Source: Chloroflexota bacterium (GTDB lineage: Bacteria > Chloroflexota > Dehalococcoidia > SZUA-161 > SpSt-899). From it: DNA of 51,485 nucleotides. The translations under genes were made by a program, and so were the position numbers. Location: NCBI GenBank assembly GCA_018657655.1, contig JABHWQ010000464.1, forward strand, positions 1-51,485, written 5' to 3'. This document shows positions 1 through 51,485 of the stretch, one piece after another (positions within the stretch are counted from its first letter, which is position 1; the number at the start of each line of letters is the position of its first letter). The notes beneath the pieces are model-generated. The model did not search any database. It had not been told where the DNA came from and worked only from the letters and a program-made list of their open reading frames with translations.

Positions 1-147
1 AGGACCGGTTCACAGTTGAAAGCCAAGGCAATATCTCATTTGTGTATGCTCCAGAAACTTCCGATGAGAGTGAAAAAATATTTCAAGCATCCAAAAATCG
101 CTTATGCCGCTAGCATCCTTATTTAATTGCCGGGTTAATATAATTAT

Positions 148-1566
148 ATGCGTATACCTGCGAAATACGAGTTGCTGCTGATAAACTTCTATTCATTATT
201 TGTAGTTCTAATAGTAACCCTTACCAGCATTGAGCCGCTTCGGATCGCAGTTAGTCTCCCTTTCTTACTTTTTCTCCCCGGATACACCCTCATAGCGGCC
301 GTATTTCATAGAAATTCCGATCTGGAAGACGGCATTGAAAGAGTAGCGTTCTCTATTGGATTGTCCATAGCGATTGTGCCCCTTACCGGGCTTCTTCTCA
401 ATTATATCTGGGCCATCCGGCTTGGCACTATCCTTACATTCCTGGTTCTCTTCATCGCTATTACCTCCGCAATTGCATGGTATCGCAAACGCAGCATTTC
501 GGAAGATGAAAGATCAGCCCTTGTTCTCCACTTGCCCCTGCCACAACTCAATAAGTCCGGCACACTGGAGAGAGTGTTATCCATACTTCTGGTTCTCTCG
601 GTTATTAGTGCTATTGCAGCTACAGCCTATACCGCCTTCCATTTCCCCGGCGAGGAGGAATACACCGAGTTTTATGTCTTGGGATTTGAAGGTAAAATGG
701 ATGGTTACCCCAGGGAAATCGAACTTGATAAAGAGGGAAATATAGCATCGGTTAAATACGCTTATCTAAAGAAGGATTATGGAGGACAAGTTCTGCCGGA
801 ACCGGAGATGATCGAAGAGAAAGACGAAAGTGCTCGAATACTGCTGGGTGTTGCAAATCAGGAACACCGAACCATGTTATACGAAGTGGAAATATTAGTG
901 GATAGCAATCATTCTGCCACCATTGGTCCGGTTGAACTATCTCACGGGGAAACATGGGAAGGCGAAACGGGATTTGTGCCCACTGAAGCTTCCGCTGTTA
1001 CCACATTGGCAGAATCGCTTACCGAAGATCAACGGGTCGTTGCAGTTCGGTCCACAGATGGCTTCGCTTCGGGAGATGAGGTTATTATTGGCGAGGATAG
1101 AACCCGAATAAAAGAGATCAGAGAACATTCATTCATACTTACAGAAACACTTGGCACATCTTATCCCGTCGGTACAAAAGTTACCAAAACCCAGCGGGTT
1201 GAATTCAGATTGCACAAAGTGCACATGCTCGGTGCACCGGGGCAGGAGCAATCATCGCTTTCTATATGGGCAGGAAATCACGGAATGAGTGTAATGGTTG
1301 CGAACCTCAGTGACAAAGAGGCGGATTACTCTCTACAGATTCGGGCACAGCCAGAGGTTGGGTATCAAACCGTTACTAAGGAAATCGGGCCTTTTCGGCT
1401 TGGTTCCGGCGAGAAGTGGAACGAGGAAATAATACTCGTCACAGATGATAGCGAAGTGAAGGATATGGAGTTCTACTTGTACCAAAATGGAGAACTCATA
1501 TATCAGGAGAACTCCCCTCCTGATGATTACCTGATGCTTCATTTGCAAATCGAGGTCACTAAATAG
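148..1566 (+). CDS. DUF1616-like integral membrane protein (N-terminal TM bundle plus large extracytoplasmic domain)
   Basis: 472-aa ORF. The N-terminus (LLFLPGYTLIAAVF...DGIERVAFSIGLSIAIVPLTGLLLNY) resembles the DUF1616 signature known mostly from archaeal surface-glycosylation neighbourhoods. It is the first gene of a co-directional membrane-protein trio. Confidence 0.55.
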   Translation: MRIPAKYELLLINFYSLFVVLIVTLTSIEPLRIAVSLPFLLFLPGYTLIAAVFHRNSDLEDGIERVAFSIGLSIAIVPLTGLLLNYIWAIRLGTILTFLVLFIAITSAIAWYRKRSISEDERSALVLHLPLPQLNKSGTLERVLSILLVLSVISAIAATAYTAFHFPGEEEYTEFYVLGFEGKMDGYPREIELDKEGNIASVKYAYLKKDYGGQVLPEPEMIEEKDESARILLGVANQEHRTMLYEVEILVDSNHSATIGPVELSHGETWEGETGFVPTEASAVTTLAESLTEDQRVVAVRSTDGFASGDEVIIGEDRTRIKEIREHSFILTETLGTSYPVGTKVTKTQRVEFRLHKVHMLGAPGQEQSSLSIWAGNHGMSVMVANLSDKEADYSLQIRAQPEVGYQTVTKEIGPFRLGSGEKWNEEIILVTDDSEVKDMEFYLYQNGELIYQENSPPDDYLMLHLQIEVTK

Positions 1567-1583
1567 GAAAAGACCAGGACAAA

Positions 1584-3485
1584 ATGAGTAAAATAGCCGA
1601 GCATATCCGTGATCGGGTACCAGAGAAAATGGACATCATTGCCGCTATAGGTGGCATTTTTCTCGGGGCGGTGATCTCCGCGATGAACCTTATCTATTCC
1701 AATGCCTATCTCATCACCATTGGCCCTATGCTCATCATTACCTGTGCCTTCTATCTCCTGTTCCGGCACAGGCTGCTGGCGGAAACCTCGGAACCGCAGA
1801 CAAGCCAACACTTCGTACTCCTGGTGAACATCCTTTTCTGGCTTTCCTTTGCTGTTAGCATTTACACCCTCAGCACGGAAACCCTCCACCGCCCCCCTGC
1901 CTATTTCATCCTCACTGCCTTCGCTGCTTCCATGGTAGCAACACAAATATTATATGTACGGACAACAAGAACCACCGTTTTGGTGTTGTTTGAGATTCTG
2001 CTTCTAACCCTCAGTGTGGGCATAAGCGCTTACTGGGTATTCCCTACTATCCATGGCTCGGACCCATGGGCACACGTGGAATATGTACGGGATTTTGTGA
2101 ATACGGAACACATCGAATCCACCAGGGGCTGGATTGTGTACCTCAATTATCCCATAACTCACCTCAATGTAGTCGCGGCAAAACTGCTGGCAAATGTTGA
2201 CTATAAAGCAGCCATGTTCCTGGGCATTGGCCTGCCCTATGCTTTGAGCGCTGTCTTTGTGTTTCTGATTGGCCGTAGCCTGGCTGGTGTTAAAATAGGC
2301 CTTTTAGCGGCATTACTGACCGGGTTGAGCGATGTCCATCTGCAGTTTGGAATAGATTTGATGCCAACTTCCTATGGAATAATGTTCTTTGCCATTATTG
2401 CCTGCTTGCTTCTGCGCAAAAGAGGCACCGGTCAATTAGTGAGAATAGGACTGATCGCATTCCTCTTCTTGATAATCATTACTCATAATATGTCCAGCTT
2501 TGTATTGCTATGTCTGCTGGCTTCTTTCCTTATCGGTGTATATGTTTACAAGGTACTGTTTCAGTCAAAAGCCAGGTTAAAAGATTCTTCCCCGATTCCT
2601 CTACCTTCAATCGTGCTCATGTTTATTATTGCTATGCTGGGATACTGGATCTATGCTGGATTTCAGGAAGGACGGAGTTTCTTTGAAAACATCGTAGAGG
2701 GACTCTATAACTCCCTCGCAGAGGAAGCCGGTTTGCTGGCGCGACCGGAATCACCTATTGCCCAATATGGTTATTTAAAGCCCATCATGGATATTGCCGG
2801 TTTCGTGATGATTTATCTCTTTGGCACACTGGGAATCCTTATATGGCTTGCCAGGAAAAATATTGATAGGAACAGAATAGTCCTGATTTGCGCTGTTACT
2901 TTGCTAACAATTTCCGCACTTCTGTTTCCTGTAATGGGAATACGCAACATAATGCCCTACAGGTGGTACGCCTTCATATATATTATCCTGAGTGTCCCGG
3001 CGGCCGTAGCTATATTCACAGTTGTTCAACGTCTGTATTTATGGGGACTCACTAAGATTGTGTTAATATGTATCACGTTTTCTATTACTTTTTTGATGCT
3101 GACTAACAGTTTTACCAACACGGATAGCCCAATCTACAGTCGTGAATTGAACCAGCAGATGGTATATACTGATGCCGAGATGGCAACAGCCAGAAAAATT
3201 ATTGAAGTCTCTGGGGAACGGTGGGTAGTTACTGACTTGCAGTACGGTGGACGGGTATTGACCACGCATATGGGAAGAGACTCTGTAGCCAGAGATATGC
3301 AGAATGAGGAATGGATAAAAAGGATTGCCCCCATTGTTATCTGGCGAAACATTATGGCAGACCGGCCTATCCAAACCCCTGATCAAACGGTGATTCTGGG
3401 GGATTCCTACAAGCAGAATCTGGAAAACTCGCACGATCTCATTTATACCAATAATGCCTCCGGAATATTTTTGCCAGGGGAATGA
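1584..3485 (+). CDS. Large polytopic membrane protein, DUF2206-like / GT-C-like (candidate glycan polymerase or transferase)
   Basis: 633-aa ORF with many hydrophobic helices, then a ~130-aa soluble C-terminal domain. The loop motif HGSDPWAHVEY resembles the G-x-D-x-H-x-EY loop of archaeal DUF2206 proteins. No WWDYG oligosaccharyltransferase motif is seen. Confidence 0.4.
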   Translation: MSKIAEHIRDRVPEKMDIIAAIGGIFLGAVISAMNLIYSNAYLITIGPMLIITCAFYLLFRHRLLAETSEPQTSQHFVLLVNILFWLSFAVSIYTLSTETLHRPPAYFILTAFAASMVATQILYVRTTRTTVLVLFEILLLTLSVGISAYWVFPTIHGSDPWAHVEYVRDFVNTEHIESTRGWIVYLNYPITHLNVVAAKLLANVDYKAAMFLGIGLPYALSAVFVFLIGRSLAGVKIGLLAALLTGLSDVHLQFGIDLMPTSYGIMFFAIIACLLLRKRGTGQLVRIGLIAFLFLIIITHNMSSFVLLCLLASFLIGVYVYKVLFQSKARLKDSSPIPLPSIVLMFIIAMLGYWIYAGFQEGRSFFENIVEGLYNSLAEEAGLLARPESPIAQYGYLKPIMDIAGFVMIYLFGTLGILIWLARKNIDRNRIVLICAVTLLTISALLFPVMGIRNIMPYRWYAFIYIILSVPAAVAIFTVVQRLYLWGLTKIVLICITFSITFLMLTNSFTNTDSPIYSRELNQQMVYTDAEMATARKIIEVSGERWVVTDLQYGGRVLTTHMGRDSVARDMQNEEWIKRIAPIVIWRNIMADRPIQTPDQTVILGDSYKQNLENSHDLIYTNNASGIFLPGE

Positions 3486-3492
3486 CTGAGAC

Positions 3493-4962
3493 ATGGCAAG
3501 TGGAGTACAACGATTCATCCGTGATGTAGGCTGGTCATTTGCCAGTCTGGCTATCTCAGCCTTTGCCCACTTTATCCTCCGTACATTCCTGGCCAGATAC
3601 CTGGGCACCGATGATTTGGGACTCTACACCCTTGCCTTCACCGTCTACTCCTTCGGCATGATCTTTGCCGCCGTTGGTATCGGGGCTGCGCTAATCAAGT
3701 ACGTTGCCGAAAACAAAGAAGATGCTGCCAAGATAGGAATCATGGTATCAAGTGGAACTATCACTGCGTTTCTCATTGGGAGTATTGTGGGACTTGTCCT
3801 CTATGCCTCTTCTTCTACCATAGCCAACAATTTCTTCGATATGCCGGAGTTGGAGAAACTATTACACATCGTTGCATTTGCATTTCCTTTCATTGCGTTG
3901 GAAAAAGCCACTTTAGGTTTCCTCAATGGGAAAAGACTAATGAGTCTTTTTGCCTCCATTAATATTACACAAAATATACTGACAATCATTTTCACACTGA
4001 TCCTAGTCCTTCTCGGATGCGGCCTCACCGGTGCTGTAGTCGGTTTGGTGGTGCCGATATGCATATGCAGCCTTTTCTCCTTGTTTGCCATACGAACATC
4101 GTTGGGGAAAACAACATTTGAACAATATATCCCTGTTACCAGAACGCTTCTGGTCTTTGGGGTATATGTTGCTCTGACAAATGGCATAGGAATGCTATGG
4201 GGTAATATGGATAGCCTTATGATTGGAGGCTTCTTGAGCGAAGAAGCTGTGGGACTTTATGCCGTGGCATTCCTATTATCTCAGGTAATACAAATACCAT
4301 CGTTAGCCATTCAAATAATTACCACTCCCACAATAGCTACCTATTGGGGCAAGGGAGACGTAGGCCAAATCGAAAACATGGTAAACAGGATGATGAAGAC
4401 TGTGGCTATCTTCATCATACCCATTGTCTTCCTGATGGTGTTTCTGTCTCATGAAATAATAACACTGCTTTTCGGGGAGAAATTCACCCCAGCGGTCCTC
4501 CCTTTTCAAATATTGTTAATAGGTGGCGTATTTGCTGCGATACTGACGACAGTGGGGGGCACCCTTTCCAGCACGGGCTATGTAAAAGTGTTATTCAAAC
4601 TTAGCATTGCTGGTTTGGTGCTGAACATGGTTTTCAACCTGTTACTAATTCCTCCTTTTGGTATCACCGGAGCTGCGATAGCAACTTCGACATCAACGAC
4701 ATTAGCTGTTATGTTTGTTTTTTACCTTTGGCAGCGACTGCTGAATATAAGAATACACTGGGAATGGTTTGCTAAGTTATTCACCTTTGCTGCACTTTTA
4801 ATGGGGACCACTTATGGACTTGGAATAATAGTCAATAGTTATGTTTGCATTCTAATCTCCTTCATTGTTCTTGTAGTTACTTTGCTAAAATACTTCGTTA
4901 CGAAAGAAGACCTTAGGCTAATAAAAATAATTATGGGATGGGCAGTTGACGATAGTGGATAA
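3493..4962 (+). CDS. wzx: Polysaccharide biosynthesis flippase (MOP superfamily, Wzx/RfbX-like)
   Basis: 489-aa multi-TM ORF. The N-terminal region (SFASLAISAFAHFILRTFLARYLGTDDLGLYTLAF) and overall topology are typical of Wzx-type flippases. Confidence 0.75.
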   Translation: MASGVQRFIRDVGWSFASLAISAFAHFILRTFLARYLGTDDLGLYTLAFTVYSFGMIFAAVGIGAALIKYVAENKEDAAKIGIMVSSGTITAFLIGSIVGLVLYASSSTIANNFFDMPELEKLLHIVAFAFPFIALEKATLGFLNGKRLMSLFASINITQNILTIIFTLILVLLGCGLTGAVVGLVVPICICSLFSLFAIRTSLGKTTFEQYIPVTRTLLVFGVYVALTNGIGMLWGNMDSLMIGGFLSEEAVGLYAVAFLLSQVIQIPSLAIQIITTPTIATYWGKGDVGQIENMVNRMMKTVAIFIIPIVFLMVFLSHEIITLLFGEKFTPAVLPFQILLIGGVFAAILTTVGGTLSSTGYVKVLFKLSIAGLVLNMVFNLLLIPPFGITGAAIATSTSTTLAVMFVFYLWQRLLNIRIHWEWFAKLFTFAALLMGTTYGLGIIVNSYVCILISFIVLVVTLLKYFVTKEDLRLIKIIMGWAVDDSG

Positions 4963-4999
4963 TTTTAGTCGGTGAACCCTCACAATAAAAGCATGGAAA

Positions 5000-5121
5000 G
5001 AGCCTGTTGCACAAAGCAGTGCAGGAGACCTCCTGCCGGGGGTTTGGGGGTGTCCCCCAACTCAAACCTCCCCCAAGATTGGGGGATCGAGGGGGTTGAA
5101 AAGGGTTTTTGCAACAGCCTC
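5000..5121. repeat. Compact GC-rich multi-hairpin element (REP/MITE-like)
   Basis: An outer stem pairs 5000-5011 with 5110-5121 (11 of 12 bp). It encloses the hairpins gcagga-gacc-tcctgc (5021-5036), ggggg-tgt-ccccc (5046-5058) and ccccc-aagatt-ggggg (5070-5085). The element shares a ~40-nt segment with 27408-27447 in inverted orientation. Confidence 0.7.
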
Positions 5122-5807
5122 GAAATCGAATTTATATCGAATGTCTCTGACATTGGTTTAAAAGAGAATATATTCGATCATGCACTCTCGACTCGATCGG
5201 GAATCTAGAGGGGTCGGGGACTGGATTCCGGTTCGCGGCCCGGATTGACATATCCAGCTACAAACCTTTACTTAATTAAGATGCGATTGGCCTGACAATA
5301 AAAGGGAGCAAGGTCACATCTGTATTGTATATGGAATAGAATCTCGACTAAGCAGGTTCAAATTCTCGATTGTATGGCAGTAGTTTTTCGATTATACTAT
5401 TAATCATATCAATGGGTTGAATTCCCCGCCGCTTGCGGCGACATGTTAAGACGTTCCCAATTGATATCCCGTCCGTTGGTGGCGGGGCAGTTTATTTCCA
5501 TTAGACGAATATTTTTCAAGTATAGTAACTTGTTCTTGATCATTCCAAAGCTATGTGAATATTTTAAGAATAGACATGAAATATGTGGCTCAATCGATGA
5601 GGGTAATTCTCTATATATGCCAATGTTGGGGGAACTTTGATCTATCCTTCGGATCAAGATCTTTCTCCAAATACCAACATTAACATTGGAAATGATATAA
5701 CAAATTGGTGGCAGGTAAGTTGGCCTAAGAAAATCAAACATCATATCTTGGAATCTATCCGATGAGAAGAATATAGATTCCTAACCTATATGTAGAGGAG
5801 ACTAGAT

Positions 5808-6578
5808 ATGAAAACAGTTATTCTCTGTGGTGGACAGGGGATGCGGTTGCGTGAGGAGACCGAGTTTCGCCCCAAACCACTTGTCCCCATCGGCGGAAAA
5901 CCTATTCTCTGGCACATTATGAAAATCTATGCTCATTATGGGTTCCGCGAATTTGTGCTTCCACTTGGTTATCGTGGTGACATGATCAAAGAGTGGTTAT
6001 TGAACTATGAAACAATGACCAATGATTTCAGTATCCATCTTGGCGAGAATAGTTCAATTGAGTATCATGATTCACATTTAGAACAGGATTTTGAAGTCAC
6101 TTTGGCCGATACTGGCCAGAATACGATGACTGGTGGAAGAATAAAACTGGTAGAGAAATATATATCTGGTGATACTTTCATGGTGACATATGGTGATGGG
6201 GTAGCAGATATAGATATTCGCTCACTCATGGAGTATCATCACAGTCATGGTCGGCTAGCTACAGTTACAGTAGTACATCCATCCCAACGATTCGGTGTCC
6301 TTGCGTTAGATGAGAGTTCATCAGTAGTCGATTTTGCCGAAAAACCTCAGATGAAAGACTGGATTAGTGCTGGGTTTTTGGTGTTCAACCGACGTATATT
6401 TAACTATTTAGAAGGTGCTGATTGCATTTTAGAGCGTGAGCCTCTTGAACGCTTAACTTCCGAAGGTGAGCTAGTGGCTTATAAGCATGAGGGTTTCTTC
6501 TATGGTATGGATACATACCGTGATTATATGCATCTCAACGATTTGTGGGATAAAGGACAAACTCCATGGACGAAATGA
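5808..6578 (+). CDS. rfbF: Glucose-1-phosphate cytidylyltransferase
   Basis: 256 aa. [41 protein letters not shown] is a near-canonical RfbF/DdhA N-terminus, and the length is right. Confidence 0.9.
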
Positions 6579-7570
6579 CAATAGATAATCCTTTTTGGCA
6601 AGATCGTCCTGTTTTTGTGACTGGAAGTACGGGGTTACTGGGGGGTTGGTTGGTGCAGCGACTTCTTCAACTTGGCGCTGATGTTATTTGCTTGGTACGA
6701 GATTGGGTACCACAAAGTGAAATGTTTCAGGTACACCTTGTTGACAAAGTGAGGGTTGTTCGCGGTGATATCTGCGACCAAAAGCTCTTGGAAAGAATAT
6801 TGGGAGAATATGAAATAGAGACTGTTTTCCACCTAGCCGCTCAAACAATTGTGGGTATTGCTAACAGGAATCCTATTTCAACTTTCGAGACCAATATTGG
6901 TGGAACTTGGGCGCTGCTAGAGGCATGTCGGCGAAGTCCAAAAGTGAGTGGAATTGTAATGGCTTCGTCTGACAAAGCATATGGTGATCAAATAATACTG
7001 CCGTATAACGAAGATACGCCACTGCAGGGACGATTTCCCTATGACGTAAGTAAATCTTGTGCTGATCTAATCTCTCAATCGTATTCCAAAACTTATGAGG
7101 TTCCAGTAGCCATCACTCGCTGCGGTAATTTCTATGGTGGAGGCGACTTGAACTGGAATCGCATTGTTCCAGGAACCATCCGCTCAGTGCTGCGTGGTCA
7201 AAAGCCCATGATACGATCTAATGGGCAGTATGTGCGCGATTATTTTTATATAGAGGACGGTGTGGCTGCCTATATTTTACTAGCCGAGAAACTTGCAACA
7301 AGCCCACAGTTGAGTGGTGAGGCGTTTAACTTTTCTAATGAAAGGCCAGTATCTGTAATTGAGCTTGTTCAAGATATCCTACAGTTGATGGCATCCGATA
7401 TGGAGCCAATAATAGAAAATGAGGCTGCGAACGAAATACTCCAACAATATCTAAGTGCCGACAAGGCGAGACAGGTGATTGGCTGGCATCCTATATTCAA
7501 TTTGGATGAGGGCCTAAAAAGAACTATTTCTTGGTATGAGGACTTTTTTGACCATGAGCGATACGCATGA
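6566..7570 (+). CDS. rfbG: CDP-glucose 4,6-dehydratase (extended SDR)
   Basis: 334 aa. [19 protein letters not shown] is the Rossmann motif and YDVSKSCAD is the YxxxK motif. The gene overlaps the rfbF stop (alternative ATGA start at 6575) and sits between rfbF and rfbH as in ddh/asc clusters. Confidence 0.7.
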
Positions 7571-8873
7571 TTTGTTAAGAAAACAGATTATTGGCTTGGT
7601 TCGTGACTATCATAAAGCTGCGTTCCCACCGCAACAATTTGTGCCTGAAGAGAGTCCTGTTCCTTATGCAGGACGTATCTTTGATAGTGAAGAACTTGTC
7701 AACTTGGTAGAAGCATCTTTAGACTTCTGGTTAACTACCGGCCGTTTTGCGGATCAGTTCGAAGATGAGTTTGCTAAATTCTTTGGATTAAATCATTGCA
7801 TTTTGGTCAATTCTGGTTCTTCAGCTAATCTGCTAGCACTATCTTGCCTAACCTCACATAAACTTGGTGAACGACGCTTAAGGCCAGGTGATGAGGTTAT
7901 CACTATTGCTTCAGGTTTCCCGACAACGGTTAATCCAATCATACAAAATCGGCTCATACCAGTGTTTGTTGACATAGATATTCCAACTTATAATGTGGAC
8001 GTGACACAACTTGAGAAAGCCCGTTCCAAGCGGACTCGCGCTGTGATGCTGGCCCACACACTAGGAAACCCTTTTGATGTAGCGGCTGTCGTGCATTTTG
8101 CTAAACAGCACGATTTGTGGCTCATCGAGGATTGCTGCGATGCAGTGGGCTCGACCTATAATGGGCAGAAAATCGGAACTTTTGGAGATATCGCCACAGT
8201 TAGCTTCTATCCTGCTCATCATATCACGATGGGCGAAGGAGGAGCAGTTCTCACGAACTCCCCTCTCCTTGAAGAGTTGGCGCTTTCATTTCGCGACTGG
8301 GGGCGTGATTGCTGGTGTAATCCGGGCAAAGACAATACTTGTGGTAAGCGTTTCGAGAAGCAATTGGGTGACCTTCCCTATGGATACGACCATAAATATG
8401 TTTATTCACATATTGGCTACAATCTTAAGCTAACTGATATGCAAGCAGCTGTGGGGGTAGCACAGTTAATAAAACTCCCGGCTTTTATCAAGAAAAGACA
8501 GGATAATTTCCGCTACCTATATGAAGGGCTCAAAGATATAGAGCATTACTTCATTTTACCTCAGGCTACCCCAAACTCAGTCCCAAGTTGGTTCGGTTTT
8601 CCGCTGACGTTGCGATCAGAAGTCCCCTTCACTCGAAACGATGTAGTACAGCATTTAGAAAATCATAGAATCGCTACAAGATTACTCTTTGGGGGTAATT
8701 TAGTGCGTCAACCAGCATATCGCGACATTGAACATAGAGTTGTTGGTAATCTGGTAAACTCGGATTCTGTGATGCACCAAACCTTCTGGTTTGGGGTGTA
8801 TCCGGGGCTTACGCAAGCTATGCTTGACTATGTGATTATGACTCTGAAAACATTCGTAAATGGCAAACGGTAA
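7554..8873 (+). CDS. rfbH: CDP-6-deoxy-4-keto-hexose 3-dehydrase (E1; PMP/[2Fe-2S] enzyme of the DegT/DnrJ/EryC1 fold)
   Basis: The RfbH-like block is [35 protein letters not shown]. The catalytic Lys is replaced by His ([14 protein letters not shown], compared with [14 protein letters not shown] in the aminotransferase at 38705). An exact C-X57-C-X1-C-X7-C cysteine motif is present, counted from codons 8136, 8310, 8316 and 8340. The ORF track starts at 7536, but the ATG at 7554 is more likely. Confidence 0.85.
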
Positions 8874-8991
8874 TGATCGTGTTAATATATATTATTGGTG
8901 CCACTGGATTTCGGAACTAATCATTAATGGCAATCTTTGCTTGAGTAAAAGCAGAAATTGAACTCTAAATTACGTCGAAGGAAGGACCAGA

Positions 8992-10500
8992 ATGAGTAAT
9001 CTTAATTCAGCAGAACCATTATTCGTTTTTGACATAGCAAATAATCACATGGGTAGTAGCGAGCATGGCCTCAAAATCATAAGACAAATTCATGATGTCA
9101 CCGAAGGCTTTGCTTTCAGTTTCGGATTCAAGCTTCAGTACCGTAATCTGGACACTTTTATTCATGCAGACTTCAAAACGAGATTGGATTTTAAGTATGT
9201 CAAGCGTTTCTCTGAGACTCGTCTTCCGTGGGACGAGATGAAAATGATGAAAGATGAGGCGAAGAAACTGGGGTTTATCACGATATGTACACCTTTTGAT
9301 GAACCCTCTGTTGATAAGATTGAAGAACATGATTTTGATATCATCAAAGTCGCAAGTTGCTCATTCACTGATTGGCCTCTTTGGGAACGGATTTCCAGAA
9401 CTGAGAAGCCCATAATTGCCTCCACTGCTGGCGCTTCCCTTGGGGATATTGACAAAGTGGTAGCCTTCCTAGAGCATCGAGGGAAAGACTTTGCTCTCAT
9501 GCATTGTGTAGCGGAGTATCCCACATCTGACGCCAATTTAGAGTTGGGGCAGATAGAACTTCTCGAAAAGCGATTTCCTCAAATTAGAGTCGGATATTCT
9601 ACACATGAGAGTCCTGATAACATGGCCGCTATTAAAGTAGCAATCGGCAAAGGCTCAAGTATATTTGAAAGGCATGTTGGTTTGGAGACAGAACAAATTA
9701 GTTTAAACGCATACTCCGCTACTCCAGAGCAAATCAGGCGATGGTTAGAGTCAGCCCAAATGGCGTTTGAGATGTGCGGCGTTCACGAGAAACGCTCAGA
9801 ATTCAGTGAAAGGGGAATTACGGAGTTAAAGGCATTACGTAGAGGGGCGTTTGCGATGCGCCAAATTAAAAAAGGGGAACGGATAGGTCAGACAGACGTT
9901 TTCTTTGCGATACCTACCTTCCCAGGTCAGATTACTGCCAACGACATGTCAAAATACTCTGACTTCTACACCGAAGCAGATATTGAAGAAAAAGCTCCCT
10001 TGCTTGATTCTAATACACTGCGGAGAGATATTCGAGAAAACATATATACTATCATATTACAGGTTAGGGAACTGGTTGAAAGAAGTGGTGTGATAGTTCC
10101 CAAACAGGTTGATGTTGAAATCTCTCACCATTATGGCGTCGATCGCTTTTACGACTTCGGGCTTACCATATTTACAGTGGTAAATCGTGAATACTGCAAG
10201 AAGTTGCTCATCCTTTTGCCAAAACAGCAGCATGCTGAGCAGTCGCATAAGGTAAAGGAAGAGACTTTTCATATCTTATATGGCGACTTATGGGTTAACT
10301 TAGATGGAGAAGTCAGGCAATGTAATCCTGGAGATGTAGTTACGGTGAATAGAGAGGTAAAGCATAGCTTTGGCACTGATACGGGGGCTATCATTGAAGA
10401 GATTTCATCAACACATTTTGCTGATGACTCTTCTTATACTGATATTGCTATTATGCAAAATAAACATCGTAAAACCCAACTGACGTACTGGCTTGACTAA
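8992..10500 (+). CDS. NeuB-family PEP-condensing synthase fused to SAF and C-terminal cupin domains
   Basis: 502 aa. NeuB landmarks are FDIANNHMG, KLQ, TPFDE, IKVASC, ASTAG, LMHCVAEYPT, VGYSTHE and ERHVGLE. A SAF-like segment (RRGAFAMRQIKKGERI) follows. The last ~140 aa are cupin-like (QHAEQSHKVKEETFHILYGDLWV...VKHSF). Confidence 0.7.
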   Translation: MSNLNSAEPLFVFDIANNHMGSSEHGLKIIRQIHDVTEGFAFSFGFKLQYRNLDTFIHADFKTRLDFKYVKRFSETRLPWDEMKMMKDEAKKLGFITICTPFDEPSVDKIEEHDFDIIKVASCSFTDWPLWERISRTEKPIIASTAGASLGDIDKVVAFLEHRGKDFALMHCVAEYPTSDANLELGQIELLEKRFPQIRVGYSTHESPDNMAAIKVAIGKGSSIFERHVGLETEQISLNAYSATPEQIRRWLESAQMAFEMCGVHEKRSEFSERGITELKALRRGAFAMRQIKKGERIGQTDVFFAIPTFPGQITANDMSKYSDFYTEADIEEKAPLLDSNTLRRDIRENIYTIILQVRELVERSGVIVPKQVDVEISHHYGVDRFYDFGLTIFTVVNREYCKKLLILLPKQQHAEQSHKVKEETFHILYGDLWVNLDGEVRQCNPGDVVTVNREVKHSFGTDTGAIIEEISSTHFADDSSYTDIAIMQNKHRKTQLTYWLD

Positions 10501-10518
10501 TCTTTTTAATTTAGATAT

Positions 10519-11127
10519 TTGGATAAAGGAACAGTGAAGACAATTGCCTGGGATGTGGATGACGTTCTGAATGACCTGATGCGATCATGGTTTGACGACT
10601 CTTGGAGGCCCTCTCATCTAGATTGCTTGCTGGATTATGACGGGATTGTAGAAAACCCGCCGCATGAACTGTTATGTGTGAGTATGTCTGAGTATTTGAT
10701 TTCGCTGGATAGCTTTCGCTTCTCAGAAGCTATCAGAAAAATGCGCCCTGTACCAGAGGTGATAACTTGGTTCCACCAACATGGAGAGCGATTTCGACAC
10801 ATAGCACTCACGGCAACACCTCTACGGGCTGCACCTTTATCTTCCGCTTGGGTTATGCATCATTTCGGTAAGTGGATTCGCTCTTTTAATGTGATTCCCT
10901 CCAAACGACAAAGTGAACAAATACCAATATACGACCAGTCAAAAGAGGAATTTTTGAGATGGTTTGGGAGAGTAGATATCTTAGTCGATGATAGTCCGGT
11001 GAATGTCGCGGAAGCACAAACATTGGGGATTCAGGCAATACTCTTACCACGCCCTTGGAATCAAAGCCCTTTGACTCTAGTTGAGGCTCTCAACGTCTTG
11101 GCGACTTTGGCAGATACGACTTCTTGA
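10519..11127 (+). CDS. HAD-superfamily phosphatase (NT5C/5-prime-nucleotidase-like)
   Basis: 202 aa with the DxDxV nucleophile motif near the N-terminus (IAWDVDDVLND). The start is TTG at 10519 (alternative GTG at 10534). It lies directly after the NeuB-like gene. Confidence 0.6.
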   Translation: MDKGTVKTIAWDVDDVLNDLMRSWFDDSWRPSHLDCLLDYDGIVENPPHELLCVSMSEYLISLDSFRFSEAIRKMRPVPEVITWFHQHGERFRHIALTATPLRAAPLSSAWVMHHFGKWIRSFNVIPSKRQSEQIPIYDQSKEEFLRWFGRVDILVDDSPVNVAEAQTLGIQAILLPRPWNQSPLTLVEALNVLATLADTTS

Positions 11128-11160
11128 AAGGCACAGTCAGAGACTGAGGTAATAGAGCTT

Positions 11161-12963
11161 ATGAAATTATCTGATTACATATTTCAACGCCTTGCTAAAG
11201 AGGGGGTACGACATGTCTTCCTTTTGCCAGGCGGTGGTGCAATGCATCTTGTGGATTCTCTTGGTAAGTGCAAGGAAATTGAATTTGTCTGCAATCTCCA
11301 CGAGCAGGCTTGTGCAATAGCAGCCGATGCTTATAGCCAATATACGGGCAACCTTGGTGTGGCATTGGTTACGACTGGCCCGGGGGGCACAAATACTGTA
11401 ACTGGGGTGGCGGGGGCTTGGCTTGATTCCACCCCCTGTTTATTCATTTCGGGTCAAGTCAAACGAACTGACCTCATTGGTGATCGTGGAGTGCGACAGA
11501 TGGGCTTCCAGGAACTCAATATTGTGCATATAGTAGAATCCATTACCAAGTATGCAGTCACAGTTGTTGACCCAAATTCTATTAGGTATCACCTAGAAAA
11601 GGCACTGTTTTTTGCCAGAAATGGCCGTCCAGGCCCTGTATGGCTTGATATTCCGCTAGATGTACAAGCTGCCCATATTAACGAGGATGAGTTGGAAGGA
11701 TTCGATCCTAAGGAAATCACAACATCACTTAAAAACAGCGTGCTCAAACAACAGATAAGCGAGCTAATACAACTTCTCAATCAGGCTGAGAGACCAGTTA
11801 TATTAGTAGGAAATGGTGTTAGGCTAGCAAAAGCGATAGGAGACTTTTACCAACTAATTGAGACCCTTCAAATTCCCGTTCTCACCACATGGAGAGCAAC
11901 TGATTTTTTAGGAGAAGACCATCCTCTCTATATTGGCCGACCAGGGGCTATTGGGCAGCGAGGGGCTAATTTCGCCCAGCAGAATTCAGATTTGATATTG
12001 ATTCTTGGGGCGCGTCTTGATCTTGGGCAAACAGGATACAGCCACTCTAATTTTGCTCGAACTGCTAAAAAAATCATGGTTGATGTTGATAATGCCGAGA
12101 TAGAGAAGATGGAATTTAAGATCGACATACCAATATGCGTTGATGCAAAGGGTTTTATTCGAGAATTTCTCCAACAAAAGAATACCACAGTAGTCAAAGA
12201 TCGATCATCTTGGTTGTCACGCTGTCGAGAATGGAAGTCTAGTTACCCTGTTGTCCTGCCCAACTACTGGGATGAGTCGATGGGTGTAAGCCTCTACGTT
12301 CTTGTAGACGTGCTATCTGATGAGATGTCCGCTGACGATTTACTGGTGCCAGGCAGCTCAGGAGCTTGCAGTGAGGTTACTATGCAAGCGTTCAGGGTGA
12401 AGCCAGGCATGCGTGTTTTGAATAATCCTGGCCTTGGAGCAATGGGGTATGGGCTTCCTGCCAGTATAGGTGCCTGCCTAGGGAGCGGGCGTAAACGGAC
12501 GATATGTGTTGTTGGGGATGGGGGATTCCAACTAAATATCCAAGAGTTAGAGACAATTAAGCGTTTAAATCTACCAATTAAGGTTTTCGTGTTGAACAAT
12601 GAAGGATACGCCTCTATAAGGGCGACGCAGCAGTCCCATTTTGAGGGGCGTTTCGTAGCTAGTAGTGTATCAAGCGGATTAACCCTTCCCGATAGCCTCA
12701 AGATTGCTTCTGCCTATGGCTTAGCTTCGGCACAAATATTGAACCATTCTCACATTACGGAACATGTACGTCAAGTGCTAGAGCAAGACGGCCCCGTAGT
12801 GTGTGATGTGATGATCTCGCCTAATCAGAGCACTTCACCACGACTGTCTTCGATGCAAGGAGCGAATGGTACGATGGTGTCTAAACCGTTGGAGGACTTA
12901 TGGCCTTTTCTGGACCGCAAAGAATTCTTGGCCAATATGATTATTCCACCATTAGATGAGTAG
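11161..12963 (+). CDS. Thiamine-diphosphate-dependent enzyme, acetolactate-synthase large-subunit-like (YerE-like candidate sugar carboligase)
   Basis: 600 aa. The Pyr domain reads HEQACAIAADAYSQYTGNLGVALVTTGPGGTN. The ThDP/Mg motif is GDGGFQLNIQELETIKRLNLPIKVFVLNNEGY (GDG-X-NN). No small regulatory subunit or other ilv genes are nearby. Confidence 0.8.
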   Translation: MKLSDYIFQRLAKEGVRHVFLLPGGGAMHLVDSLGKCKEIEFVCNLHEQACAIAADAYSQYTGNLGVALVTTGPGGTNTVTGVAGAWLDSTPCLFISGQVKRTDLIGDRGVRQMGFQELNIVHIVESITKYAVTVVDPNSIRYHLEKALFFARNGRPGPVWLDIPLDVQAAHINEDELEGFDPKEITTSLKNSVLKQQISELIQLLNQAERPVILVGNGVRLAKAIGDFYQLIETLQIPVLTTWRATDFLGEDHPLYIGRPGAIGQRGANFAQQNSDLILILGARLDLGQTGYSHSNFARTAKKIMVDVDNAEIEKMEFKIDIPICVDAKGFIREFLQQKNTTVVKDRSSWLSRCREWKSSYPVVLPNYWDESMGVSLYVLVDVLSDEMSADDLLVPGSSGACSEVTMQAFRVKPGMRVLNNPGLGAMGYGLPASIGACLGSGRKRTICVVGDGGFQLNIQELETIKRLNLPIKVFVLNNEGYASIRATQQSHFEGRFVASSVSSGLTLPDSLKIASAYGLASAQILNHSHITEHVRQVLEQDGPVVCDVMISPNQSTSPRLSSMQGANGTMVSKPLEDLWPFLDRKEFLANMIIPPLDE

Positions 12964-13107
12964 AGCGAAAGTTTTAAGAAACCTTTAAGGGCCAACTAGT
13001 GGAAATCACCGATAAATAATCGATAGGCATGCAACAGTTTTTGGTTGTAAGATAAATTAGTAGAGTAAAATTATGTCGGGAAGCCGTTTGGTGGCTTTAT
13101 CAAAATT

Positions 13108-14124
13108 ATGCAATGTCCATGTTGTGAATCAGACAGAGTAATTCTTTCCAATACCCCCGAACCACATATGTTTTGCAGGGTATGTTTCCATCGCTGTAAG
13201 ACCCTCATCCCATCTAAGAACTACTATAAAAACTTATCAGGCCGATCAAAAATGCTTGAAGAAAATTTGGGAAGGAAAAGTCGAGAAAGGCTTGAATTTT
13301 TAGAGCAATATTTGCAGAGAGGAATGCTAATATTAGAAATTGGCTGCGCTGAGGGGGCACTCGGTGAAGTCATTAGACGTAATTTTGATGTTGCCTATTA
13401 TGGCATAGAGCCTTCACTTGATGCCAAGATTGCCATATCAAGATTAGACGAAGTGTGGGTATCAATTAACAAAGTACCTCCAAATCTGCAATTTGATATC
13501 ATAATAGCATTTCATGTGTTCGAACACATTCACAATATTGGAAATATGATGTCTAAGTTATGTAAGTTGCTTAGTAGTAACGGGATTATCATATTTGAGA
13601 CGCCTAATTATTTTGGAAACACACGGTTACCATGGGACTTCAATAAGGAGCATATCCACTTGTTTAGTCCGGCATCTATATCATGTCTACTTGAAAAACG
13701 GGGGGTTGGCGTGAGAGAACTGAGTACAGGTCATTACGAGTCAGCCATCTATGATGACTCAATGAGGGTAGTTGGCTCTAAGAAAAAAGGGGTAAAGGAA
13801 CTAAAGCATAATTTTGTTGATCGTCTTCAGCGCTTCTTGGGTGATCGATATATAATATATGGGATCGGGGGGGATTTTGAAGCTCTAGTGTTACCTTACG
13901 TAAAAGCTTCTAGTGTAATCGCGATTATAGATAGTTCCAAGGACAAGGTTGGTAAGCGCGTGATTGGCAAGACCGTTCAAGGGCCAGGAGTAATTGATGA
14001 TTATCTCACTGAAATATTTTTCATTGCCACATATCGATACCAAAATCAAATTATACAAGTGCTCAATGAGAAGGGGATTTGTAGATCGCATATTATTACT
14101 TTGCAAGATATTTTAGAGAATTGA
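13108..14124 (+). CDS. SAM-dependent methyltransferase with N-terminal Cys4 zinc ribbon and C-terminal Rossmann-like domain (NDP-hexose C-methyltransferase-like architecture)
   Basis: 338 aa. It has a Cys4 ribbon (CPCC...CRVC), SAM motif I (LEIGCAEGALG), FDIIIAFHVFEHI, and a C-terminal IIYGIGGDF...IDSSKDKVGKRVIGKTVQGP resembling the C-terminal domain of TylC3-type C-methyltransferases. Confidence 0.65.
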   Translation: MQCPCCESDRVILSNTPEPHMFCRVCFHRCKTLIPSKNYYKNLSGRSKMLEENLGRKSRERLEFLEQYLQRGMLILEIGCAEGALGEVIRRNFDVAYYGIEPSLDAKIAISRLDEVWVSINKVPPNLQFDIIIAFHVFEHIHNIGNMMSKLCKLLSSNGIIIFETPNYFGNTRLPWDFNKEHIHLFSPASISCLLEKRGVGVRELSTGHYESAIYDDSMRVVGSKKKGVKELKHNFVDRLQRFLGDRYIIYGIGGDFEALVLPYVKASSVIAIIDSSKDKVGKRVIGKTVQGPGVIDDYLTEIFFIATYRYQNQIIQVLNEKGICRSHIITLQDILEN

Positions 14125-14182
14125 TTTTAGAGAGCATCACCAAATATAATGTGCGGAAGAGTTAACGTGGAGGGCTCGTTTA

Positions 14183-15247
14183 ATGACAGATAGCAAAAAA
14201 GCTGATCTTTGCGATAGAATGCAAACCCGGGAGAGGCTCAAAATAGAAAAGCCTATTGTATACAATAAATTCATAGAACTGGATGCAAAATTGAATAAAG
14301 GAGAGGCCCCTCCCCCGGTAATTGAAATCGGTTATCGGTATGATTGTAACCTCAAATGTAAACACTGTTTTGCAAGCCTGTTCGACAAGAAAGAGAAAAG
14401 TCTATCATTATTGGATATGAAAAACTTATCTGAGCAGGCGAATGAGCTTGGCATATATCAGTTTATACTCCAGGGCGGAGAGCCACTTTATTGGCCGGAT
14501 TTCGACGATGTAGTGAATGCCATTAATCCGAAAGAATTTTATATGGGGCTTGTTACTAATGCCACATTACTAAACCGAGAAAAAATCATTCATCTTAGAA
14601 ATATTGGAATCGATAAAATCGTCATGAGTCTTGATTCCTACGATGTTGATCAATTTGAAGGAATTCGTAATCGACCTGGGTTGTTTGACCACACTATTGC
14701 CATGCTGCTTCAGGCTAAAGAGGTTGGCTTGCGGGTTGTGATCAATACTTTAGCCACAAAACAAAACGTCAGAGATCCCCAGTTGCTCGAATTGGTTAAG
14801 TTCGCGGAGAAGCATAACATCATAGTTTACGTGAATTTTGCAGCGCCGATTGGGAATTGGGAAGGCCGGTATGACCTGCTTCTCGATCAGGATGATGCAG
14901 ATTATATTTATAATTTGAATCGGCAGCATGAGGTGATAAAGAGAGACATATTCCCTTATATGGGGATTAAAGTGGGGTGTCCCGCTTTTAGAGAGATTGT
15001 GTATATAACACAATATGGCGATGTCCTTCCATGCCCATTTATACACATTTCCGTTGGCAATATATTTGATGAACCTCTGTCTCGGATTATAGAGAAAGGA
15101 ATGCGAGTTAAGTGGTTTAAGGATCGGTCTCAGGTATGCCTGGCGTGTGAAGACGTAAATTTCATAAAAAACAAGATATCAAAAACATATGGATTGCCTT
15201 CTCCTGTCAGCATGCACGAGATATTTACGGAAGATGAATTTGATTAA
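14183..15247 (+). CDS. Radical SAM enzyme with Cys-rich C-terminal auxiliary-cluster (twitch/SPASM-like) region
   Basis: 354 aa. The CxxxCxxC motif is CNLKCKHC, with GGEPL downstream. C-terminal cysteines are GCPAF...LPCPF...VCLAC. Confidence 0.85.
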   Translation: MTDSKKADLCDRMQTRERLKIEKPIVYNKFIELDAKLNKGEAPPPVIEIGYRYDCNLKCKHCFASLFDKKEKSLSLLDMKNLSEQANELGIYQFILQGGEPLYWPDFDDVVNAINPKEFYMGLVTNATLLNREKIIHLRNIGIDKIVMSLDSYDVDQFEGIRNRPGLFDHTIAMLLQAKEVGLRVVINTLATKQNVRDPQLLELVKFAEKHNIIVYVNFAAPIGNWEGRYDLLLDQDDADYIYNLNRQHEVIKRDIFPYMGIKVGCPAFREIVYITQYGDVLPCPFIHISVGNIFDEPLSRIIEKGMRVKWFKDRSQVCLACEDVNFIKNKISKTYGLPSPVSMHEIFTEDEFD

Positions 15248-15271
15248 TATGGTGAATCAAAGATAACTGCT

Positions 15272-16555
15272 ATGTACATGTATATTGGAATTGAAATCAG
15301 CTCTTGGTGTAATGCTAAGTGCCCGTGGTGTTTTACTACTAAGCCCGCCGATAGGGTTAATTTTAACCCAGTTGCGAATGTGATGAGCCTAGATACTTTT
15401 ATAGACGTAATCGAACGGTTAGAAACATTGGGTTTGCTTCATGATGATGTTGTTATTAATCTTTACGAAATCGGCGAACCTTTTCTAAACAGAGATATAT
15501 CTAGAATTATCAGTTATTTGAATTCTAAATCTCTTAAATATGCCATAAGCACCAATGCTTCAGTCTTACCATCATTTGAAGAAGGAACCAACATTTTAAG
15601 TAATTTATCCTATCTTATTATTTCTATGCCAGGCTTTAGTCAAGAGTCTTATGATAGAGTACACGGTTTTCGGTTTGACAGAATTAAGAAGAATATCATA
15701 GGACTTATAACAAATTTTCGCAATAGCGGTTTCATAGGAGATGCCAGACTTATCTATCACGTCTATCAGCTTAATATAGATGAGATATATAAAGCCAAGG
15801 CATTTGCTGATGAAAACCATATTGACTTCTATCCTTATTATGCGATTCTTTATGAATGGAAATATGTGTGGGAATACCTATCCGATACCCTTTCGTATGA
15901 TTTGCTTAAGAAAGCCTCTGAAGAATTATTCTTGGGGAATATTGAGAAGACAATATCGGCTCGCAGGCCTGATTTTGTGTGTGAGTTTCTTAATATGTTG
16001 TTGATTGATGTAGATTGCGATTTAAAGACTTGTTGTCAAATCAAGAAAGGGGATCCGGGCTATTCATATGGCAGTATTTTCAACTTATCAGCAGAAGAAA
16101 TAATAACAAAACGAACTACTCAGCAGATATGCAAGAAATGTCAGACAAAAGGAATGGATTATTACCTATCTTGCTACACATTATTTAATCTACATTCCAG
16201 CACTGCGGGGCAATCTGAAAACGGCCATACACATAAAGACTTACTGAAATTAATACGGGGGAGTGCTGGGCAGGAAATCATTTTGTTTGGTGCCGGTGAA
16301 TTCGGTATAAAAGCGGTCAGATATCTAAATGACGAAAACATTGGGGTCAATTATTTCTCGGATAACAGCCCATTAAAAATTGGGAAACAAATTTCTGGAG
16401 TTAATGTTATTGCGCCTTGGGATATACTTAATCAATGCACAGATCCATTGGTTATTATTACTACCATAAATCACAGGCAGGTATTTAATCAGATTTCTCA
16501 GTTAGGAATCAGATCAGTTTATTACTTCCCGCTAGAGGTATATATACAACAATGA
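15272..16555 (+). CDS. Radical SAM enzyme with Cys-rich middle region fused to a C-terminal Rossmann-like domain
   Basis: 427 aa. The CxxxCxxC motif is CNAKCPWC, 13 aa from the start. Cys-rich segments are CEF...DCDLKTCCQ...CKKCQ. The C-terminal EIILFGAGEFG...SDNSPLKIGKQISGVNVIAP aligns with the C-terminus of the methyltransferase at 13108. Confidence 0.8.
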   Translation: MYMYIGIEISSWCNAKCPWCFTTKPADRVNFNPVANVMSLDTFIDVIERLETLGLLHDDVVINLYEIGEPFLNRDISRIISYLNSKSLKYAISTNASVLPSFEEGTNILSNLSYLIISMPGFSQESYDRVHGFRFDRIKKNIIGLITNFRNSGFIGDARLIYHVYQLNIDEIYKAKAFADENHIDFYPYYAILYEWKYVWEYLSDTLSYDLLKKASEELFLGNIEKTISARRPDFVCEFLNMLLIDVDCDLKTCCQIKKGDPGYSYGSIFNLSAEEIITKRTTQQICKKCQTKGMDYYLSCYTLFNLHSSTAGQSENGHTHKDLLKLIRGSAGQEIILFGAGEFGIKAVRYLNDENIGVNYFSDNSPLKIGKQISGVNVIAPWDILNQCTDPLVIITTINHRQVFNQISQLGIRSVYYFPLEVYIQQ

Positions 16556-17577
16556 AGAAATATTCTGAACTTCGCGATACCGAACGTTTCTCGGTAGAGA
16601 GATTATTGCCACTGAAATTTCCCCTAAGTATATATATTGAGACAACAAATCGATGTGGTTTTCGATGTCGATATTGCCCTCTATCACTTTCCGATTATGC
16701 AAAAATCATAGGCGAGTCCAGGAATATGAGTCTTCTCGAGTTTAAGAATATCTGCGATAGTATCCAAGTGGGCGGACGACTCAAAGTACTTCGGTTTTAT
16801 CTAATGGGCGAGCCCTTGTTAAATCCGCATTTGTCAGAAATGATAAAGGTGGCTTGTCAAATGAGGTTGGCTGAAAGAACAGAAATCACTACCAACGCGG
16901 TACTTCTAAATGGAGAAAAGTCTCGAGAGATTATTAATTCAGGGCTGGATTATCTCAGAGTCAGCATATCGAGCGTGGATCAGAGTCGACACGAATACAT
17001 TACCCAAACAAACATCCAAGTAGAACATATTTATAGCAATATCAAACAATTTAAACAGATTCGAGACGGAATGGGGCGTCAAAAGCCGTTTCTCTACGTT
17101 AAAATGCTTGACTCCTTAAACAATGTAGAAAATTTAAAATTTTTGCAAATGTATCAAGCGGTCGGGGATGAAATAGTCATTGAAAAGCCAATGAATTGGG
17201 ATAGCTTCAATAATCATGATTTGCTTCGGTCTACCTATAAAGAAGATAAGATGCCCGATTCAGAGGGAATGTACCCGTACCCGAAAACAGTGTGTCCCTT
17301 TCCTTTTTATACCCTTGCAGTCAATGTTAACGGGGATGTGACGGTATGTTGTGTTGATTGGAACAAGGGAACCAAAGTTGGTAATGTTTTTGAAGCCACT
17401 CTCAAATCTATCTGGGATGGGGATGAAATGCGGGATTTCCGTCGGATGCATATATTAAGGAAGCGAACTCTAAATTCCTCATGCGCCAATTGCCAATTTC
17501 TTTCTACTGTCCCCGATAATTTGGATAACATGTCAGAGTCAAAGATTAAAGCTATAATTGGTTCGAGTCAATTATAA
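16552..17577 (+). CDS. Radical SAM / SPASM-like enzyme
   Basis: 341 aa. The CxxxCxxC motif is CGFRCRYC. The C-terminal Cys set is CPFPF...VCCVDW...CANCQ. The gene has a 4-nt ATGA overlap with the preceding gene. Confidence 0.85.
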   Translation: MKKYSELRDTERFSVERLLPLKFPLSIYIETTNRCGFRCRYCPLSLSDYAKIIGESRNMSLLEFKNICDSIQVGGRLKVLRFYLMGEPLLNPHLSEMIKVACQMRLAERTEITTNAVLLNGEKSREIINSGLDYLRVSISSVDQSRHEYITQTNIQVEHIYSNIKQFKQIRDGMGRQKPFLYVKMLDSLNNVENLKFLQMYQAVGDEIVIEKPMNWDSFNNHDLLRSTYKEDKMPDSEGMYPYPKTVCPFPFYTLAVNVNGDVTVCCVDWNKGTKVGNVFEATLKSIWDGDEMRDFRRMHILRKRTLNSSCANCQFLSTVPDNLDNMSESKIKAIIGSSQL

Positions 17578-17660
17578 AGAGCAATGCAAAATATTGAAGT
17601 TGTAGATGTGAACCATGCCTTTAGATTAGGTGATGGTGGTTCAATCCATGAAAGAGAAGA

Positions 17661-18683
17661 ATGAAAATGGGTTTACCTGTCTTATCAATATGTATTCCAA
17701 CATTCAATCGTTCACAGTATCTTAAGGAGTGTCTGGAAAGTGTGTTATCGTCAGCTAAAGGGTACGAGGATCAAATCGAAATAGTAATTTCTGATAATGC
17801 CAGTACTGATGATACCGCCTCAGTTGTGAGTGAATTCGAAAAACGCAGCTCAAGAATAAGGTATCACAGAAATGACACTAATATCTATATAGAAAACTTT
17901 TTTGTGGTATCTGGATTGGCATTGGGGGAATACGTATGGATATTTGGTGATGATGATAAAGTGATGGATGGGGCTATCCCTACCATCTTAAATCGAATTA
18001 AGTCAGGATATGACTTAATATTTTGCAACTATTCAATTTGGTCAAAAGATTTTTCTACATTACAGAACGAAAGGAACCGTTTGGTTGATTTAGAAGAAGA
18101 GTATAATGATGCAAATTTATTACTGGAACGCATCGGGATCTACTTGGGTTACATATCGATTTGTATAATCAAAAAGAACGTCTTCTTTAGTACTCCGCCC
18201 GGGCTACACATGGAATACGGTTTTCCCCATGTATATTGCATGTACGCAGGGTTAGCTACAAATTGTCGTGCGGTATATATTCCCGCAACGTTAGTGCTCA
18301 ATCGCGCGGGCAATGTTTACTTACCTGAGTGGAATAAATTCTTTATAACCGGAACCTCTCTAGTTTTTGAGGCGCTTCTGGAAAAAGGGTATACTCAAAA
18401 GGCAGTATATCGTGCCAAACACCAACATCTCAGATCTATCATTAGTTATAGTTGGACGCAATCTCAGAGTTCTGCTGATTTAAAAACGGTGGCTCAACTA
18501 GCATTACCTCATTATAAGAAAGACTGGCTATTTTGGGTAACTTGCATGCCTATCGCATATCTTCCTGTCCCGCGGTTCTTCTTGAGATTCACCATAAAAA
18601 TGGCTCAATTAGTGTTAGTTGTGAACAGATCGGTGTCGAGAAGATTCAACCATGCCTTCAGCTTTTTAGCGAGACGAAGATAG
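17661..18683 (+). CDS. Family 2 glycosyltransferase
   Basis: 340 aa. LSICIPTFNRSQYLKECLESVL...IVISDNASTDDT is a typical GT-A/GT2 N-terminus. The C-terminus has a hydrophobic segment. Confidence 0.8.
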   Translation: MKMGLPVLSICIPTFNRSQYLKECLESVLSSAKGYEDQIEIVISDNASTDDTASVVSEFEKRSSRIRYHRNDTNIYIENFFVVSGLALGEYVWIFGDDDKVMDGAIPTILNRIKSGYDLIFCNYSIWSKDFSTLQNERNRLVDLEEEYNDANLLLERIGIYLGYISICIIKKNVFFSTPPGLHMEYGFPHVYCMYAGLATNCRAVYIPATLVLNRAGNVYLPEWNKFFITGTSLVFEALLEKGYTQKAVYRAKHQHLRSIISYSWTQSQSSADLKTVAQLALPHYKKDWLFWVTCMPIAYLPVPRFFLRFTIKMAQLVLVVNRSVSRRFNHAFSFLARRR

Positions 18684-18818
18684 TGTGGAGTGGTTTATTG
18701 AGTTAGGGCATTCTGTTAAGAGGGTGGAACTATACCGTAGAAGCGGTCATGTGAACCTTGGCAAACAACAAGTTTTTACCGATAAGAATTTCAGCGGGCT
18801 TTTGAAGGGCGTTATGGC

Positions 18819-19757
18819 ATGAATCAAGTCGTTATTACAGGTGCCACCGGGCCTTTAGGCATTGCCTTATGTAAGTATCTTGCAGAATTAGGAATATCTG
18901 TGACCGCAATAGCTCGCCCTGGGTCTAGACGCAGGGCAGATATCCCGGTTTCACAGAAGATTCAGATTATCGAGTGTGATCTTGGTGATTTATTTTCGCT
19001 TAGTGATAAGATTGGTTATAATTATGATACTTTTTTTCATATTGCGTGGGATACAGGGTCGCGCGAAATTGTTAATGACCCGCTTATTCAGTCGCGTCAG
19101 GTTATCTATCCCTTAGATGCTGTGCGGCTTGCCCATAATTTGGGGTGTAGGGCATTTGTTGGTGCCGGATCTCAGGGTGAATATGGTAACAGTGGAAGTT
19201 TACTTGCGCCAGATTCTCCGGAAAGGCCTGTATCAAGCTACAGTATTGCAAAATATGCTGCGGGTAAACTCAGTCGACAGTTGTGTGAATCTTTCGGGAT
19301 GCGGCATTGTTGGGGCCGTATTTTGAGTTTGTATGGACCGTTTGATAAAGAGACAACGAGTATTATGTATTGCGTTTATACTTTGTTAAAGGGGGAGAGA
19401 CCAGTATTAACTAAATCAGAACAGATGTGGGATTTCATTTACAGTGTTGATTGCGCAAAAGCCTTTTATCTTATTGCGACAAAGGGAAGACATGGCATGG
19501 CTTATCCAATAGGTACGGGAAAGGCTAGGTCAATGAAAGAATATTTTGAATGTATCAGAGGTTATATAAACCCATCGCTTAAATTAGGTTTCGGAGAGAA
19601 GCCTTATGCTCCAAACCAGCTTATGCTTCTATGCTCGGATAATACGGTGCTAAAGACTGATACCGGGTTTGAGCCGGAGTACACTTTTGAAGAAGGGATT
19701 AGAGAGACTATTGAATGGGCCAAGAAGAGGGTGCAGACGGAGAATAATAGCGGATAA
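18819..19757 (+). CDS. NAD(P)-dependent epimerase/dehydratase/reductase family SDR (candidate sugar ketoreductase)
   Basis: 312 aa with ITGATGPLGIALCKYL (Rossmann) and YSIAKYAAGK (YxxxK). It is the last gene of the + strand operon. Confidence 0.75.
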   Translation: MNQVVITGATGPLGIALCKYLAELGISVTAIARPGSRRRADIPVSQKIQIIECDLGDLFSLSDKIGYNYDTFFHIAWDTGSREIVNDPLIQSRQVIYPLDAVRLAHNLGCRAFVGAGSQGEYGNSGSLLAPDSPERPVSSYSIAKYAAGKLSRQLCESFGMRHCWGRILSLYGPFDKETTSIMYCVYTLLKGERPVLTKSEQMWDFIYSVDCAKAFYLIATKGRHGMAYPIGTGKARSMKEYFECIRGYINPSLKLGFGEKPYAPNQLMLLCSDNTVLKTDTGFEPEYTFEEGIRETIEWAKKRVQTENNSG

Positions 19758-19948
19758 ATTCCATGGCCGGTTAACTTCATTCACTCCATTAATTGGGATC
19801 CCGTCAACAGGGATGCAAATAGGCCTGGTAACTCAGACCCGGTAAATGTAGTTTATTAGTATAATTAGTTATCCGGATTAGGTAGCCAAGATTATATGAT
19901 AGCAGTTTGTGGTCAGAATGCCCAACCGTTTTTCGTTTATGTCTTGCA

Positions 19949-20854
19949 TTATGTTTCGGTTCCACTCAAGAACTCAAAATCGCTCTCGGACAAGGCGAAA
20001 TTAGACGCAATCGAGTTTTCTTCAATCTGAGATACACTTTTGATTCCGACGAGTGCAGTCGTTACCGCGGGGTTCTCTAACACCCATCTTAGAGCGATTT
20101 GTGAAGGAGTTTTCGAAAGGTGTTTCGCTACTAGTTTAACCTTTTCTACAAATATCATGTTCTCACTGAGCGATTCTTTTGTGAAGTATTGATCATGGCT
20201 GCGATGATCATCAGTACCAAAAATGGAGTTGGAAGTATATTTTCCAGAAAGAAGTCCATCTGCTAACGAACTGTAGCTAATAACACTGATACCATTTGAT
20301 ATACAGAATGGCATCAAAGCTCTCTCCGCACGCCGTTCTATCAGATTGTAGCGAAGCTGAAGGGTTTCAATTTGTCCGTATTTCGATGCCTTTTTGAGTA
20401 ATTCCAAGTTGAAGTTGCAGCAACCAAAGTGCCGTACTTTACCCTCTTGCCTCAATTTTTCTAGGGCAAAGAACGTCTCTTCAATGGGCGTATTTGGATC
20501 AGGCCAGTGAATTTGATACAAATCGACGTAGTCAGTTTGCAGTCTTTTGAGGCTCATATTTATCTCTCGCTCTATGTTTCTTTGCGAGCAGTCATTGAAT
20601 TTCCGAAAGGTCCCATCTTTCTTCCAAGTCAGACCTAGCTTCGTGGCGATTATTACATCTTTTCTCTTGGCTCCGAGTGTTTTACCCAGCAACTCTTCAG
20701 AGTGCCCCAATCCATATACCGGTGCAGTGTCAAAGAGGTTGATGCCAAGGTCGATAGCCTTGTGCACTGCATATACCATTTCCTGTTCGGATACATTGCC
20801 CCATCCATGTCCGCCGAGTTGCCAGCAACCAAAACCAATACGGGAAAGTTCCAT
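19949..20854 (-). CDS. Aldo/keto reductase
   Basis: 301 aa. IGFGCWQLGG...LFDTAPVYGLGHSEELLGK is the classical AKR N-terminus. Confidence 0.85.
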   Translation of the reverse strand: MELSRIGFGCWQLGGHGWGNVSEQEMVYAVHKAIDLGINLFDTAPVYGLGHSEELLGKTLGAKRKDVIIATKLGLTWKKDGTFRKFNDCSQRNIEREINMSLKRLQTDYVDLYQIHWPDPNTPIEETFFALEKLRQEGKVRHFGCCNFNLELLKKASKYGQIETLQLRYNLIERRAERALMPFCISNGISVISYSSLADGLLSGKYTSNSIFGTDDHRSHDQYFTKESLSENMIFVEKVKLVAKHLSKTPSQIALRWVLENPAVTTALVGIKSVSQIEENSIASNFALSESDFEFLSGTET

Positions 20855-20885
20855 ATTACCCTTCTTTTACCTCAAATGTTGTTGA

Positions 20886-21425
20886 CTACTTAGGTTCATC
20901 AATCATTCCTCTATGTTTTATAAACTGAGCAGGGACTCCTCCCACAACAGTGTAGGGCTCCACATCTTTGGTAACCACCGCTCCTGCCTCGACTATTGCG
21001 CCATTACCAATCCGACTACCCATGCATATTACTGCACGCGTCCCTATCCAAACGTCACTACCTATGATTATGTCCTCCATGCTCTCCCCTTGAAATCGTA
21101 TTGGTATCTTCAGTTCGTCATAATTGTGTTTATTGGTGTTTATCGTCACTTCTGCAGAGATGAGGACGTCATCACCGATTTTTATCCTAGCATTTGGGCC
21201 AGCTACTAGGTAAGTATTACGACCCAGCAAAACATTGTTTCCAACTTCAATGTTTTTGGTCTCCACACAGCAAATACGACCCGTAATCTGCGTTCCTTTA
21301 CCAAATTTCATTCCGCAACTACGCAACTGCAGTATCTTGAGAAAATTGGTAAGCATGTTAAGGATAACAAGAAATATCCGGAGTTTATGCTTTCGTAATA
21401 TCAGGATTACCCGAAAATTAGTCAT
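20886..21425 (-). CDS. Hexapeptide-repeat (LbH) O-acetyltransferase
   Basis: 179 aa. The C-terminal half ([46 protein letters not shown]) is typical of the WcaF/maltose-acetyltransferase type. The N-terminus is hydrophobic. Confidence 0.8.
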
Positions 21426-21476
21426 TTAACCTCATCAATGTCGCTGTTTTTGGTTCGTTTCGATGATGATATATGC

Positions 21477-22409
21477 CTAGTGAGTTTTAGTGTCTAGCAA
21501 AGACTGGACCGCATCGGTGATACCATCAACTGACAATGACAATCCTTTCAATAGATACTCCTGACTGCCAACGACAGAAGAAAAAGAATCTGTAATCCCA
21601 ATTCGCTTGAAGGCGATGCGATAGTTTCCAGATTCAGCAAGTACTTCAGCAACAGCGCTTCCCAATCCACCAATCATACTATGTTCCTCAATAGTAATGA
21701 TGGCACCAGTTTCCCGTGCTGACTCGAGCACTGATTCAATATCCAGTGGCTTGATAGTATGCATACTAAGAACACGCGTTTGAATACCTCGTTGTGCTAA
21801 GCGCTCGGCTGCTTGCACAGTATTATTTAGTATTCCCCCAGTAGCAATTAAAGTAGCGTCGTTACCTTCTCGTACGGTGATTGCTCTCCCAATTTGAAAA
21901 TTTGGGGTTCTTTGGTGAACGACTGGATCACCTGTTTTTGCCAATCGTAAATAACCTGGCCCCGGCAACCCAGCAATAGCTTGTGTAGCCAATCCTGCTT
22001 CTACAGGATCACCCGGTGCAATCACTGTCATGTTTGGCAAGGCACGCATGATTGCGAGGTCTTCAGTAACATGATGGGTAGCTCCCAGTGCGCCATAAGC
22101 TAATCCGCCACCTGAAGACACAATCTTTACATTGGCATTGTGATAACAAACATCGTTTCGTATTTGTTCAAAGCAGCGAAGTGTTGGGAAGTTGGCAAGA
22201 GAATAGATAAACACCATTTTGTCGCAAAGTGCCAATCCTGCGGCAATCCCGGTCATGTTTTGTTCAGCTATACCAACATTTACAAACTGAGCAGGAAATT
22301 CCTCAGCGAAAGGTTCAACTAGTGAGTATCCGACGTCTCCTACCAATAGGAACACACGATCATCGTTTCTGGCTAGATTGATTAGACTGCGGATAAAGGC
22401 AGCTCTCAT
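21477..22409 (-). CDS. Transketolase, C-terminal (Pyr + C-domain) subunit
   Basis: 310 aa with the split-transketolase B-subunit pattern (VGIAEQNMTGIAAGLA...GATHH...). It overlaps the N-terminal subunit gene by 4 nt. Confidence 0.85.
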   Translation of the reverse strand: MRAAFIRSLINLARNDDRVFLLVGDVGYSLVEPFAEEFPAQFVNVGIAEQNMTGIAAGLALCDKMVFIYSLANFPTLRCFEQIRNDVCYHNANVKIVSSGGGLAYGALGATHHVTEDLAIMRALPNMTVIAPGDPVEAGLATQAIAGLPGPGYLRLAKTGDPVVHQRTPNFQIGRAITVREGNDATLIATGGILNNTVQAAERLAQRGIQTRVLSMHTIKPLDIESVLESARETGAIITIEEHSMIGGLGSAVAEVLAESGNYRIAFKRIGITDSFSSVVGSQEYLLKGLSLSVDGITDAVQSLLDTKTH

Positions 22410-23245
22410 TCCGATACTCCTAACTCAGCCAATGCCTGTTGCAATTCTTCATCGTTGGGATGCCTGTAATGCCAGGCAAGCTGGTTTTCCATGAAACTGA
22501 TCCCCTTTCCCTTGATTGTGTGCGCGATAATGCAACTCGGCTGCTCCGGCTCGAATGGAACATTCTGAAGTGAATTCTCAATTTGGTTAATGTCATGTCC
22601 ATCTATCTCTTTGACGGCCCACCCAAAAGCCCTCCATTTTTCAGCCAGGGGATCTAAGTCGAGAACTTCTTTCACCATGCCAAAACTTTGAATTTTATTA
22701 TAATCTATAATGGCTACCAGATTATCAAGATGGTGATGAGGTGCAAAAAGGGCAGCCTCCCATATAGAGCCTTCATCACACTCACCATCGCCGAGCAGGG
22801 TGAAGACACGATAACTTCTGTTATCTCGTTTACCAGCAAGTGCGATTCCACAGCTGATTGAGAGTCCGTGTCCCAAGGAGCCAGTAGAAGCTTCAGCTCC
22901 AGGTACGCCATATGTGACGTGTCCCGGCAGGTGTGAACCATCCTGATAGAAAGTATCCAGCCACTCTAAAGGGAAAAAACCTCGTTCGGCAAGGGTAGCA
23001 TAAACAGCAGCAGCGACATGTCCCTTGCTTATGATGAAGCGGTCACGATCAGGCATATTTGGTTGAGTGTGATCCACTTGTAAAATTCCATTGTATAATA
23101 CTGCTAGCAGGTCAGCTATTGAGAAACAACCACCAATATGTGAACTTTTTGCACGATGTGTCATCCTTAAAACATGAGCCCTAATTTGAGTGGCAAAGGC
23201 TTTGTAACGTGCAATTCGTGCGTCAGAACAGTTCATATTATCCAT
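22406..23245 (-). CDS. Transketolase, N-terminal (ThDP-binding PP) subunit
   Basis: 279 aa with SSHIGGCFS, SKGHVAAAVYA, the ThDP motif LLGDGECDEGSIWEA, and IIDYNKIQ. Confidence 0.85.
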   Translation of the reverse strand: MDNMNCSDARIARYKAFATQIRAHVLRMTHRAKSSHIGGCFSIADLLAVLYNGILQVDHTQPNMPDRDRFIISKGHVAAAVYATLAERGFFPLEWLDTFYQDGSHLPGHVTYGVPGAEASTGSLGHGLSISCGIALAGKRDNRSYRVFTLLGDGECDEGSIWEAALFAPHHHLDNLVAIIDYNKIQSFGMVKEVLDLDPLAEKWRAFGWAVKEIDGHDINQIENSLQNVPFEPEQPSCIIAHTIKGKGISFMENQLAWHYRHPNDEELQQALAELGVSE

Positions 23246-23249
23246 ATCT

Positions 23250-24215
23250 TCATCCTATGTTGATCTTCTCCTCGAATCCATAGTTCCTATACCATTGAAC
23301 AAATTCCCGCATTCCCTTATCCATATCATATTGAGGCTCCCATCCAAGCAAGTTTTTGGCTCGTGTTGAATCAGCAATCAGCCGTTTGACCTCGCCAATC
23401 CGTGGTTCGACGTGTATGGGTTGAATATCATCGGATTTATCACAAAAGCCGATAATCCTGTTCGCTATATCTAATATGCTTAGTTCCTTGCCACTGCCAA
23501 AATTTACCGGCTCGTTTATAGGCTCACTATAGTTCATCACTAGATCGTAGGCTCGAACAGCATCATCAACGAATGTGTAGTCACGCGTTTGGCTACCGTC
23601 TCCGTATAAGATGGGAGGTAAGCCACTAAGAACTCTGCGCGTGAATATCGATATAACGCCACCATAGCCAATGTCCTTTTGACGGGGACCAAAAATGTTG
23701 AATAACCGCATTATGGCGATATCCATGCCGAATGCTTGAATGTATGCATAACACATACGATCGGCAGCTATTTTGCTTGCCCCATACGGGTGCGGTGCGT
23801 TAAGTGGATGCTTCTCATCCATAGGATGGTATAGGCTGGATCCGTAGACTTCACTGGTCGAAGCATAGATAACCCTTTTAATGTCATGGAGGCGAGCTAT
23901 CTCCAGGATATTCTGTGTGCCCATCACGTTTATATCGTATGTTAGCTGAGGTTCGATGTAGGATCTTTCAACATGAATCTGAGCTGCCAGATGAAATACC
24001 ACATCAACATCTCGCATAATACGTTGGAGTAGATCAAAGTCTCTGATATCGCCTTTCATCAATTTGAAATTACGAAAGACGAGGAGATGCCGTACATTTC
24101 TCAAATCACCGTTCATGAAATTATCCAGGCAAATTACCTTATGACCCTCACGGACATATTTGTCGCAGAGATGACTCCCGACAAATCCGGCACCTCCAGT
24201 AATCAACATTTTCAT
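23250..24215 (-). CDS. Extended SDR, UDP-glucuronate decarboxylase (UXS/ArnA-C)-like epimerase/dehydratase
   Basis: 321 aa with ITGGAGFVGSHL, STSEVYG (the motif typical of UXS/ArnA decarboxylases) and YGASKIAAD. Confidence 0.65.
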   Translation of the reverse strand: MKMLITGGAGFVGSHLCDKYVREGHKVICLDNFMNGDLRNVRHLLVFRNFKLMKGDIRDFDLLQRIMRDVDVVFHLAAQIHVERSYIEPQLTYDINVMGTQNILEIARLHDIKRVIYASTSEVYGSSLYHPMDEKHPLNAPHPYGASKIAADRMCYAYIQAFGMDIAIMRLFNIFGPRQKDIGYGGVISIFTRRVLSGLPPILYGDGSQTRDYTFVDDAVRAYDLVMNYSEPINEPVNFGSGKELSILDIANRIIGFCDKSDDIQPIHVEPRIGEVKRLIADSTRAKNLLGWEPQYDMDKGMREFVQWYRNYGFEEKINIG

Positions 24216-25339
24216 TTCTTGTACCTCTCAATCAGATTTTCATAAAGTCTCTCTATTCCGTCCATCCCCATATTTTCCTGTTCAAGAGAGAAATTCTCTT
24301 TTATCATTTGCCTATTGGCGTATCTCATATGTTTCCGTTGGTCGGAATTCCGAAATAAATGTATGATCTTTGAAGCTAAGGTTTCAGGGCTCCTCAAAGG
24401 GATTACAAATCCATTTACTTCATCTTTGACCCATTTCCTGTTTTCGCCGTAGTCAGTGACTATCACCGGCAATCCGCAGGCCATTGCTTCTTTTGAACTG
24501 AGCGAAAAGCCGCCATCTTCCAGTGATGTAGAAACATAAATATCGGCAGATGTAAGATATTTCGGGATCTCATCGTTTGGTATGAAGCCCACGAACTTGA
24601 TATTGTCTGCAACTCCTAGCGAATGAGCCAACGTGCGTAAATTTCTTTCTTGGTTACCCTTACCAGTAATTATGAATTTGGCTTCGGGAAATTCTATTAG
24701 CACCGAAGGTATGGCTTTGATTAAAGTGTCACCATCATATATCGTCTGAAGGGCTCTCAAGCTTATTACTACGGGTGAGTCAAGTATTCCCAATTCCTTT
24801 TTCAAATTATCATTCCTATTTTCCGGGCTGAATTTAGCGATATCCAGACCAGTGTAAAGGATGTGTACCTTCTCCGGTAGGACACCAAAGTCTATTGTAA
24901 CTCTATCGCGTAAAGTATCTCCGTATAGAACAATAAAATCCGCTCTCTTGAGAGCATATTTCACCAAACAAAAAGTGCCTCCGTTAGCGTGGAGTAAGTC
25001 TGTTCCCCACGGACTCATTACAATTGGCTGAAATCCGGTGAGTCGATTGTATAGACCGGCAAGCATGCCGAAATGCCCCATATAGTGGCCATGTATTATT
25101 TCAGGACGAATTTTTCTAATTAATAATGCAATTTCAATAAGTGCTCCATATCGAGCTAGGTAATGTGGGGGGCAGAAAATACGATGTATAGATACCTTTG
25201 GATCTATATTATGCATACCATTTGGGAGATGCCAAGTAATCAAATCCACCTTCCAACCACGCAGGGCAAAGTTATTTACCCACCTAATTGTATGGATTGA
25301 ACAGGCGTTGCCCATATAGCACACATGTCTATTCATCAC
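24212..25339 (-). CDS. GT-B glycosyltransferase (family 4 / group 1)
   Basis: 375 aa. The C-terminal EDGGFSLSSKEAMACGLPVIVTD is the E-x-E donor-binding region of GT4 enzymes. Confidence 0.8.
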   Translation of the reverse strand: MMNRHVCYMGNACSIHTIRWVNNFALRGWKVDLITWHLPNGMHNIDPKVSIHRIFCPPHYLARYGALIEIALLIRKIRPEIIHGHYMGHFGMLAGLYNRLTGFQPIVMSPWGTDLLHANGGTFCLVKYALKRADFIVLYGDTLRDRVTIDFGVLPEKVHILYTGLDIAKFSPENRNDNLKKELGILDSPVVISLRALQTIYDGDTLIKAIPSVLIEFPEAKFIITGKGNQERNLRTLAHSLGVADNIKFVGFIPNDEIPKYLTSADIYVSTSLEDGGFSLSSKEAMACGLPVIVTDYGENRKWVKDEVNGFVIPLRSPETLASKIIHLFRNSDQRKHMRYANRQMIKENFSLEQENMGMDGIERLYENLIERYKK

Positions 25340-27134
25340 AGTAGTGCCTCATCCACAGTTCCAGATTTATCCATTTCCAGATGGTATCTCCGATATTCTT
25401 CTTTCCCTTAATATGCGCAGTAAACAGTTCGTTGACTTCGTTCCACTTCCAGTATGGACGCTGCCTGAAACTCTCTGAATTTATTATCTCACGGCTAAAC
25501 TCAACCACCCTTTCACTTCTGAAAAACTCGTCCACGGGAGCGGCAAACCCGATCTTATCCTTCCTGTTCGATATCACCTCCGGGATAATACCATGCATCG
25601 CTTTCTTGAACGCTACTTTTGTTCTTCCATTACGTAGTTTCTGTTCAGAGCGAAGGGAATTGGCAAGCTCTACCAACCTGAAATCCAGAAAAGGAACCCT
25701 GCTTTCTATGCTCCACCGCATGGAGTTCTTATCTTCCCATCTCAAAAGGTGTGGTATGGCCGTAGAAAAGAGCGTCAGTAATAAACCGCCCTTAAGATCC
25801 ATTGCTTGCCATCGCGGGTCTTTTACCTGGCACAATTGCTCAAGCATATCATGATTCAGCCATGAGTGGCTGAATCTGTTCCAGGCGAAATGTTTCATGC
25901 GGTTCGGTAACAGCAAAAACAGAAACATGGCGTGAGGATAGAAACTCTTAAAATTCTTCAGGAAAAGCATCATTTCTTTAGCCAACGTAAGAAACCTGAA
26001 GCTGCGCAAAAGCTCGTAGAAATAGTAACTGAAATAATAGATATATCCCGCGAATATTTCGTCCCCACCCTGCCCATCAAGAAGCACCTTGGCACCTTGC
26101 TCATGAGCAAGCTTCATCACCCTGTATTGGGCGTACGGGCTCATTCCAGTTACCGGCTCTTCTTGTGAAACAACAAAGTCATGAATCTCATTGAAGAACT
26201 GATCCTCATCTATCGTGGTGAAGAATTGCCTGGTATCCGTAACCCTCCCAATCTCTTCGATATATCTGGTTTCATCAAATGGACTCTCAGGGACAACGAG
26301 GGAATATGTATTGAATGTGCCATCCATAAACTTATTCAAGGTGCAGACAATAGCAGAGGAATCCATGCCTCCGCTCAGGCAACTGCCAATCGGCACATCC
26401 GATACAGTTCTCGCTTGCACACTCGCAATAAAACTCTCCTGTATTGCGTTTTCATCAGACTCCGGCAAGTTTTTAAGCTGATACCATTGCTCAACAGCGC
26501 ATTTCTTCTCTGTCAGGTCATAGTGCAGTACGCTCCCTGGCATCAATGAGTAAATATTTTTGAAAAAAGTGTAATCCTGATGATGCAGCAGGTTGAAAGC
26601 AAGGTATTCCATGATCGCTTTGTCATCAGGACTTGTTTTAATATCATGGCAAAGGATACCTGCAATCATGGACGAAAAGATAAAATGCTGGTCATCAGCA
26701 TAGTAATACAGGGGTTTGATCCCAAACCGATCCCTGCTCAGGATCAGCTTGTTTTCATTCATGTCATAAATGCAGAAGGCCCACATCCCATTGAAGTGGT
26801 TGAAGCAATCGACCCCCTCTTCTTCGTAAGCATGGATGATGACTTCAGTGTCAGTATCAGATTTGAATACGTGCCCCTTCTGTTCCAGGCCTTTTCGCAA
26901 CTCTTGAAAATTGTATATCTCACCATTGTGTACCAGCCAAATGCTGCCATCCTCATTGCACATGGGCTGTTTGCCTCTCTCCGAGAGGTCGATGATGGAG
27001 AGTCTGCGATGTCCCAGGGAAACGCGCTCATCAACACAGGTTCCCTCGCCGTCAGGCCCCCTGTGCCTTAGCGCATGGTTCATTTTTTCCAGGATAGCCT
27101 TATCTGGCCAGTTAAACCCGTTAATACCACACAT
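25329..27134 (-). CDS. Asparagine synthase (glutamine-hydrolysing)-like amidotransferase
   Basis: 601 aa. It has the Ntn nucleophile MCGI at the start and the PP-loop SGGMDSS. It is embedded in a glycan operon, as are the AsnB-like uronamide-forming enzymes (for example WbpS). Confidence 0.8.
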   Translation of the reverse strand: MCGINGFNWPDKAILEKMNHALRHRGPDGEGTCVDERVSLGHRRLSIIDLSERGKQPMCNEDGSIWLVHNGEIYNFQELRKGLEQKGHVFKSDTDTEVIIHAYEEEGVDCFNHFNGMWAFCIYDMNENKLILSRDRFGIKPLYYYADDQHFIFSSMIAGILCHDIKTSPDDKAIMEYLAFNLLHHQDYTFFKNIYSLMPGSVLHYDLTEKKCAVEQWYQLKNLPESDENAIQESFIASVQARTVSDVPIGSCLSGGMDSSAIVCTLNKFMDGTFNTYSLVVPESPFDETRYIEEIGRVTDTRQFFTTIDEDQFFNEIHDFVVSQEEPVTGMSPYAQYRVMKLAHEQGAKVLLDGQGGDEIFAGYIYYFSYYFYELLRSFRFLTLAKEMMLFLKNFKSFYPHAMFLFLLLPNRMKHFAWNRFSHSWLNHDMLEQLCQVKDPRWQAMDLKGGLLLTLFSTAIPHLLRWEDKNSMRWSIESRVPFLDFRLVELANSLRSEQKLRNGRTKVAFKKAMHGIIPEVISNRKDKIGFAAPVDEFFRSERVVEFSREIINSESFRQRPYWKWNEVNELFTAHIKGKKNIGDTIWKWINLELWMRHYCDE

Positions 27135-27249
27135 AATTGATTCACACCATTACAGAAATCATTTAAGCAAAACCTGCTTTGTTCCCCTGTAATTTCGTAA
27201 CTGCTCCTTACCCCCTTGCCATTTCCCTAATCCGCATCAACCGGAAAGA

Positions 27250-27520
27250 GAACCCCTCTCCCTCGAAGGGAGAGGCTGGGTGAGGGTGTTCCCCCCCGGT
27301 AGCCTGTTCATTCCAAAGGCTACCGGCCAATCGCGTCTTTCACCCTCCCTCTTATCCCTCCCGTCAAGGGAGGGAAGGGAAGAAATATTTCCTTCCCTCC
27401 CCTGTATCCCCCAATCCTGGGGGAAGTTTTAGTTGGGGGACAAGTCCGCTCATCTTGAGCCCGTCGAAGGACAGACTCAAGGTAATTAACACACCCCCTT
27501 AATCCCCTCTCAAGAGGGGA
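27250..27520. repeat. Cluster of GC-rich hairpin repeats in a 574-bp intra-operon gap
   Basis: Perfect stems are 27255-27263/27267-27275 (9 bp), 27296-27305/27317-27326 (10 bp), 27356-27362/27368-27374 (7 bp), 27368-27378/27391-27401 (11 bp), 27408-27412/27419-27423 and 27504-27509/27514-27519. Confidence 0.8.
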
Positions 27521-27708
27521 AACCCTGCACCGCTTTATCGCCCAAACGCCAGAGGGTTTATTCATCTCCGCAGGGGAGCAGTTTTTCAATAATTATTCTC
27601 GAACTATCCCGACCAAACACATTCGTTAGTCTGGGCTTGTCACCTGCCAGATAAATTAAATGCTTCGCTATTGTCGGATACATGGTTTCAATTTCCAGCT
27701 AAATTGGA

Positions 27709-28527
27709 TCAATGCTTTTTCTGACAATAAATATGACCGGACTTGGCTATTGAAACATTTCCGTTAGAAATACTTGTTTCTGATTCAACATGATAGATTG
27801 AGTATCCATGCGAATCAAGGAATTCTCTAATCCTATTCGCATTCTGGATTCTACTTGCTTCGTCAGCGCCATGAATTTCAATGTATAGCGTCGGACCATG
27901 TTTTTGAATAGTATCTACCATCCCTTGCAACGCATAATACTCCATCCCCTCAATATCAATCTTAATGAAATCAGGGGGGGATTGATTAATCGCAATTAAG
28001 CTGTCTAGATCATAAACGTCAACTTGTAGTTCATCCGTCCCTCTTTCCCTAAGTGTTTTAGTTTGGATGGATTGGTCCATACTGGCAGTGCCAGTCCTAT
28101 TTCGCCTTACAACAAGGGTAGCACTGCCAATACGATCACATATTCCAATGTTTACCACCTCAACATTGGAGAGCCTATTAAGATCCACCATATTCCTGAC
28201 TTTTTGATAACTATACGGATGTGGCTCAAAAGCATAGACTTTACCAGTCAATCCCGCTTTCTTGCCAAAAAATGCTGTTAGTATCCCAATATGGGCTCCA
28301 ATGTCATATATCACTTTTCTTTCCAGGTCAAGAGACGACAAAAACCGTTCTTCCTGAGACATGCGCCTAGATATTAGCAAGGAATCAAGTCCACATTGAC
28401 GTCGAATTTCTATACCACCATAATTCATTGTATACACAAACTTCGAAGTCAACTTCTCCAATGGTGGCAGTATAAAGCAGCGAATAAAATAGGCTTTAGT
28501 CAACCGATCGATAATCCCTGCAATCAT
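27709..28527 (-). CDS. FkbM-family SAM-dependent methyltransferase
   Basis: 272 aa with VIYDIGAHIGILTAFF, VYAFEPHPYSY and FIKIDIEGMEYYAL, which are characteristic FkbM motifs. Confidence 0.8.
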   Translation of the reverse strand: MIAGIIDRLTKAYFIRCFILPPLEKLTSKFVYTMNYGGIEIRRQCGLDSLLISRRMSQEERFLSSLDLERKVIYDIGAHIGILTAFFGKKAGLTGKVYAFEPHPYSYQKVRNMVDLNRLSNVEVVNIGICDRIGSATLVVRRNRTGTASMDQSIQTKTLRERGTDELQVDVYDLDSLIAINQSPPDFIKIDIEGMEYYALQGMVDTIQKHGPTLYIEIHGADEASRIQNANRIREFLDSHGYSIYHVESETSISNGNVSIAKSGHIYCQKKH

Positions 28528-28604
28528 ATAGCTCTTCCCTCCTCACTTATATTGTTTCAAAGCGACTCCCTGGCTATATCATCCCAGAGCTAGCCAATCC
28601 TTTA

Positions 28605-29918
28605 CTAGCATATCCCAACATAACTTCCCTTTTGCATCAATGAACGCCTCATAGCCCCAGCCAGATCAACTATAGTATGATCATTCGTGATCATCTCGTT
28701 AAGTCTCTCAAAATATTTATCTTGCCTGGTTATTACGATTACATCCGAATTGTTAATAATATCCTCCAGATCCAAGGTTAACAGAGAAGCAATATGGGGG
28801 GGCAGGTTATCCATTTCGGTCCGCTGGAGACTCGGGTCATACACAGTAATATCATATCCCTTATCGAACAACCTGCTGTACCCTTTTTCATAAAGACGAT
28901 GGATTAGAGCTACAGATGGGCTTTCTCTGGTATCTGTCGTCCCGGACTTGAAAGAAAGGCCCAGTATTCCGATTCTTCTCGTGCCCAAACCCATTATGAG
29001 ATTCACAGCCCTATCGATATGTGCGCGATTGCTTTCGCTTACCGCTTCCAAAAGCGGATTCCGTAATTTCAACTCAGCAGATTTTGCTGTTAATGCACGT
29101 ATATCTTTGGGAAGGCATGATCCTCCATATGCAAAGCCGGGCTTGAGATAATGGGAGGAAATGTTGAGTTTGCGATCCAAGCAGAAGATATCCATCACCT
29201 GATACGAATCGATTCCCAGTTTCCCACAGATGCTCCCTATCTCGTTCGCAAACGTGATCTTAACGGCATGAAATGTATTATCTACGTACTTGACCATCTC
29301 AGCACTCTTGATATCACATCTGACTATCGGAGCATCAATATCCTGATAAATATGCGCAACTCTGTCCCCTGCTCGGGCATCCAGTTCACCAATCACGATT
29401 CTTTCCGGATTGAAGAAATCATAGACCGCCTCGCCTTCTCTCATGAATTCCGGATTGACGCAAACACCAAAATCGATGCCACTCTTTTTCCCGGATGCAT
29501 TTTCCAGGACCGGAAGGATCTCATCCTCCATACTACCAGGAAGCATCGTACTTCGAGTCACTATGACGTGATACTTTGACTTGGCACTTAAAGCCTTTCC
29601 TATTTGTTCGCAGACCCGTATAATGTGCTCTAAATTCAAGCTGCCATCCAAATTGCTGGGTGTCCCAACACATATAAAGGACAATTCTGAATTCTGAATT
29701 GCATCTTCCACACTCTCTGTAGCTCTTAATGTGCCATTGTTCAAACCCAGCTTCACTAATTCCTCTATGCCATTCTCAATTACTGGAGCCACGCCCCTGT
29801 TGATAGCTTCGTTTTTAGCTGATTTTGCATCAATGCCAAGTACGTTGTGACCCTTCTTTGATAAGCAAACTGCAGTAACCGTGCCTACATAACCTAATCC
29901 AAATACACTTATGTTCAT
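28605..29918 (-). CDS. Nucleotide-sugar 6-dehydrogenase (UDP-glucose/GDP-mannose dehydrogenase family, AlgD-like)
   Basis: 437 aa with ISVFGLGYVGTVTAVCLSKKGHNV, NPEFMREG and LKPGFAYGGSCLPKDIRAL. The length and N-terminus resemble GDP-mannose 6-dehydrogenase. Confidence 0.8.
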   Translation of the reverse strand: MNISVFGLGYVGTVTAVCLSKKGHNVLGIDAKSAKNEAINRGVAPVIENGIEELVKLGLNNGTLRATESVEDAIQNSELSFICVGTPSNLDGSLNLEHIIRVCEQIGKALSAKSKYHVIVTRSTMLPGSMEDEILPVLENASGKKSGIDFGVCVNPEFMREGEAVYDFFNPERIVIGELDARAGDRVAHIYQDIDAPIVRCDIKSAEMVKYVDNTFHAVKITFANEIGSICGKLGIDSYQVMDIFCLDRKLNISSHYLKPGFAYGGSCLPKDIRALTAKSAELKLRNPLLEAVSESNRAHIDRAVNLIMGLGTRRIGILGLSFKSGTTDTRESPSVALIHRLYEKGYSRLFDKGYDITVYDPSLQRTEMDNLPPHIASLLTLDLEDIINNSDVIVITRQDKYFERLNEMITNDHTIVDLAGAMRRSLMQKGSYVGIC

Positions 29919-29920
29919 GA

Positions 29921-30991
29921 TTAATTCCGTCCCATGTACTTCTCAATAAGCGAAACATCGTTATTGATGGCGCTCAGTAGACAATTGACAATTACCTCAG
30001 TCGTATCAACCCATTCTGTTTCTATTGCCTCAGATATTGTCCGCTGTGTTTTTTCTTTAAGGCTGTTGCTTAGTATGCTTCCAACGATATCGAGTATCTG
30101 TTGCTCACCAGAAGCTGCAAAGAAGCACCCTTTCTTTAGTAATCCCGAGTTTATCGACATTACTCTACCGCCAGTGTAGATTGCCGGAGTACCCACTAAA
30201 CATGCCTCACGAGCCATACTATCGCCAGAACATATTGCAAGTGCTGCATAGTGCAGCACTGAATGGATATCATTCACTGGTTCTTCGAGTATTATGCATT
30301 CGTTTTCAAACTGAGGTCGCAATGCCTTGTTCTCAAGTGATAGGATTATCTTGAACCCCATTTGTTTCAAAGAGGGACATATATCAACAAGAGATCCTTC
30401 TTGCAAGTGTCTGTAATTTATAGTTGTATTACTGACTTCTCTGATAAAGACATACTCTCCAGGTTGGACGTTGTATTTATCCAGCACATGTCTATTCGGA
30501 ACAAAGTAGTTTGGATGGAGATATGCAAGTTCCTTAAAACCATTGTAAGTTAAGATTCTTTTGCCCTTTGAACGTGTGAAGGCAGGTCTCACAATATAAG
30601 TCGCGATGCACTCATAGGGGTAGTTCGCCAACTTAGTTTCAACATCATCTGAGAACACCACCGAAGGTTTGCGGCGTGCATACGCAACATGAGAACCATT
30701 GAATCCTCCAATACACGTAGCCACGTCAAACTCGGATTTGCGCAAGTGCGCCATAAGAGATATATCCCTTCTTAGCATATCCAACATATTAGCTATCAGT
30801 GAAGCTCTATGCTTGCCACATAGTATCAGCGGTAAATCCGGATACTCTGTTCTCACAATATCTACTAGCGCAGCACGAGGTCGGACACCCAATTCTATGC
30901 CTATGTCCATTCCTCTCAGTATCTTGATGGCATTCTTGAAGAAATTGACATGTGGCATATGAGTTATATCTACAAATACGCTTCTATCCAT
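29921..30991 (-). CDS. DUF354 protein (GT-B / UDP-GlcNAc 2-epimerase-like fold, function unknown)
   Basis: 356 aa. The N-terminus VFVDITHMPHVNFFKNAIKIL matches the DUF354 signature (DI.H.PHV.FFK). Confidence 0.65.
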   Translation of the reverse strand: MDRSVFVDITHMPHVNFFKNAIKILRGMDIGIELGVRPRAALVDIVRTEYPDLPLILCGKHRASLIANMLDMLRRDISLMAHLRKSEFDVATCIGGFNGSHVAYARRKPSVVFSDDVETKLANYPYECIATYIVRPAFTRSKGKRILTYNGFKELAYLHPNYFVPNRHVLDKYNVQPGEYVFIREVSNTTINYRHLQEGSLVDICPSLKQMGFKIILSLENKALRPQFENECIILEEPVNDIHSVLHYAALAICSGDSMAREACLVGTPAIYTGGRVMSINSGLLKKGCFFAASGEQQILDIVGSILSNSLKEKTQRTISEAIETEWVDTTEVIVNCLLSAINNDVSLIEKYMGRN

Positions 30992-31150
30992 GATCTTTCT
31001 CTTTGATTACCCCTTCCGCCGATATTTCACTCTGAAACTCGATGGTATCTCCCAATCTCTCTCCAATATTTACGGTGCATTCTCTTGGTACTAATATGTA
31101 TTATCAAGCGAAATTATCGTCTTGCTCTCCATAAATACGGTAGCAGGAAC

Positions 31151-31615
31151 TCAGCCATTAAGAGGCCAGGGGTCGCTCCTGCTTACCACTGCAAATCCCT
31201 TTTTCCCTCCTAGAGAGATTACACACTGTCCGAGTTTCATTCGTCCAGTTATCAATTCTCTAGCGGCATCGTACAAATCGGGGTAGAAGTCTATCCACTT
31301 GACTCCCTTTTCTGCACTCTCGACTCGTTTCACTGGATTGTCATGCATGTCCTCATAGAGCATCTTTGGCATATTGATGCCAGCTCGTAATGCGAGTGTG
31401 TAATTGGGTACTGAACAGCTGTGCCCAATTACACGACATTCTCTTCGTCTTTCGGATAGAGCGTAGTCAAATCCATATGCATCAAGCAAATCCAACGCAA
31501 TTTCTTTCTTCCTTGCTGTGATGAGTACATTATGCCCTCTGCTCTGCAATGCCCATATGGCGTTTTTAAAAAAGTGTACGTGAGCTGGATGACCTATATC
31601 TACTAATAGTCTCAT
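31151..31615 (-). CDS. Truncated DUF354 paralog (N-terminal ~55 aa conserved; possible pseudogene)
   Basis: 154 aa. MRLLVDIGHPAHVHFFKNAIWALQSRGHNVLITARKKEIALDLLDAYGFDY is canonical DUF354, but the rest diverges and the ORF ends at less than half the family length. A 159-bp gap follows, unusual in this tightly packed operon. Confidence 0.5.
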   Translation of the reverse strand: MRLLVDIGHPAHVHFFKNAIWALQSRGHNVLITARKKEIALDLLDAYGFDYALSERRRECRVIGHSCSVPNYTLALRAGINMPKMLYEDMHDNPVKRVESAEKGVKWIDFYPDLYDAARELITGRMKLGQCVISLGGKKGFAVVSRSDPWPLNG

Positions 31616-31620
31616 TGTGT

Positions 31621-33060
31621 CTATGCGTCCTTTTGCGACCTATCTCCTCGTGCTAACATCTTAATGAGTCCAATACCTGATCCAATATCATTGGATAGGT
31701 CAGAGACAGACCTGATACCCCCCAGTCTTTTCAACACATATCTTGGCGTGAAGTAATATTGTCGATATGCCCTTTTGAATGTTTGATAGACCTCATCCCG
31801 ACTTACATTTGGTGATTCGTAAACTGGATAACTGGTTGACTCGTACTTCGACCACTCGGTGGTTTTGATCCATCCTTCCTTACTTGCCAAGCGGAACAAC
31901 GGAGTTCCAGGGAAAGGAACCACCATGTTGAACGATGCGTAATCCGGTCTTAACTCTTTGGCGAAGTTGATGGTTTGTTCCATCGTTTCCCGAGTATCTT
32001 GCGGATGACCTAGCATAAAGAAGCCAACCCTCTCAATATTTGCAGCTTTTGCCAAAGCAAAACCCTTTCGTATATCGCTAGTGGTAATTTCCTTGCCGAT
32101 AGATCTGAGGATACCATCGTTCCCACTTTCCACTCCTAGTGAAACAGTGTGACATCCAGCCTCCTTCATAGAAGCGAGCAGTTCTGAATCGATCTTGTCC
32201 ACTCGCGTATTACACGTCCATGATAGTCTGATCCGCTCCTCAACGATTGATTGACAGATATCCAATGCCCTCTGGCGATCAAATGTGAATGTGTCATCCC
32301 ATACCTTGATCTCGTGGACACCAAGCTCTTCGGTTAGAAATCGGAATTCGCTCAAGATATGCTCCACTGAACGCCCACTGAATCTCTTCGATATTAGAGA
32401 ACTGACACAAAAAATGCACCGCCCAGGACAACCACGCGCAGTCATGGTTGCTGAAACAGGATGACCCTTTGCATATGGAAGGCTGTAGAGATTCAAGTCA
32501 AGCAAATCGTGAGCTGGAAAGGGAAGACTGCCAAAATCATCCAGACCGGTGTGAAAATCATTATCCTTGATTGTCCCATCCGATAGTCTAACTAGAGTTC
32601 CAGAGATGCTGTTGATATCAGTACTCTCAACTAATTCCCTCAGGACAGATTCCTGTTCGTTCTTGATCACGACGTCCAGTTCTGGACACACTTCGATCAC
32701 GCTTCGGCCAAGAGTCGTTACATGTGGCCCAAATGTAATAGTGATAATATCCCCATTAATCTGTTTTGTTATCTTCGCAGTATTCAAATCCCAGTCAATC
32801 GTTGGCGTAGAATTGGAAAATACCACATACTTTGGATTCTCCTGCCGGATACACTGGCCCACTTCCTGAAATGAAAGCCGTTTTGCGTTTGCGTCAATAA
32901 TCTTGACGGACAAGATATCCCTGATATTTGCAGCTAGCATCGCGAGATCATAGGGCGGGAAGACATACCCTGCTTTTGAGAACCCCATAGCTCCCTTATC
33001 GCGAACACATGTTGCGGACGATATCGGAGAAGGAGGAGCAATAAGTAAAAGATCAGTCAC
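31621..33060 (-). CDS. B12-binding-domain radical SAM enzyme (class B)
   Basis: 479 aa with an N-terminal cobalamin-binding-like Rossmann region and the CxxxCxxC motif CPGRCIFC at about residue 210. The length is typical of class B. Confidence 0.8.
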   Translation of the reverse strand: MTDLLLIAPPSPISSATCVRDKGAMGFSKAGYVFPPYDLAMLAANIRDILSVKIIDANAKRLSFQEVGQCIRQENPKYVVFSNSTPTIDWDLNTAKITKQINGDIITITFGPHVTTLGRSVIEVCPELDVVIKNEQESVLRELVESTDINSISGTLVRLSDGTIKDNDFHTGLDDFGSLPFPAHDLLDLNLYSLPYAKGHPVSATMTARGCPGRCIFCVSSLISKRFSGRSVEHILSEFRFLTEELGVHEIKVWDDTFTFDRQRALDICQSIVEERIRLSWTCNTRVDKIDSELLASMKEAGCHTVSLGVESGNDGILRSIGKEITTSDIRKGFALAKAANIERVGFFMLGHPQDTRETMEQTINFAKELRPDYASFNMVVPFPGTPLFRLASKEGWIKTTEWSKYESTSYPVYESPNVSRDEVYQTFKRAYRQYYFTPRYVLKRLGGIRSVSDLSNDIGSGIGLIKMLARGDRSQKDA

Positions 33061-33104
33061 AACGATTACCTCATTTCAGTTCCCAATATGATTCGGTTCT
33101 ATTG

Positions 33105-34157
33105 TCAACGCGGCCCCACATTTTGAAAAATTTTAAGTCCCAAATTGGCAATAGCAGTCTTGGCAGGAGAGCAAATGTGGACGTATCTGCCATAGTTGAC
33201 CTGCTGGCCGCCAAATTGCCTCTTGAACTCCCTGGGCCCGTAAGGGACGGAGGGATTACCAGCCCCACCAAAGTCCAACACTCTATAGCCGTTGTCGACT
33301 CCCCATCTCAATGCGTGCCAAACCAAGCAATCGTTTGCGTATAGGGATAGACCTTCTGGCAAAGATCCCGCATACCAATCATACATTGTTTGTTTGTACA
33401 GAAGAATCGCCCTTCCTGCAACCACTGTATCGCCATGTATAGCTAGGAAGATACGAAGTCTATTTAGCGGCATCAGCTCATGAAATGCCGCCATAAACAA
33501 GGTGGCATCAGCCAAAGGGATTCTGGCCCTGGCATATGTCCTTTTGAGGGTCTCATAGAATTGATCCAATTCGTCCTGATCCTTCAGTTCTCTACATACA
33601 ATGTTGTTCTTTGTTGCTCGATTGATGTTATTTCTTCTTCGTGGGTTTAGCGAATGCCAAATATTTTCTTTGCTATTATCCAAACATATTAGAAAATTCA
33701 GATGGTCTTCATAGTGATATGAAGACGCATTTCTAAGTAAGCCGGTCCTATCATTCAGATTGCGTATTTCTGAATACAAAGCCTTGTGCGTTGTCAATCT
33801 GTCATGTTCAGCAATAAGCATCGAAGAGACCACACCATCAACTTCTTCGGATTCAAGTGGCCCCCCCTGAATGATCGAATGGGCAGAGAGAAAACCGATA
33901 GGTCCGCCCATTTCTTTTACCAATACCGCAGAAAGCACGCCACACAGCCTACCCGTTTCTTGCTCAATCGCAAATAACTTAATTGGCCTATAGTTCTTTG
34001 TATTCTGGTAAACGTCATATAACTGAGGTGTCTGGAACACATTCCCGAGCGGATGCCTCTGCACGTACTCTTCCCATTCATCCCGGTCAAAATCGCTCGT
34101 TATGATATATGCTGTCCCCATGTCAATCACTATGTATGTTGGAATGAGTATCGTCAC
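33105..34157 (-). CDS. FemAB-family / GNAT-fold acyl(aminoacyl)transferase
   Basis: 350 aa with the two-GNAT-lobe length and a C-terminal LDFGGAGNPSVPYGPREFKRQFGG resembling the FemAB (Y.FK..FG) motif. The start may be the ATG at 34121. Confidence 0.6.
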   Translation of the reverse strand: MTILIPTYIVIDMGTAYIITSDFDRDEWEEYVQRHPLGNVFQTPQLYDVYQNTKNYRPIKLFAIEQETGRLCGVLSAVLVKEMGGPIGFLSAHSIIQGGPLESEEVDGVVSSMLIAEHDRLTTHKALYSEIRNLNDRTGLLRNASSYHYEDHLNFLICLDNSKENIWHSLNPRRRNNINRATKNNIVCRELKDQDELDQFYETLKRTYARARIPLADATLFMAAFHELMPLNRLRIFLAIHGDTVVAGRAILLYKQTMYDWYAGSLPEGLSLYANDCLVWHALRWGVDNGYRVLDFGGAGNPSVPYGPREFKRQFGGQQVNYGRYVHICSPAKTAIANLGLKIFQNVGPR

Positions 34158-34161
34158 ACAC

Positions 34162-34941
34162 TCATCTCACAAACATTATTACCTTCTTGCCCAAGTTCAC
34201 TGCCATATCTTTGGAATAACCCATGATCCAACCAATTATCCCGTTGCTCCATCGCTCGGGATGTGTAAGTATGTAAGCTGTCTGCTGATTTCCATTTCCA
34301 ATTAGTGAAACAAGATCATCCGTACATTTCAACGTCTCGCGCTTTTTCAGGTCCTCCCCACAAGCTTCATCTGATGGGATATAGTCCTTTACTTTATACT
34401 TGTCAGCCCACGTTCTACCAGTATCCGAAAAATAGGCAATATCCTCAAAAGAAAGAAAAGCCTCTCCTATAATCCCAAAGTCTTTAAAGTCATACCGGCT
34501 CCATAAATCTCTATTTAGCCATTTTGTTAAAGGATTACCATGCATACAGATTGTTTTTATTTCCGCGATTTCCCTGAACTTACTCAACTCATTTTCAAAG
34601 ATCGTGATGGCTTTCTCGTAATTGCCTTTTGCTTTATCGAGAGTCTCATAATGGTAACCTATTTCGTGCCCCATGTTAGCTATCATCTGTATGGAGGCGG
34701 GTTCAAAGACACTCTTGCTATATCGAAAATAATAACTTGACCGTAAGCCAAAATCATGCTCGATTTCCGCCATTCTCACTGCGTGCTGCAATCTTCGATC
34801 AACATCATGGCGCAGGACCACGATGTTTTCTTCCGAATGTTGGTTTTCAAGATAGTCAGCGACCGTACATACGGTATACCTGTGTTTGCGGAAGGCCTTG
34901 CACAATTCCCGGTATTTATTGAGAGTGAAATCTCGATTCAT
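34162..34941 (-). CDS. Polysaccharide-deacetylase-like (CE4-related) protein
   Basis: 259 aa with VVLRHDVDRRL...SSYYFRY and HGNP motifs, as seen in EPS-locus deacetylase-family proteins. Confidence 0.55.
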   Translation of the reverse strand: MNRDFTLNKYRELCKAFRKHRYTVCTVADYLENQHSEENIVVLRHDVDRRLQHAVRMAEIEHDFGLRSSYYFRYSKSVFEPASIQMIANMGHEIGYHYETLDKAKGNYEKAITIFENELSKFREIAEIKTICMHGNPLTKWLNRDLWSRYDFKDFGIIGEAFLSFEDIAYFSDTGRTWADKYKVKDYIPSDEACGEDLKKRETLKCTDDLVSLIGNGNQQTAYILTHPERWSNGIIGWIMGYSKDMAVNLGKKVIMFVR

Positions 34942-34945
34942 ACGT

Positions 34946-35683
34946 TTACGACCGGAAAATGAATTTCATCTTCATCCGCCACACAAAGTTCCTTAGAAGC
35001 AGCCAGGAGACTCTGGGGATATAGGTGAGATAGTTTATATGGGATTTTTCCCCCTGGTATCGGGCGGGCATAGGGACTTCAGCTACCTTTATACCAGCGA
35101 CAGAAAACCGGGTCAGCAACTCATTACAATAACCATATCGATCATAGACATCATCGATATCAATTTGGCGCAGAGCTTTCAATGAAACGGCAGTATACCC
35201 ATTCTGCGGATCGGATAACTGATAATTACCGGAAGAAATCCGAGTAAGCCACTTGAGCAGCCAGTTCCCGAAACGCCGCCATAAAGACATACCTTTCATA
35301 TGCTTCCAAGATGACATACGATTCCCTTTGGAATATCCTGCGGTACCTTTAATAATAGGGGCAAGGAGGGTGGAAAGTTGAACGGGATCCATTTGATCAT
35401 CACCGGCCATTACCACCACAACATCCACCCCATCTTCCAGACATTTCTTGTAACCAGTGATAATAGCAGCGCCTACCCCTCTGTTCACTGAATGGTTTAT
35501 GAGGGTCAGTCTTTCATGCTTGCCATTGAGGCTAGTAACTGTTTTCAGAGTGGCATCTGTACTGCCATCATTAACTACGTATATACGGTCAACAAAGGCG
35601 GGAATATTGTCAATGACTGTCTGAATATAGCGGTCTTCATTAAAAGCGGGAACTACAATGCCTATACTGTGCTCATCATACAT
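34946..35683 (-). CDS. Family 2 glycosyltransferase, polyprenyl-phosphate sugar synthase (DPM1/AglK/GtrB)-like
   Basis: 245 aa with IVVPAFNEDRYIQTVI...YVVNDGSTDAT...MAGDDQMDP. Confidence 0.75.
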   Translation of the reverse strand: MYDEHSIGIVVPAFNEDRYIQTVIDNIPAFVDRIYVVNDGSTDATLKTVTSLNGKHERLTLINHSVNRGVGAAIITGYKKCLEDGVDVVVVMAGDDQMDPVQLSTLLAPIIKGTAGYSKGNRMSSWKHMKGMSLWRRFGNWLLKWLTRISSGNYQLSDPQNGYTAVSLKALRQIDIDDVYDRYGYCNELLTRFSVAGIKVAEVPMPARYQGEKSHINYLTYIPRVSWLLLRNFVWRMKMKFIFRS

Positions 35684-35686
35684 AAA

Positions 35687-36658
35687 TCAGTTTGAAAGCC
35701 CCACAGATTCAGCGATGCTTATTGCATCTTCCAGGATGTTGCTCTTTTTCTTTGCTGCCGCAGTGCAGATATCCAGTGTACGCAGCCCCTCATATCCGTT
35801 CACCATGGGAGTCTCACCATTCTTGACGCACTTGATGAAGTGTATCAGCTCCTGCTTGAGCGGCTCCGCCCTCTCAACTGACACGATCGTCTTCTCAACT
35901 GCTGTATGCAGAGTGAGCGCTTGCGTCAAATAATTCAAATACGCGGTACCCTCACTCCCGGTAACCACCAGCGCCCGCACCTTCTGGGGTGTGAACCAGT
36001 TCGCTTCAATGCAGGCCGTGGTATCGCCAAAATCAAGGACTATTACCGCATGGTCCTCTTGCGTCGGGTGTTTGTAACGGCCCGAGCGGCAAAAGGCGGC
36101 CACCGGTTCTCTTCCCATCAGATATCGGGCAACGTCTACATCATGCGAGGCGGAATCGATGATCACACCCACATCCCGGATGCGATCCACGAACGGCCCG
36201 ACTCTCCTTATGGTCATGATCATCAACTGTCCAAGTGTCCCCTGATCTATGATACTTTTCAGCTTCTGTACCGCCGGGTTGAAGCGCTCAATATGACCTA
36301 CTGCAAGTTTGGCTCCTCCAAATTCGGCAGCCTCAATAAGTGCTTTCCCCTCCTCTACAGTGGCAGCTATCGGCTTTTCCACCATGCAGTGAATACCACT
36401 TTGAAGAAAAGGGGTGGCAATTTCATGGTGCAAAGAAGTTGGTACAGCTATGCTCACTGCATCCACTTCCATCAGCAGATCACGGTAATCACGGTAATAC
36501 CTGCACCTGTATTTGTTGCTGATCTTTCGGCCATTTTCTATATCAATGTCAGCTACTCCCACAAGCTCGCAGTCAAGCTGTGAATATATCCGAGCATGGT
36601 GCTGACCAATCTCTCCCAGTCCTATAACTCCTACTCTTATCATCGTAGCGTCCTCCAA
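35687..36658 (-). CDS. Gfo/Idh/MocA oxidoreductase, WbpB-like UDP-GlcNAcA 3-dehydrogenase
   Basis: 323 aa with IRVGVIGLGEIGQHHARIY (Rossmann) and EKP. It sits between the WbpA-like gene and the GT2, close to the WbpE/D-like genes. Confidence 0.7.
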   Translation of the reverse strand: MEDATMIRVGVIGLGEIGQHHARIYSQLDCELVGVADIDIENGRKISNKYRCRYYRDYRDLLMEVDAVSIAVPTSLHHEIATPFLQSGIHCMVEKPIAATVEEGKALIEAAEFGGAKLAVGHIERFNPAVQKLKSIIDQGTLGQLMIMTIRRVGPFVDRIRDVGVIIDSASHDVDVARYLMGREPVAAFCRSGRYKHPTQEDHAVIVLDFGDTTACIEANWFTPQKVRALVVTGSEGTAYLNYLTQALTLHTAVEKTIVSVERAEPLKQELIHFIKCVKNGETPMVNGYEGLRTLDICTAAAKKKSNILEDAISIAESVGLSN

Positions 36659-36715
36659 AAGATCAGGATCGTTATCTTATTCCGTGTTGTACTTCACTGA
36701 GCAATTACTGGATAA

Positions 36716-38125
36716 TTACATGGAAATGCCCTTACCAGATACTGGCTTCTGACTCCTGACTCCTTTACCAATCCCTTTAAAAACAAAACCTGCATTCTCA
36801 AATTCTCTTTGATCGAACAGATTTCTCCCGTCAACAATAATACTACCGTTCATGAGTTCTTTCAATTCATCAGGGAATATTGACCTGTACTCTTCATGTT
36901 TGGTCATCAAGATAACCGCATCGCAATCCTGTAGTGCCACATTGATATCCTGCTCAATTAGGTGTCCCTCATCTTCTTTCACGTAAGGATCGTGAATCCT
37001 GTATGACACTCCCCTTTTCTCCAACTCTTTGAGCAATGGCACCGTAGGCGTATTCCGTGTGTCATCGGAATTCTCCAGAAAAGTATAACCGAGTACACAG
37101 ACGGTTGCTCCCTGCAGTTGTTTTCCAGCCTCGTTCAATCCAGCCTCCAACAGGTCGACCATATGAAGGGGCATTCGGTCATTCATCTCCCTGGCACTGG
37201 CCAGTATCGACGGCACGAATTTCTTCCCATTCTGACCGTATTCTCGATAGCCATGGATGAGTAGCCATGAGTCCTTTGGCAGACAGTGTCCGCCGACACC
37301 CGCACCTGGGAAGTGCATGTTCCTTACCGGATTGGCATGAGGAGCTGAAGGGTCGTTGGGAAGACCGTTGACGAAATTTCGCATCTCATAAACATCAACA
37401 CCCAGAGCTTCGCACATCAACGCAACCTCATTAGCAAATGCTATCTGAACATCACGATAAGCGTTCTCCACCGTTTTCGATATCTCCGCAGTCATCGGAT
37501 CAGTCTCGTGAACCCCCGCCATGACTACGGATTCGTACATATTGGCAGCAACCTTCCGGCTTTCTGCATCGATCCCGCCAACAATTTTGGGGTATTCCCG
37601 GATGTTATGAATAAGACGACCCACCATCACCCGCTCATAGGAGAAACTGAGCCCGAAGCCTTCCGGAAGTCCGGCTCTCAGACCAGATTCTTCTTCTAGG
37701 ATCGGCAGAACCAAATGCTCAGTTGTCCCTGGCGCTACGGTGGATTCGATGATTACTATATTCCCGGGTTTTAGATATCTCCCAACCTGGCGAGAAACCT
37801 CTCCGAGTGACTCATATCTGGGGATATTGTCACTGTCTGTTGGGGTCTGGACATCTATTAGGGTAATATCGATATTTTCAAGTACGGTATAGTCGTCCGT
37901 TGCTCTGAACCTGCCACTCCGGACAACACTTTCCAGCATTTCGGGAAGTTCCGGTTCATTACCGCCAATAGGGCATTTGCCTTCGTTGAGACTGTCAATC
38001 TTCCATCCGGAGCGTTGCGATCTTCGTTGGATTCCGGTTACGTCATACCCGGCGTTGGCTAGCATCACTGCCATCGGAATGCCCACATATCCCATGCCAA
38101 TTACAGCAACATTTTTTTCTTTCAT
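36716..38125 (-). CDS. UDP-N-acetyl-hexosamine 6-dehydrogenase (WbpA/WecC-like)
   Basis: 469 aa with VAVIGMGYVGIPMAVMLA and GVGGHCLPKDSWLL, which are nucleotide-sugar dehydrogenase family motifs. Confidence 0.8.
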   Translation of the reverse strand: MKEKNVAVIGMGYVGIPMAVMLANAGYDVTGIQRRSQRSGWKIDSLNEGKCPIGGNEPELPEMLESVVRSGRFRATDDYTVLENIDITLIDVQTPTDSDNIPRYESLGEVSRQVGRYLKPGNIVIIESTVAPGTTEHLVLPILEEESGLRAGLPEGFGLSFSYERVMVGRLIHNIREYPKIVGGIDAESRKVAANMYESVVMAGVHETDPMTAEISKTVENAYRDVQIAFANEVALMCEALGVDVYEMRNFVNGLPNDPSAPHANPVRNMHFPGAGVGGHCLPKDSWLLIHGYREYGQNGKKFVPSILASAREMNDRMPLHMVDLLEAGLNEAGKQLQGATVCVLGYTFLENSDDTRNTPTVPLLKELEKRGVSYRIHDPYVKEDEGHLIEQDINVALQDCDAVILMTKHEEYRSIFPDELKELMNGSIIVDGRNLFDQREFENAGFVFKGIGKGVRSQKPVSGKGISM

Positions 38126-38151
38126 GAGTGTATCGCAGTAGTTGTTCGTTA

Positions 38152-38712
38152 CTATCCCTGTATCTCCCTCGCCCGATTCCCCACCATGATTGTTCCTGGC
38201 GCCACATCCATGGTTACCACAGCTCCAGAACCGATTATTGCTCTCTCACCAACCGTAATTCCGGGCAAGATTGTTGCATTAGCTCCTATCCTGGCACCTT
38301 GCTTAATTATGGGGCCTTCAAGCTTGGCTCCGTACTCCATGTATTTATCGTTGGTCGTGACCGAGCAAGGTCCCAGAAATGCATCATCCTCAATTACCGT
38401 ATTAATAGTGATATAAACGTTTGTCTGTATACTTACATTACTACCGATCCGGCAATGGCCGTCAATCACTGAATTCGTGCCCACCAGTACATTGTCGCCT
38501 ATTTGAGTCTCTTCCCGGATAAGAACATTGTGCCCGGTCTTGAAGCCCTTACCTGTTATCACATCGGAATAAATAACCGTCCCGGAGCGCACTATCGAAT
38601 TCTCTCCAATGGTGACTATGCCATCCTCTCGATTGCCCAAGATTACATAATCTTCAATGACTGTGCCTGCACCGATATTCACCTGACCGTACTGAATGAG
38701 GTTCTCATACAT
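38152..38712 (-). CDS. Hexapeptide-repeat N-acetyltransferase (WbpD-like)
   Basis: 186 aa of LbH repeats throughout. It overlaps the aminotransferase gene by 8 nt. Confidence 0.75.
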
Positions 38713-39808
38713 CCCTCAATCCCTGCACGATGAATTCAAGATCCAGCTCACTTACTCTCGGATGAACCGGCAGGGAAAGTACTTCACGCACGGCCTTTTC
38801 GGAAACGGGCAAATGGTCGTTATATCCCCTTTTTTGGTAGAGAGGTTGTTGATATATCGGTAATGGGTAATATATCCCCGTAATGATTCCCTTCTGCAGC
38901 AGTTTATCCTTCAAAGCATCTCTGGATAACTCGAAATCATCAGTAATCCTGATAGTGTACTGGTGAAAAACATGCGTCCTCTCTGGCGCAATAGCGGGTG
39001 GAACTAATCCTTCAATCTGTTGGATTGCCTTGGTGAGGAACATGGCATTTGCGATCCTTCTCTGTGTGGCCTCATATATTTTTTTTAGCTGGCAGATACC
39101 TATTGCCGCAGTTATGTCGGTCATTCGATAGTTATATCCCAGGCTCTCATGCAGATATCTTTCGCTCTGCCCATGGCTTCGCATGCTCCGGGCTTTCTCG
39201 GCAACCTTAGCATCGCTGGTGGTGATGATGCCCCCTTCCCCAGTGGTCATGTTTTTGGTGGGATAAAAGGAAAAGCAACCGAGCCCAAAGGAACCGACCC
39301 TTCTACCCTGATATTCAGCCCTATGTGCCTGGCAAGCATCCTCAATTAAGACTAGGTCATTTTCGCTGCATATTTTGGTGATTTCCACCATATCGCAGGG
39401 CTGACCGTAGAGGTGGACCACTAGTACAGCCCTGGTCTTTGGAGTAATCTTATCCCTTATTAAAGAAGGATCGATATTGAAAGTACTCTTATCAATATCA
39501 GCGAACACAGGTTTTGCGCCGCAGTAAACGATGGCATTGGCAGTGGCAATAAAGCTGAAAGGAGTGGTGATGACCTCATCACCTTCGCTCACTCCGGCTG
39601 CGAGCAGCGCAGTATGAAGAGCTGCTGTACCGCTATTAACGGCTATAGCATGTTTCACACCAATTAATGTAGCAAACTGCTCTTCGAATTCTGCTACTAC
39701 AGGTCCTTGTGCCAGTATACCTGAGTTTAGAACATCTCTAATGGCATGGATCTCACCATTGTTAAGGGAAGGATCCGCCATTTGTATCATGCGAACCGGG
39801 ATCGTCAT
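38705..39808 (-). CDS. DegT/DnrJ/EryC1/StrS PLP-dependent sugar aminotransferase (WbpE-like)
   Basis: It has [22 protein letters not shown], and [14 protein letters not shown] with the catalytic Lys retained. The ORF track starts at a TTG at 39841. The ATG at 39808 has an AGGA RBS 8 nt upstream and is preferred. Confidence 0.85.
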
Positions 39809-39963
39809 TTTGTTATTCCTAATTGAGTAGCCACTTTGCAAGTGGATGTTTTCAACTTTTCACAGTAGTATCTTTCGAACAGGTTTAGCAGGCTATCAAC
39901 TTTGGTCAGGTTTTCCAGTCTGGTTGCCAGACCGCCGGCCAAAATGACTACCTGCATTTTCAT
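39805..39963 (-). pseudogene. 52-codon ORF encoding only the N-terminus of a sugar-phosphate nucleotidyltransferase (remnant or micro-ORF)
   Basis: My hand translation is [52 protein letters not shown]. The first ~21 aa match the NTP-transferase G-loop (ILAGGLGTRL), and the match is then lost. A GAAGGAA RBS lies upstream, and the stop overlaps the aminotransferase ATG (ATGA). Confidence 0.5.
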
Positions 39964-39969
39964 TTCCTT

Positions 39970-40932
39970 CTATGCGATGCCCTTTCTTCTGATCGCAATG
40001 TAAGCAAGTAATCCTATGATCGCTATCCCGATAATAGGTCCAATGATCACCCATGGATTAAGATCGTCATCATCGTCTTCTTCATCTGGTTCTGTTGTTG
40101 GCGCAGGTGTAGGCTCTTCCGTCGGCTCAGGCGTCTCAGTTGGTGTTGGAACCTCAGTTGGCGCCACTGTCGGTGTAGGTTCTATGGTTGGTGTAGGAGC
40201 CACTGTTGGAGTTGGTGTCTCTGTTGGTGTTACGGTTGGTGCAGGAGTGGGCGTGACTTCTACTTCTGCTAATATGGCAAATTGGGTGAAGTGGCTGGTG
40301 GTTCCACTGACGGTATTATTTACAGTATCAACTACGATGTCTGTAAGCTCTACCCACTCTCCTGTATCTGCATCGTAATAAGCCAGGACCAGGTCTTCTG
40401 CCGCTACTCCTTCTGGTAATGCAGCCGGATCATAGGCCATAGTTATTGTTACTGGTGGATCAAACGTGGCACCATCTGGACCAAAATCAGCCACAACAAT
40501 CATATTGGTTGCTGGTGGTACGGGGGCCTCGGTGGCCGGAGGTTGGACTGTTACTTCGGTTAGCGGATTACCTTCGGAATCAAGTGCCGTTGTCCCTGTA
40601 GGGATATCTGCGGTAGCGCTTCCATCTACAGAAGTAAGAGTAACATCCTCTGTGACAACTCCCTCGGCGTCGATGCTGTCCGCGATGTTTTCCGTTACAA
40701 TCTCGGACGGCGGTGTTTGTGTAGGTGTTGGGGTGAGTGTCGGTATAGGAGTGGATGGCGGTGGAGGTGGTGGTACGGCAGGCCAACCATAACCGTAACC
40801 GTAGCCAAATGCGCTGGATACGAGGTTGTTAATCGGAGACGATGGGATCAATAGTAAGGTCAGAACAATTGCTGCTGTGAGGAGTGCGCTTACGAGTATC
40901 CGATTTGTCAGCCACAATCTTGCTGATGTCAT
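39970..40932 (-). CDS. Secreted, C-terminally membrane-anchored Pro/Thr-rich surface protein
   Basis: 320 aa. In order it has an N-terminal signal/TM (ILVSALLTAAIVLTLLLIP), a GYGYGYG motif, PT linkers, a central beta-rich domain (FDPPVTITMAYDPAALPEGVAAEDLVLAYYDADTGEWVEL...SHFTQFAIL), a long TPTPxP tract, a poly-Asp run, a TM helix and RRKG. Confidence 0.7.
   Translation of the reverse strand: MTSARLWLTNRILVSALLTAAIVLTLLLIPSSPINNLVSSAFGYGYGYGWPAVPPPPPPSTPIPTLTPTPTQTPPSEIVTENIADSIDAEGVVTEDVTLTSVDGSATADIPTGTTALDSEGNPLTEVTVQPPATEAPVPPATNMIVVADFGPDGATFDPPVTITMAYDPAALPEGVAAEDLVLAYYDADTGEWVELTDIVVDTVNNTVSGTTSHFTQFAILAEVEVTPTPAPTVTPTETPTPTVAPTPTIEPTPTVAPTEVPTPTETPEPTEEPTPAPTTEPDEEDDDDDLNPWVIIGPIIGIAIIGLLAYIAIRRKGIA
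40084..40281 (-). repeat. Degenerate tandem coding repeats (TPTPxVxPTP) within the surface protein gene
   Basis: On the + strand this is a run of ggtgt(t/a)gg(a/t)g(c/t)cac/ggtgg-type units, encoding EVTPTPAPTVTPTETPTPTVAPTPTIEPTPTVAPTEVPTPTETPEPTEEPTPAPTTEP. Confidence 0.7.
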
Positions 40933-41082
40933 ACGCCTGCCTCCTTTACCTTGTCATGAATTGCGGCCTCGTGTAAAACTTGAGCCCGATTGTAACACAA
41001 AGAAAAAATCATTTGCAATCCTGATACGAACCGTGAATTGGTTTGGATTTTCTTTTATCCCCTAGCTAGTTTTCCCTAATAC

Positions 41083-41108
41083 AAAAAAGGACACCGCTAA
41101 AGGCATCC
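41083..41108 (-). terminator. Putative rho-independent terminator (minus-strand specific)
   Basis: The minus-strand RNA reads ggaugcc-uuuagc-ggugucc followed by U6. The 7-bp stem has two G-U pairs, which become C-A mismatches on the + strand. Confidence 0.4.
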
Positions 41109-41599
41109 TTTCTTAAAGATTGTACAAATCTTATACACATAATATTCCTCGGTAGCCTGGCGATCATTATCAGTATGATATTAGACCCATGGCTTTGCGT
41201 CCCAAGGTTTACCTTGGTTTGCCTTTATCGTGGTTACCGGGTTGCCTGGTTAAATCAGACAATAGCTCCGGTTCTGTTAAATTGTTAATGTCCCTCAGAA
41301 CATCGAAAGAAAACCAGCTTGTATATTTACACTTTGTTAAGGTTGTTTGTCTATTGTTTTCAGTCTCGATTTATTTCGCCTCAAGTTTAACGTTATGCAA
41401 GCAGGATGTCAATAGCGTTTATAAATCTTTTACTTTCGGGTATTGACTTGTTTACGGAAGAAAGCTGACAAAATATCGAACAAGTTATGAGAGATTGTTC
41501 ATATTTAGGCTCAAATAGCTAAATGATAGATAATTAGTTGAGTAATTCGAGAAGAAGTAGGCGCAAAAGAGAACAGTATGAAAAACCCAATAGAATAAA

Positions 41600-41655
41600 A
41601 AAGGAACAAGCTTGCGGCTTGCCCCTTTTTTACTGATGTACAGAATGTACATCGG
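41600..41655 (-). terminator. Hairpins immediately downstream of yqeY (putative terminator region)
   Basis: A perfect 8-bp hairpin gatgtaca-gaa-tgtacatc lies at 41635-41653. A second hairpin caagc-ttgcg-gcttg at 41607-41621 is flanked by A/T runs on both sides. Confidence 0.35.
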
Positions 41656-41657
41656 CA

Positions 41658-42107
41658 TTAAATATCTTCAAGCAGCTGGGTCACTACTTGGTTGACAAGT
41701 TGCCCATCAGCCTTGCCTTTAGTTTGCGGCATGAGTTTGGGCATCACTTTACCCTTATCCTTGAGGCCAATCGCCCCTACTTCATCGATTACTTGCCGTA
41801 CTAGAACTGTTATCTCATCACTGGACATCTGTTGCGGCAGGTAACCAAGGAGAACAGACAACTCGGCCTCTTCTTTGGTAGCCGAATCTTCTCGTTTGGC
41901 ATTCCTGAATTCAGCTATGCTCTCACGGCGCTGCTTTGCTTCTTTAGACAGGACTTCCAGCACCCCGGCATCATCCAGAGGACCTCTTTTAGCGATCTCA
42001 GCATTCTTGATAGCTGCCTTCGCCATGCGCAATACCCCAAGGCGCGTTTTATCACCGGATTTCATAGCGTTCTTGAGATCGTTTGCCAGCTGTTCTTGCA
42101 GCGTCAC
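41658..42107 (-). CDS. yqeY: GatB/YqeY domain protein
   Basis: 149 aa with LKNAMKSGDKTRLGVLRMAKAAIKNAEI...EEAELSVLLGYLP. It shows the conserved rpsU-yqeY adjacency. Confidence 0.85.
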   Translation of the reverse strand: MTLQEQLANDLKNAMKSGDKTRLGVLRMAKAAIKNAEIAKRGPLDDAGVLEVLSKEAKQRRESIAEFRNAKREDSATKEEAELSVLLGYLPQQMSSDEITVLVRQVIDEVGAIGLKDKGKVMPKLMPQTKGKADGQLVNQVVTQLLEDI

Positions 42108-42131
42108 GTTACAAATCCTTAGAAAATCCGT

Positions 42132-42335
42132 CTATTTACCGAAATAAGCGCCTTTTGAACTTCTGGTGCTCTTGCGTTTTTTAGTTGCGCGCTTCTTTTT
42201 GCGTACGATAGAAGGTTTCTCAAAATATTGACGCCTCCTATATTCGCTGAGAATGCCATCATTTTGCACTTTTTTGTTGAATCGTCTTAGAGCGCTCTCT
42301 ATGGATTCGTTGTCATCTATATATACTTCGGCCAA
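42132..42335 (-). CDS. rpsU: 30S ribosomal protein S21
   Basis: 67 aa with ESIESALRRFNKKVQNDGILSEYRRRQYFEKPS and a basic tail. Confidence 0.9.
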   Translation of the reverse strand: MAEVYIDDNESIESALRRFNKKVQNDGILSEYRRRQYFEKPSIVRKKKRATKKRKSTRSSKGAYFGK

Positions 42336-42382
42336 ACAGTATCACCTCACTCCGTGATTATTCGCACTGTGAGCGATTATAG

Positions 42383-43039
42383 CTATTTCGTACCCTGACT
42401 GTCAAGGCAACGTAATGTTTCAATAGGCAGGTGTTGCTGTATACTTTCCCAGATCGAGTCTCCTATCTTTTTACGGGGCTGAGTAGCATCCAGTATCAAC
42501 CAGCGATTCGGTTCGGCGCTGGACATATCAAGATATCCCTGCCTTACTCGGTGATGGAACGATATTTCCTCACGCTCGAAGCGATCAGTCGACTGCTTTG
42601 CGCCTTTTCGTTTCAAACCTTCATGGACATCGATATCCGGCAGGATGATAAGATCGGGACGAAGTCCACCGGTGGCGATATTGTTGATGGTGTGGATAGT
42701 ATCCAAATCCACTCCTCGACCGTATCCCTGGTATGCCAGAGTCGACTCTGAGTAGCGATCGCAGATGACGATTTGATCTCGTTCCAAGGCAGGGCGAATG
42801 ATCTCGGCAACCAATTGTGATCGTGCCACGGCGAAAAGGAGAAGCTCGGTGACAGGATTGATTTCTATTTCAAGTCTGTGTTTTAGGAGCTTTCGGGCAA
42901 CACGTCCAATCGAGGTGCTGCCGGGTTCTTTAACCCTGATGACAGGCACTCCGAGTTTGGAAAGACGCTTTTCCAGCGCCCTCGCCTGGGTGCTTTTACC
43001 GCACCCTTCTACACCTTCGAATAATATGAATAGACCCAT
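42383..43039 (-). CDS. tmk: Thymidylate kinase
   Basis: 218 aa with a FILFEGVEGCGKSTQ P-loop and a DRY motif (CDRYSESTLAYQG). Confidence 0.9.
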   Translation of the reverse strand: MGLFILFEGVEGCGKSTQARALEKRLSKLGVPVIRVKEPGSTSIGRVARKLLKHRLEIEINPVTELLLFAVARSQLVAEIIRPALERDQIVICDRYSESTLAYQGYGRGVDLDTIHTINNIATGGLRPDLIILPDIDVHEGLKRKGAKQSTDRFEREEISFHHRVRQGYLDMSSAEPNRWLILDATQPRKKIGDSIWESIQQHLPIETLRCLDSQGTK

Positions 43040-43142
43040 TATATTGATACCTAAAAAAGGGACAACCTTTTATGATAGGAGATTATCGATAAGTGCCTAA
43101 ATGAAATCAGAAATAAGCCTGCCGAGATAATACGTAGAAGAA

Positions 43143-43682
43143 TCATTCTTCGTCATATTGTACCAATGTAAAAACCTCTACATCAGGATATGCTGCCTTG
43201 ATCTTCTCCAGACCTGATAGAAAACAAAGTTCAACAACGACCACGACGCCTGCAACCACTCCTCCCAGTTTCTTGACCAGTTCAATAGCGCTGGCGACCG
43301 ATCCCCCGGTAGCCAGTAGATCATCAACAATTACAACCTTTTGCCCGGGTTTAATATCATCCGTGTGAATCTCGAAGTATTCTACGGCATATTCGTTTGG
43401 GGCTTGTACTTCGATGGTCTCCCGAGGTAGTTTCCCTCGTTTCCTAACCGGGACAAAACCAGCATCAACTTCGAGAGCTATAGGTGCCCCAAAAATGAAT
43501 CCGCGGCTTTCAATGCCGACTACCACTTCAGCCCCTCTCTCCGAGACCCACGAAGACATAAGTAAAACGGTATGCCGAAAAGTTTTAGGGTCTTGAAGAA
43601 TTGGGGTTATGTCCTTGAATGCTATTCCCGGTTTCGGGAAGTCCTTCACTTCAAAAATTTTACTTTTTATGCGAGCCGGCAT
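43143..43682 (-). CDS. apt: Adenine phosphoribosyltransferase
   Basis: 179 aa with FPKPGIAFKDITPIL and the PRPP motif VVIVDDLLATGGS. Confidence 0.9.
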   Translation of the reverse strand: MPARIKSKIFEVKDFPKPGIAFKDITPILQDPKTFRHTVLLMSSWVSERGAEVVVGIESRGFIFGAPIALEVDAGFVPVRKRGKLPRETIEVQAPNEYAVEYFEIHTDDIKPGQKVVIVDDLLATGGSVASAIELVKKLGGVVAGVVVVVELCFLSGLEKIKAAYPDVEVFTLVQYDEE

Positions 43683-43899
43683 TGCAGATTATCCTCCTGA
43701 AGCTTCTAGTGAAGGCCATGATCGAATTCCCGAGAATTATAACAAGGCAGGTGGTTGAAGTCAATGAATCTGATAGTAAATTCGATCAGGTTTGAGTATG
43801 CCAACGAATGATGTGGCGAATATGGCGAGTTAGTGGTAGCTGTGCCAGCTTGCCAATCAATACCAACTTTGTTAGGCTAAGTGTCGTGTCATTGACGGA

Positions 43900-44439
43900 A
43901 TGAAAATGGAGCGTTGTTTGAGTAAGCTGAATACTCTCATTACCAGTGAGCAGATCGAAACCAAGATAGCTGAGCTCGCAGCCAGGATCAGGGAAGATTA
44001 CCATGATAGGAATCCTGTTCTGGTTGGGGTTCTGAAGGGTAGTTTTGTGTTTTTGGCAGATATAGTTCGTGTTTTAGATATTCCGCTTGGGATTGATTTC
44101 ATTGGTGTATCCAGTTATAGAGGGCGAATGGAAAGTTCGGGAGAGATCGAGTTGATCCAGGCCCTAAGAACTCCCATCGCCGGACGGGATGTTTTGGTGA
44201 TTGAGGATATTGTGGATACTGGTCTGAGCTTGAATTACGTACTGAATGTGTTGCGCCAGAAAACCCCCGCTTCTGTAAAAGTATGCGCTTTGTTGGACAA
44301 ACCATCAAAAAGAAAGATTACTGTTCCTATCGACTATTCGGGATTCACTGTTCCGGACAAATTTGTTGTGGGATACGGGCTCGACTTCGATGAGCAGTAC
44401 CGATATTTGTCTCATATTTGTTACCTGGAAGAAAAGTAG
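43900..44439 (+). CDS. hpt: Hypoxanthine(-guanine) phosphoribosyltransferase
   Basis: 179 aa with LKGSFVFLADI, the PRPP motif VLVIEDIVDTGLSL, and VVGYGLDFDEQYR. Confidence 0.9.
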   Translation: MKMERCLSKLNTLITSEQIETKIAELAARIREDYHDRNPVLVGVLKGSFVFLADIVRVLDIPLGIDFIGVSSYRGRMESSGEIELIQALRTPIAGRDVLVIEDIVDTGLSLNYVLNVLRQKTPASVKVCALLDKPSKRKITVPIDYSGFTVPDKFVVGYGLDFDEQYRYLSHICYLEEK

Positions 44440-44685
44440 CTATGGAAATTCAGGGTTTGCTGGCGGTTTCCCGGGGTGACATTCCAGCCGATTTGGTGTA
44501 GAAGAGAGCTAAAATCGCTAACAAATTCAAATAACTGGAGGATACCGCTGGTGATTTGGGATGTGTACATATGGCACCATTTGATGTGTTATCATTACTT
44601 GCTCTGCCCGTAATCCCTGAACTGAGGTTGACGGATTCAGGGCTGGTTGATGCCTTGGGATTGAAGCTGATGAAGGAGGAATAGA

Positions 44686-47406
44686 ATGGTCGTAGATAGA
44701 GCTAAGTTGGAGAAGTACAAAACAGCCGTGATACTTAAGGATGGTTCTACCTTATATCTTCGACCTGTCGTACCGGAAGATGAGGAAAGGCTACTTGCTC
44801 TTTTTTCACGTCTGAGTCGCCATAGCGTTTATTTAAGGTTCCACCACGTGTTAAACCAGATGTCAAAAGAAGAAGCCAAGAGGTTTTGCGCTGTGGATTA
44901 TGATAATGATTTTGCCCTGGCAGCGACTCTTGGAGATGTAGGGGAAGAAAGGATCATTGCGGTGGGACATTTCTATCGAATGCCTGTCGGCGATCTGGCC
45001 GAAGCTGCCTTCGTGGTCGAAGATGCATATCAGGGCAAGGGAATCGGGTCCCATTTATTGGAGCAACTGGCCGTGATAGCTAGAGAAATGGGGATCAGGA
45101 CATTTGAGGCATCTGTGCTCTCTGAGAACCGAGAGATGATGCAGGTACTGGAGCATAGCGGTTTCTACATAGCAGAAGAACTGGAATCGGGTGTGTATCA
45201 AATGGAAATGGATCTCGCTCCGACTCCGACTGTTGAGAGGATGTCTGCAGAGAGAGAAAAAGTTGCTTCCATAGCTTCATTGCAAGCTTTTCTTAAACCT
45301 CACTCAATTGCGGTTATTGGGGCGTCACAAAGAAAGGCTAGTATTGGCAACAGGATATTTCATAATCTATTGCAGCAGGAATTGAATGGTGTTGTATATC
45401 CGGTTAATCCCAGCACTAAAGTGGTCTGCTCGGTGAGTACGTATCCTTCGGTTCTGGATATCCCTGGCGAGGTTGATCTGGCGATAGTCATCGTTCCGGC
45501 AAAAGGGGTTTATAAGGTGGTGCAAGAATGTGGGAGGAAAGGTGTAAAAGGGGTTGTGATAATTTCAGCTGGATTCGGGGAAACTGGTATAGAGGGAATG
45601 GAAAGACAGCAAAAGCTGTTAGACATGGCTCGCAGTCACGGAATGCGTATTGTAGGACCAAACTGCATGGGAGTTATCAACACCGACCCGGAAGTGAATA
45701 TGAATGCCACTTTTTCCCCTGTATTTCCGCCGGTAGGAAACGTTGCAATGGCAAGCCAAAGTGGCGCCTTGGGATTGGCCATCTTAGAGTATGCACAGAG
45801 CTTGAATATTGGGATGTCCACTTTTGTCAGTGTGGGCAACAGGGCGGATGTATCCAGTAATGATCTGATGCAGTATTGGCAAGATGATCCAATGACCGAT
45901 GTGATATTGCTATATCTGGAATCATTTGGTAATCCGCTTAAATTTGGGGGAATCGCTCGGAGGGTGTCGGCAATGAAGCCTGTCGTGGCTGTGAAAAGCG
46001 GTCGGACTCTGGCTGGTTCAAGAGCAGCAGCATCACATACCGGGGCATTGGCTACTACTGAGGTAGCTTCTGATGCATTGTTTAAACAGGCAGGCATTGT
46101 GAGAGTTGACTCGCTGGAACAACTGTTCGATGTGGCTAACCTGCTGGCACATCAACCGTTGCCAAAGGGAAGGAGAGTAGCAATTCTGACAAACGGCGGA
46201 GGCCCTGCAATCCTGACTGCCGATGCATGTGCATCCCGAGGGCTGGAACTACCTGCCTTGTCATCGAGTACTTTATCGAAACTTAAGAGATTTCTGCCGA
46301 AAGAAGCCACCTTTGCCAATCCAATAGATATGACGGCTGGCCCCGGTGCCAAGGAATACAGCAAAGCTCTAAAGATTCTGGCGGAAGATGACAACATCGA
46401 TATTCTGATTGTTATTTTTATTCCTCCAATAGTGACTGATCCTGAGGCAATCGCCAAGGTCATAAGGGAAGTTGGACCTGAGTTTCGTAGAAAAGGTAAG
46501 ACCATGGTGGCATCGTTCATGAGTTCACGCGGCGCTCCATCAGAATTGGGGTCGAAGGAAGAAGGGTACGTTCCAACCTTTACGTTTCCTGAGGCCACAG
46601 CTGGGGCACTTGCCAAGGCTTGTGAGTATAGCGAATGGCTGAAACGACCTAGTGGTACAATCCCTAAATTTACGGATATTGATAGAAGAAAGGCCGCCAA
46701 AATAGTCGAAACGGCTTTGGAGAAGAATAAAACGAGGCCGCTCTGGTTAAGGGCTTCATCGGCAGTTGAGTTGCTGGATGCCTATGGTATTAAAGTAGTT
46801 CCGACAAGGATTGCTGAAACAGCCGAACAAGCGGCTGATGTGGCGGAAGAAATGGGTTTTCCGGTGTGTATAAAGCTACTATCTAAAACAATAACCCATA
46901 AGACGGAAGTTGGTGGGGTGGCGCTTGATCTTCGCACAAGGGGAGAAGTGGAGCAGTCTTTTGCTCGTATCAGGCATCGCCTGGAGAACGAAGGAAGAGG
47001 GCTAGAGATGAGGGGGGTAATCGTCCAGAAGATGATTAGGGGAGGATTAGAGGTAATAGTCGGGGTGACTCAAGACCCATCTTTTGGTCCATTGATACTG
47101 TTTGGATATGGAGGGATTTATACCGAACTGTACAAAGATGTTGCTTTTCGTATTCATCCGCTAACTGATCTTGATGCTAAAGAGATGATGCGTTCGGTGA
47201 AGGCTTATCAACTGTTAGAAGGGTGGAGAGGAGCAAAACGCGCTGATATAGAATCAATAGAAGAGCTTTTGATGCGTATTTCGGCAATGGTTGAAGACAT
47301 TCCTCAAATTGTGGAACTCGATCTCAACCCGGTGAAAGTCAAGGTGGAAGGGAAAGGGTATGCAGCGGTAGACGCCCGAATTATGCTATCTGAACCTCTA
47401 TTATAG
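44686..47406 (+). CDS. GNAT acetyltransferase fused to ADP-forming acetyl-CoA synthetase-like (CoA-binding + ligase-CoA + ATP-grasp) protein
   Basis: 906 aa. It has an N-terminal GNAT (VVEDAYQGKGIGSHLLE), a CoA-binding Rossmann (SIAVIGASQRKASIGN), and a C-terminal ATP-grasp (GFPVCIKLLSKTITHKTEVGGV). Confidence 0.8.
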   Translation: MVVDRAKLEKYKTAVILKDGSTLYLRPVVPEDEERLLALFSRLSRHSVYLRFHHVLNQMSKEEAKRFCAVDYDNDFALAATLGDVGEERIIAVGHFYRMPVGDLAEAAFVVEDAYQGKGIGSHLLEQLAVIAREMGIRTFEASVLSENREMMQVLEHSGFYIAEELESGVYQMEMDLAPTPTVERMSAEREKVASIASLQAFLKPHSIAVIGASQRKASIGNRIFHNLLQQELNGVVYPVNPSTKVVCSVSTYPSVLDIPGEVDLAIVIVPAKGVYKVVQECGRKGVKGVVIISAGFGETGIEGMERQQKLLDMARSHGMRIVGPNCMGVINTDPEVNMNATFSPVFPPVGNVAMASQSGALGLAILEYAQSLNIGMSTFVSVGNRADVSSNDLMQYWQDDPMTDVILLYLESFGNPLKFGGIARRVSAMKPVVAVKSGRTLAGSRAAASHTGALATTEVASDALFKQAGIVRVDSLEQLFDVANLLAHQPLPKGRRVAILTNGGGPAILTADACASRGLELPALSSSTLSKLKRFLPKEATFANPIDMTAGPGAKEYSKALKILAEDDNIDILIVIFIPPIVTDPEAIAKVIREVGPEFRRKGKTMVASFMSSRGAPSELGSKEEGYVPTFTFPEATAGALAKACEYSEWLKRPSGTIPKFTDIDRRKAAKIVETALEKNKTRPLWLRASSAVELLDAYGIKVVPTRIAETAEQAADVAEEMGFPVCIKLLSKTITHKTEVGGVALDLRTRGEVEQSFARIRHRLENEGRGLEMRGVIVQKMIRGGLEVIVGVTQDPSFGPLILFGYGGIYTELYKDVAFRIHPLTDLDAKEMMRSVKAYQLLEGWRGAKRADIESIEELLMRISAMVEDIPQIVELDLNPVKVKVEGKGYAAVDARIMLSEPLL

Positions 47407-47422
47407 GAATTGGGCTATTCCT
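47405..47422. terminator. Weak hairpin between convergent genes
   Basis: The hairpin aggaat-tgggct-attcct overlaps the stop codon of the 906-aa gene and is followed by ttcgtt. Confidence 0.25.
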
Positions 47423-47438
47423 TTCGTTGGACTAACTA

Positions 47439-47759
47439 CTACATGTTGTGTTTTGTGACTTTCGTTCCTCGAACTCCCTTGGTTATGTCCTGATACGAAA
47501 CCGCAACAAGGGCAACTGCATGTTGGAGCAAGCGGTAAAAGAGCGTTCCCGCAATCACCGAGGTCCATTCCTGGTCTATCGATTGACAATTTGGACACAT
47601 GGGACGTGGTGGACTAAGAAATGAACCACATGATTTGCATTTCTGAAGTAAAAGCTTACCCTCTTTGACTCCGTCCCAGAAAGGTGTACTGCTGCGGCAA
47701 AGCACGTGCCACTGGGCCGGATGAGGGATTCTCTGTTCGGGATTATATTCAACTGTCAT
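47439..47759 (-). CDS. DUF35-type Zn-ribbon/OB-fold protein, short (C-terminal OB fold apparently truncated)
   Basis: 106 aa. FWDGVKEGKLLLQKCKSCGSFLSPPRPMCPNCQS is the DUF35 rubredoxin-like ribbon. The following OB-fold segment is abbreviated, and no thiolase-like partner gene is adjacent. Confidence 0.55.
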   Translation of the reverse strand: MTVEYNPEQRIPHPAQWHVLCRSSTPFWDGVKEGKLLLQKCKSCGSFLSPPRPMCPNCQSIDQEWTSVIAGTLFYRLLQHAVALVAVSYQDITKGVRGTKVTKHNM

Positions 47760-48113
47760 TACTACCTCCTCAGAATATGACTACAATTGAATTTGCTGCA
47801 AAGTCCAGAATATCATCTTTTCCAGAGCTGGTTTCCTGGGATTCAGAAACCCTGAGGACTAGCATAATAGCTGGATCAGTTTTTGGGGAACCCTCACTTC
47901 ATCCCAGCTCTAACATTGGGAGTGGCACAACGATAGGGGGCAGGCCAAGAACGGCACTATATCAAGTTAGACAGCGACGATTTTCCCAAATTACTCTCTT
48001 GTTGATTTCGCATATAAAACCACGTACGAAGGTGATCCTCGATAAACTGTGTTCTGAGTTGGCTTTGTCCATTTCGAATAATGCACTTCTTAGAAGGAAG
48101 AAGCTGAGGTTTG

Positions 48114-48767
48114 TTAGGTATCCAAGTCAATTATTCCTCTGCGCAAGGCGTACTTAACAATACCGATACGACTGCGGATATGCAGCTTGGCCATGATGTG
48201 TTGCCTATGGTTCATTACTGTGTTGACGCTGATAGACAGCATGCTGGCTATCTCGGTATCGCTGTATTCTTCAGCAGCCAATTTCAGTATCTCGCGCTCC
48301 CGGGGCGTAAGCGTTTCATAGTCGTCATGGATATCTTGTCTTTTGTCACGGTATCCATCTACCAGAACCCGTGTCATCGATGGGGACAAATATGATTCCC
48401 CATTGTATACAGTGTATATTGCCGAGACCAGGTCTGAAGCCACCGCGTGCTTCGGGATGCAACCCAACGCCCCAGCTTCAATGCTGGCCAGGACATACTC
48501 TGGATTTTTGTGCTGGGTCAGTATGAGCATCTTGACATCAGGATGTTCCTTGTGTATGCGGCGAGTAGCCTCAAGCCCATCCAGCTTTGGCATGGCCACA
48601 TCCATTACTACAACATCGGGCAATAGTTCCTTCACTTTTAGTATGGCGTCCGTGCCGTCAGTCGCTTCACCGACAACCTCGATATCATCGATTGCCTCCA
48701 AAAGAGCACGAATCCCCTCCAGTACAATCGGATGATCGTCAACTGACAACACGCGAATAGTGGACAT
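48114..48767 (-). CDS. NarL/LuxR-family response regulator
   Basis: The receiver domain reads IRVLSVDDHPIV...VVVMDVAMP...KMLILT. The C-terminal LuxR HTH is LTPREREILKLAAEEYSDTEIASMLSISVNTVMNHRQHI. The ATG at 48767 (GAGGGA RBS) is preferred over the track start at 48815. Confidence 0.9.
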   Translation of the reverse strand: MSTIRVLSVDDHPIVLEGIRALLEAIDDIEVVGEATDGTDAILKVKELLPDVVVMDVAMPKLDGLEATRRIHKEHPDVKMLILTQHKNPEYVLASIEAGALGCIPKHAVASDLVSAIYTVYNGESYLSPSMTRVLVDGYRDKRQDIHDDYETLTPREREILKLAAEEYSDTEIASMLSISVNTVMNHRQHIMAKLHIRSRIGIVKYALRRGIIDLDT

Positions 48768-48777
48768 AACATTTCCC

Positions 48778-50580
48778 TCATTCCAAGGGTATTTCGACTT
48801 TGATCCGAGTTCCAATGCCGTGCTGTGAATTTATCCCGAAAGTCCCTCCGAGGATTTCAGACCTCTCCCGCATGTTGACCAACCCCATCCCTCGTTTTTT
48901 TAGTTTTGGATCTTTAACCTCTTGAAAATCGAATCCTTTGCCGTCATCCTTGATGTCCAGCAACACGACATTTTCGGCAAATTCGAGTTTGATGTGTATG
49001 CTCTCTGCTGCAGCATGTCTGACCACATTCGTGGTGGCCTCCTGGATAATCCGAAATAGCGCTACTTCGACCTCAGATGGCAATCTTCGTTTACTGCCGG
49101 AAACATCAAAACTTGCACGAATCCCTGCTCTCTCCAGGTGCCTCGCTGTGTGGGACCGGACCGCCGCCGCAAGTCCCAGATCGTCCAGAACCGTAGGCCG
49201 AAGCTCGTAAATAATTCCTCGGATATCACCCAACATTTCAGTAAGCGACAGTTGCACTTCCTCCAGCCTGGAGGTGACTGAAGGGCTCGCTAATGACAGG
49301 TCATTCATTGCGGCCTGGATCTTGGCTGAAACTCCGGTGAGAATCTGGCTGGTCTGATCGTGCAATTCCCGCGCAATACGGTGGCGTTCCTCTTCCTGCG
49401 CCATGATCGAGTGCCTGAGCGCATCCTCAATGGTTGCTTTTCTGCGCTGAAGTTCCTCGTACAACACAGCGTTCTCAATGCCTGTAGTGACCGCGTGGCC
49501 GATGGTCACCAGAAAGTGTCGGTCCTCGGGAGAAAACCCGCGTTCCGCGCTAGAAAACACACACATCATACCCAGTGCCTTCCCCTTGGTTTTCAGTGGG
49601 ACGTGAATGACCGTATCCAGGCTACCTGAGATTTCTCCATCAGGGATCATGGCACTGATCAGGTGCATCGACGCATTCAGGGGTTCAAGGATTGCCTCAT
49701 CCGATGATTGATCGAAGCGTTCCACGATAGCCTTGGCAATTGAGTGTGGGACAACTGGGTTGAGATACTTGTCGCCCATCTTTAAGACAGCCTGAGTTAT
49801 TGTGAAATCACCCTCAATAGCCTGAAAAATGATGAAACCGTGGGTAAGGTTAAGCATTTTCAGCGTCTTGTCGATGACGCTGTTGAGTATGTCATTCATA
49901 TCAAGGGACTGGCTTATCGTTCGCGAAATGGCATTCAGCCCCATTAACTGTCGATTGCGCTCCGCGATTTGCTCGTCCGCGCGCTTGCGCATCAAAGCAT
50001 TTGCCATCATCTCCCCCACTATTTTAAGCAAGGTGATACTCTCACCTGTCCAAATCCTCAGAGATCTCACGGAGTCAAATCCAACAGCCCCAATAACCGT
50101 TCCGCTATATAGCATGTTGACCGTGACCAATGATTGTATTCGTTGTGCTTCGAGGAATACCCTTGCGTCTTGGAGTTCCGGGGGTATATCGGCCGTACGA
50201 GGGATGTACAGCGCCCCAGACTGCTCAAATTGTTCTGCAATCTTCGTCCACATTGGGTGGATTGGAATATTCTGGCTGTTTTTGACCAGTGACTCAATAC
50301 CATCGGCGCACCACTCATGGGTGTTGCTTACCTTGGTTCTATCATCAGAAAACAGCGAAACATAGCTTCGATCAACGCCTACGAACTCTCCAATAGCCTT
50401 CAACGCATCATATATCCCCTGATCGACTTCCTCGGCGGCCAGATTGATGAAATTCGTTGACATTTCGGCGATCAGCCGTTCAAATCTGATCCGCCACTCA
50501 AGTTCATTTTTCAGCAGCATAAATCGCCTCACCCCAGTTGCCAAATCGAGTTCGAAAGGATGCATGGTGGTCGTTGCCAA
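48778..50580 (-). CDS. Cytoplasmic dual-GAF sensor histidine kinase (HisKA_3/NarX-LiaS type)
   Basis: 600 aa with no TM helices and two GAF-like regions. The H-box is EERHRIARELHDQTSQ, followed by a C-terminal HATPase (DDGKGF...GMGLVNMRERSEILGG). Confidence 0.85.
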   Translation of the reverse strand: MATTTMHPFELDLATGVRRFMLLKNELEWRIRFERLIAEMSTNFINLAAEEVDQGIYDALKAIGEFVGVDRSYVSLFSDDRTKVSNTHEWCADGIESLVKNSQNIPIHPMWTKIAEQFEQSGALYIPRTADIPPELQDARVFLEAQRIQSLVTVNMLYSGTVIGAVGFDSVRSLRIWTGESITLLKIVGEMMANALMRKRADEQIAERNRQLMGLNAISRTISQSLDMNDILNSVIDKTLKMLNLTHGFIIFQAIEGDFTITQAVLKMGDKYLNPVVPHSIAKAIVERFDQSSDEAILEPLNASMHLISAMIPDGEISGSLDTVIHVPLKTKGKALGMMCVFSSAERGFSPEDRHFLVTIGHAVTTGIENAVLYEELQRRKATIEDALRHSIMAQEEERHRIARELHDQTSQILTGVSAKIQAAMNDLSLASPSVTSRLEEVQLSLTEMLGDIRGIIYELRPTVLDDLGLAAAVRSHTARHLERAGIRASFDVSGSKRRLPSEVEVALFRIIQEATTNVVRHAAAESIHIKLEFAENVVLLDIKDDGKGFDFQEVKDPKLKKRGMGLVNMRERSEILGGTFGINSQHGIGTRIKVEIPLE

Positions 50581-50902
50581 TTGCTCTTCTCAACCTCAAT
50601 CGATGTCACACTGCCTATTTCCTGCAAAACAAGAGATGTGTGATTGGATTATATACTTCCAAGCAAGTTGAGGCAACACTCAAGGTATGAGACTAGAACA
50701 TAGTGGTGAGGGATAGAAGTCTGTTACGAAGCATTTTGGACATTTGAGCAGAAGCGATTAGTTGATTCGGCAATTACATTGATGTTGCGGGAGTATAGTA
50801 AAGATCGTTGCAAAGGGGTCTGGTATCATTATGCTCAGCGCCAGCCTTTACCTGGCCATTCTGAAGAAATCCCTGCGCTTCTCGCAAAGACAATTAGTAA
50901 TT

Positions 50903-50946
50903 CTTAACCCCCTCTAATGGTGGAATCCACCATTGTCGGGGTTAAG
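50903..50946. promoter_or_regulatory. Nested 44-nt palindrome in the divergent intergenic region
   Basis: The sequence is cttaacccc-ctct-aatggtgg-aat-ccaccatt-gtc-ggggttaag, giving a 9-bp outer and an 8-bp inner perfect stem with no following T-run. Confidence 0.4.
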
Positions 50947-51067
50947 GGCGGGGAATATACTTAGTGGCAAATATAGATACGGAACGAGTCCACAGGTCGA
51001 TTCAATGGTGGTCCGTCCCGGTTGTGGATGGTTTGTCCGTACAACTCACATCAATAAGGAGGGAACC

Positions 51068-51485
51068 ATGAAAAGAGTATCTGGAATTGGATTCATTCTG
51101 ATGGCGGCACTGCTGTTGGCGCTGCCGCTCATGGCCGCCTGCGGCGGAGATAGTGAGACAGAGTCGGAGTCGGCGACTACCATCCCTGCGACATCAGCCA
51201 AGCCGGAGCCGGCGACTACGATCCCTGCGACATCAGCCAAGCCGGAGGGGACCTTGACAATCGCCCTGTCCCAGTTAAGCGTCGATCCTTTCCTGGGCCC
51301 CCTGGGAGATGGGGCGGTAAGCAATAGGACGGTGTGGGCGTACGCATTCGATTTCCTGGTCTGCGCCAAGAGCGATGGGTCGGGCTATGCCCCCTGGCTG
51401 GCCGAATCGTGGGAAATCGCGCCGGACGGCTCCAGCGTCACCTTCCATTTGAGGCCTGGGGTGCAATTTCATGACGGCTGGGGGG
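51068..51485 (+). CDS. ABC transporter substrate-binding lipoprotein (family 5, peptide/nickel type), 5-prime partial
   Basis: An AAGGAGGG RBS precedes the start. My hand translation is MKRVSGIGFILMAALLLALPLMAACGG (lipobox)...WLAESWEIAPDGSSVTFHLRPGVQFHDGWG, the typical SBP_bac_5 N-terminal motif. The ORF runs off the window end. Confidence 0.8.
   Translation, partial: MKRVSGIGFILMAALLLALPLMAACGGDSETESESATTIPATSAKPEPATTIPATSAKPEGTLTIALSQLSVDPFLGPLGDGAVSNRTVWAYAFDFLVCAKSDGSGYAPWLAESWEIAPDGSSVTFHLRPGVQFHDGWG
51171..51248 (+). repeat. 39-bp tandem duplication (2 copies) in the SBP linker
   Basis: cggcgactac(c/g)atccctgcgacatcagccaagccggag(c/g) occurs twice back to back, encoding ATTIPATSAKPE twice. 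Confidence 0.9.

Follow-up and report, generated by a model that had tools for sequence, protein, structure and literature searches.

A candidate operon for a CDP-linked, C4-branched 3,6-dideoxyhexose with a NeuB-cupin fusion beside its YerE-like carboligase

Described routes to branched 3,6-dideoxyhexoses

Yersinia pseudotuberculosis makes yersiniose A with the enzymes DdhA-D/AscA-D, YerE and YerF, and with pyruvate as the donor of the branch. Erwiniose of Pectobacterium atrosepticum (ErwE/F/I/J) and caryophyllose of M. marinum (MMAR_2331-2333) involve a dedicated C-C-forming enzyme, a pyruvate aldolase of the BphI-like or HpcH/citrate-lyase-like kind, which yields a 4-hydroxy-2-oxo acid for grafting onto CDP-4-keto-3,6-dideoxyglucose; in the published scheme it is a YerE-like enzyme that ligates this aldolase-made acid, and ErwE refuses pyruvate (PMC9306805). 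A C4-branched 3,6-dideoxyhexose has been reported from the LOS of Mycobacterium gastri (Gilleron 1993, as cited in PMC5706390). The published M. gastri cluster comprises MyGE, the 'aldolase MygI' and MygF (Steitz et al. 2022, PMC9306805), and MyGE took pyruvate in vitro, with 40% conversion with benzaldehyde (PMC9306805 Table 1).

Here, we compare these systems with a stretch of 51,485 nucleotides (the window) from an uncultured anaerobe whose assembly is 75.4% complete and consists of 547 contigs. The pathway type is already known from Yersinia and mycobacteria. The genes from 5808 to 19757 are predicted to form a single plus-strand operon:

5808..6578, plus strand: RfbF/DdhA, glucose-1-phosphate cytidylyltransferase, which makes CDP-glucose (TIGR02623 equivalog, PF00483)
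6566..7570, plus strand: divergent RfbG/DdhB-like CDP-glucose 4,6-dehydratase (TIGR02622 below cut-off, 1RKX/1WVG, SDK and YxxxK)
7536..8873, plus strand: E1 (RfbH/DdhC/AscC), PMP-/[2Fe-2S]-dependent CDP-4-keto-6-deoxyglucose 3-dehydrase (NF011936, 3BCX, Cys motif)
8992..10500, plus strand: fusion of a NeuB-type PEP-condensing synthase, SAF and a D-lyxose-isomerase-like cupin (PF03102, Cupin_2)
10519..11127, plus strand: HAD-superfamily phosphatase, NT5C-like, TTG start (weak PF06941, HAD motifs)
11161..12963, plus strand: YerE-like ThDP-dependent carboligase (branching enzyme), 600 aa (PF02776, PF00205, PF02775, tree)
13108..17577, plus strand: tailoring block of a SAM methyltransferase and three radical-SAM enzymes (Pfam matches)
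17661..18683, plus strand: GT2 glycosyltransferase, the likely transferase of the finished sugar (PF00535)
18819..19757, plus strand: SDR, an uncertain candidate for a YerF/MygF-like branch-carbonyl reductase (PF01370)

We propose, with a probability of about 0.6, that the product of this operon is a CDP-activated 3,6-dideoxyhexose that is branched at C4 and belongs with gastriose and caryophyllose, not with yersiniose; it is most likely a rare sugar of the cell surface that bears a carbon side branch. RfbF would form CDP-glucose, which the RfbG-like SDR would convert to CDP-4-keto-6-deoxyglucose; E1 would then take off the 3-hydroxyl via its PMP cofactor, with His replacing Lys, and the resulting glucoseen intermediate would be reduced via the enzyme's own [2Fe-2S] cluster. 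In parallel, the cupin domain, which is of the D-lyxose-isomerase type, would turn a ketose into an aldose, the NeuB domain would join this aldose to PEP to give a 3-deoxy-2-ulosonic acid, and the HAD phosphatase would take off the phosphate before or after this condensation. The YerE-like ThDP enzyme would decarboxylate the keto acid and join the acyl anion so formed to the CDP-sugar at its C4 ketone, whereupon an SDR would reduce the branch carbonyl, the methyltransferase and radical-SAM enzymes would tailor the product, and the GT2 enzyme would transfer it.

Acceptor-forming enzymes and the carboligase

The initial annotation described rfbF and rfbG followed by an E1-type dehydrase, and the three genes indeed lie in a row. 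RfbF scored 314.5 bits on TIGR02623 (cut-off 300.25). The RfbG-like SDR reached 233 bits on TIGR02622, below the cut-off of 278, yet among proteins of solved structure it comes closest to CDP-glucose 4,6-dehydratases (PDB 1RKX, 173 bits; 1WVG, 170 bits), against at most 138 bits for dTDP-glucose dehydratases; it retains the SDK and YxxxK motifs and is 64-73% identical to the gene in the same position of the related loci L001-L003. E1 scored 741.8 bits on the RfbH model NF011936 (cut-off 423), and 594 bits against the Yersinia E1 (3BCX), whose active-site peptide and Cys motif are the same, compared to 187 bits for ColD, so that it sides with the Yersinia enzyme and not with the ColD type. A histidine stands at the position of the PLP lysine, in SFYPAHH ([14 protein letters not shown] begins at residue 223), and the cysteine spacing C201-X57-C259-X1-C261-X7-C269 is exact; both features had been read correctly in the earlier work. 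Sequence comparison supports the view that the locus encodes enzymes for a CDP-4-keto-3,6-dideoxyhexose, and these acceptor-forming enzymes are shared with the Yersinia pathway. SpnQ, the spinosyn TDP-4-keto-2,6-dideoxyglucose 3-dehydrase, resembles the window E1 in having His for Lys, the [2Fe-2S] motif and no dedicated E3 (PMC8987622), but its substrate is a TDP-sugar and its pathway that of an actinomycete antibiotic, whereas the window enzyme is by sequence a CDP-type E1/RfbH (742 bits, RfbH model).

The ThDP enzyme, which had been singled out for its GDG...NN motif and the lack of ilv context, is a three-domain protein (PF02776, PF00205 and PF02775) with GDG-X24-NN (residue 452) and the glutamate of HEQ (residue 47), and the neighbours of its gene are sugar genes, not ilv genes. 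Its best-named NCBIfam match is acolac_lg (396 bits) and JGI labels its homologues acetolactate synthase, both of which would fit a genuine AHAS, or another housekeeping ThDP enzyme, that sits in the sugar island by chance. We regard this as highly improbable, as the protein falls below the cut-off of every AHAS equivalog among the NCBIfam profiles, a small regulatory subunit is not adjacent to its gene, the sugar-gene context is kept across related loci, and the genome has its own genuine AHAS (776 bits) on another contig, C158. In a phylogenetic tree with PpYerE standing in for YpYerE, ErwE and MMAR_2332, the enzyme groups with PpYerE, JanthE and its M. gastri counterpart in a YerE-like clade, which a branch with 100/100 support sets apart from Gcl, PoxB and AHAS, the AHAS of this genome among them. 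Against proteins of solved structure it scores 410 bits for JanthE (8RPH), 324 for PpYerE (5AHK) and about 255 for plant AHAS. JanthE, a YerE-like lyase of Janthinobacterium (PMC12188165) and the closest enzyme of solved structure, shares with the window enzyme a PLEDL motif in a C-terminal extension, although its ThDP motif is CDG where the window enzyme has GDG. Similarity, motifs and tree together support a YerE-like carboligase, not an acetolactate synthase, of the same ThDP subclass as Yersinia YerE.

The NeuB-cupin fusion and the nature of the branch

Two genes lie between those for E1 and the ThDP enzyme, encoding the NeuB-SAF-cupin fusion and the HAD phosphatase, for which the initial annotation gave no reading. 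The N-terminal part of the fusion scores 403 bits against 3G8R, and its NeuB motif residues K47/Q49, K119/S122, H171/Y176, S203/H205 and E226/H228 do not vary among 82 homologues. The cupin domain was modelled with a pLDDT of 93, and the best fold matches of the model are the D-lyxose isomerases 2Y0O and 7NZP (TM about 0.75 across the whole domain); H419, K422, E424 and H458 align with the metal and lysine residues of these isomerases, in which the place of Gln417 is taken by the first His ligand. The PF06941 match of the phosphatase is weak, and its HAD motifs (D12-x-D14, T98, K142, D157-D158) are 94-100% conserved among 51 homologues. With their catalytic residues conserved, the NeuB domain, the cupin and the HAD enzyme look functional, and we propose the fusion as the maker of a 2-keto-acid branch donor.

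NeuB-cupin homologues occur in 411 species. We compared 83 related loci, of which 46 have at least 7 kb on both sides and form the full set. The ThDP gene adjoins the NeuB-cupin gene in all 46, from many phyla, and usually starts 0-930 bp downstream of its stop; E1 is found in 38 (it is missing within 10 kb in the other 8), HAD in 39 and RfbF in 33. The HAD slot is filled by one of two unrelated types, NT5C-like or HAD_2-type (30 + 9 of the 46). The order rfbF-rfbG-E1-NeuBcupin-HAD-ThDP is kept in Nostoc, Syntrophobacter and one metagenome contig. Among the 83 loci, homologues of rSAM1, rSAM3 and the methyltransferase occur in 27, 13 and 17, respectively, and a GT2 gene is present in 29.

Among characterised clusters, the one of M. 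gastri, and not the one of Yersinia, comes closest to the window. Its LOS locus holds an RfbG-like and a second SDR, E1, RfbF, HAD phosphatase and methyltransferases, as in the window, with the gene for the NeuB-SAF-cupin fusion immediately preceding the ThDP gene and no E3 in the 21.5-kb stretch around the gene. Identities between the two are 51% for the ThDP enzyme, 54% for NeuB-cupin, 55% for E1 and 53% for RfbF. The ThDP gene is the single YerE-like gene of the M. gastri genome (contig C119), and the HpcH aldolases lie on contigs other than C119; by elimination, we infer that the 'aldolase MygI' is the NeuB-cupin gene. The two clusters differ in the RfbG type (31% identity), in the HAD type (NT5C in the window, HAD_2 in M. 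gastri) and in the three radical-SAM enzymes, which are extra in the window; M. gastri belongs to the Actinomycetota, whereas the closest named cassette relatives of the window include Chloroflexota/Anaerolineales MAGs.

Since NeuB-cupin and HAD travel with this ThDP subfamily and the same arrangement occurs in M. gastri, the data favour a branch that is longer and polyhydroxylated and stems from a 2-keto acid made by NeuB, and a long-branched product of the gastriose type (Steitz 2022) is more likely than C2 yersiniose. The logic is that of erwiniose and caryophyllose, except that a PEP-dependent NeuB-type synthase-isomerase fusion with a phosphatase is proposed to take the place of the pyruvate aldolase. 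The earlier suggestion of a CDP-linked, yersiniose-type branched 3,6-dideoxyhexose stands as regards the acceptor enzymes and the carboligase, but a C2 branch from pyruvate is not supported. In such a case the ThDP enzyme would add an acetyl branch like YerE (PMC9306805, PMC12247030), and NeuB-cupin and HAD would serve a separate purpose, supplying the same glycan with an unrelated ulosonic acid; JanthE, like MyGE, takes pyruvate in vitro, NeuB-family enzymes normally make glycosyl units, and CTP_transf_3 genes do exist elsewhere in the genome. We consider this unlikely, because linkage as tight as that in 46 of 46 loci across many phyla is not expected of pathways that work independently. With pyruvate as donor, Yersinia needs neither gene. 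Moreover, no CMP-ulosonate synthetase is encoded in the window, and the CTP-transferases of the genome sit beside its own canonical NeuB on another contig, C458.

For the reduction of the branch carbonyl, the uncertain candidate is the SDR at 18819..19757. One gene of locus L015 is 54% identical to it, but identity drops to about 25% for the second SDRs of L001-L003, and its comparison with the corresponding M. gastri SDR gave no significant match (E 1e-3). No clear orthologue of YerF or MygF was identified.

Electron supply to E1

The helper reductase E3 of the Yersinia pathway (DdhD/AscD) had been noted as absent from the 51 kb, which holds at the domain level, and the search extends the absence to the whole 75%-complete assembly: no PF00175 or PF00970 domain is found in either. 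There is likewise no FNR-like ORF in any of the 83 related loci. The lack of an E3 is a general trait of the cassette family. In the absence of a dedicated E3 gene, the most likely source of electrons is the general pool of low-potential ferredoxin or flavodoxin in the cell.

A conventional E3, and with it a standard E1/E3 system, might instead lie in the unassembled 25% of the genome, where an unlinked gene could have been missed, and 46 of 50 other cassette-bearing genomes do have some PF00175 protein. We find this improbable, given that E3 is never linked to the cassette in the 83 loci and that, in two complete chromosomes, the nearest PF00175 match is about 0.6 Mb and more than 1.2 Mb from it, respectively. 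A PF00175 domain is lacking altogether in four further cassette genomes, one of which, from Patescibacteria and 0.7 Mb in size, has an E1 with the Fe-S motif intact, and the PF00175 proteins checked in two of the three other CPR genomes are membrane ferric-reductase-like, not E3. Judged by their sequences, the Fer2-domain proteins of the genome under study look like RACo-type or other proteins and carry no FNR module, as neither domain occurs anywhere in the assembly. By analogy with SpnQ, which turns over with general Fd/FdR or Fld/FldR pairs (PMC8987622), E1 is probably reduced by a general ferredoxin or flavodoxin; the genome encodes PFORs and flavodoxin-like proteins.

Acceptor genes and the ThDP enzyme

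We propose a joint reading of this locus, to which we give a probability of roughly one half. A fusion of a NeuB-type synthase with a D-lyxose-isomerase-like cupin would make a Kdo/KDN-like 3-deoxy-2-ulosonic acid, which would not become a glycosyl unit but would act as acyl donor to a CDP-sugar in a reaction of the ThDP enzyme. The second half of the reading concerns the CDP-type E1 of the cassette family, which would carry out C-3 deoxygenation without a dedicated E3 reductase. Its electrons would come from general low-potential carriers, and this would be so even for anaerobes and for ultra-small genomes without any FNR-fold protein. Six genes make up the cassette in the window:

5808-6578, plus strand: glucose-1-phosphate cytidylyltransferase (RfbF), above the curated equivalog cut-off
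6566-7570, plus strand: RfbG-like SDR, closest to the CDP-glucose 4,6-dehydratase structures from Yersinia and Salmonella
7536-8873, plus strand: E1/RfbH dehydrase, 741.8 bits on NF011936 (cut-off 423)
8992-10500, plus strand: fusion of a NeuB-type PEP-condensing barrel, SAF domain and C-terminal cupin; NeuB/SAF part 403 bits to 3G8R
10519-11127, plus strand: small HAD phosphatase, all four HAD motifs conserved in 51 homologues
11161-12963, plus strand: three-domain ThDP enzyme (PF02776, PF00205, PF02775)

The initial annotation had rfbF and rfbG followed by an E1-type dehydrase, and the coordinates listed here bear this out for all three genes. The RfbG-like SDR retains the SDK and YxxxK motifs, but its score lies under the TIGR02622 cut-off. 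Two features claimed for E1 were confirmed on inspection: His replaces the aminotransferase Lys in an active-site peptide, [14 protein letters not shown], that is identical to that of Yersinia E1 in the alignment, and the [2Fe-2S] motif C201-X57-C259-X1-C261-X7-C269 has exactly the spacing C-X57-C-X1-C-X7-C, which is also retained in most of the cassette E1 homologues. A ColD-type identity, named in the annotation as an outcome that would count against it, was rejected by comparison with solved structures (594 bits to Yersinia E1, 3BCX, vs 187 bits to ColD).

The ThDP enzyme carries GDG-X24-NN at residue 452 and the catalytic Glu in HEQ at residue 47, and its operon neighbours are sugar genes, in agreement with the earlier statement that ilv context is missing. 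An acetolactate synthase (AHAS) identity was ruled out by three observations. The enzyme reaches 396.6 bits on TIGR00118, against a cut-off of 538, and is under the cut-off of every other AHAS model; the genuine AHAS of the same genome is encoded on a separate contig, C158, and scores 776 bits; and in a maximum-likelihood tree a 100/100 branch parts a YerE-like clade from E. coli IlvI, Gcl and PoxB, Arabidopsis AHAS and the genome's own AHAS. This clade unites the window enzyme with 21 enzymes from related loci (that of Mycobacterium gastri included), PpYerE and JanthE; YpYerE itself was outside the sequence set of the tree. Clustering with genuine acetolactate synthases, which had been offered as grounds for abandoning the annotation, is therefore not what the tree gives. 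Among solved relatives, 8RPH (410 bits) ranks before 5AHK (324 bits), which we take to be PpYerE, and plant AHAS (about 255 bits). 8RPH is JanthE, a YerE-like lyase whose physiological substrates are unknown (PMC12188165). On these sequence grounds the ThDP enzyme is predicted to be a YerE-like carboligase, one that would join a 2-keto-acid donor to a ketone acceptor.

A C-terminal extension of about 35 residues is common to the window enzyme (at 12800-12963), the M. gastri enzyme (at 13200-13383 of its locus) and JanthE; it contains a conserved PLED(L/M)xP motif as well as a basic residue (SPR/SPK). The alignments of PpYerE and AHAS to the window enzyme stop before this extension.

The NeuB-cupin fusion and its linkage to the ThDP gene

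The sequence statements of the initial annotation are correct; it left uninterpreted the two genes between E1 and the ThDP enzyme. The NeuB barrel and SAF part of the fusion matches 3G8R, a structural-genomics entry, and none of its NeuB motif residues varies among 82 homologues. The protein stays under the cut-offs for nonulosonic synthases (PseI 132.7 bits, cut-off 340; NeuB 124.1 bits, cut-off 400) but retains the catalytic residues of the fold, and the window holds no CMP-ulosonate synthetase (PF02348) gene. Two segments of the cupin domain, which between them cover most of it, align with D-lyxose isomerases; in a confident predicted model of the cupin (pLDDT 93), D-lyxose isomerases are the top fold matches (TM about 0.75 over about 170 columns), and generic cupins reach a TM of about 0.5 over about 90 columns. 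Three of the four D-lyxose-isomerase metal ligands and a conserved lysine are retained, the first His being replaced by Gln417.

Elsewhere in the source genome, on contig C458, genes for a canonical NeuB (267 bits) and a CTP_transf_3 protein lie 1.6 kb apart (11813-14622), and a second CTP_transf_3 gene lies 20 kb off (34201-34827). These genes represent a separate, conventional nonulosonic or Kdo-type pathway.

A Nostoc genome, Syntrophobacter sp. SbD1 and a metagenome contig found via the ThDP protein have the genes in the same order, rfbF-rfbG-E1-NeuBcupin-HAD-ThDP. A search with the NeuB-cupin protein returned relatives in 411 species, from which the best 80 loci were taken for comparison; their hosts come from many bacterial phyla and from Patescibacteria/Saccharibacteria, and include MAGs of Altiarchaeota and Micrarchaeota. 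Among the 46 related loci flanked by 7 kb or more on each side, every one has a ThDP homologue, and in every one it adjoins the NeuB-cupin gene, as it does in the window (8992-12963) and in M. gastri, the ThDP gene usually starting 0-930 bp past the NeuB-cupin stop. Genes for CDP-4-keto-3,6-dideoxyglucose accompany the ThDP gene in the window and in most of these loci (E1 in 38/46, RfbF in 33/46). The HAD phosphatase, present in 39/46, is of the NT5C type in 30 and of an unrelated type, HAD_2, in nine.

Across the 80 loci L004-L083, the phosphatase slot beside the ThDP gene holds an NT5C-like protein in 50 and HAD_2 in 15, and never both together. This looks like non-orthologous displacement, and a slot filled by either type but never by both argues that the phosphatase step is required.

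Eight of the 46 loci (L014, L028, L043, L044, L051, L059, L063 and L073) have no E1 within 10 kb; there the NeuB-cupin and ThDP enzymes may graft a branch onto another keto-sugar acceptor. NUDIX genes occur in 22 related loci (e.g. L033 15883-16389) and B12-binding radical-SAM genes in 19 (e.g. L009 15590-17272), and the window's plus-strand operon has neither; a B12-radical-SAM gene lies on the minus strand of the window at 31621-33060. A promoter and terminator scan of 4900-20200 found sites no more numerous than in shuffled sequence and is silent on operon limits.

The gastriose comparison and the proposed branch

A C4-branched 3,6-dideoxyhexose was reportedly described from M. gastri LOS by Gilleron in 1993 (as cited in PMC5706390). 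The cassette locus of M. gastri DSM 43505 encodes an SDR, E1, RfbF, a GT2, the NeuB-cupin, the ThDP enzyme, a HAD phosphatase, methyltransferases and a second SDR, with a PKS adjoining, and this gastriose cluster shares with the window a NeuB-SAF-cupin and a phosphatase beside the ThDP gene. The only YerE-like gene of the M. gastri genome is the one at this locus, about 52% identical to the window enzyme, and the HpcH-type aldolases of M. gastri lie on other contigs; by elimination, MygI, one of the gastriose proteins, is thus most likely the product of the NeuB-cupin gene. The window locus is orthologous to the M. gastri-type cassette but belongs to a different phylum and carries additional radical-SAM tailoring genes. 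A candidate for the YerF/MygF-like reductase of the branch carbonyl is the SDR at 18819-19757, which shares only about 25% identity with the second SDRs of the related loci L001-L003 and has no significant match to that of M. gastri.

This kind of pathway has already been published, in the unifying scheme of Steitz et al. of 2022, where a keto acid produced by a dedicated enzyme is joined to CDP-4-keto-3,6-dideoxyglucose by a YerE-like enzyme before a reductase completes the sugar (PMC9306805). Starting from the enzyme identities, motifs, linkage and phylogeny observed here, we infer the following substrates, step order and product. RfbF, RfbG and E1 would supply the 4-keto-3,6-dideoxy acceptor, while the cupin isomerase, NeuB synthase and phosphatase would convert a sugar (or sugar phosphate) and PEP into a 3-deoxy-2-ulosonic acid, a trio with a formal resemblance to the KdsD-KdsA-KdsC route. 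The ThDP enzyme would then decarboxylate this acid and add the remainder to C4 of the acceptor; SDR, methyltransferase and radical-SAM enzymes would tailor the product and the GT2 would transfer it.

The initial annotation had instead proposed pyruvate as the donor, giving a C2 branch as in the yersiniose A pathway. This is possible because MyGE, a gastriose protein of M. gastri, takes pyruvate in vitro (PMC9306805), and the gene context, with NeuB-cupin beside the ThDP gene in all 46 loci, speaks against it. ErwE rejects pyruvate and requires 4-hydroxy-2-oxo acids (PMC9306805). We continue to favour the ulosonic acid as donor.

The gastriose-type cassette is now seen in a probable Chloroflexota anaerobe, the phylum being assigned from named best hits; it is one of several hundred carrier species among Bacteria, CPR and DPANN-type Archaea. 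The locus poses two biochemical questions: which keto acid the NeuB-isomerase fusion makes, and where an E1 without E3 obtains its electrons. As rare sugars of the cell surface, acyl-branched 3,6-dideoxyhexoses serve as antigens in Yersinia, Pectobacterium and mycobacteria. An in silico survey of 2024 by Krug et al. is said to count more than 200 YerE-like clusters. There is demand for ThDP enzymes of this class as biocatalysts in the synthesis of chiral tertiary alcohols, and a subfamily whose donor is defined and derived from a sugar would extend that toolbox.

Electron supply to E1 and the rest of the island

The usual E1 partner E3 (DdhD/AscD), a Fer2-FAD-NAD reductase, had been declared absent from the whole window; this proved correct, and the genome-wide search was empty as well, with no FNR-type protein (PF00175/PF00970) in the window or in the assembly (2.67 Mb, 547 contigs, 75% complete). 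No E3 was found in any of the 83 related loci, where two regex matches were judged not to be E3, both being without the Fe-S motif, and the cassette has no conserved redox protein of another kind among these loci. Of two complete cassette chromosomes, one has its nearest FNR-fold gene at a distance of about 0.6 Mb and the other at more than 1.2 Mb. Four of 50 further cassette genomes are without any PF00175 domain, among them a 0.7-Mb Patescibacteria genome whose E1 retains the Fe-S motif.

A dedicated E3 may be encoded in the missing quarter of the genome, though one is not needed to explain the data. The published precedent is SpnQ, an enzyme with these His and Fe-S features for which general pairs of ferredoxin or flavodoxin and their reductases suffice (PMC8987622). 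The source genome encodes several 2-oxoacid:ferredoxin oxidoreductases, flavodoxin-like proteins and an apparent flavodiiron protein, a set that fits an anaerobe with low-potential carriers.

Other candidates for E3 were set aside. Fer2-domain proteins of the source genome read as RACo-like or other proteins, and the assembly has no FNR module. PF00175 matches examined in two of three other CPR genomes (G019 and G025) resemble membrane ferric reductases and lie in unrelated gene contexts. In cassette-bearing Patescibacteria such membrane proteins have 430-440 residues and the domains Ferric_reduct, FAD_binding_8 and NAD_binding_1 (L101 34-1329; L100 5181-6494), and in one genome the gene adjoins cupredoxin and DsbB genes.

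The head of the island (148-4962) encodes a DUF1616 membrane protein, a 633-aa protein without family match and a Wzx-type flippase. DUF1616 is mostly archaeal; the named closest relatives of the cassette genes are bacterial. On the minus strand, at 19949-24215, lies a second ThDP module, a transketolase split into N- and C-terminal halves (21477-23245) and flanked by an SDR, a hexapeptide acetyltransferase and an aldo/keto reductase, which may make another C-branched or chain-extended sugar.

What the first reader, a model, noticed from the sequence alone, without database searches (positions are those of the whole stretch)
13108..17577. C-methyltransferase-like enzyme followed by three different radical-SAM enzymes: an uncharacterised sugar-tailoring block
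- The four genes are packed with gaps of 58 and 24 nt and a 4-nt overlap.
- The first has the zinc-ribbon + class I methyltransferase + C-terminal Rossmann architecture of NDP-hexose C-methyltransferases (TylC3/EvaC type).
- The next three each have their own CxxxCxxC (CNLKCKHC, CNAKCPWC, CGFRCRYC) and distinct Cys-rich C-terminal regions suggesting auxiliary Fe-S clusters (twitch/SPASM-like).
- They are not recent duplicates of one another.
- The block lies between the CDP-4-keto-sugar/ThDP genes and a GT2 plus an SDR.
- The radical-SAM enzymes I know to act on sugars (DesII, BtrN, AprD4, GenK/Fom3-type methylases) occur singly in antibiotic pathways. I know of no characterised cell-surface glycan pathway with three in series.
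- This is my best candidate for a previously undescribed system: radical-mediated remodelling (C-methylation, epimerisation, dehydration or C-C chemistry) of a CDP-deoxysugar.
Basis: partly seen in the sequence, partly recalled or inferred. Interest (0 to 1): 0.8.

Follow-up and report, generated by a model that had tools for sequence, protein, structure and literature searches.

The report
Radical-SAM tailoring of a branched deoxysugar
A methyltransferase and three unrelated radical-SAM enzymes sit inside a complete pathway for a CDP-linked, side-chain-branched deoxysugar in a marine Chloroflexi surface-glycan locus; the same enzymes recur next to the same sugar genes in many phyla, and none has a characterised close relative, so this looks like real, untested sugar chemistry and not peptide or cofactor maturation.

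Summary
They encode a Zn-ribbon/class-I methyltransferase and three radical-SAM enzymes that are 23-25% identical to each other, each with CX3CX2C and a C-terminal Cys-rich twitch/SPASM region.

None reaches the cut-off of any curated NCBIfam family. No conserved precursor peptide was found.

The block is not a free-standing system. It is an accessory tailoring module inside a known kind of pathway, the YerE-type acyl-branched 3,6-dideoxyhexose route: RfbF/G/H, a NeuB-cupin fusion, a HAD-like protein, a YerE-like ThDP enzyme, an SDR and a GT2.

- **rSAM1:** relatives occur in at least 309 species. In 36 of 40 loci with full flanks they lie within 10 kb of rfbH, the ThDP enzyme or NeuB-cupin.
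- **rSAM3:** a BtrN-like twitch enzyme.
- **rSAM2:** rare (22 clusters among 5.8 billion). It carries the C-terminal domain of NDP-hexose C-methyltransferases and sits where other loci have a B12-radical-SAM.

The chemistry is inferred, not shown. No paper that I could search links radical SAM to these branched sugars. Verdict: new variant of a known kind, moderately high interest.

The parts
5808..6578 (+). rfbF, glucose-1-phosphate cytidylyltransferase
   Evidence: TIGR02623 314.5 bits, above the cut-off of 300.25
6566..7570 (+). rfbG-like CDP-glucose 4,6-dehydratase (SDR)
   Evidence: Best NCBIfam is TIGR02622 at 233 bits, below the cut-off of 278; Pfam Epimerase/GDP_Man_Dehyd
7536..8873 (+). 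rfbH (E1), CDP-6-deoxy-4-hexulose 3-dehydrase
   Evidence: NF011936 RfbH 741.8 bits, above the cut-off of 423
8992..10500 (+). NeuB-like PEP-dependent synthase fused to a lyxose-isomerase-type cupin; inferred maker of the 2-keto-3-deoxy acid donor
   Evidence: Pfam NeuB + Cupin_2; PDB 3g8r SpsE-like 1e-119 and D-lyxose isomerase 2y0o 2e-8; 22 of 25 large metagenome loci with this gene also have the ThDP gene
10519..11127 (+). HAD-like (NT5C-type) protein with a DVDDV motif; inferred phosphatase
   Evidence: Weak PF06941 hit; the position-equivalent gene in L011 hits HAD_2; orthologues at 44-60% identity in many loci
11161..12963 (+). YerE-like ThDP-dependent carboligase
   Evidence: Three TPP domains; best PDB match is 8rph, JanthE, a YerE-like enzyme, 1e-121 (PMC12188165); canonical GDG motif at residue 452
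13108..14124 (+). Zn-ribbon + class I SAM methyltransferase + small C-terminal Rossmann-like domain
   Evidence: the C-terminal domain is homologous to the rSAM2 C-terminus (27% over 82 aa, E 7e-5)
14183..15247 (+). rSAM1: radical SAM with a 3-Cys twitch/SPASM remnant (C266, C284, C319)
15272..16555 (+). rSAM2: radical SAM core + Cys-rich region (C237, C254/255, C287xxC290) + C-terminal PF08484-like nucleotide-binding domain (about residues 325-427)
16552..17577 (+). rSAM3: BtrN-like twitch radical SAM (C248, C266/C267, C311xxC314)
17661..18683 (+). GT2 glycosyltransferase that follows the radical-SAM genes here and in L008, L096 and L097
18819..19757 (+). SDR (Epimerase family); candidate YerF-like side-chain reductase
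   Evidence: Pfam; a 56% orthologue lies directly after rSAM1 in L057, and further 45-60% orthologues lie within 10 kb of rSAM1 in L047, L053, L069 and L080
31621..33060 (-). B12-binding radical SAM in the same glycan locus; possibly part of the same tailoring set
   Evidence: Pfam B12-binding + Radical_SAM; B12-rSAM genes lie next to rSAM1 in about half of related loci

Best explanation
The four genes are tailoring enzymes for a CDP-linked, 4-C-acyl-branched 3,6-dideoxyhexose that is built by the genes directly upstream and then installed in a cell-surface glycan.

Proposed order:
1. RfbF, RfbG and RfbH make CDP-4-keto-3,6-dideoxy-D-glucose.
2. The NeuB-cupin fusion isomerises a ketose (phosphate) to an aldose and condenses it with PEP. 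The HAD-like protein dephosphorylates the product, giving a 2-keto-3-deoxy acid.
3. The YerE-like ThDP enzyme decarboxylates this acid and adds it to C4 of the keto sugar.
4. An SDR reduces the side-chain ketone.
5. The Zn-ribbon methyltransferase, a distant TylC3/TcaB9 relative, methylates the sugar or side chain. I favour C-methylation next to a carbonyl.
6. The three twitch-type radical-SAM enzymes each abstract a hydrogen atom from an unactivated C-H of the nucleotide-bound sugar or its polyhydroxylated side chain. The outcome would be dehydrogenation, epimerisation or dehydration, as with BtrN, HygY or DesII, with the auxiliary cluster handling the electron.
7. rSAM2 holds the CDP-sugar through its PF08484-like domain and occupies the slot filled by a B12-radical-SAM in other loci.
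8. The GT2 then transfers the finished sugar.

Shown: gene content, family relationships, conserved cysteines, conserved synteny. Inferred: every chemical step, the order of steps, and the substrate of each radical-SAM enzyme.
For: 1. Family assignments. RfbF and RfbH pass their NCBIfam equivalog cut-offs. The ThDP enzyme's best solved relative is the YerE-like JanthE, 1e-121 (PMC12188165). NeuB-cupin matches an SpsE-like protein (1e-119) and D-lyxose isomerase (2e-8).

2. A known scheme fits. Aldolase-made alpha-keto acid + YerE-like enzyme + CDP-4-keto-3,6-dideoxyglucose + reductase (+ methyltransferase) is the published scheme for erwiniose, caryophyllose and gastriose (PMC9306805; PMC12247030).

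3. Synteny.
- rSAM1 relatives were found in at least 309 GTDB species. Of 40 loci with full 10-kb flanks, 33 have rfbH, 33 have ThDP, 32 have NeuB-cupin, 29 have all three and 36 have at least one.
- The gene order rfbF-G-H, NeuB-cupin, HAD-like, ThDP, MT, rSAM1, SDR, GT2 recurs in Syntrophobacteraceae and Deltaproteobacteria MAGs, and the same gene set in other orders in Flavobacteriales, Bathyarchaeia and Marinitoga.
- The rSAM1-rSAM2-rSAM3 run recurs in L007 and L008, and rSAM1+rSAM2 recur in L096 and L097, always with a GT2 gene downstream.
- rSAM3 relatives also sit next to NeuB-cupin/ThDP in L094.

4. Nucleotide-sugar handle. The rSAM2 C-terminus hits PF08484, the 'C-methyltransferase C-terminal domain'. 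Orthologue P0006 scores 27.6 bits against a cut-off of 23.5; the window protein scores 16.6 bits, E 0.007. It also hits the NeuD/PglB N-terminal model. The same module is on this MT and on the FkbM-type MTs of L096 and L013.

5. Sugar-acting relatives. The rSAM3 profile matches BtrN at 4e-24 over both core and twitch, and DesII at 1e-10. The rSAM2 model (pLDDT 85) is closest to BlsE, SuiB, DesII, viperin and BtrN. rSAM1 matches MoaA at 1e-25 and BlsE at 1e-16.

6. One related locus encodes a GT2::radical-SAM/SPASM fusion.

7. The surrounding 40 kb is a glycan locus: Wzx-type flippase, GT4, GT2, UDP-sugar dehydrogenases, aminotransferases.
Against: - No biochemical data exist for any of the three radical-SAM families. 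Their solved relatives are remote (11-22% identity in the Foldseek alignments) and include peptide maturases (SkfB, SuiB, PqqE), so the fold alone does not fix the reaction.
- No E3/AscD-type reductase for RfbH was found among the window's ORFs of at least 150 aa.
- RfbG scores below its NCBIfam cut-off.
- About half of NeuB-cupin/ThDP loci lack any radical SAM, so the enzymes are optional and their point of action is open.
- In L015 the MT, rSAM1 and rSAM3 orthologues sit with a split transketolase and not with YerE/NeuB-cupin within 10 kb. Holophaga (L075) has rfbFGH + MT + rSAM1 without NeuB-cupin or ThDP. The branch may therefore not be the target.
- The MT's link to C-methyltransferases is weak. 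A protein of unknown function (3cc8) scores higher.
- The small Rossmann-like domain has a GxGxxG motif and also resembles Rex/CoA-binding folds, so it could bind NAD(H) and not CDP.
Confidence: 0.7

Rival explanations
1. The radical-SAM enzymes act on the free side-chain precursor (the NeuB-derived 2-keto-3-deoxy acid or its sugar-phosphate precursor) before the ThDP enzyme couples it to the CDP sugar. They would then shape the donor, not the nucleotide sugar.
For: rSAM1 is as tightly linked to NeuB-cupin and ThDP (32 and 33 of 40 loci) as to rfbH (33 of 40). rSAM1's 3-Cys auxiliary site resembles MoaA, which binds a small-molecule substrate at the open iron. YerE-like enzymes accept varied functionalised donors (PMC9306805).
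Against: rSAM2 and the MTs carry a domain related to the NDP-sugar C-methyltransferase C-terminal domain and to the NeuD/PglB N-terminal domain. Holophaga (L075) and several other loci have rSAM1 with rfbFGH or another NDP-sugar dehydratase but no NeuB-cupin or ThDP within 10 kb.
Confidence: 0.13
2. The enzymes act late, on the sugar after GT2 has transferred it to a polyprenyl-phosphate carrier or to the growing glycan.
For: A GT2 always follows the radical-SAM genes, and GtrA-like genes follow in L008, L011 and L096. L007 has a GT2::radical-SAM fusion.
Against: The proteins have no detected membrane-associated domains. The PF08484-like module points to a nucleotide-bound substrate. Radical-SAM enzymes need cytoplasmic reductants, which still allows lipid-linked substrates on the inner face, so this is weak evidence.
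Confidence: 0.08
3. rSAM2 is a functional replacement for the cobalamin-dependent radical-SAM methylase and itself installs a C-methyl group (or another C-C bond) on an unactivated carbon without B12.
For: rSAM2 sits directly after rSAM1, where L011, L013 and L015 have a B12-radical-SAM. In L097 a 47-codon ORF just upstream of rSAM2 matches the N-terminus of those B12-rSAM genes (67% over 24 aa, E 4e-4), which looks like a remnant. The rSAM2 extra domain comes from C-methyltransferases.
Against: L008 has rSAM2 and two B12-rSAM genes, and the window has a B12-rSAM at 31621-33060. rSAM2 shows no similarity to known B12-independent radical-SAM methylases in the NCBIfam or PDB searches. The remnant match is short.
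Confidence: 0.07
4. The three proteins are peptide (RiPP), protein or cofactor maturases that merely lie inside a glycan locus.
For: SPASM/twitch enzymes are often peptide maturases. The top Foldseek hits for rSAM1 are SkfB and SuiB. NCBIfam lists many maturase families as weak hits.
Against: Every such hit is far below its family cut-off. No conserved small ORF was found. Intergenic gaps are 24-145 nt. The linkage to the same sugar genes across many bacterial and two archaeal lineages is strong.
Confidence: 0.02

Closest known systems
YerE/YerF (yersiniose A) and the ErwE, MMAR_2332 and MygE pathways for erwiniose, caryophyllose and gastriose (PMC9306805, PMC12247030)
   Same: RfbF/G/H-type genes for CDP-4-keto-3,6-dideoxyglucose, a YerE-like ThDP carboligase (best solved relative is JanthE), an SDR reductase, methyltransferases and a glycosyltransferase, all in one glycan locus.
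   Different: The keto-acid donor appears to come from a PEP-dependent NeuB-cupin fusion plus a HAD-like protein, not from a pyruvate aldolase. One to four radical-SAM enzymes are added. The word 'radical' does not occur in the main text of the review PMC12247030 or the JanthE paper, and I saw no radical-SAM enzyme in the parts of PMC9306805 that I read.
BtrN (2-deoxy-scyllo-inosamine dehydrogenase, twitch radical SAM)
   Same: The rSAM3 profile matches both the core and the twitch domain (E 4e-24). The auxiliary-cluster cysteines align: C248, C266 and C311xxC314 correspond to the matching BtrN positions. rSAM2 has a similar Cys pattern.
   Different: Low identity. rSAM3 is about 70 residues longer and has an extra, nearly invariant Cys (C267) next to a cluster ligand. 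The context is a CDP-sugar glycan locus, not an aminoglycoside cluster. The reaction is unknown.
DesII and BlsE (radical-SAM enzymes acting on a TDP-sugar and a sugar nucleoside)
   Same: They are among the best sequence and structure matches of all three proteins. Their substrates are nucleotide- or nucleoside-linked sugars.
   Different: Remote (11-19% identity in the structural alignments). DesII and BlsE occur singly in antibiotic pathways. rSAM2 adds a separate nucleotide-binding domain that neither has.
MoaA (GTP 3',8-cyclase)
   Same: Best solved sequence relative of rSAM1 (1e-25). Both have only three conserved cysteines for the second cluster.
   Different: rSAM1 scores 90 bits against the MoaA model's cut-off of 284. 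It has no molybdopterin context.
TylC3 / TcaB9 / KijD1 NDP-hexose 3-C-methyltransferases
   Same: Four-Cys N-terminal Zn ribbon, class I MT domain, an aligned 'EH' motif (H182 invariant) and a small C-terminal alpha/beta domain. Profile E-values are 6e-12 to 3e-10.
   Different: About 80 residues shorter. Pfam PF08421 and PF08484 are not detected in the window MT. A protein of unknown function (3cc8) is a better match. The methyl acceptor is unknown.
B12-dependent radical-SAM methylases (GenK/Fom3 type)
   Same: Homologues occur next to rSAM1 in about half of related loci and once in this window.
   Different: None of the three enzymes in the finding has a B12-binding domain.

Membership tests
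Radical SAM superfamily | CX3CX2C motif and a PF04055 hit at the gathering score | tested here: met
   Scores of 80.2, 29.8 and 58.2 bits against a cut-off of 29.5 (rSAM2 is borderline). The motif cysteines are invariant in A1, A2 and A3.
SPASM/twitch subgroup | C-terminal Cys-rich domain (PF13186) that binds one or more auxiliary 4Fe-4S clusters | tested here: met
   rSAM1 31.6 and rSAM3 58.4 bits against a cut-off of 21.5. rSAM2 gets no PF13186 hit at threshold (orthologue P0002 scores 20.0) but has conserved C237, C254/255 and C287xxC290. rSAM1 conserves only three Cys. Cluster content itself is not testable here.
BtrN family (for rSAM3) | Twitch domain with four Cys in BtrN spacing; dehydrogenation of a secondary alcohol on a cyclitol or sugar | tested here: inconclusive
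   The Cys spacing and alignment fit. Similarity is at profile level only. The reaction and substrate are not testable with these tools.
Characterised SPASM/twitch equivalogs (anSME, PqqE, MoaA, AhbC/D, NirJ, mycofactocin, sactipeptide and other peptide maturases, tungsten-cofactor maturase) | NCBIfam score at or above the curated cut-off | tested here: not met
   Best hits are 109 bits against 395 (rSAM1), 50 against 380 (rSAM2) and 91 against 380 (rSAM3).
RiPP maturase system | An adjacent, conserved precursor-peptide gene | tested here: not met
   Only two tiny called ORFs (17584-17664 and 18685-18822). Neither is conserved in related loci; all matches have E > 0.2.
NDP-hexose C-methyltransferase (TylC3/TcaB9) | N-terminal four-Cys Zn ribbon (PF08421) | tested here: inconclusive
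   The four Cys are invariant and the second CxxC aligns with the C-methyltransferases, but there is no PF08421 hit.
NDP-hexose C-methyltransferase (TylC3/TcaB9) | C-terminal domain PF08484 | tested here: not met
   There is no PF08484 hit for the MT C-terminus even at E <= 5. The link is only indirect: the MT C-terminus is homologous to the rSAM2 C-terminus, and the orthologue of that protein passes PF08484.
NDP-hexose C-methyltransferase (TylC3/TcaB9) | Methylation of a carbon next to the 4-keto group of an NDP-sugar | not testable with these tools
   The only evidence is the aligned, invariant His in the 'EH' motif. The identification of this His as the catalytic base in TcaB9 rests on my recollection of the TcaB9 literature.
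YerE-like ThDP carboligase (for the upstream gene that defines the pathway) | Three TPP domains, closest to YerE-like enzymes, encoded next to CDP-4-keto-3,6-dideoxyglucose genes | tested here: met
   Activity on a keto sugar is not testable here.
CDP-3,6-dideoxyhexose pathway (RfbF/G/H/I) | All four enzymes present, including the E3 reductase (RfbI/AscD) | tested here: not met
   RfbF and RfbH pass their cut-offs and RfbG is below its cut-off. No FNR-like 2Fe-2S reductase was found among the ORFs of at least 150 aa in the window or in L011-L013.

The most novel reading that the evidence does not exclude
The radical-SAM set carries out multi-step radical remodelling of a nucleotide-linked higher-carbon sugar, yielding a sugar class not yet seen in glycans. 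Possible steps are deoxygenation, epimerisation, or C-C bond formation or cyclisation between the side chain and the ring. Under this reading rSAM2 is a new architectural class: a radical-SAM core docked to its NDP-sugar through the substrate-binding domain of the C-methyltransferases. It would have displaced a cobalamin-dependent radical-SAM methylase and would perform B12-independent C-alkylation.
Probability: 0.15. Interest if true: 0.85.

Novelty: new variant of a known kind. Interest (0 to 1): 0.62.

Why it matters
Acyl-branched deoxysugars (yersiniose, erwiniose, caryophyllose, gastriose, aurantose) are surface antigens whose biosynthesis has so far been explained with ThDP enzymes, aldolases, reductases and ordinary methyltransferases.

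This locus, and hundreds like it in uncultured bacteria and archaea, add dedicated radical-SAM enzymes to that scheme. They also add a PEP-dependent NeuB-cupin route to the side-chain donor.

- If the enzymes act as proposed, radical-SAM sugar chemistry extends from a few antibiotic pathways to a widespread class of cell-surface glycans.
- They would predict sugars that have not been observed.
- They would supply new catalysts for C-H functionalisation of nucleotide sugars.
- rSAM1 is also a practical genomic marker for this pathway.

Tried and rejected
- **Curated families:** searched for a named family for each radical-SAM enzyme in NCBIfam. Nothing came near a cut-off.
- **Precursor peptides:** looked at the two tiny ORFs that gene callers place at 17584-17664 and 18685-18822. 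They are not conserved.
- **Promoters and terminators:** the scan of 5000-20500 gave no more sites than shuffled sequence, so it says nothing about operon limits.
- **Plasmid DNA similarity:** no match.
- **Literature:** searches combining radical SAM with yersiniose, branched-chain sugar, O-antigen/SPASM, or CDP-glucose/thiamine found nothing relevant. The in-silico survey of more than 200 YerE-like clusters (Krug et al. 2024, Angew. Chem. e202403535) is not held in the library, so I could not check whether it notes radical-SAM genes.
- **rSAM1 as a stand-in for the missing E3 reductase:** considered and set aside as chemically implausible. Half of the NeuB-cupin/ThDP/RfbFGH loci lack both.
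- **Short rSAM2-like proteins** (P0013-P0021, 28-39% identity, no C-terminal domain): P0020 lies next to ftsK/argS and not sugar genes, so these were not used as evidence.
- **A 51% rSAM3 relative** (L095) is not in a sugar locus, so family-wide claims for rSAM3 are limited.
- **Structure prediction of the MT:** not attempted, because its homologues could not be submitted to that tool.

Full report
**1. Observation**

| Gene | Coordinates | Length |
|---|---|---|
| MT | 13108-14124 | 338 aa |
| rSAM1 | 14183-15247 | 354 aa |
| rSAM2 | 15272-16555 | 427 aa |
| rSAM3 | 16552-17577 | 341 aa |

- All are on the + strand, separated by 58 nt, 24 nt and a 4-nt overlap.
- Pfam gives Methyltransf_23 for the first. 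It gives Radical_SAM for the other three (80.2, 29.8 and 58.2 bits; cut-off 29.5), with SPASM hits for rSAM1 and rSAM3.
- The quoted CX3CX2C motifs are present and invariant in family alignments.
- The three radical-SAM proteins share only 23-25% identity.
- Gene callers started the MT later (290 aa). However, homologues in a 1.8-billion-protein library align from residue 2, and the four N-terminal cysteines are invariant, so the Zn ribbon and the 13108 start are real.

**2. Origin and setting**

- Identical proteins are named by NCBI as coming from a Chloroflexi MAG, and the same contig was assembled from several metagenome samples and sequencing runs (JGI, ENA, Logan).
- Roughly positions 150-39,800 of the window form one large glycan locus. 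It holds a Wzx-type flippase, GT2 and GT4 transferases, two UDP-sugar dehydrogenases, aminotransferases, acetyltransferases, an FkbM methyltransferase, a split transketolase and a further B12-binding radical SAM.
- Directly upstream of the finding are:
  - RfbF (passes its NCBIfam cut-off).
  - An RfbG-like dehydratase (below its cut-off).
  - RfbH (passes).
  - A 502-aa NeuB-cupin fusion.
  - A HAD-like protein.
  - A 600-aa ThDP enzyme.
- The ThDP enzyme's best solved relative is 8rph (1e-121). This is JanthE, a YerE-like carboligase (PMC12188165).
- The NeuB part matches an SpsE-like structure at 1e-119. The cupin part matches D-lyxose isomerase at 2e-8.

**3. The frame is a known pathway type**

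- Steitz et al. (PMC9306805) proposed a unifying scheme for acyl-branched sugars and partly demonstrated it:
  1. An aldolase makes a functionalised alpha-keto acid.
  2. A YerE-like ThDP enzyme adds it to CDP-4-keto-3,6-dideoxy-D-glucose.
  3. A YerF-like reductase and sometimes a methyltransferase finish the sugar (erwiniose, caryophyllose, gastriose).
- A 2025 review (PMC12247030) adds that more than 200 YerE-like clusters have been predicted in silico.
- The window has every element of this scheme. The difference is that a PEP-dependent NeuB-cupin plus a HAD-like protein stands where the pyruvate aldolase would be.
- From this I infer that the donor is a 2-keto-3-deoxy acid. It would be made from an aldose (phosphate) supplied by the cupin isomerase. 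This is inference only.

**4. Conservation**

*rSAM2 is rare.*
- There are 22 clusters among 5.8 billion proteins, and only about eleven are orthologues at 56-76% identity.
- On the longer contigs it is always next to rSAM1 and is followed downstream by a GT2 gene:
  - L007: extra rSAM, rSAM1, rSAM2, rSAM3, RfbH-like with an intein, GT2::rSAM fusion.
  - L008: B12-rSAM, rSAM1, rSAM2, rSAM3, GT2, GtrA, B12-rSAM, with rfbHGF on the other strand.
  - L096: NeuB-cupin, aldolase II, ThDP, MT, rSAM1, rSAM2, GT2, GtrA.
  - L097: ThDP, MT, rSAM1, rSAM3, rSAM2, GT2.
  - Sources.

*rSAM1 is widespread.*
- A scan of one genome per GTDB species found at least 309 relatives. They include Elusimicrobia, Planctomycetes, Spirochaetota, Nitrospirota, Omnitrophota, Bacteroidota, Lentisphaerae, Acidobacteria, Thermotogota, Patescibacteria, Bathyarchaeia and Methanosarcinales.
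- Among the 40 of the 80 fetched loci that have full 10-kb flanks, 33 carry rfbH, 33 the ThDP gene and 32 NeuB-cupin. All three are present in 29 loci and at least one in 36. A B12-radical-SAM is present in 19.
- The gene order rfbF-G-H, NeuB-cupin, HAD-like, ThDP, MT, rSAM1, SDR, GT2 recurs with little change in the Syntrophobacteraceae and Deltaproteobacteria loci. The other loci examined carry the same gene set in different orders.

*rSAM3* relatives (668 clusters) are sometimes in the same kind of locus (L094) and sometimes not (L095).

*The reverse test.*
- Seeding on NeuB-cupin in metagenomes, 22 of 25 large loci have the ThDP gene and 17-18 have the rfbF, rfbG and rfbH genes.
- Only 9 have rSAM1 at my threshold, and 11 have any radical SAM.
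- The radical-SAM enzymes are therefore dedicated but optional tailoring enzymes of this pathway, not its core.

**5. Anatomy of the enzymes**

*rSAM1*
- It conserves only three C-terminal cysteines (C266, C284, C319). The fourth cysteine of the window protein is not conserved.
- Its best solved sequence relative is MoaA (1e-25), followed by SkfB and BlsE.
- A confident model (pLDDT 90) is closest to SkfB, SuiB, BlsE, PqqE, MoaA and viperin.

*rSAM3*
- It aligns with BtrN over both the core and the twitch domain (profile E 4e-24). C248, C266 and C311xxC314 fall on the BtrN auxiliary-cluster positions.
- It has an additional, nearly invariant C267.
- DesII is also a hit (1e-10).

*rSAM2*
- It has a similar Cys pattern and two strongly conserved motifs of its own, PGFSQxSYxxxHG and YHVYQFN.
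- Its model (pLDDT 85) is closest to BlsE, SuiB, DesII, viperin and BtrN.
- Its last ~100 residues form a separate Rossmann-like domain with a GxGxxG motif. This domain hits PF08484, the C-terminal domain of NDP-hexose C-methyltransferases. The window protein scores 16.6 bits and orthologue P0006 scores 27.6 bits against a cut-off of 23.5.
- The same region also hits the NeuD/PglB N-terminal model.

*The shared module*
- The same small domain is at the C-terminus of the window's MT (27% over 82 aa, E 7e-5).
- It is also at the N-terminus of the FkbM-type MTs that take the MT's place in L096 and L013.
- I read it as a shared handle for the nucleotide sugar. NAD(H) binding is the alternative.

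*The methyltransferase*
- The family has 78 representative clusters at E < 1e-30.
- As a profile it matches TylC3-type, KijD1 and TcaB9 sugar 3-C-methyltransferases at 6e-12 to 3e-10. The alignment runs from the second CxxC to an aligned EH motif.
- An uncharacterised methyltransferase (3cc8) scores better, and PF08421 and PF08484 are not detected in the window protein.

**6. Tests that could have refuted the sugar reading**

- No curated NCBIfam family comes near its cut-off.
- The tiny ORFs are not conserved.
- One 47-codon ORF upstream of rSAM2 in L097 matches the N-terminus of the B12-radical-SAM genes of L011 and L015 (E 4e-4). This hints that rSAM2 displaced such a gene.
- The MT-to-GT2 stretch (13.1-18.4 kb) has 35-42% GC (mostly below 40%) against 43-49% in the ThDP gene and the SDR on either side. 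That fits a module acquired separately.

**7. Caveats**

- No E3 reductase for RfbH is encoded in the window or in L011-L013.
- In L015 the MT, rSAM1 and rSAM3 orthologues lie with a split transketolase and not with YerE/NeuB-cupin. The window also has a split transketolase at 21477-23245.
- Holophaga has rfbFGH, MT and rSAM1 without NeuB-cupin or ThDP within 10 kb.
- The target of the radical-SAM enzymes may therefore be the hexose ring and not the side chain.
- Every reaction assignment is inference from remote relatives.

**8. Verdict**

- The finding is real and the enzymes are uncharacterised.
- The best-supported reading is radical-SAM tailoring of a CDP-linked, YerE-type branched 3,6-dideoxyhexose.
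- This is a new variant of a known kind of pathway and not a categorically new system.
- The rSAM2 architecture and the multi-phylum rSAM1 association are the parts most worth an experiment.

Noticed in passing
window 41148-41233 (-): A c-di-GMP-I riboswitch (81 bits, E 1.7e-14) lies upstream of a 320-aa ORF with no Pfam hit (39970-40932, -). That ORF heads the long minus-strand run of glycan genes (19949-39841). Part of the glycan locus may therefore be under c-di-GMP control.
   Followed up: no
window 31621-33060 (-): A fourth radical-SAM gene, of the B12-binding class, lies in the same glycan locus. B12-radical-SAM genes sit directly beside rSAM1 in many related loci (19 of 40).
   Followed up: partly
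window 21477-23245 (-); L015 1899-3661: A split transketolase (N and C subunits) lies with an SDR, a hexapeptide acyltransferase and an aldo-keto reductase. Transketolase-type ThDP enzymes are another known route to branched sugars (PMC12247030). A 36-38% identical pair lies near the MT/rSAM1/rSAM3 orthologues of the Planctomycetales locus L015. This may be a second branching system.
   Followed up: partly
window 13100-18400: The MT-rSAM1-rSAM2-rSAM3-GT2 stretch has 35-42% GC (mostly below 40%) against 43-49% in the adjacent ThDP and SDR genes. This suggests the tailoring block was acquired as a module.
   Followed up: partly
L007 4742-7486 and 7531-9795: A related contig encodes an RfbH-like DegT protein interrupted by an intein with a LAGLIDADG domain. 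It also encodes a 754-aa fusion of a GT2 glycosyltransferase with a radical-SAM/SPASM domain.
   Followed up: partly
L008 9403-11040 (-): The RfbH-like gene is called as a 545-aa product with an N-terminal PemK-toxin domain hit. This may be a fusion or a mis-called start.
   Followed up: no
L097 6074-6217: A 47-codon ORF just upstream of rSAM2 matches the N-terminus of the B12-radical-SAM genes of L011 and L015 (67% over 24 aa, E 4e-4). It may be a remnant of a displaced gene.
   Followed up: partly
window 29921-30991 and 31151-31615 (-): Two adjacent ORFs both hit the N-terminal part of DUF354. The second hits only profile positions 3-51. This looks like a duplicated or disrupted gene fragment.
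   Followed up: no
L068 (Marinitoga lauensis LG1) 12130-16942: In this cultured isolate the ThDP, rfbG and rfbH homologues are each split into two or more ORFs. These are either sequencing frameshifts in a long-read assembly or a decaying cluster, which matters if the strain is used for experiments.
   Followed up: no
window 44686-47406 (+): A 906-aa protein combines GNAT, CoA-binding, succinyl-CoA-ligase-like and ATP-grasp domains (Pat-type acetyltransferase / ADP-forming acyl-CoA synthetase architecture). It lies outside the glycan locus.
   Followed up: no
window 1584-3485 (+) and 148-1566 (+): A 633-aa ORF with no Pfam hit follows a DUF1616 protein and precedes the Wzx-type flippase. It is a candidate polymerase or GT-C-like membrane protein of the locus. 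I ran no membrane-topology analysis.
   Followed up: no

What the first reader, a model, noticed from the sequence alone, without database searches (positions are those of the whole stretch)
13843..16552. The same ~90-aa C-terminal domain is appended to both the methyltransferase and one radical-SAM enzyme
- The methyltransferase C-terminus is RYIIYGIGGDFEALVLPYVKASSVIAIIDSSKDKVGKRVIGKTVQGPGVIDDY...FFIATYRYQNQIIQVLNEKGI (13843-14121).
- The radical-SAM C-terminus is QEIILFGAGEFGIKAVRYLNDENIGVNYFSDNSPLKIGKQISGVNVIAPWDIL...VIITTINHRQVFNQISQLGI (16271-16552).
- Both share the pattern I-x-x-x-G-x-G-x-(13-18)-D-x-S-x-x-K-x-GK-x-x-x-G-x-x-V-x-x-P...I-x-T...I-x-x-x-L-x-x-x-GI.
- This resembles the C-terminal domain of TylC3-type sugar C-methyltransferases and the N-terminal domain of NeuD/PglD-type enzymes.
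- Having this module on a radical-SAM core is an unusual fusion. It argues that both enzymes dock the same nucleotide-sugar or carrier.
Basis: seen in the sequence. Interest (0 to 1): 0.6.

Follow-up and report, generated by a model that had tools for sequence, protein, structure and literature searches.

The report
Shared nucleotide-binding tail on two sugar enzymes
A methyltransferase and a radical-SAM enzyme in one CDP-sugar gene cluster each end in the same small nucleotide-binding domain, a widespread add-on of sugar-coat enzymes that probably grips the nucleotide handle of their substrate; it is real but only moderately novel.

Summary
The last ~95 residues of the methyltransferase (MT, 13840-14121) and of radical-SAM enzyme B (16271-16552) are homologous: hhalign probability 96.5%, E 8e-10, score 56 against 12±2 for shuffles. 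The tails are a small Rossmann-like nucleotide-binding module. Pfam splits this module into Methyltransf_14, PglD_N, C2185-like_N and CoA_binding_3. Both tails keep the Gly-loop, Asp and Lys that hold dTDP in VioB.

The MT as a whole is a remote TcaB9/KijD1-type sugar C-methyltransferase, so its tail is part of a known architecture.

The radical-SAM fusion is uncharacterised but not unique. Of 67 relatives in reference genomes, 12 carry the module (7 at the C-terminus, 5 at the N-terminus). Other radical-SAM types carry it too.

The module occurs in about 32,700 representative proteins, mostly glycosyltransferases and methyltransferases. The two tails are not each other's closest relatives, so this is not a local duplication.

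The upstream genes make a CDP-3,6-dideoxy-4-keto-hexose. The best reading (~50%) is that the module anchors the CDP handle of the shared substrate. The main rival (~30%) is a WbaP-type nucleotide sensor and dimeriser.

Earlier notes of this scan cover this same stretch of this genome only; none were shown for other DNA.

The parts
13108..14124 (+). Methyltransferase, 338 aa: Zn-ribbon + class I SAM MT core + C-terminal module. A remote TcaB9/KijD1/MtmC-type sugar C-methyltransferase.
   Evidence: ORF. PF13489 at E 8e-22. Family profile hits TcaB9/KijD1/MtmC at E ~1e-17. Foldseek of the AF2 model (pLDDT 93.9) puts the same proteins on top, E 4e-18 over ~400 columns.
13108..13200 (+). MT zinc-ribbon (C3, C6, C23, C26, H28)
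   Evidence: C23, C26 and H28 are invariant; C3 and C6 are nearly invariant across 26 homologs. Three short strands in the model.
13261..13713 (+). MT SAM-binding core, with invariant E139-H140 and E181-H182
   Evidence: PF13489 covers residues 52-202. In the HMM alignment H140 and E181-H182 align with the His and the 'DEH' of KijD1. The TcaB9 mutant entries H181N, E224Q and H225N name these positions.
13840..14121 (+). MT tail: nucleotide-binding Rossmann-like module (residues ~245-338; G252, G254, G255, D275, K280, G282)
14183..15247 (+). Radical-SAM/SPASM enzyme A (354 aa), no module
   Evidence: PF04055 at E 3e-22 and SPASM at E 2e-7. Conserved neighbour in related loci.
15272..16555 (+). 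Radical-SAM enzyme B (427 aa): core + Cys-rich auxiliary region + linker + module
   Evidence: ORF. PF04055 scores 29.8 bits against a cut-off of 29.5. Family alignment.
15290..15961 (+). rSAM-B core with CX3CX2C (C13, C17, C20)
   Evidence: C13, C17 and C20 are invariant. Weak PDB hits to CteB, BtrN, GDGT-MAS and BlsE over the first 100-150 residues.
15980..16156 (+). rSAM-B Cys-rich region (C237, C254, C255, C287, C290), a probable auxiliary Fe-S (twitch/SPASM-like) site
   Evidence: Conserved cysteines. SPASM at E 8e-4 in ortholog P0002.
16157..16270 (+). Poorly conserved linker between the rSAM-B catalytic part and the module
   Evidence: Variable columns ~380-400 of alignment A1. More distant homologs end here.
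16271..16552 (+). rSAM-B tail: nucleotide-binding Rossmann-like module (G340, G342, G345, D364, N365, K369, G371)
16552..17577 (+). Radical-SAM/SPASM enzyme C (341 aa), no module
   Evidence: PF04055 and SPASM at E 1e-15
5808..8873 (+). CDP-sugar genes: glucose-1-P cytidylyltransferase, a 4,6-dehydratase whose best match is CDP-glucose 4,6-dehydratase, and RfbH/E1 3-dehydrase. They define the nucleotide handle (CDP) of the pathway.
   Evidence: TIGR02623 scores 314.5 bits (cut-off 300). TIGR02622 is the best hit at 233 bits but is below its cut-off of 278. NF011936 RfbH scores 742 bits (cut-off 423).
8992..12963 (+). NeuB-like+cupin, HAD phosphatase and YerE-like ThDP enzyme, directly upstream of the MT
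   Evidence: Pfam and NCBIfam. The same genes sit upstream of rSAM-B orthologs in L070 and L071.
17661..19757 (+). GT2 glycosyltransferase and SDR, the downstream end of the cassette
   Evidence: GT2 (+GtrA) follows the rSAM genes in L069-L072.

Best explanation
Both tails are independent copies of one small (~95 aa) Rossmann-like nucleotide-binding module. Its layout is beta1, Gly-rich loop, helix, beta2 ending in Asp, a Lys five residues later, then three more strands. Pfam covers this module piecemeal as Methyltransf_14, PglD_N, C2185-like_N and CoA_binding_3.

Shown:
- The two tails are homologous.
- The fold is a small Rossmann-like domain.
- The residues that contact dTDP in VioB are conserved in both tails.
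- The MT has the TcaB9-like three-domain architecture.
- The operon encodes the CDP-sugar enzymes RfbF and RfbH, with a dehydratase between them whose best match is CDP-glucose 4,6-dehydratase.

Inferred:
- The upstream genes make CDP-4-keto-3,6-dideoxy-hexose, and a YerE-like ThDP enzyme branches it.
- In the MT, the module plays the part of the C-terminal domain of TcaB9/KijD1. It holds the nucleotide (here CDP) of the sugar substrate while the His/Glu-His site methylates next to the keto group.
- In radical-SAM B, the same kind of module is tethered by a flexible linker. It captures the CDP handle of the same or the next intermediate and presents the sugar to the [4Fe-4S]/SAM site.
- Binding would go through the Gly loop (diphosphate/ribose), Asp364/Asp275 and Lys369/Lys280 (ribose hydroxyls).
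For: Homology.

Fold:
- The AF2 tail model has pLDDT 90.7.
- Foldseek hits: Rex NADH domain (E 4e-5), 3NKL (TM 0.69/0.60, rmsd 2.9 Å), VioB with a TDP-sugar (rmsd 2.0 Å over 79 columns), 2G6T, PglB, PerB, WbaP and FkbM.
- Sequence profile hits in the PDB: 3NKL at E 2e-11, Rex at E 4e-9, VioB at E 2e-3, WbaP at E 5e-3.

Ligand residues:
- In VioB, Gly8 and Gly11 lie against the ribose and beta-phosphate, Asp32 and Lys37 bind the ribose, and Asn33 binds the thymine (PMC9271549).
- The HMM alignment puts G340, G342, D364, N365 and K369 of rSAM-B on G8, G10, D32, N33 and K37.
- The MT has G252-x-G254-G255, D275 and K280.

MT resembles TcaB9. hhalign of the MT tails against a PF08484 protein gives 94.8%.

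The MT slot keeps the module even when the MT type changes: a sister cassette has an FkbM MT with the module at its N-terminus.

CDP pathway: RfbF and RfbH score above curated cut-offs in the window. All three genes do so beside the 69%-identical rSAM-B ortholog in L069. The YerE substrate is CDP-4-keto-3,6-dideoxy-D-glucose (PMC9306805).

In this genome the module is otherwise found only in a canonical NeuD/PglD-type acetyltransferase.
Against: - There are no binding data.
- The best structural and sequence matches of the rSAM tail are Rex (NADH sensor) and the PglF/WbaP-type domain. In WbaP that domain binds uridine nucleotides allosterically and makes the dimer.
- 55 of 67 rSAM-B relatives lack the module, so catalysis does not need it.
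- The module occurs at either terminus, in 2-4 tandem copies, alone, and on glycosyltransferases that already bind NDP-sugars. This fits an autonomous regulatory or assembly module at least as well.
- TcaB9-type enzymes are not among the 50 best fold matches of the rSAM tail alone.
- The MT model superposes on TcaB9 with rmsd ~22 Å overall, so the domain arrangement differs or is uncertain.
- The window's own tails score below the Pfam gathering thresholds.
Confidence: 0.5

Rival explanations
1. The module is a nucleotide sensor and/or oligomerisation domain, as proposed for the PF13727 domain of WbaP and PglF. It would bind a pathway by-product or pool nucleotide (CMP, CDP, UMP) and tune activity. 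It could also assemble the cluster's enzymes into dimers or a metabolon, without touching the substrate.
For: - The WbaP domain binds UMP, UDP and UTP, makes the dimer, and UMP inhibits the enzyme (PMC10942596).
- 3NKL (PglF/WbpM-type domain) is the best PDB sequence match of the module profile, E 2e-11, and WbaP itself is matched.
- The module sits at either end of the same rSAM family.
- It occurs in 2-4 tandem copies, as a stand-alone tandem protein, and on GTs, LicD and AsnB-like enzymes.
- A poorly conserved linker precedes the rSAM-B module.
Against: - In the MT the module occupies the place of the substrate-binding C-terminal domain of TcaB9-type enzymes.
- The conserved residues are those that hold the substrate nucleotide in VioB.
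- In this 51-kb island only two adjacent tailoring enzymes carry it, not the GTs or the other enzymes.
Confidence: 0.3
2. The rSAM-B tail binds an ADP-containing cofactor (NAD(P)H, CoA or FAD-like), as Rex does. It would serve redox chemistry, for example hydride transfer after radical oxidation or electron supply to the clusters, not substrate recognition.
For: The rSAM tail has a canonical GxGxxG plus an acidic residue at the end of beta2. Rex is its best PDB match by sequence (E 5e-9) and by fold (E 4e-5). There are weak CoA_binding Pfam hits.
Against: - The module is only a five-stranded half-size Rossmann domain.
- Its relatives on sugar enzymes bind NDPs, not NAD.
- The same module sits on methyltransferases and glycosyltransferases, which need no redox cofactor.
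Confidence: 0.12
3. The resemblance is only the generic Rossmann beta-alpha-beta pattern, or chance, with no specific common origin.
For: Pairwise identity is only 26%. The MT-tail profile alone finds nothing significant in the PDB. Neither window tail reaches a Pfam gathering score.
Against: - hhalign gives 96.5% over 98 of ~100 columns, including the C-terminal half beyond the Gly loop.
- Shuffled and reversed controls and the MT's own Rossmann-like core all fail.
- The HMMs find each other, and nothing else, in the window.
- The secondary-structure order is identical.
- Both families carry the same precomputed PF22674 label.
Confidence: 0.03

Closest known systems
N-terminal domain of class I sugar N-acetyltransferases (PglD, VioB, PerB, NeuD; PF17836 / TIGR03570 N-terminus)
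   Same: It is a ~85-90 aa five-stranded sheet flanked by helices. It has a Gly-rich loop after beta1 and Asp(-Asn) at the end of beta2 with Lys at +5. In VioB these residues hold the dTDP ribose and diphosphate. Foldseek rmsd to VioB is 2.0 Å over 79 columns.
   Different: Here the module is at the C-terminus and fused to a radical-SAM or methyltransferase core, not to a left-handed beta-helix trimer. Scores are far below family cut-offs.
TcaB9 / KijD1 / MtmC / TylC3 NDP-hexose 3-C-methyltransferases, with their C-terminal domain PF08484 (Methyltransf_14)
   Same: The MT has the same order of domains: Zn-ribbon, class I MT core, C-terminal Rossmann-like domain. It also has the same His and Glu-His positions. 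Both tails match the C-terminal part of a PF08484 protein. The structures were solved with dTMP, TDP or dTDP-sugars (titles).
   Different: - The tail covers only about positions 55-145 of the 160-position PF08484 model.
- Tyr222 of TcaB9 is not conserved (Asn179 here).
- There is no PF08421 or PF08484 hit for the window MT.
- The likely nucleotide is CDP, not dTDP.
- The overall superposition is poor, rmsd ~22 Å.
PF13727 (CoA_binding_3) domain of large phosphoglycosyl transferases (WbaP) and PglF/WbpM-type dehydratases (PDB 3NKL)
   Same: It is the best PDB sequence match of the module profile (E 2e-11), with fold TM 0.69/0.60. It is an accessory, non-catalytic nucleotide-binding domain on glycan-pathway enzymes, and uridine nucleotides bind it.
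   Different: In WbaP it is internal, follows a four-helix membrane bundle and dimerises through a swapped beta-hairpin. Whether the window's tails dimerise is unknown.
Rex redox-sensor NAD(H)-binding domain
   Same: It is the best fold and single-family sequence match of the rSAM tail. It shares the GxGxxG ... D-x-x-x-x-K-x-G motif (alignment).
   Different: Rex is a transcription factor with a winged-helix domain. Its Rossmann domain is larger and binds NADH. No redox-sensing context exists here.
C2185-like_N (PF22674; N-terminal domain of CAC2185, PDB 2G6T)
   Same: Both families carry this label in the precomputed annotation. Foldseek rmsd is 2.6 Å over 91 columns.
   Different: The function of the founder protein is unknown. 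My own scans did not reach the family cut-off for the window proteins.

Membership tests
PglD_N / NeuD N-terminal NDP-binding domain (PF17836, TIGR03570 N-terminus) | ~85-aa five-stranded mixed sheet flanked by helices | tested here: met
   AF2 tail model with pLDDT 90.7 and five main strands. Foldseek to VioB gives rmsd 2.0 Å over 79 columns; PglB and PerB are also hit.
PglD_N / NeuD N-terminal NDP-binding domain (PF17836, TIGR03570 N-terminus) | Gly-rich loop after beta1, plus Asp-Asn at the end of beta2 and Lys at +5 that contact the NDP | tested here: met
   rSAM-B G340, G342, D364, N365 and K369 align with VioB G8, G10, D32, N33 and K37. The MT has G252, G254, G255, D275 and K280, with Ser in place of Asn.
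PglD_N / NeuD N-terminal NDP-binding domain (PF17836, TIGR03570 N-terminus) | Followed by a left-handed beta-helix acetyltransferase domain; score above the family cut-off | tested here: not met
   The module is fused to rSAM and MT cores. TIGR03570 scores 22-26 bits against a cut-off of 160.8. PF17836 appears only at 15.9 bits in an ortholog.
Methyltransf_14 (PF08484), C-terminal domain of sugar C-methyltransferases | Pfam gathering score (23.5 bits) | tested here: not met
   Window rSAM-B scores 14.1-17.1 bits and the window MT has no hit. Ortholog P0006 scores 27.6 bits, which passes. hhalign against the PF08484 protein P0054 gives 94.8% and 88.2%.
Methyltransf_14 (PF08484), C-terminal domain of sugar C-methyltransferases | Lies C-terminal to a Zn-ribbon + class I MT core | tested here: met
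   True for the MT. Not true for rSAM-B, where it follows a radical-SAM core.
TcaB9/TylC3-type NDP-hexose C-methyltransferase (whole MT) | Four-Cys zinc ribbon, SAM-binding core, catalytic His181 / Glu224 / His225 | tested here: met
   C3, C6, C23 and C26 are conserved; H140, E181 and H182 are invariant and align with KijD1. These enzymes are the top Foldseek hits at E 4e-18 to 1e-14, against 3e-10 for the next methyltransferases.
TcaB9/TylC3-type NDP-hexose C-methyltransferase (whole MT) | Tyr222 of the YDEH motif; C-methylation of an NDP-4-keto sugar | tested here: not met
   The position two residues before E181 is Asn179 (sequence). Activity cannot be tested with these tools.
C2185-like_N (PF22674) | Pfam match above 27 bits | tested here: inconclusive
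   The precomputed annotation lists it for both families. My hmmscan did not report it for the window proteins, and the genome search found none at E<=0.01. The model works on L012:12554-13612, scoring 37 bits.
CoA_binding_3 (PF13727) WbaP/PglF accessory domain | Nucleotide-binding accessory domain that dimerises through a swapped beta-hairpin | not testable with these tools
   Sequence and fold similarity to 3NKL and WbaP are shown. Dimerisation and ligand binding need experiments or multimer modelling.
Radical SAM superfamily with auxiliary cluster (SPASM/twitch) | CX3CX2C motif and PF04055 score above cut-off; C-terminal Cys cluster | tested here: met
   C13, C17 and C20 are invariant. PF04055 scores 29.8 bits against 29.5, which is marginal. 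C237, C254, C255, C287 and C290 are conserved. The SPASM model hits only weakly, in an ortholog (E 8e-4), so the type of auxiliary domain stays open.

The most novel reading that the evidence does not exclude
The rSAM-B family is a new class of radical-SAM enzymes that work directly on nucleotide-activated (here CDP-linked) branched deoxysugars. The ~95-aa module is a portable 'nucleotide-handle reader' that evolution has bolted repeatedly, at either end, onto radical-SAM enzymes, methyltransferases, glycosyltransferases and amidotransferases. Its role would be to direct them to NDP-linked intermediates of one pathway. The module's sequence would then predict which nucleotide handle an uncharacterised glycan enzyme uses.
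Probability: 0.35. Interest if true: 0.65.

Novelty: new variant of a known kind. Interest (0 to 1): 0.42.

Why it matters
Very few radical-SAM enzymes are known to act on nucleotide-sugars. A family that carries a recognisable NDP-binding module, inside a CDP-3,6-dideoxyhexose/ThDP branching operon, gives a concrete and testable substrate hypothesis for three otherwise opaque radical-SAM genes.

More broadly, the module occurs in about 32,700 representative proteins (5,429 at E<=1e-10). Pfam annotates it under four or five different names, and outside PglD-type acetyltransferases, TcaB9-type methyltransferases and WbaP it has no assigned role. Knowing whether it is a substrate anchor or a nucleotide sensor would improve the annotation of a very large number of surface-glycan enzymes.

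The finding does not overturn anything. The domain family and its nucleotide binding are known.

Tried and rejected
- **Pfam and NCBIfam scans of the MT tail alone.** No hit. The link had to come from profiles.
- **PF22674 search of the own genome.** It found nothing, and neither did the control genomes, so it is uninformative.
- **MT-tail profile against PDB sequences.** Nothing significant; 3NKL and Rex appear only at E 0.5-0.9.
- **Literature on TcaB9, KijD1, MtmC and PglD structures.** The papers are not held. The statement that the TcaB9 C-terminal domain binds the dTDP moiety therefore rests on memory and on PDB entry titles.
- **Recent intra-cluster duplication of the tail.** Rejected. 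Among 384 module instances, the MT tail ranks 227th for the rSAM tail, and the rSAM tail ranks 67th for the MT tail.
- **Generic Rossmann resemblance.** Rejected by shuffles and by the MT's own Rossmann-like core.
- **Literature search for radical-SAM enzymes in yersiniose-type pathways.** None found.
- **Full-length rSAM-B model.** The position of the module relative to the Fe-S/SAM site is therefore unknown.

Full report
**Observation.** BLASTP of the whole proteins aligns only their C-terminal ~100 residues: 26% identity, E 7e-4. I collected homologs of each protein, aligned them and cut out the tails.

The profile-profile comparison gives probability 96.5%, E 7.7e-10 over 98 columns. The controls are clean:
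- 100 column-shuffles score 12.1±2.4 (max 20.8), against 56.0 for the real pair.
- The reversed profile scores 10.7.
- The MT's own SAM-binding Rossmann-like core matches neither tail (probability <1%).

HMMs of each tail family find the other tail (29.4 bits, E 1.6e-7; and 20.1 bits, E 1.6e-4) and no other ORF of the 51-kb window.

**What the domain is.**
- *Family scans.* The rSAM tail alone hits the N-terminal 85 positions of the NeuD/PglB/VioB acetyltransferase model (E 7e-6) and the Rex models. It hits PF08484 and CoA_binding weakly. The 67%-identical ortholog P0006 passes the PF08484 gathering score (27.6 against 23.5 bits). Both protein families carry a precomputed PF22674 'C2185-like_N' label.
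- *PDB sequence searches.* Tail profiles find Rex (E 5e-9), the 141-aa N-terminal domain of a PglF/WbpM-type UDP-sugar dehydratase, 3NKL (E 1e-6 with the rSAM tails, 2e-11 with the broader profile), VioB, WbaP and 2G6T.
- *Fold.* An AlphaFold model of the rSAM tail (pLDDT 90.7) is a small alpha/beta domain. Foldseek returns Rex (E 4e-5), 3NKL (TM 0.69/0.60, rmsd 2.9 Å), VioB with a bound TDP-sugar (rmsd 2.0 Å over 79 columns), 2G6T (rmsd 2.6 Å over 91 columns), PglB, PerB, WbaP and an FkbM methyltransferase.
- *The MT tail.* In the full MT model (pLDDT 93.9) it has the same order of helices and strands.

**Ligand-contact residues.** The VioB structure paper (PMC9271549) describes the contacts to dTDP. 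Gly8 and Gly11 pack against the ribose and beta-phosphate. Asp32 and Lys37 hydrogen-bond the ribose. The Asn33 backbone binds thymine. The HMM alignment of the rSAM tails to VioB puts these residues in register as follows:

| VioB | rSAM-B |
|---|---|
| G8 | G340 |
| G10 | G342 |
| G13 | G345 |
| D32 | D364 |
| N33 | N365 |
| K37 | K369 |
| G39 | G371 |

The MT tail has G252-x-G254-G255, D275, K280 and G282, all invariant or nearly so. The same D-x-x-x-x-K-x-G string is seen in Rex and in KijD1. Both tails therefore keep a nucleotide ribose/diphosphate site. The nucleotide itself cannot be read from the sequence.

**The methyltransferase.** The whole-family profile hits TcaB9, KijD1 and MtmC, which are NDP-hexose 3-C-methyltransferases, at E ~1e-17, from the second half of the zinc ribbon through the MT core. 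The invariant H140 and E181-H182 align with the His and Glu-His of those enzymes. The TcaB9 mutant entries H181N, E224Q and H225N name the positions. Tyr222 is not conserved.

Foldseek of the full model puts these enzymes on top (E 4e-18 to 1e-14) with ~400 aligned columns, meaning all three domains. Other methyltransferases follow at 3e-10 over ~200 columns. The overall rmsd of ~22 Å shows that the relative domain placement differs or is uncertain. hhalign of the MT tails against the C-terminus of a PF08484 protein gives 94.8%.

So the MT with its tail is a remote variant of a known three-domain architecture. That the C-terminal domain of TcaB9 holds the dTDP moiety is my recollection, supported only by the entry titles; I could not reach the papers.

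**The radical-SAM enzyme.** Close homologs (55-76% identity) all carry the tail. Homologs at 28-40% identity end after the Cys-rich region. A scan of one genome per species found 67 family members. Of these, 55 have no module, 7 have it at the C-terminus and 5 have it at the N-terminus. The five N-terminal cases (L020, L021, L023, L028, L067) were not used to build the profile.

The divergent C-terminal tails match both tail profiles at 96-97%. The core has invariant C13, C17 and C20, and conserved C237, C254, C255, C287 and C290. It is only distantly related to CteB, BtrN, GDGT-MAS and BlsE. A variable ~35-residue linker precedes the module. The fusion is thus recurrent and independent of orientation, and the module is dispensable for the fold.

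**Wider distribution.** In the fetched loci, dozens of other ORFs carry the module. They include:
- class I and FkbM methyltransferases;
- other rSAM/SPASM enzymes and a B12-rSAM;
- AsnB-like amidotransferases;
- GT1, GT2, GT61 and WbsX glycosyltransferases;
- a stand-alone tandem pair.

A profile search of 1.84 billion representatives finds 32,691 proteins at E<=1e-3 and 5,429 at E<=1e-10. The best hits hold 2-4 copies. Among the best 149 there are GT2 (~21), GT1/4 (~18), FkbM (16), class I MT (~13), cytidylyltransferase-like (8), LicD (7) and radical SAM (7). Pfam calls the module Methyltransf_14, PglD_N, C2185-like_N or CoA_binding in different members.

Within 384 module instances the two window tails are far from being nearest neighbours, at ranks 227 and 67. 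This excludes a local duplication. In the window's own genome (a 75%-complete assembly) the module occurs only three times. The third copy is an ordinary NeuD/PglD-type acetyltransferase on another contig.

**Context.** Upstream lie a glucose-1-phosphate cytidylyltransferase (above its curated cut-off), a dehydratase whose best match is CDP-glucose 4,6-dehydratase (233 bits, below its cut-off of 278), and RfbH/E1 (742 against 423 bits). Next come a NeuB-like+cupin protein, a HAD phosphatase and an acetolactate-synthase-like ThDP enzyme.

YerE-type ThDP enzymes add acyl branches to CDP-4-keto-3,6-dideoxy-D-glucose (PMC9306805). The block of ThDP enzyme, MT, rSAM-A, rSAM-B, rSAM-C, GT2 and (GtrA) recurs in metagenomic contigs. 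In L069 it sits beside all three CDP-sugar genes, each above its cut-off. In L070 the MT slot holds a non-homologous FkbM methyltransferase that carries the module at its N-terminus.

**Mechanism.** My best reading (about 50%) is that the module anchors the CDP part of the CDP-sugar intermediates. In the MT it would act as in TcaB9-type enzymes. In rSAM-B it would act as a tethered capture domain that feeds the sugar to the radical site.

The main rival (about 30%) is the role shown for the related WbaP domain: nucleotide sensing and dimerisation (PMC10942596). This rival fits the tandem copies, the either-end fusions and the 55 module-free relatives. A Rex-like cofactor role is possible for rSAM-B (about 12%). 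Homology of the two tails is secure (>90%). The ligand and the role are inferred.

**Novelty.** The domain family and its nucleotide binding are known, and the MT architecture is known. A radical-SAM enzyme carrying this module has, as far as I could find, not been described or studied. The breadth of the module across glycan enzymes is under-appreciated. I rate this a new variant of a known kind, of moderate interest.

Noticed in passing
window 8992-12963; L070 1014-5099: A NeuB-like synthase fused to a cupin, plus a HAD phosphatase (a class II aldolase in L070), sits directly before the YerE-like ThDP enzyme. This could supply a functionalised 2-keto-acid donor for a long acyl branch (erwiniose/caryophyllose-type), as proposed for aldolase plus ThDP pairs in PMC9306805.
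   Followed up: partly
window 14001-18000: The MT/rSAM block is more AT-rich (GC 0.376-0.383) than its flanks (0.42-0.46). This is consistent with a laterally acquired cassette.
   Followed up: no
L068 4742-7486 and 7531-9795: Next to an rSAM-B ortholog there is a DegT-type aminotransferase interrupted by an intein with a LAGLIDADG endonuclease (914 aa). There is also a 754-aa fusion of a GT2 glycosyltransferase with a radical-SAM/SPASM enzyme.
   Followed up: no
L069 9403-11040 (-): The RfbH/E1 homolog is called as a 545-aa product with an N-terminal PemK-toxin Pfam hit. RfbH covers residues 118-543. This may be a merged gene call or a real fusion.
   Followed up: no
L022 249-956 (-); P0058, P0057: Some proteins consist of nothing but two tandem copies of the module (236 aa). 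Others have three or four copies before glycosyltransferase domains.
   Followed up: partly
L020, L021, L023, L028 (Roseburia/Hungatella/Lachnospiraceae) ~9700-10930; L067: In these genomes the same rSAM family carries the module at the N-terminus instead of the C-terminus.
   Followed up: partly
G000 contig C458 15644-16327 (L073 845-1528): This is the only other copy of the module in the genome. It is a 227-aa NeuD/PglD-type hexapeptide acetyltransferase, preceded by a 263-aa ORF and followed by an ORF of unknown type.
   Followed up: partly
window 27709-28527 (-), 31621-33060 (-), 25329-27134 (-): The minus-strand operon holds an FkbM methyltransferase, a B12-binding radical-SAM enzyme and an AsnB-like amidotransferase. 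These enzyme types often carry the module elsewhere, but here they lack it.
   Followed up: partly
window 148-1566: A DUF1616 membrane protein, a family I know mainly from archaea (from memory, not tested here), heads the island next to a Wzx-type flippase.
   Followed up: no
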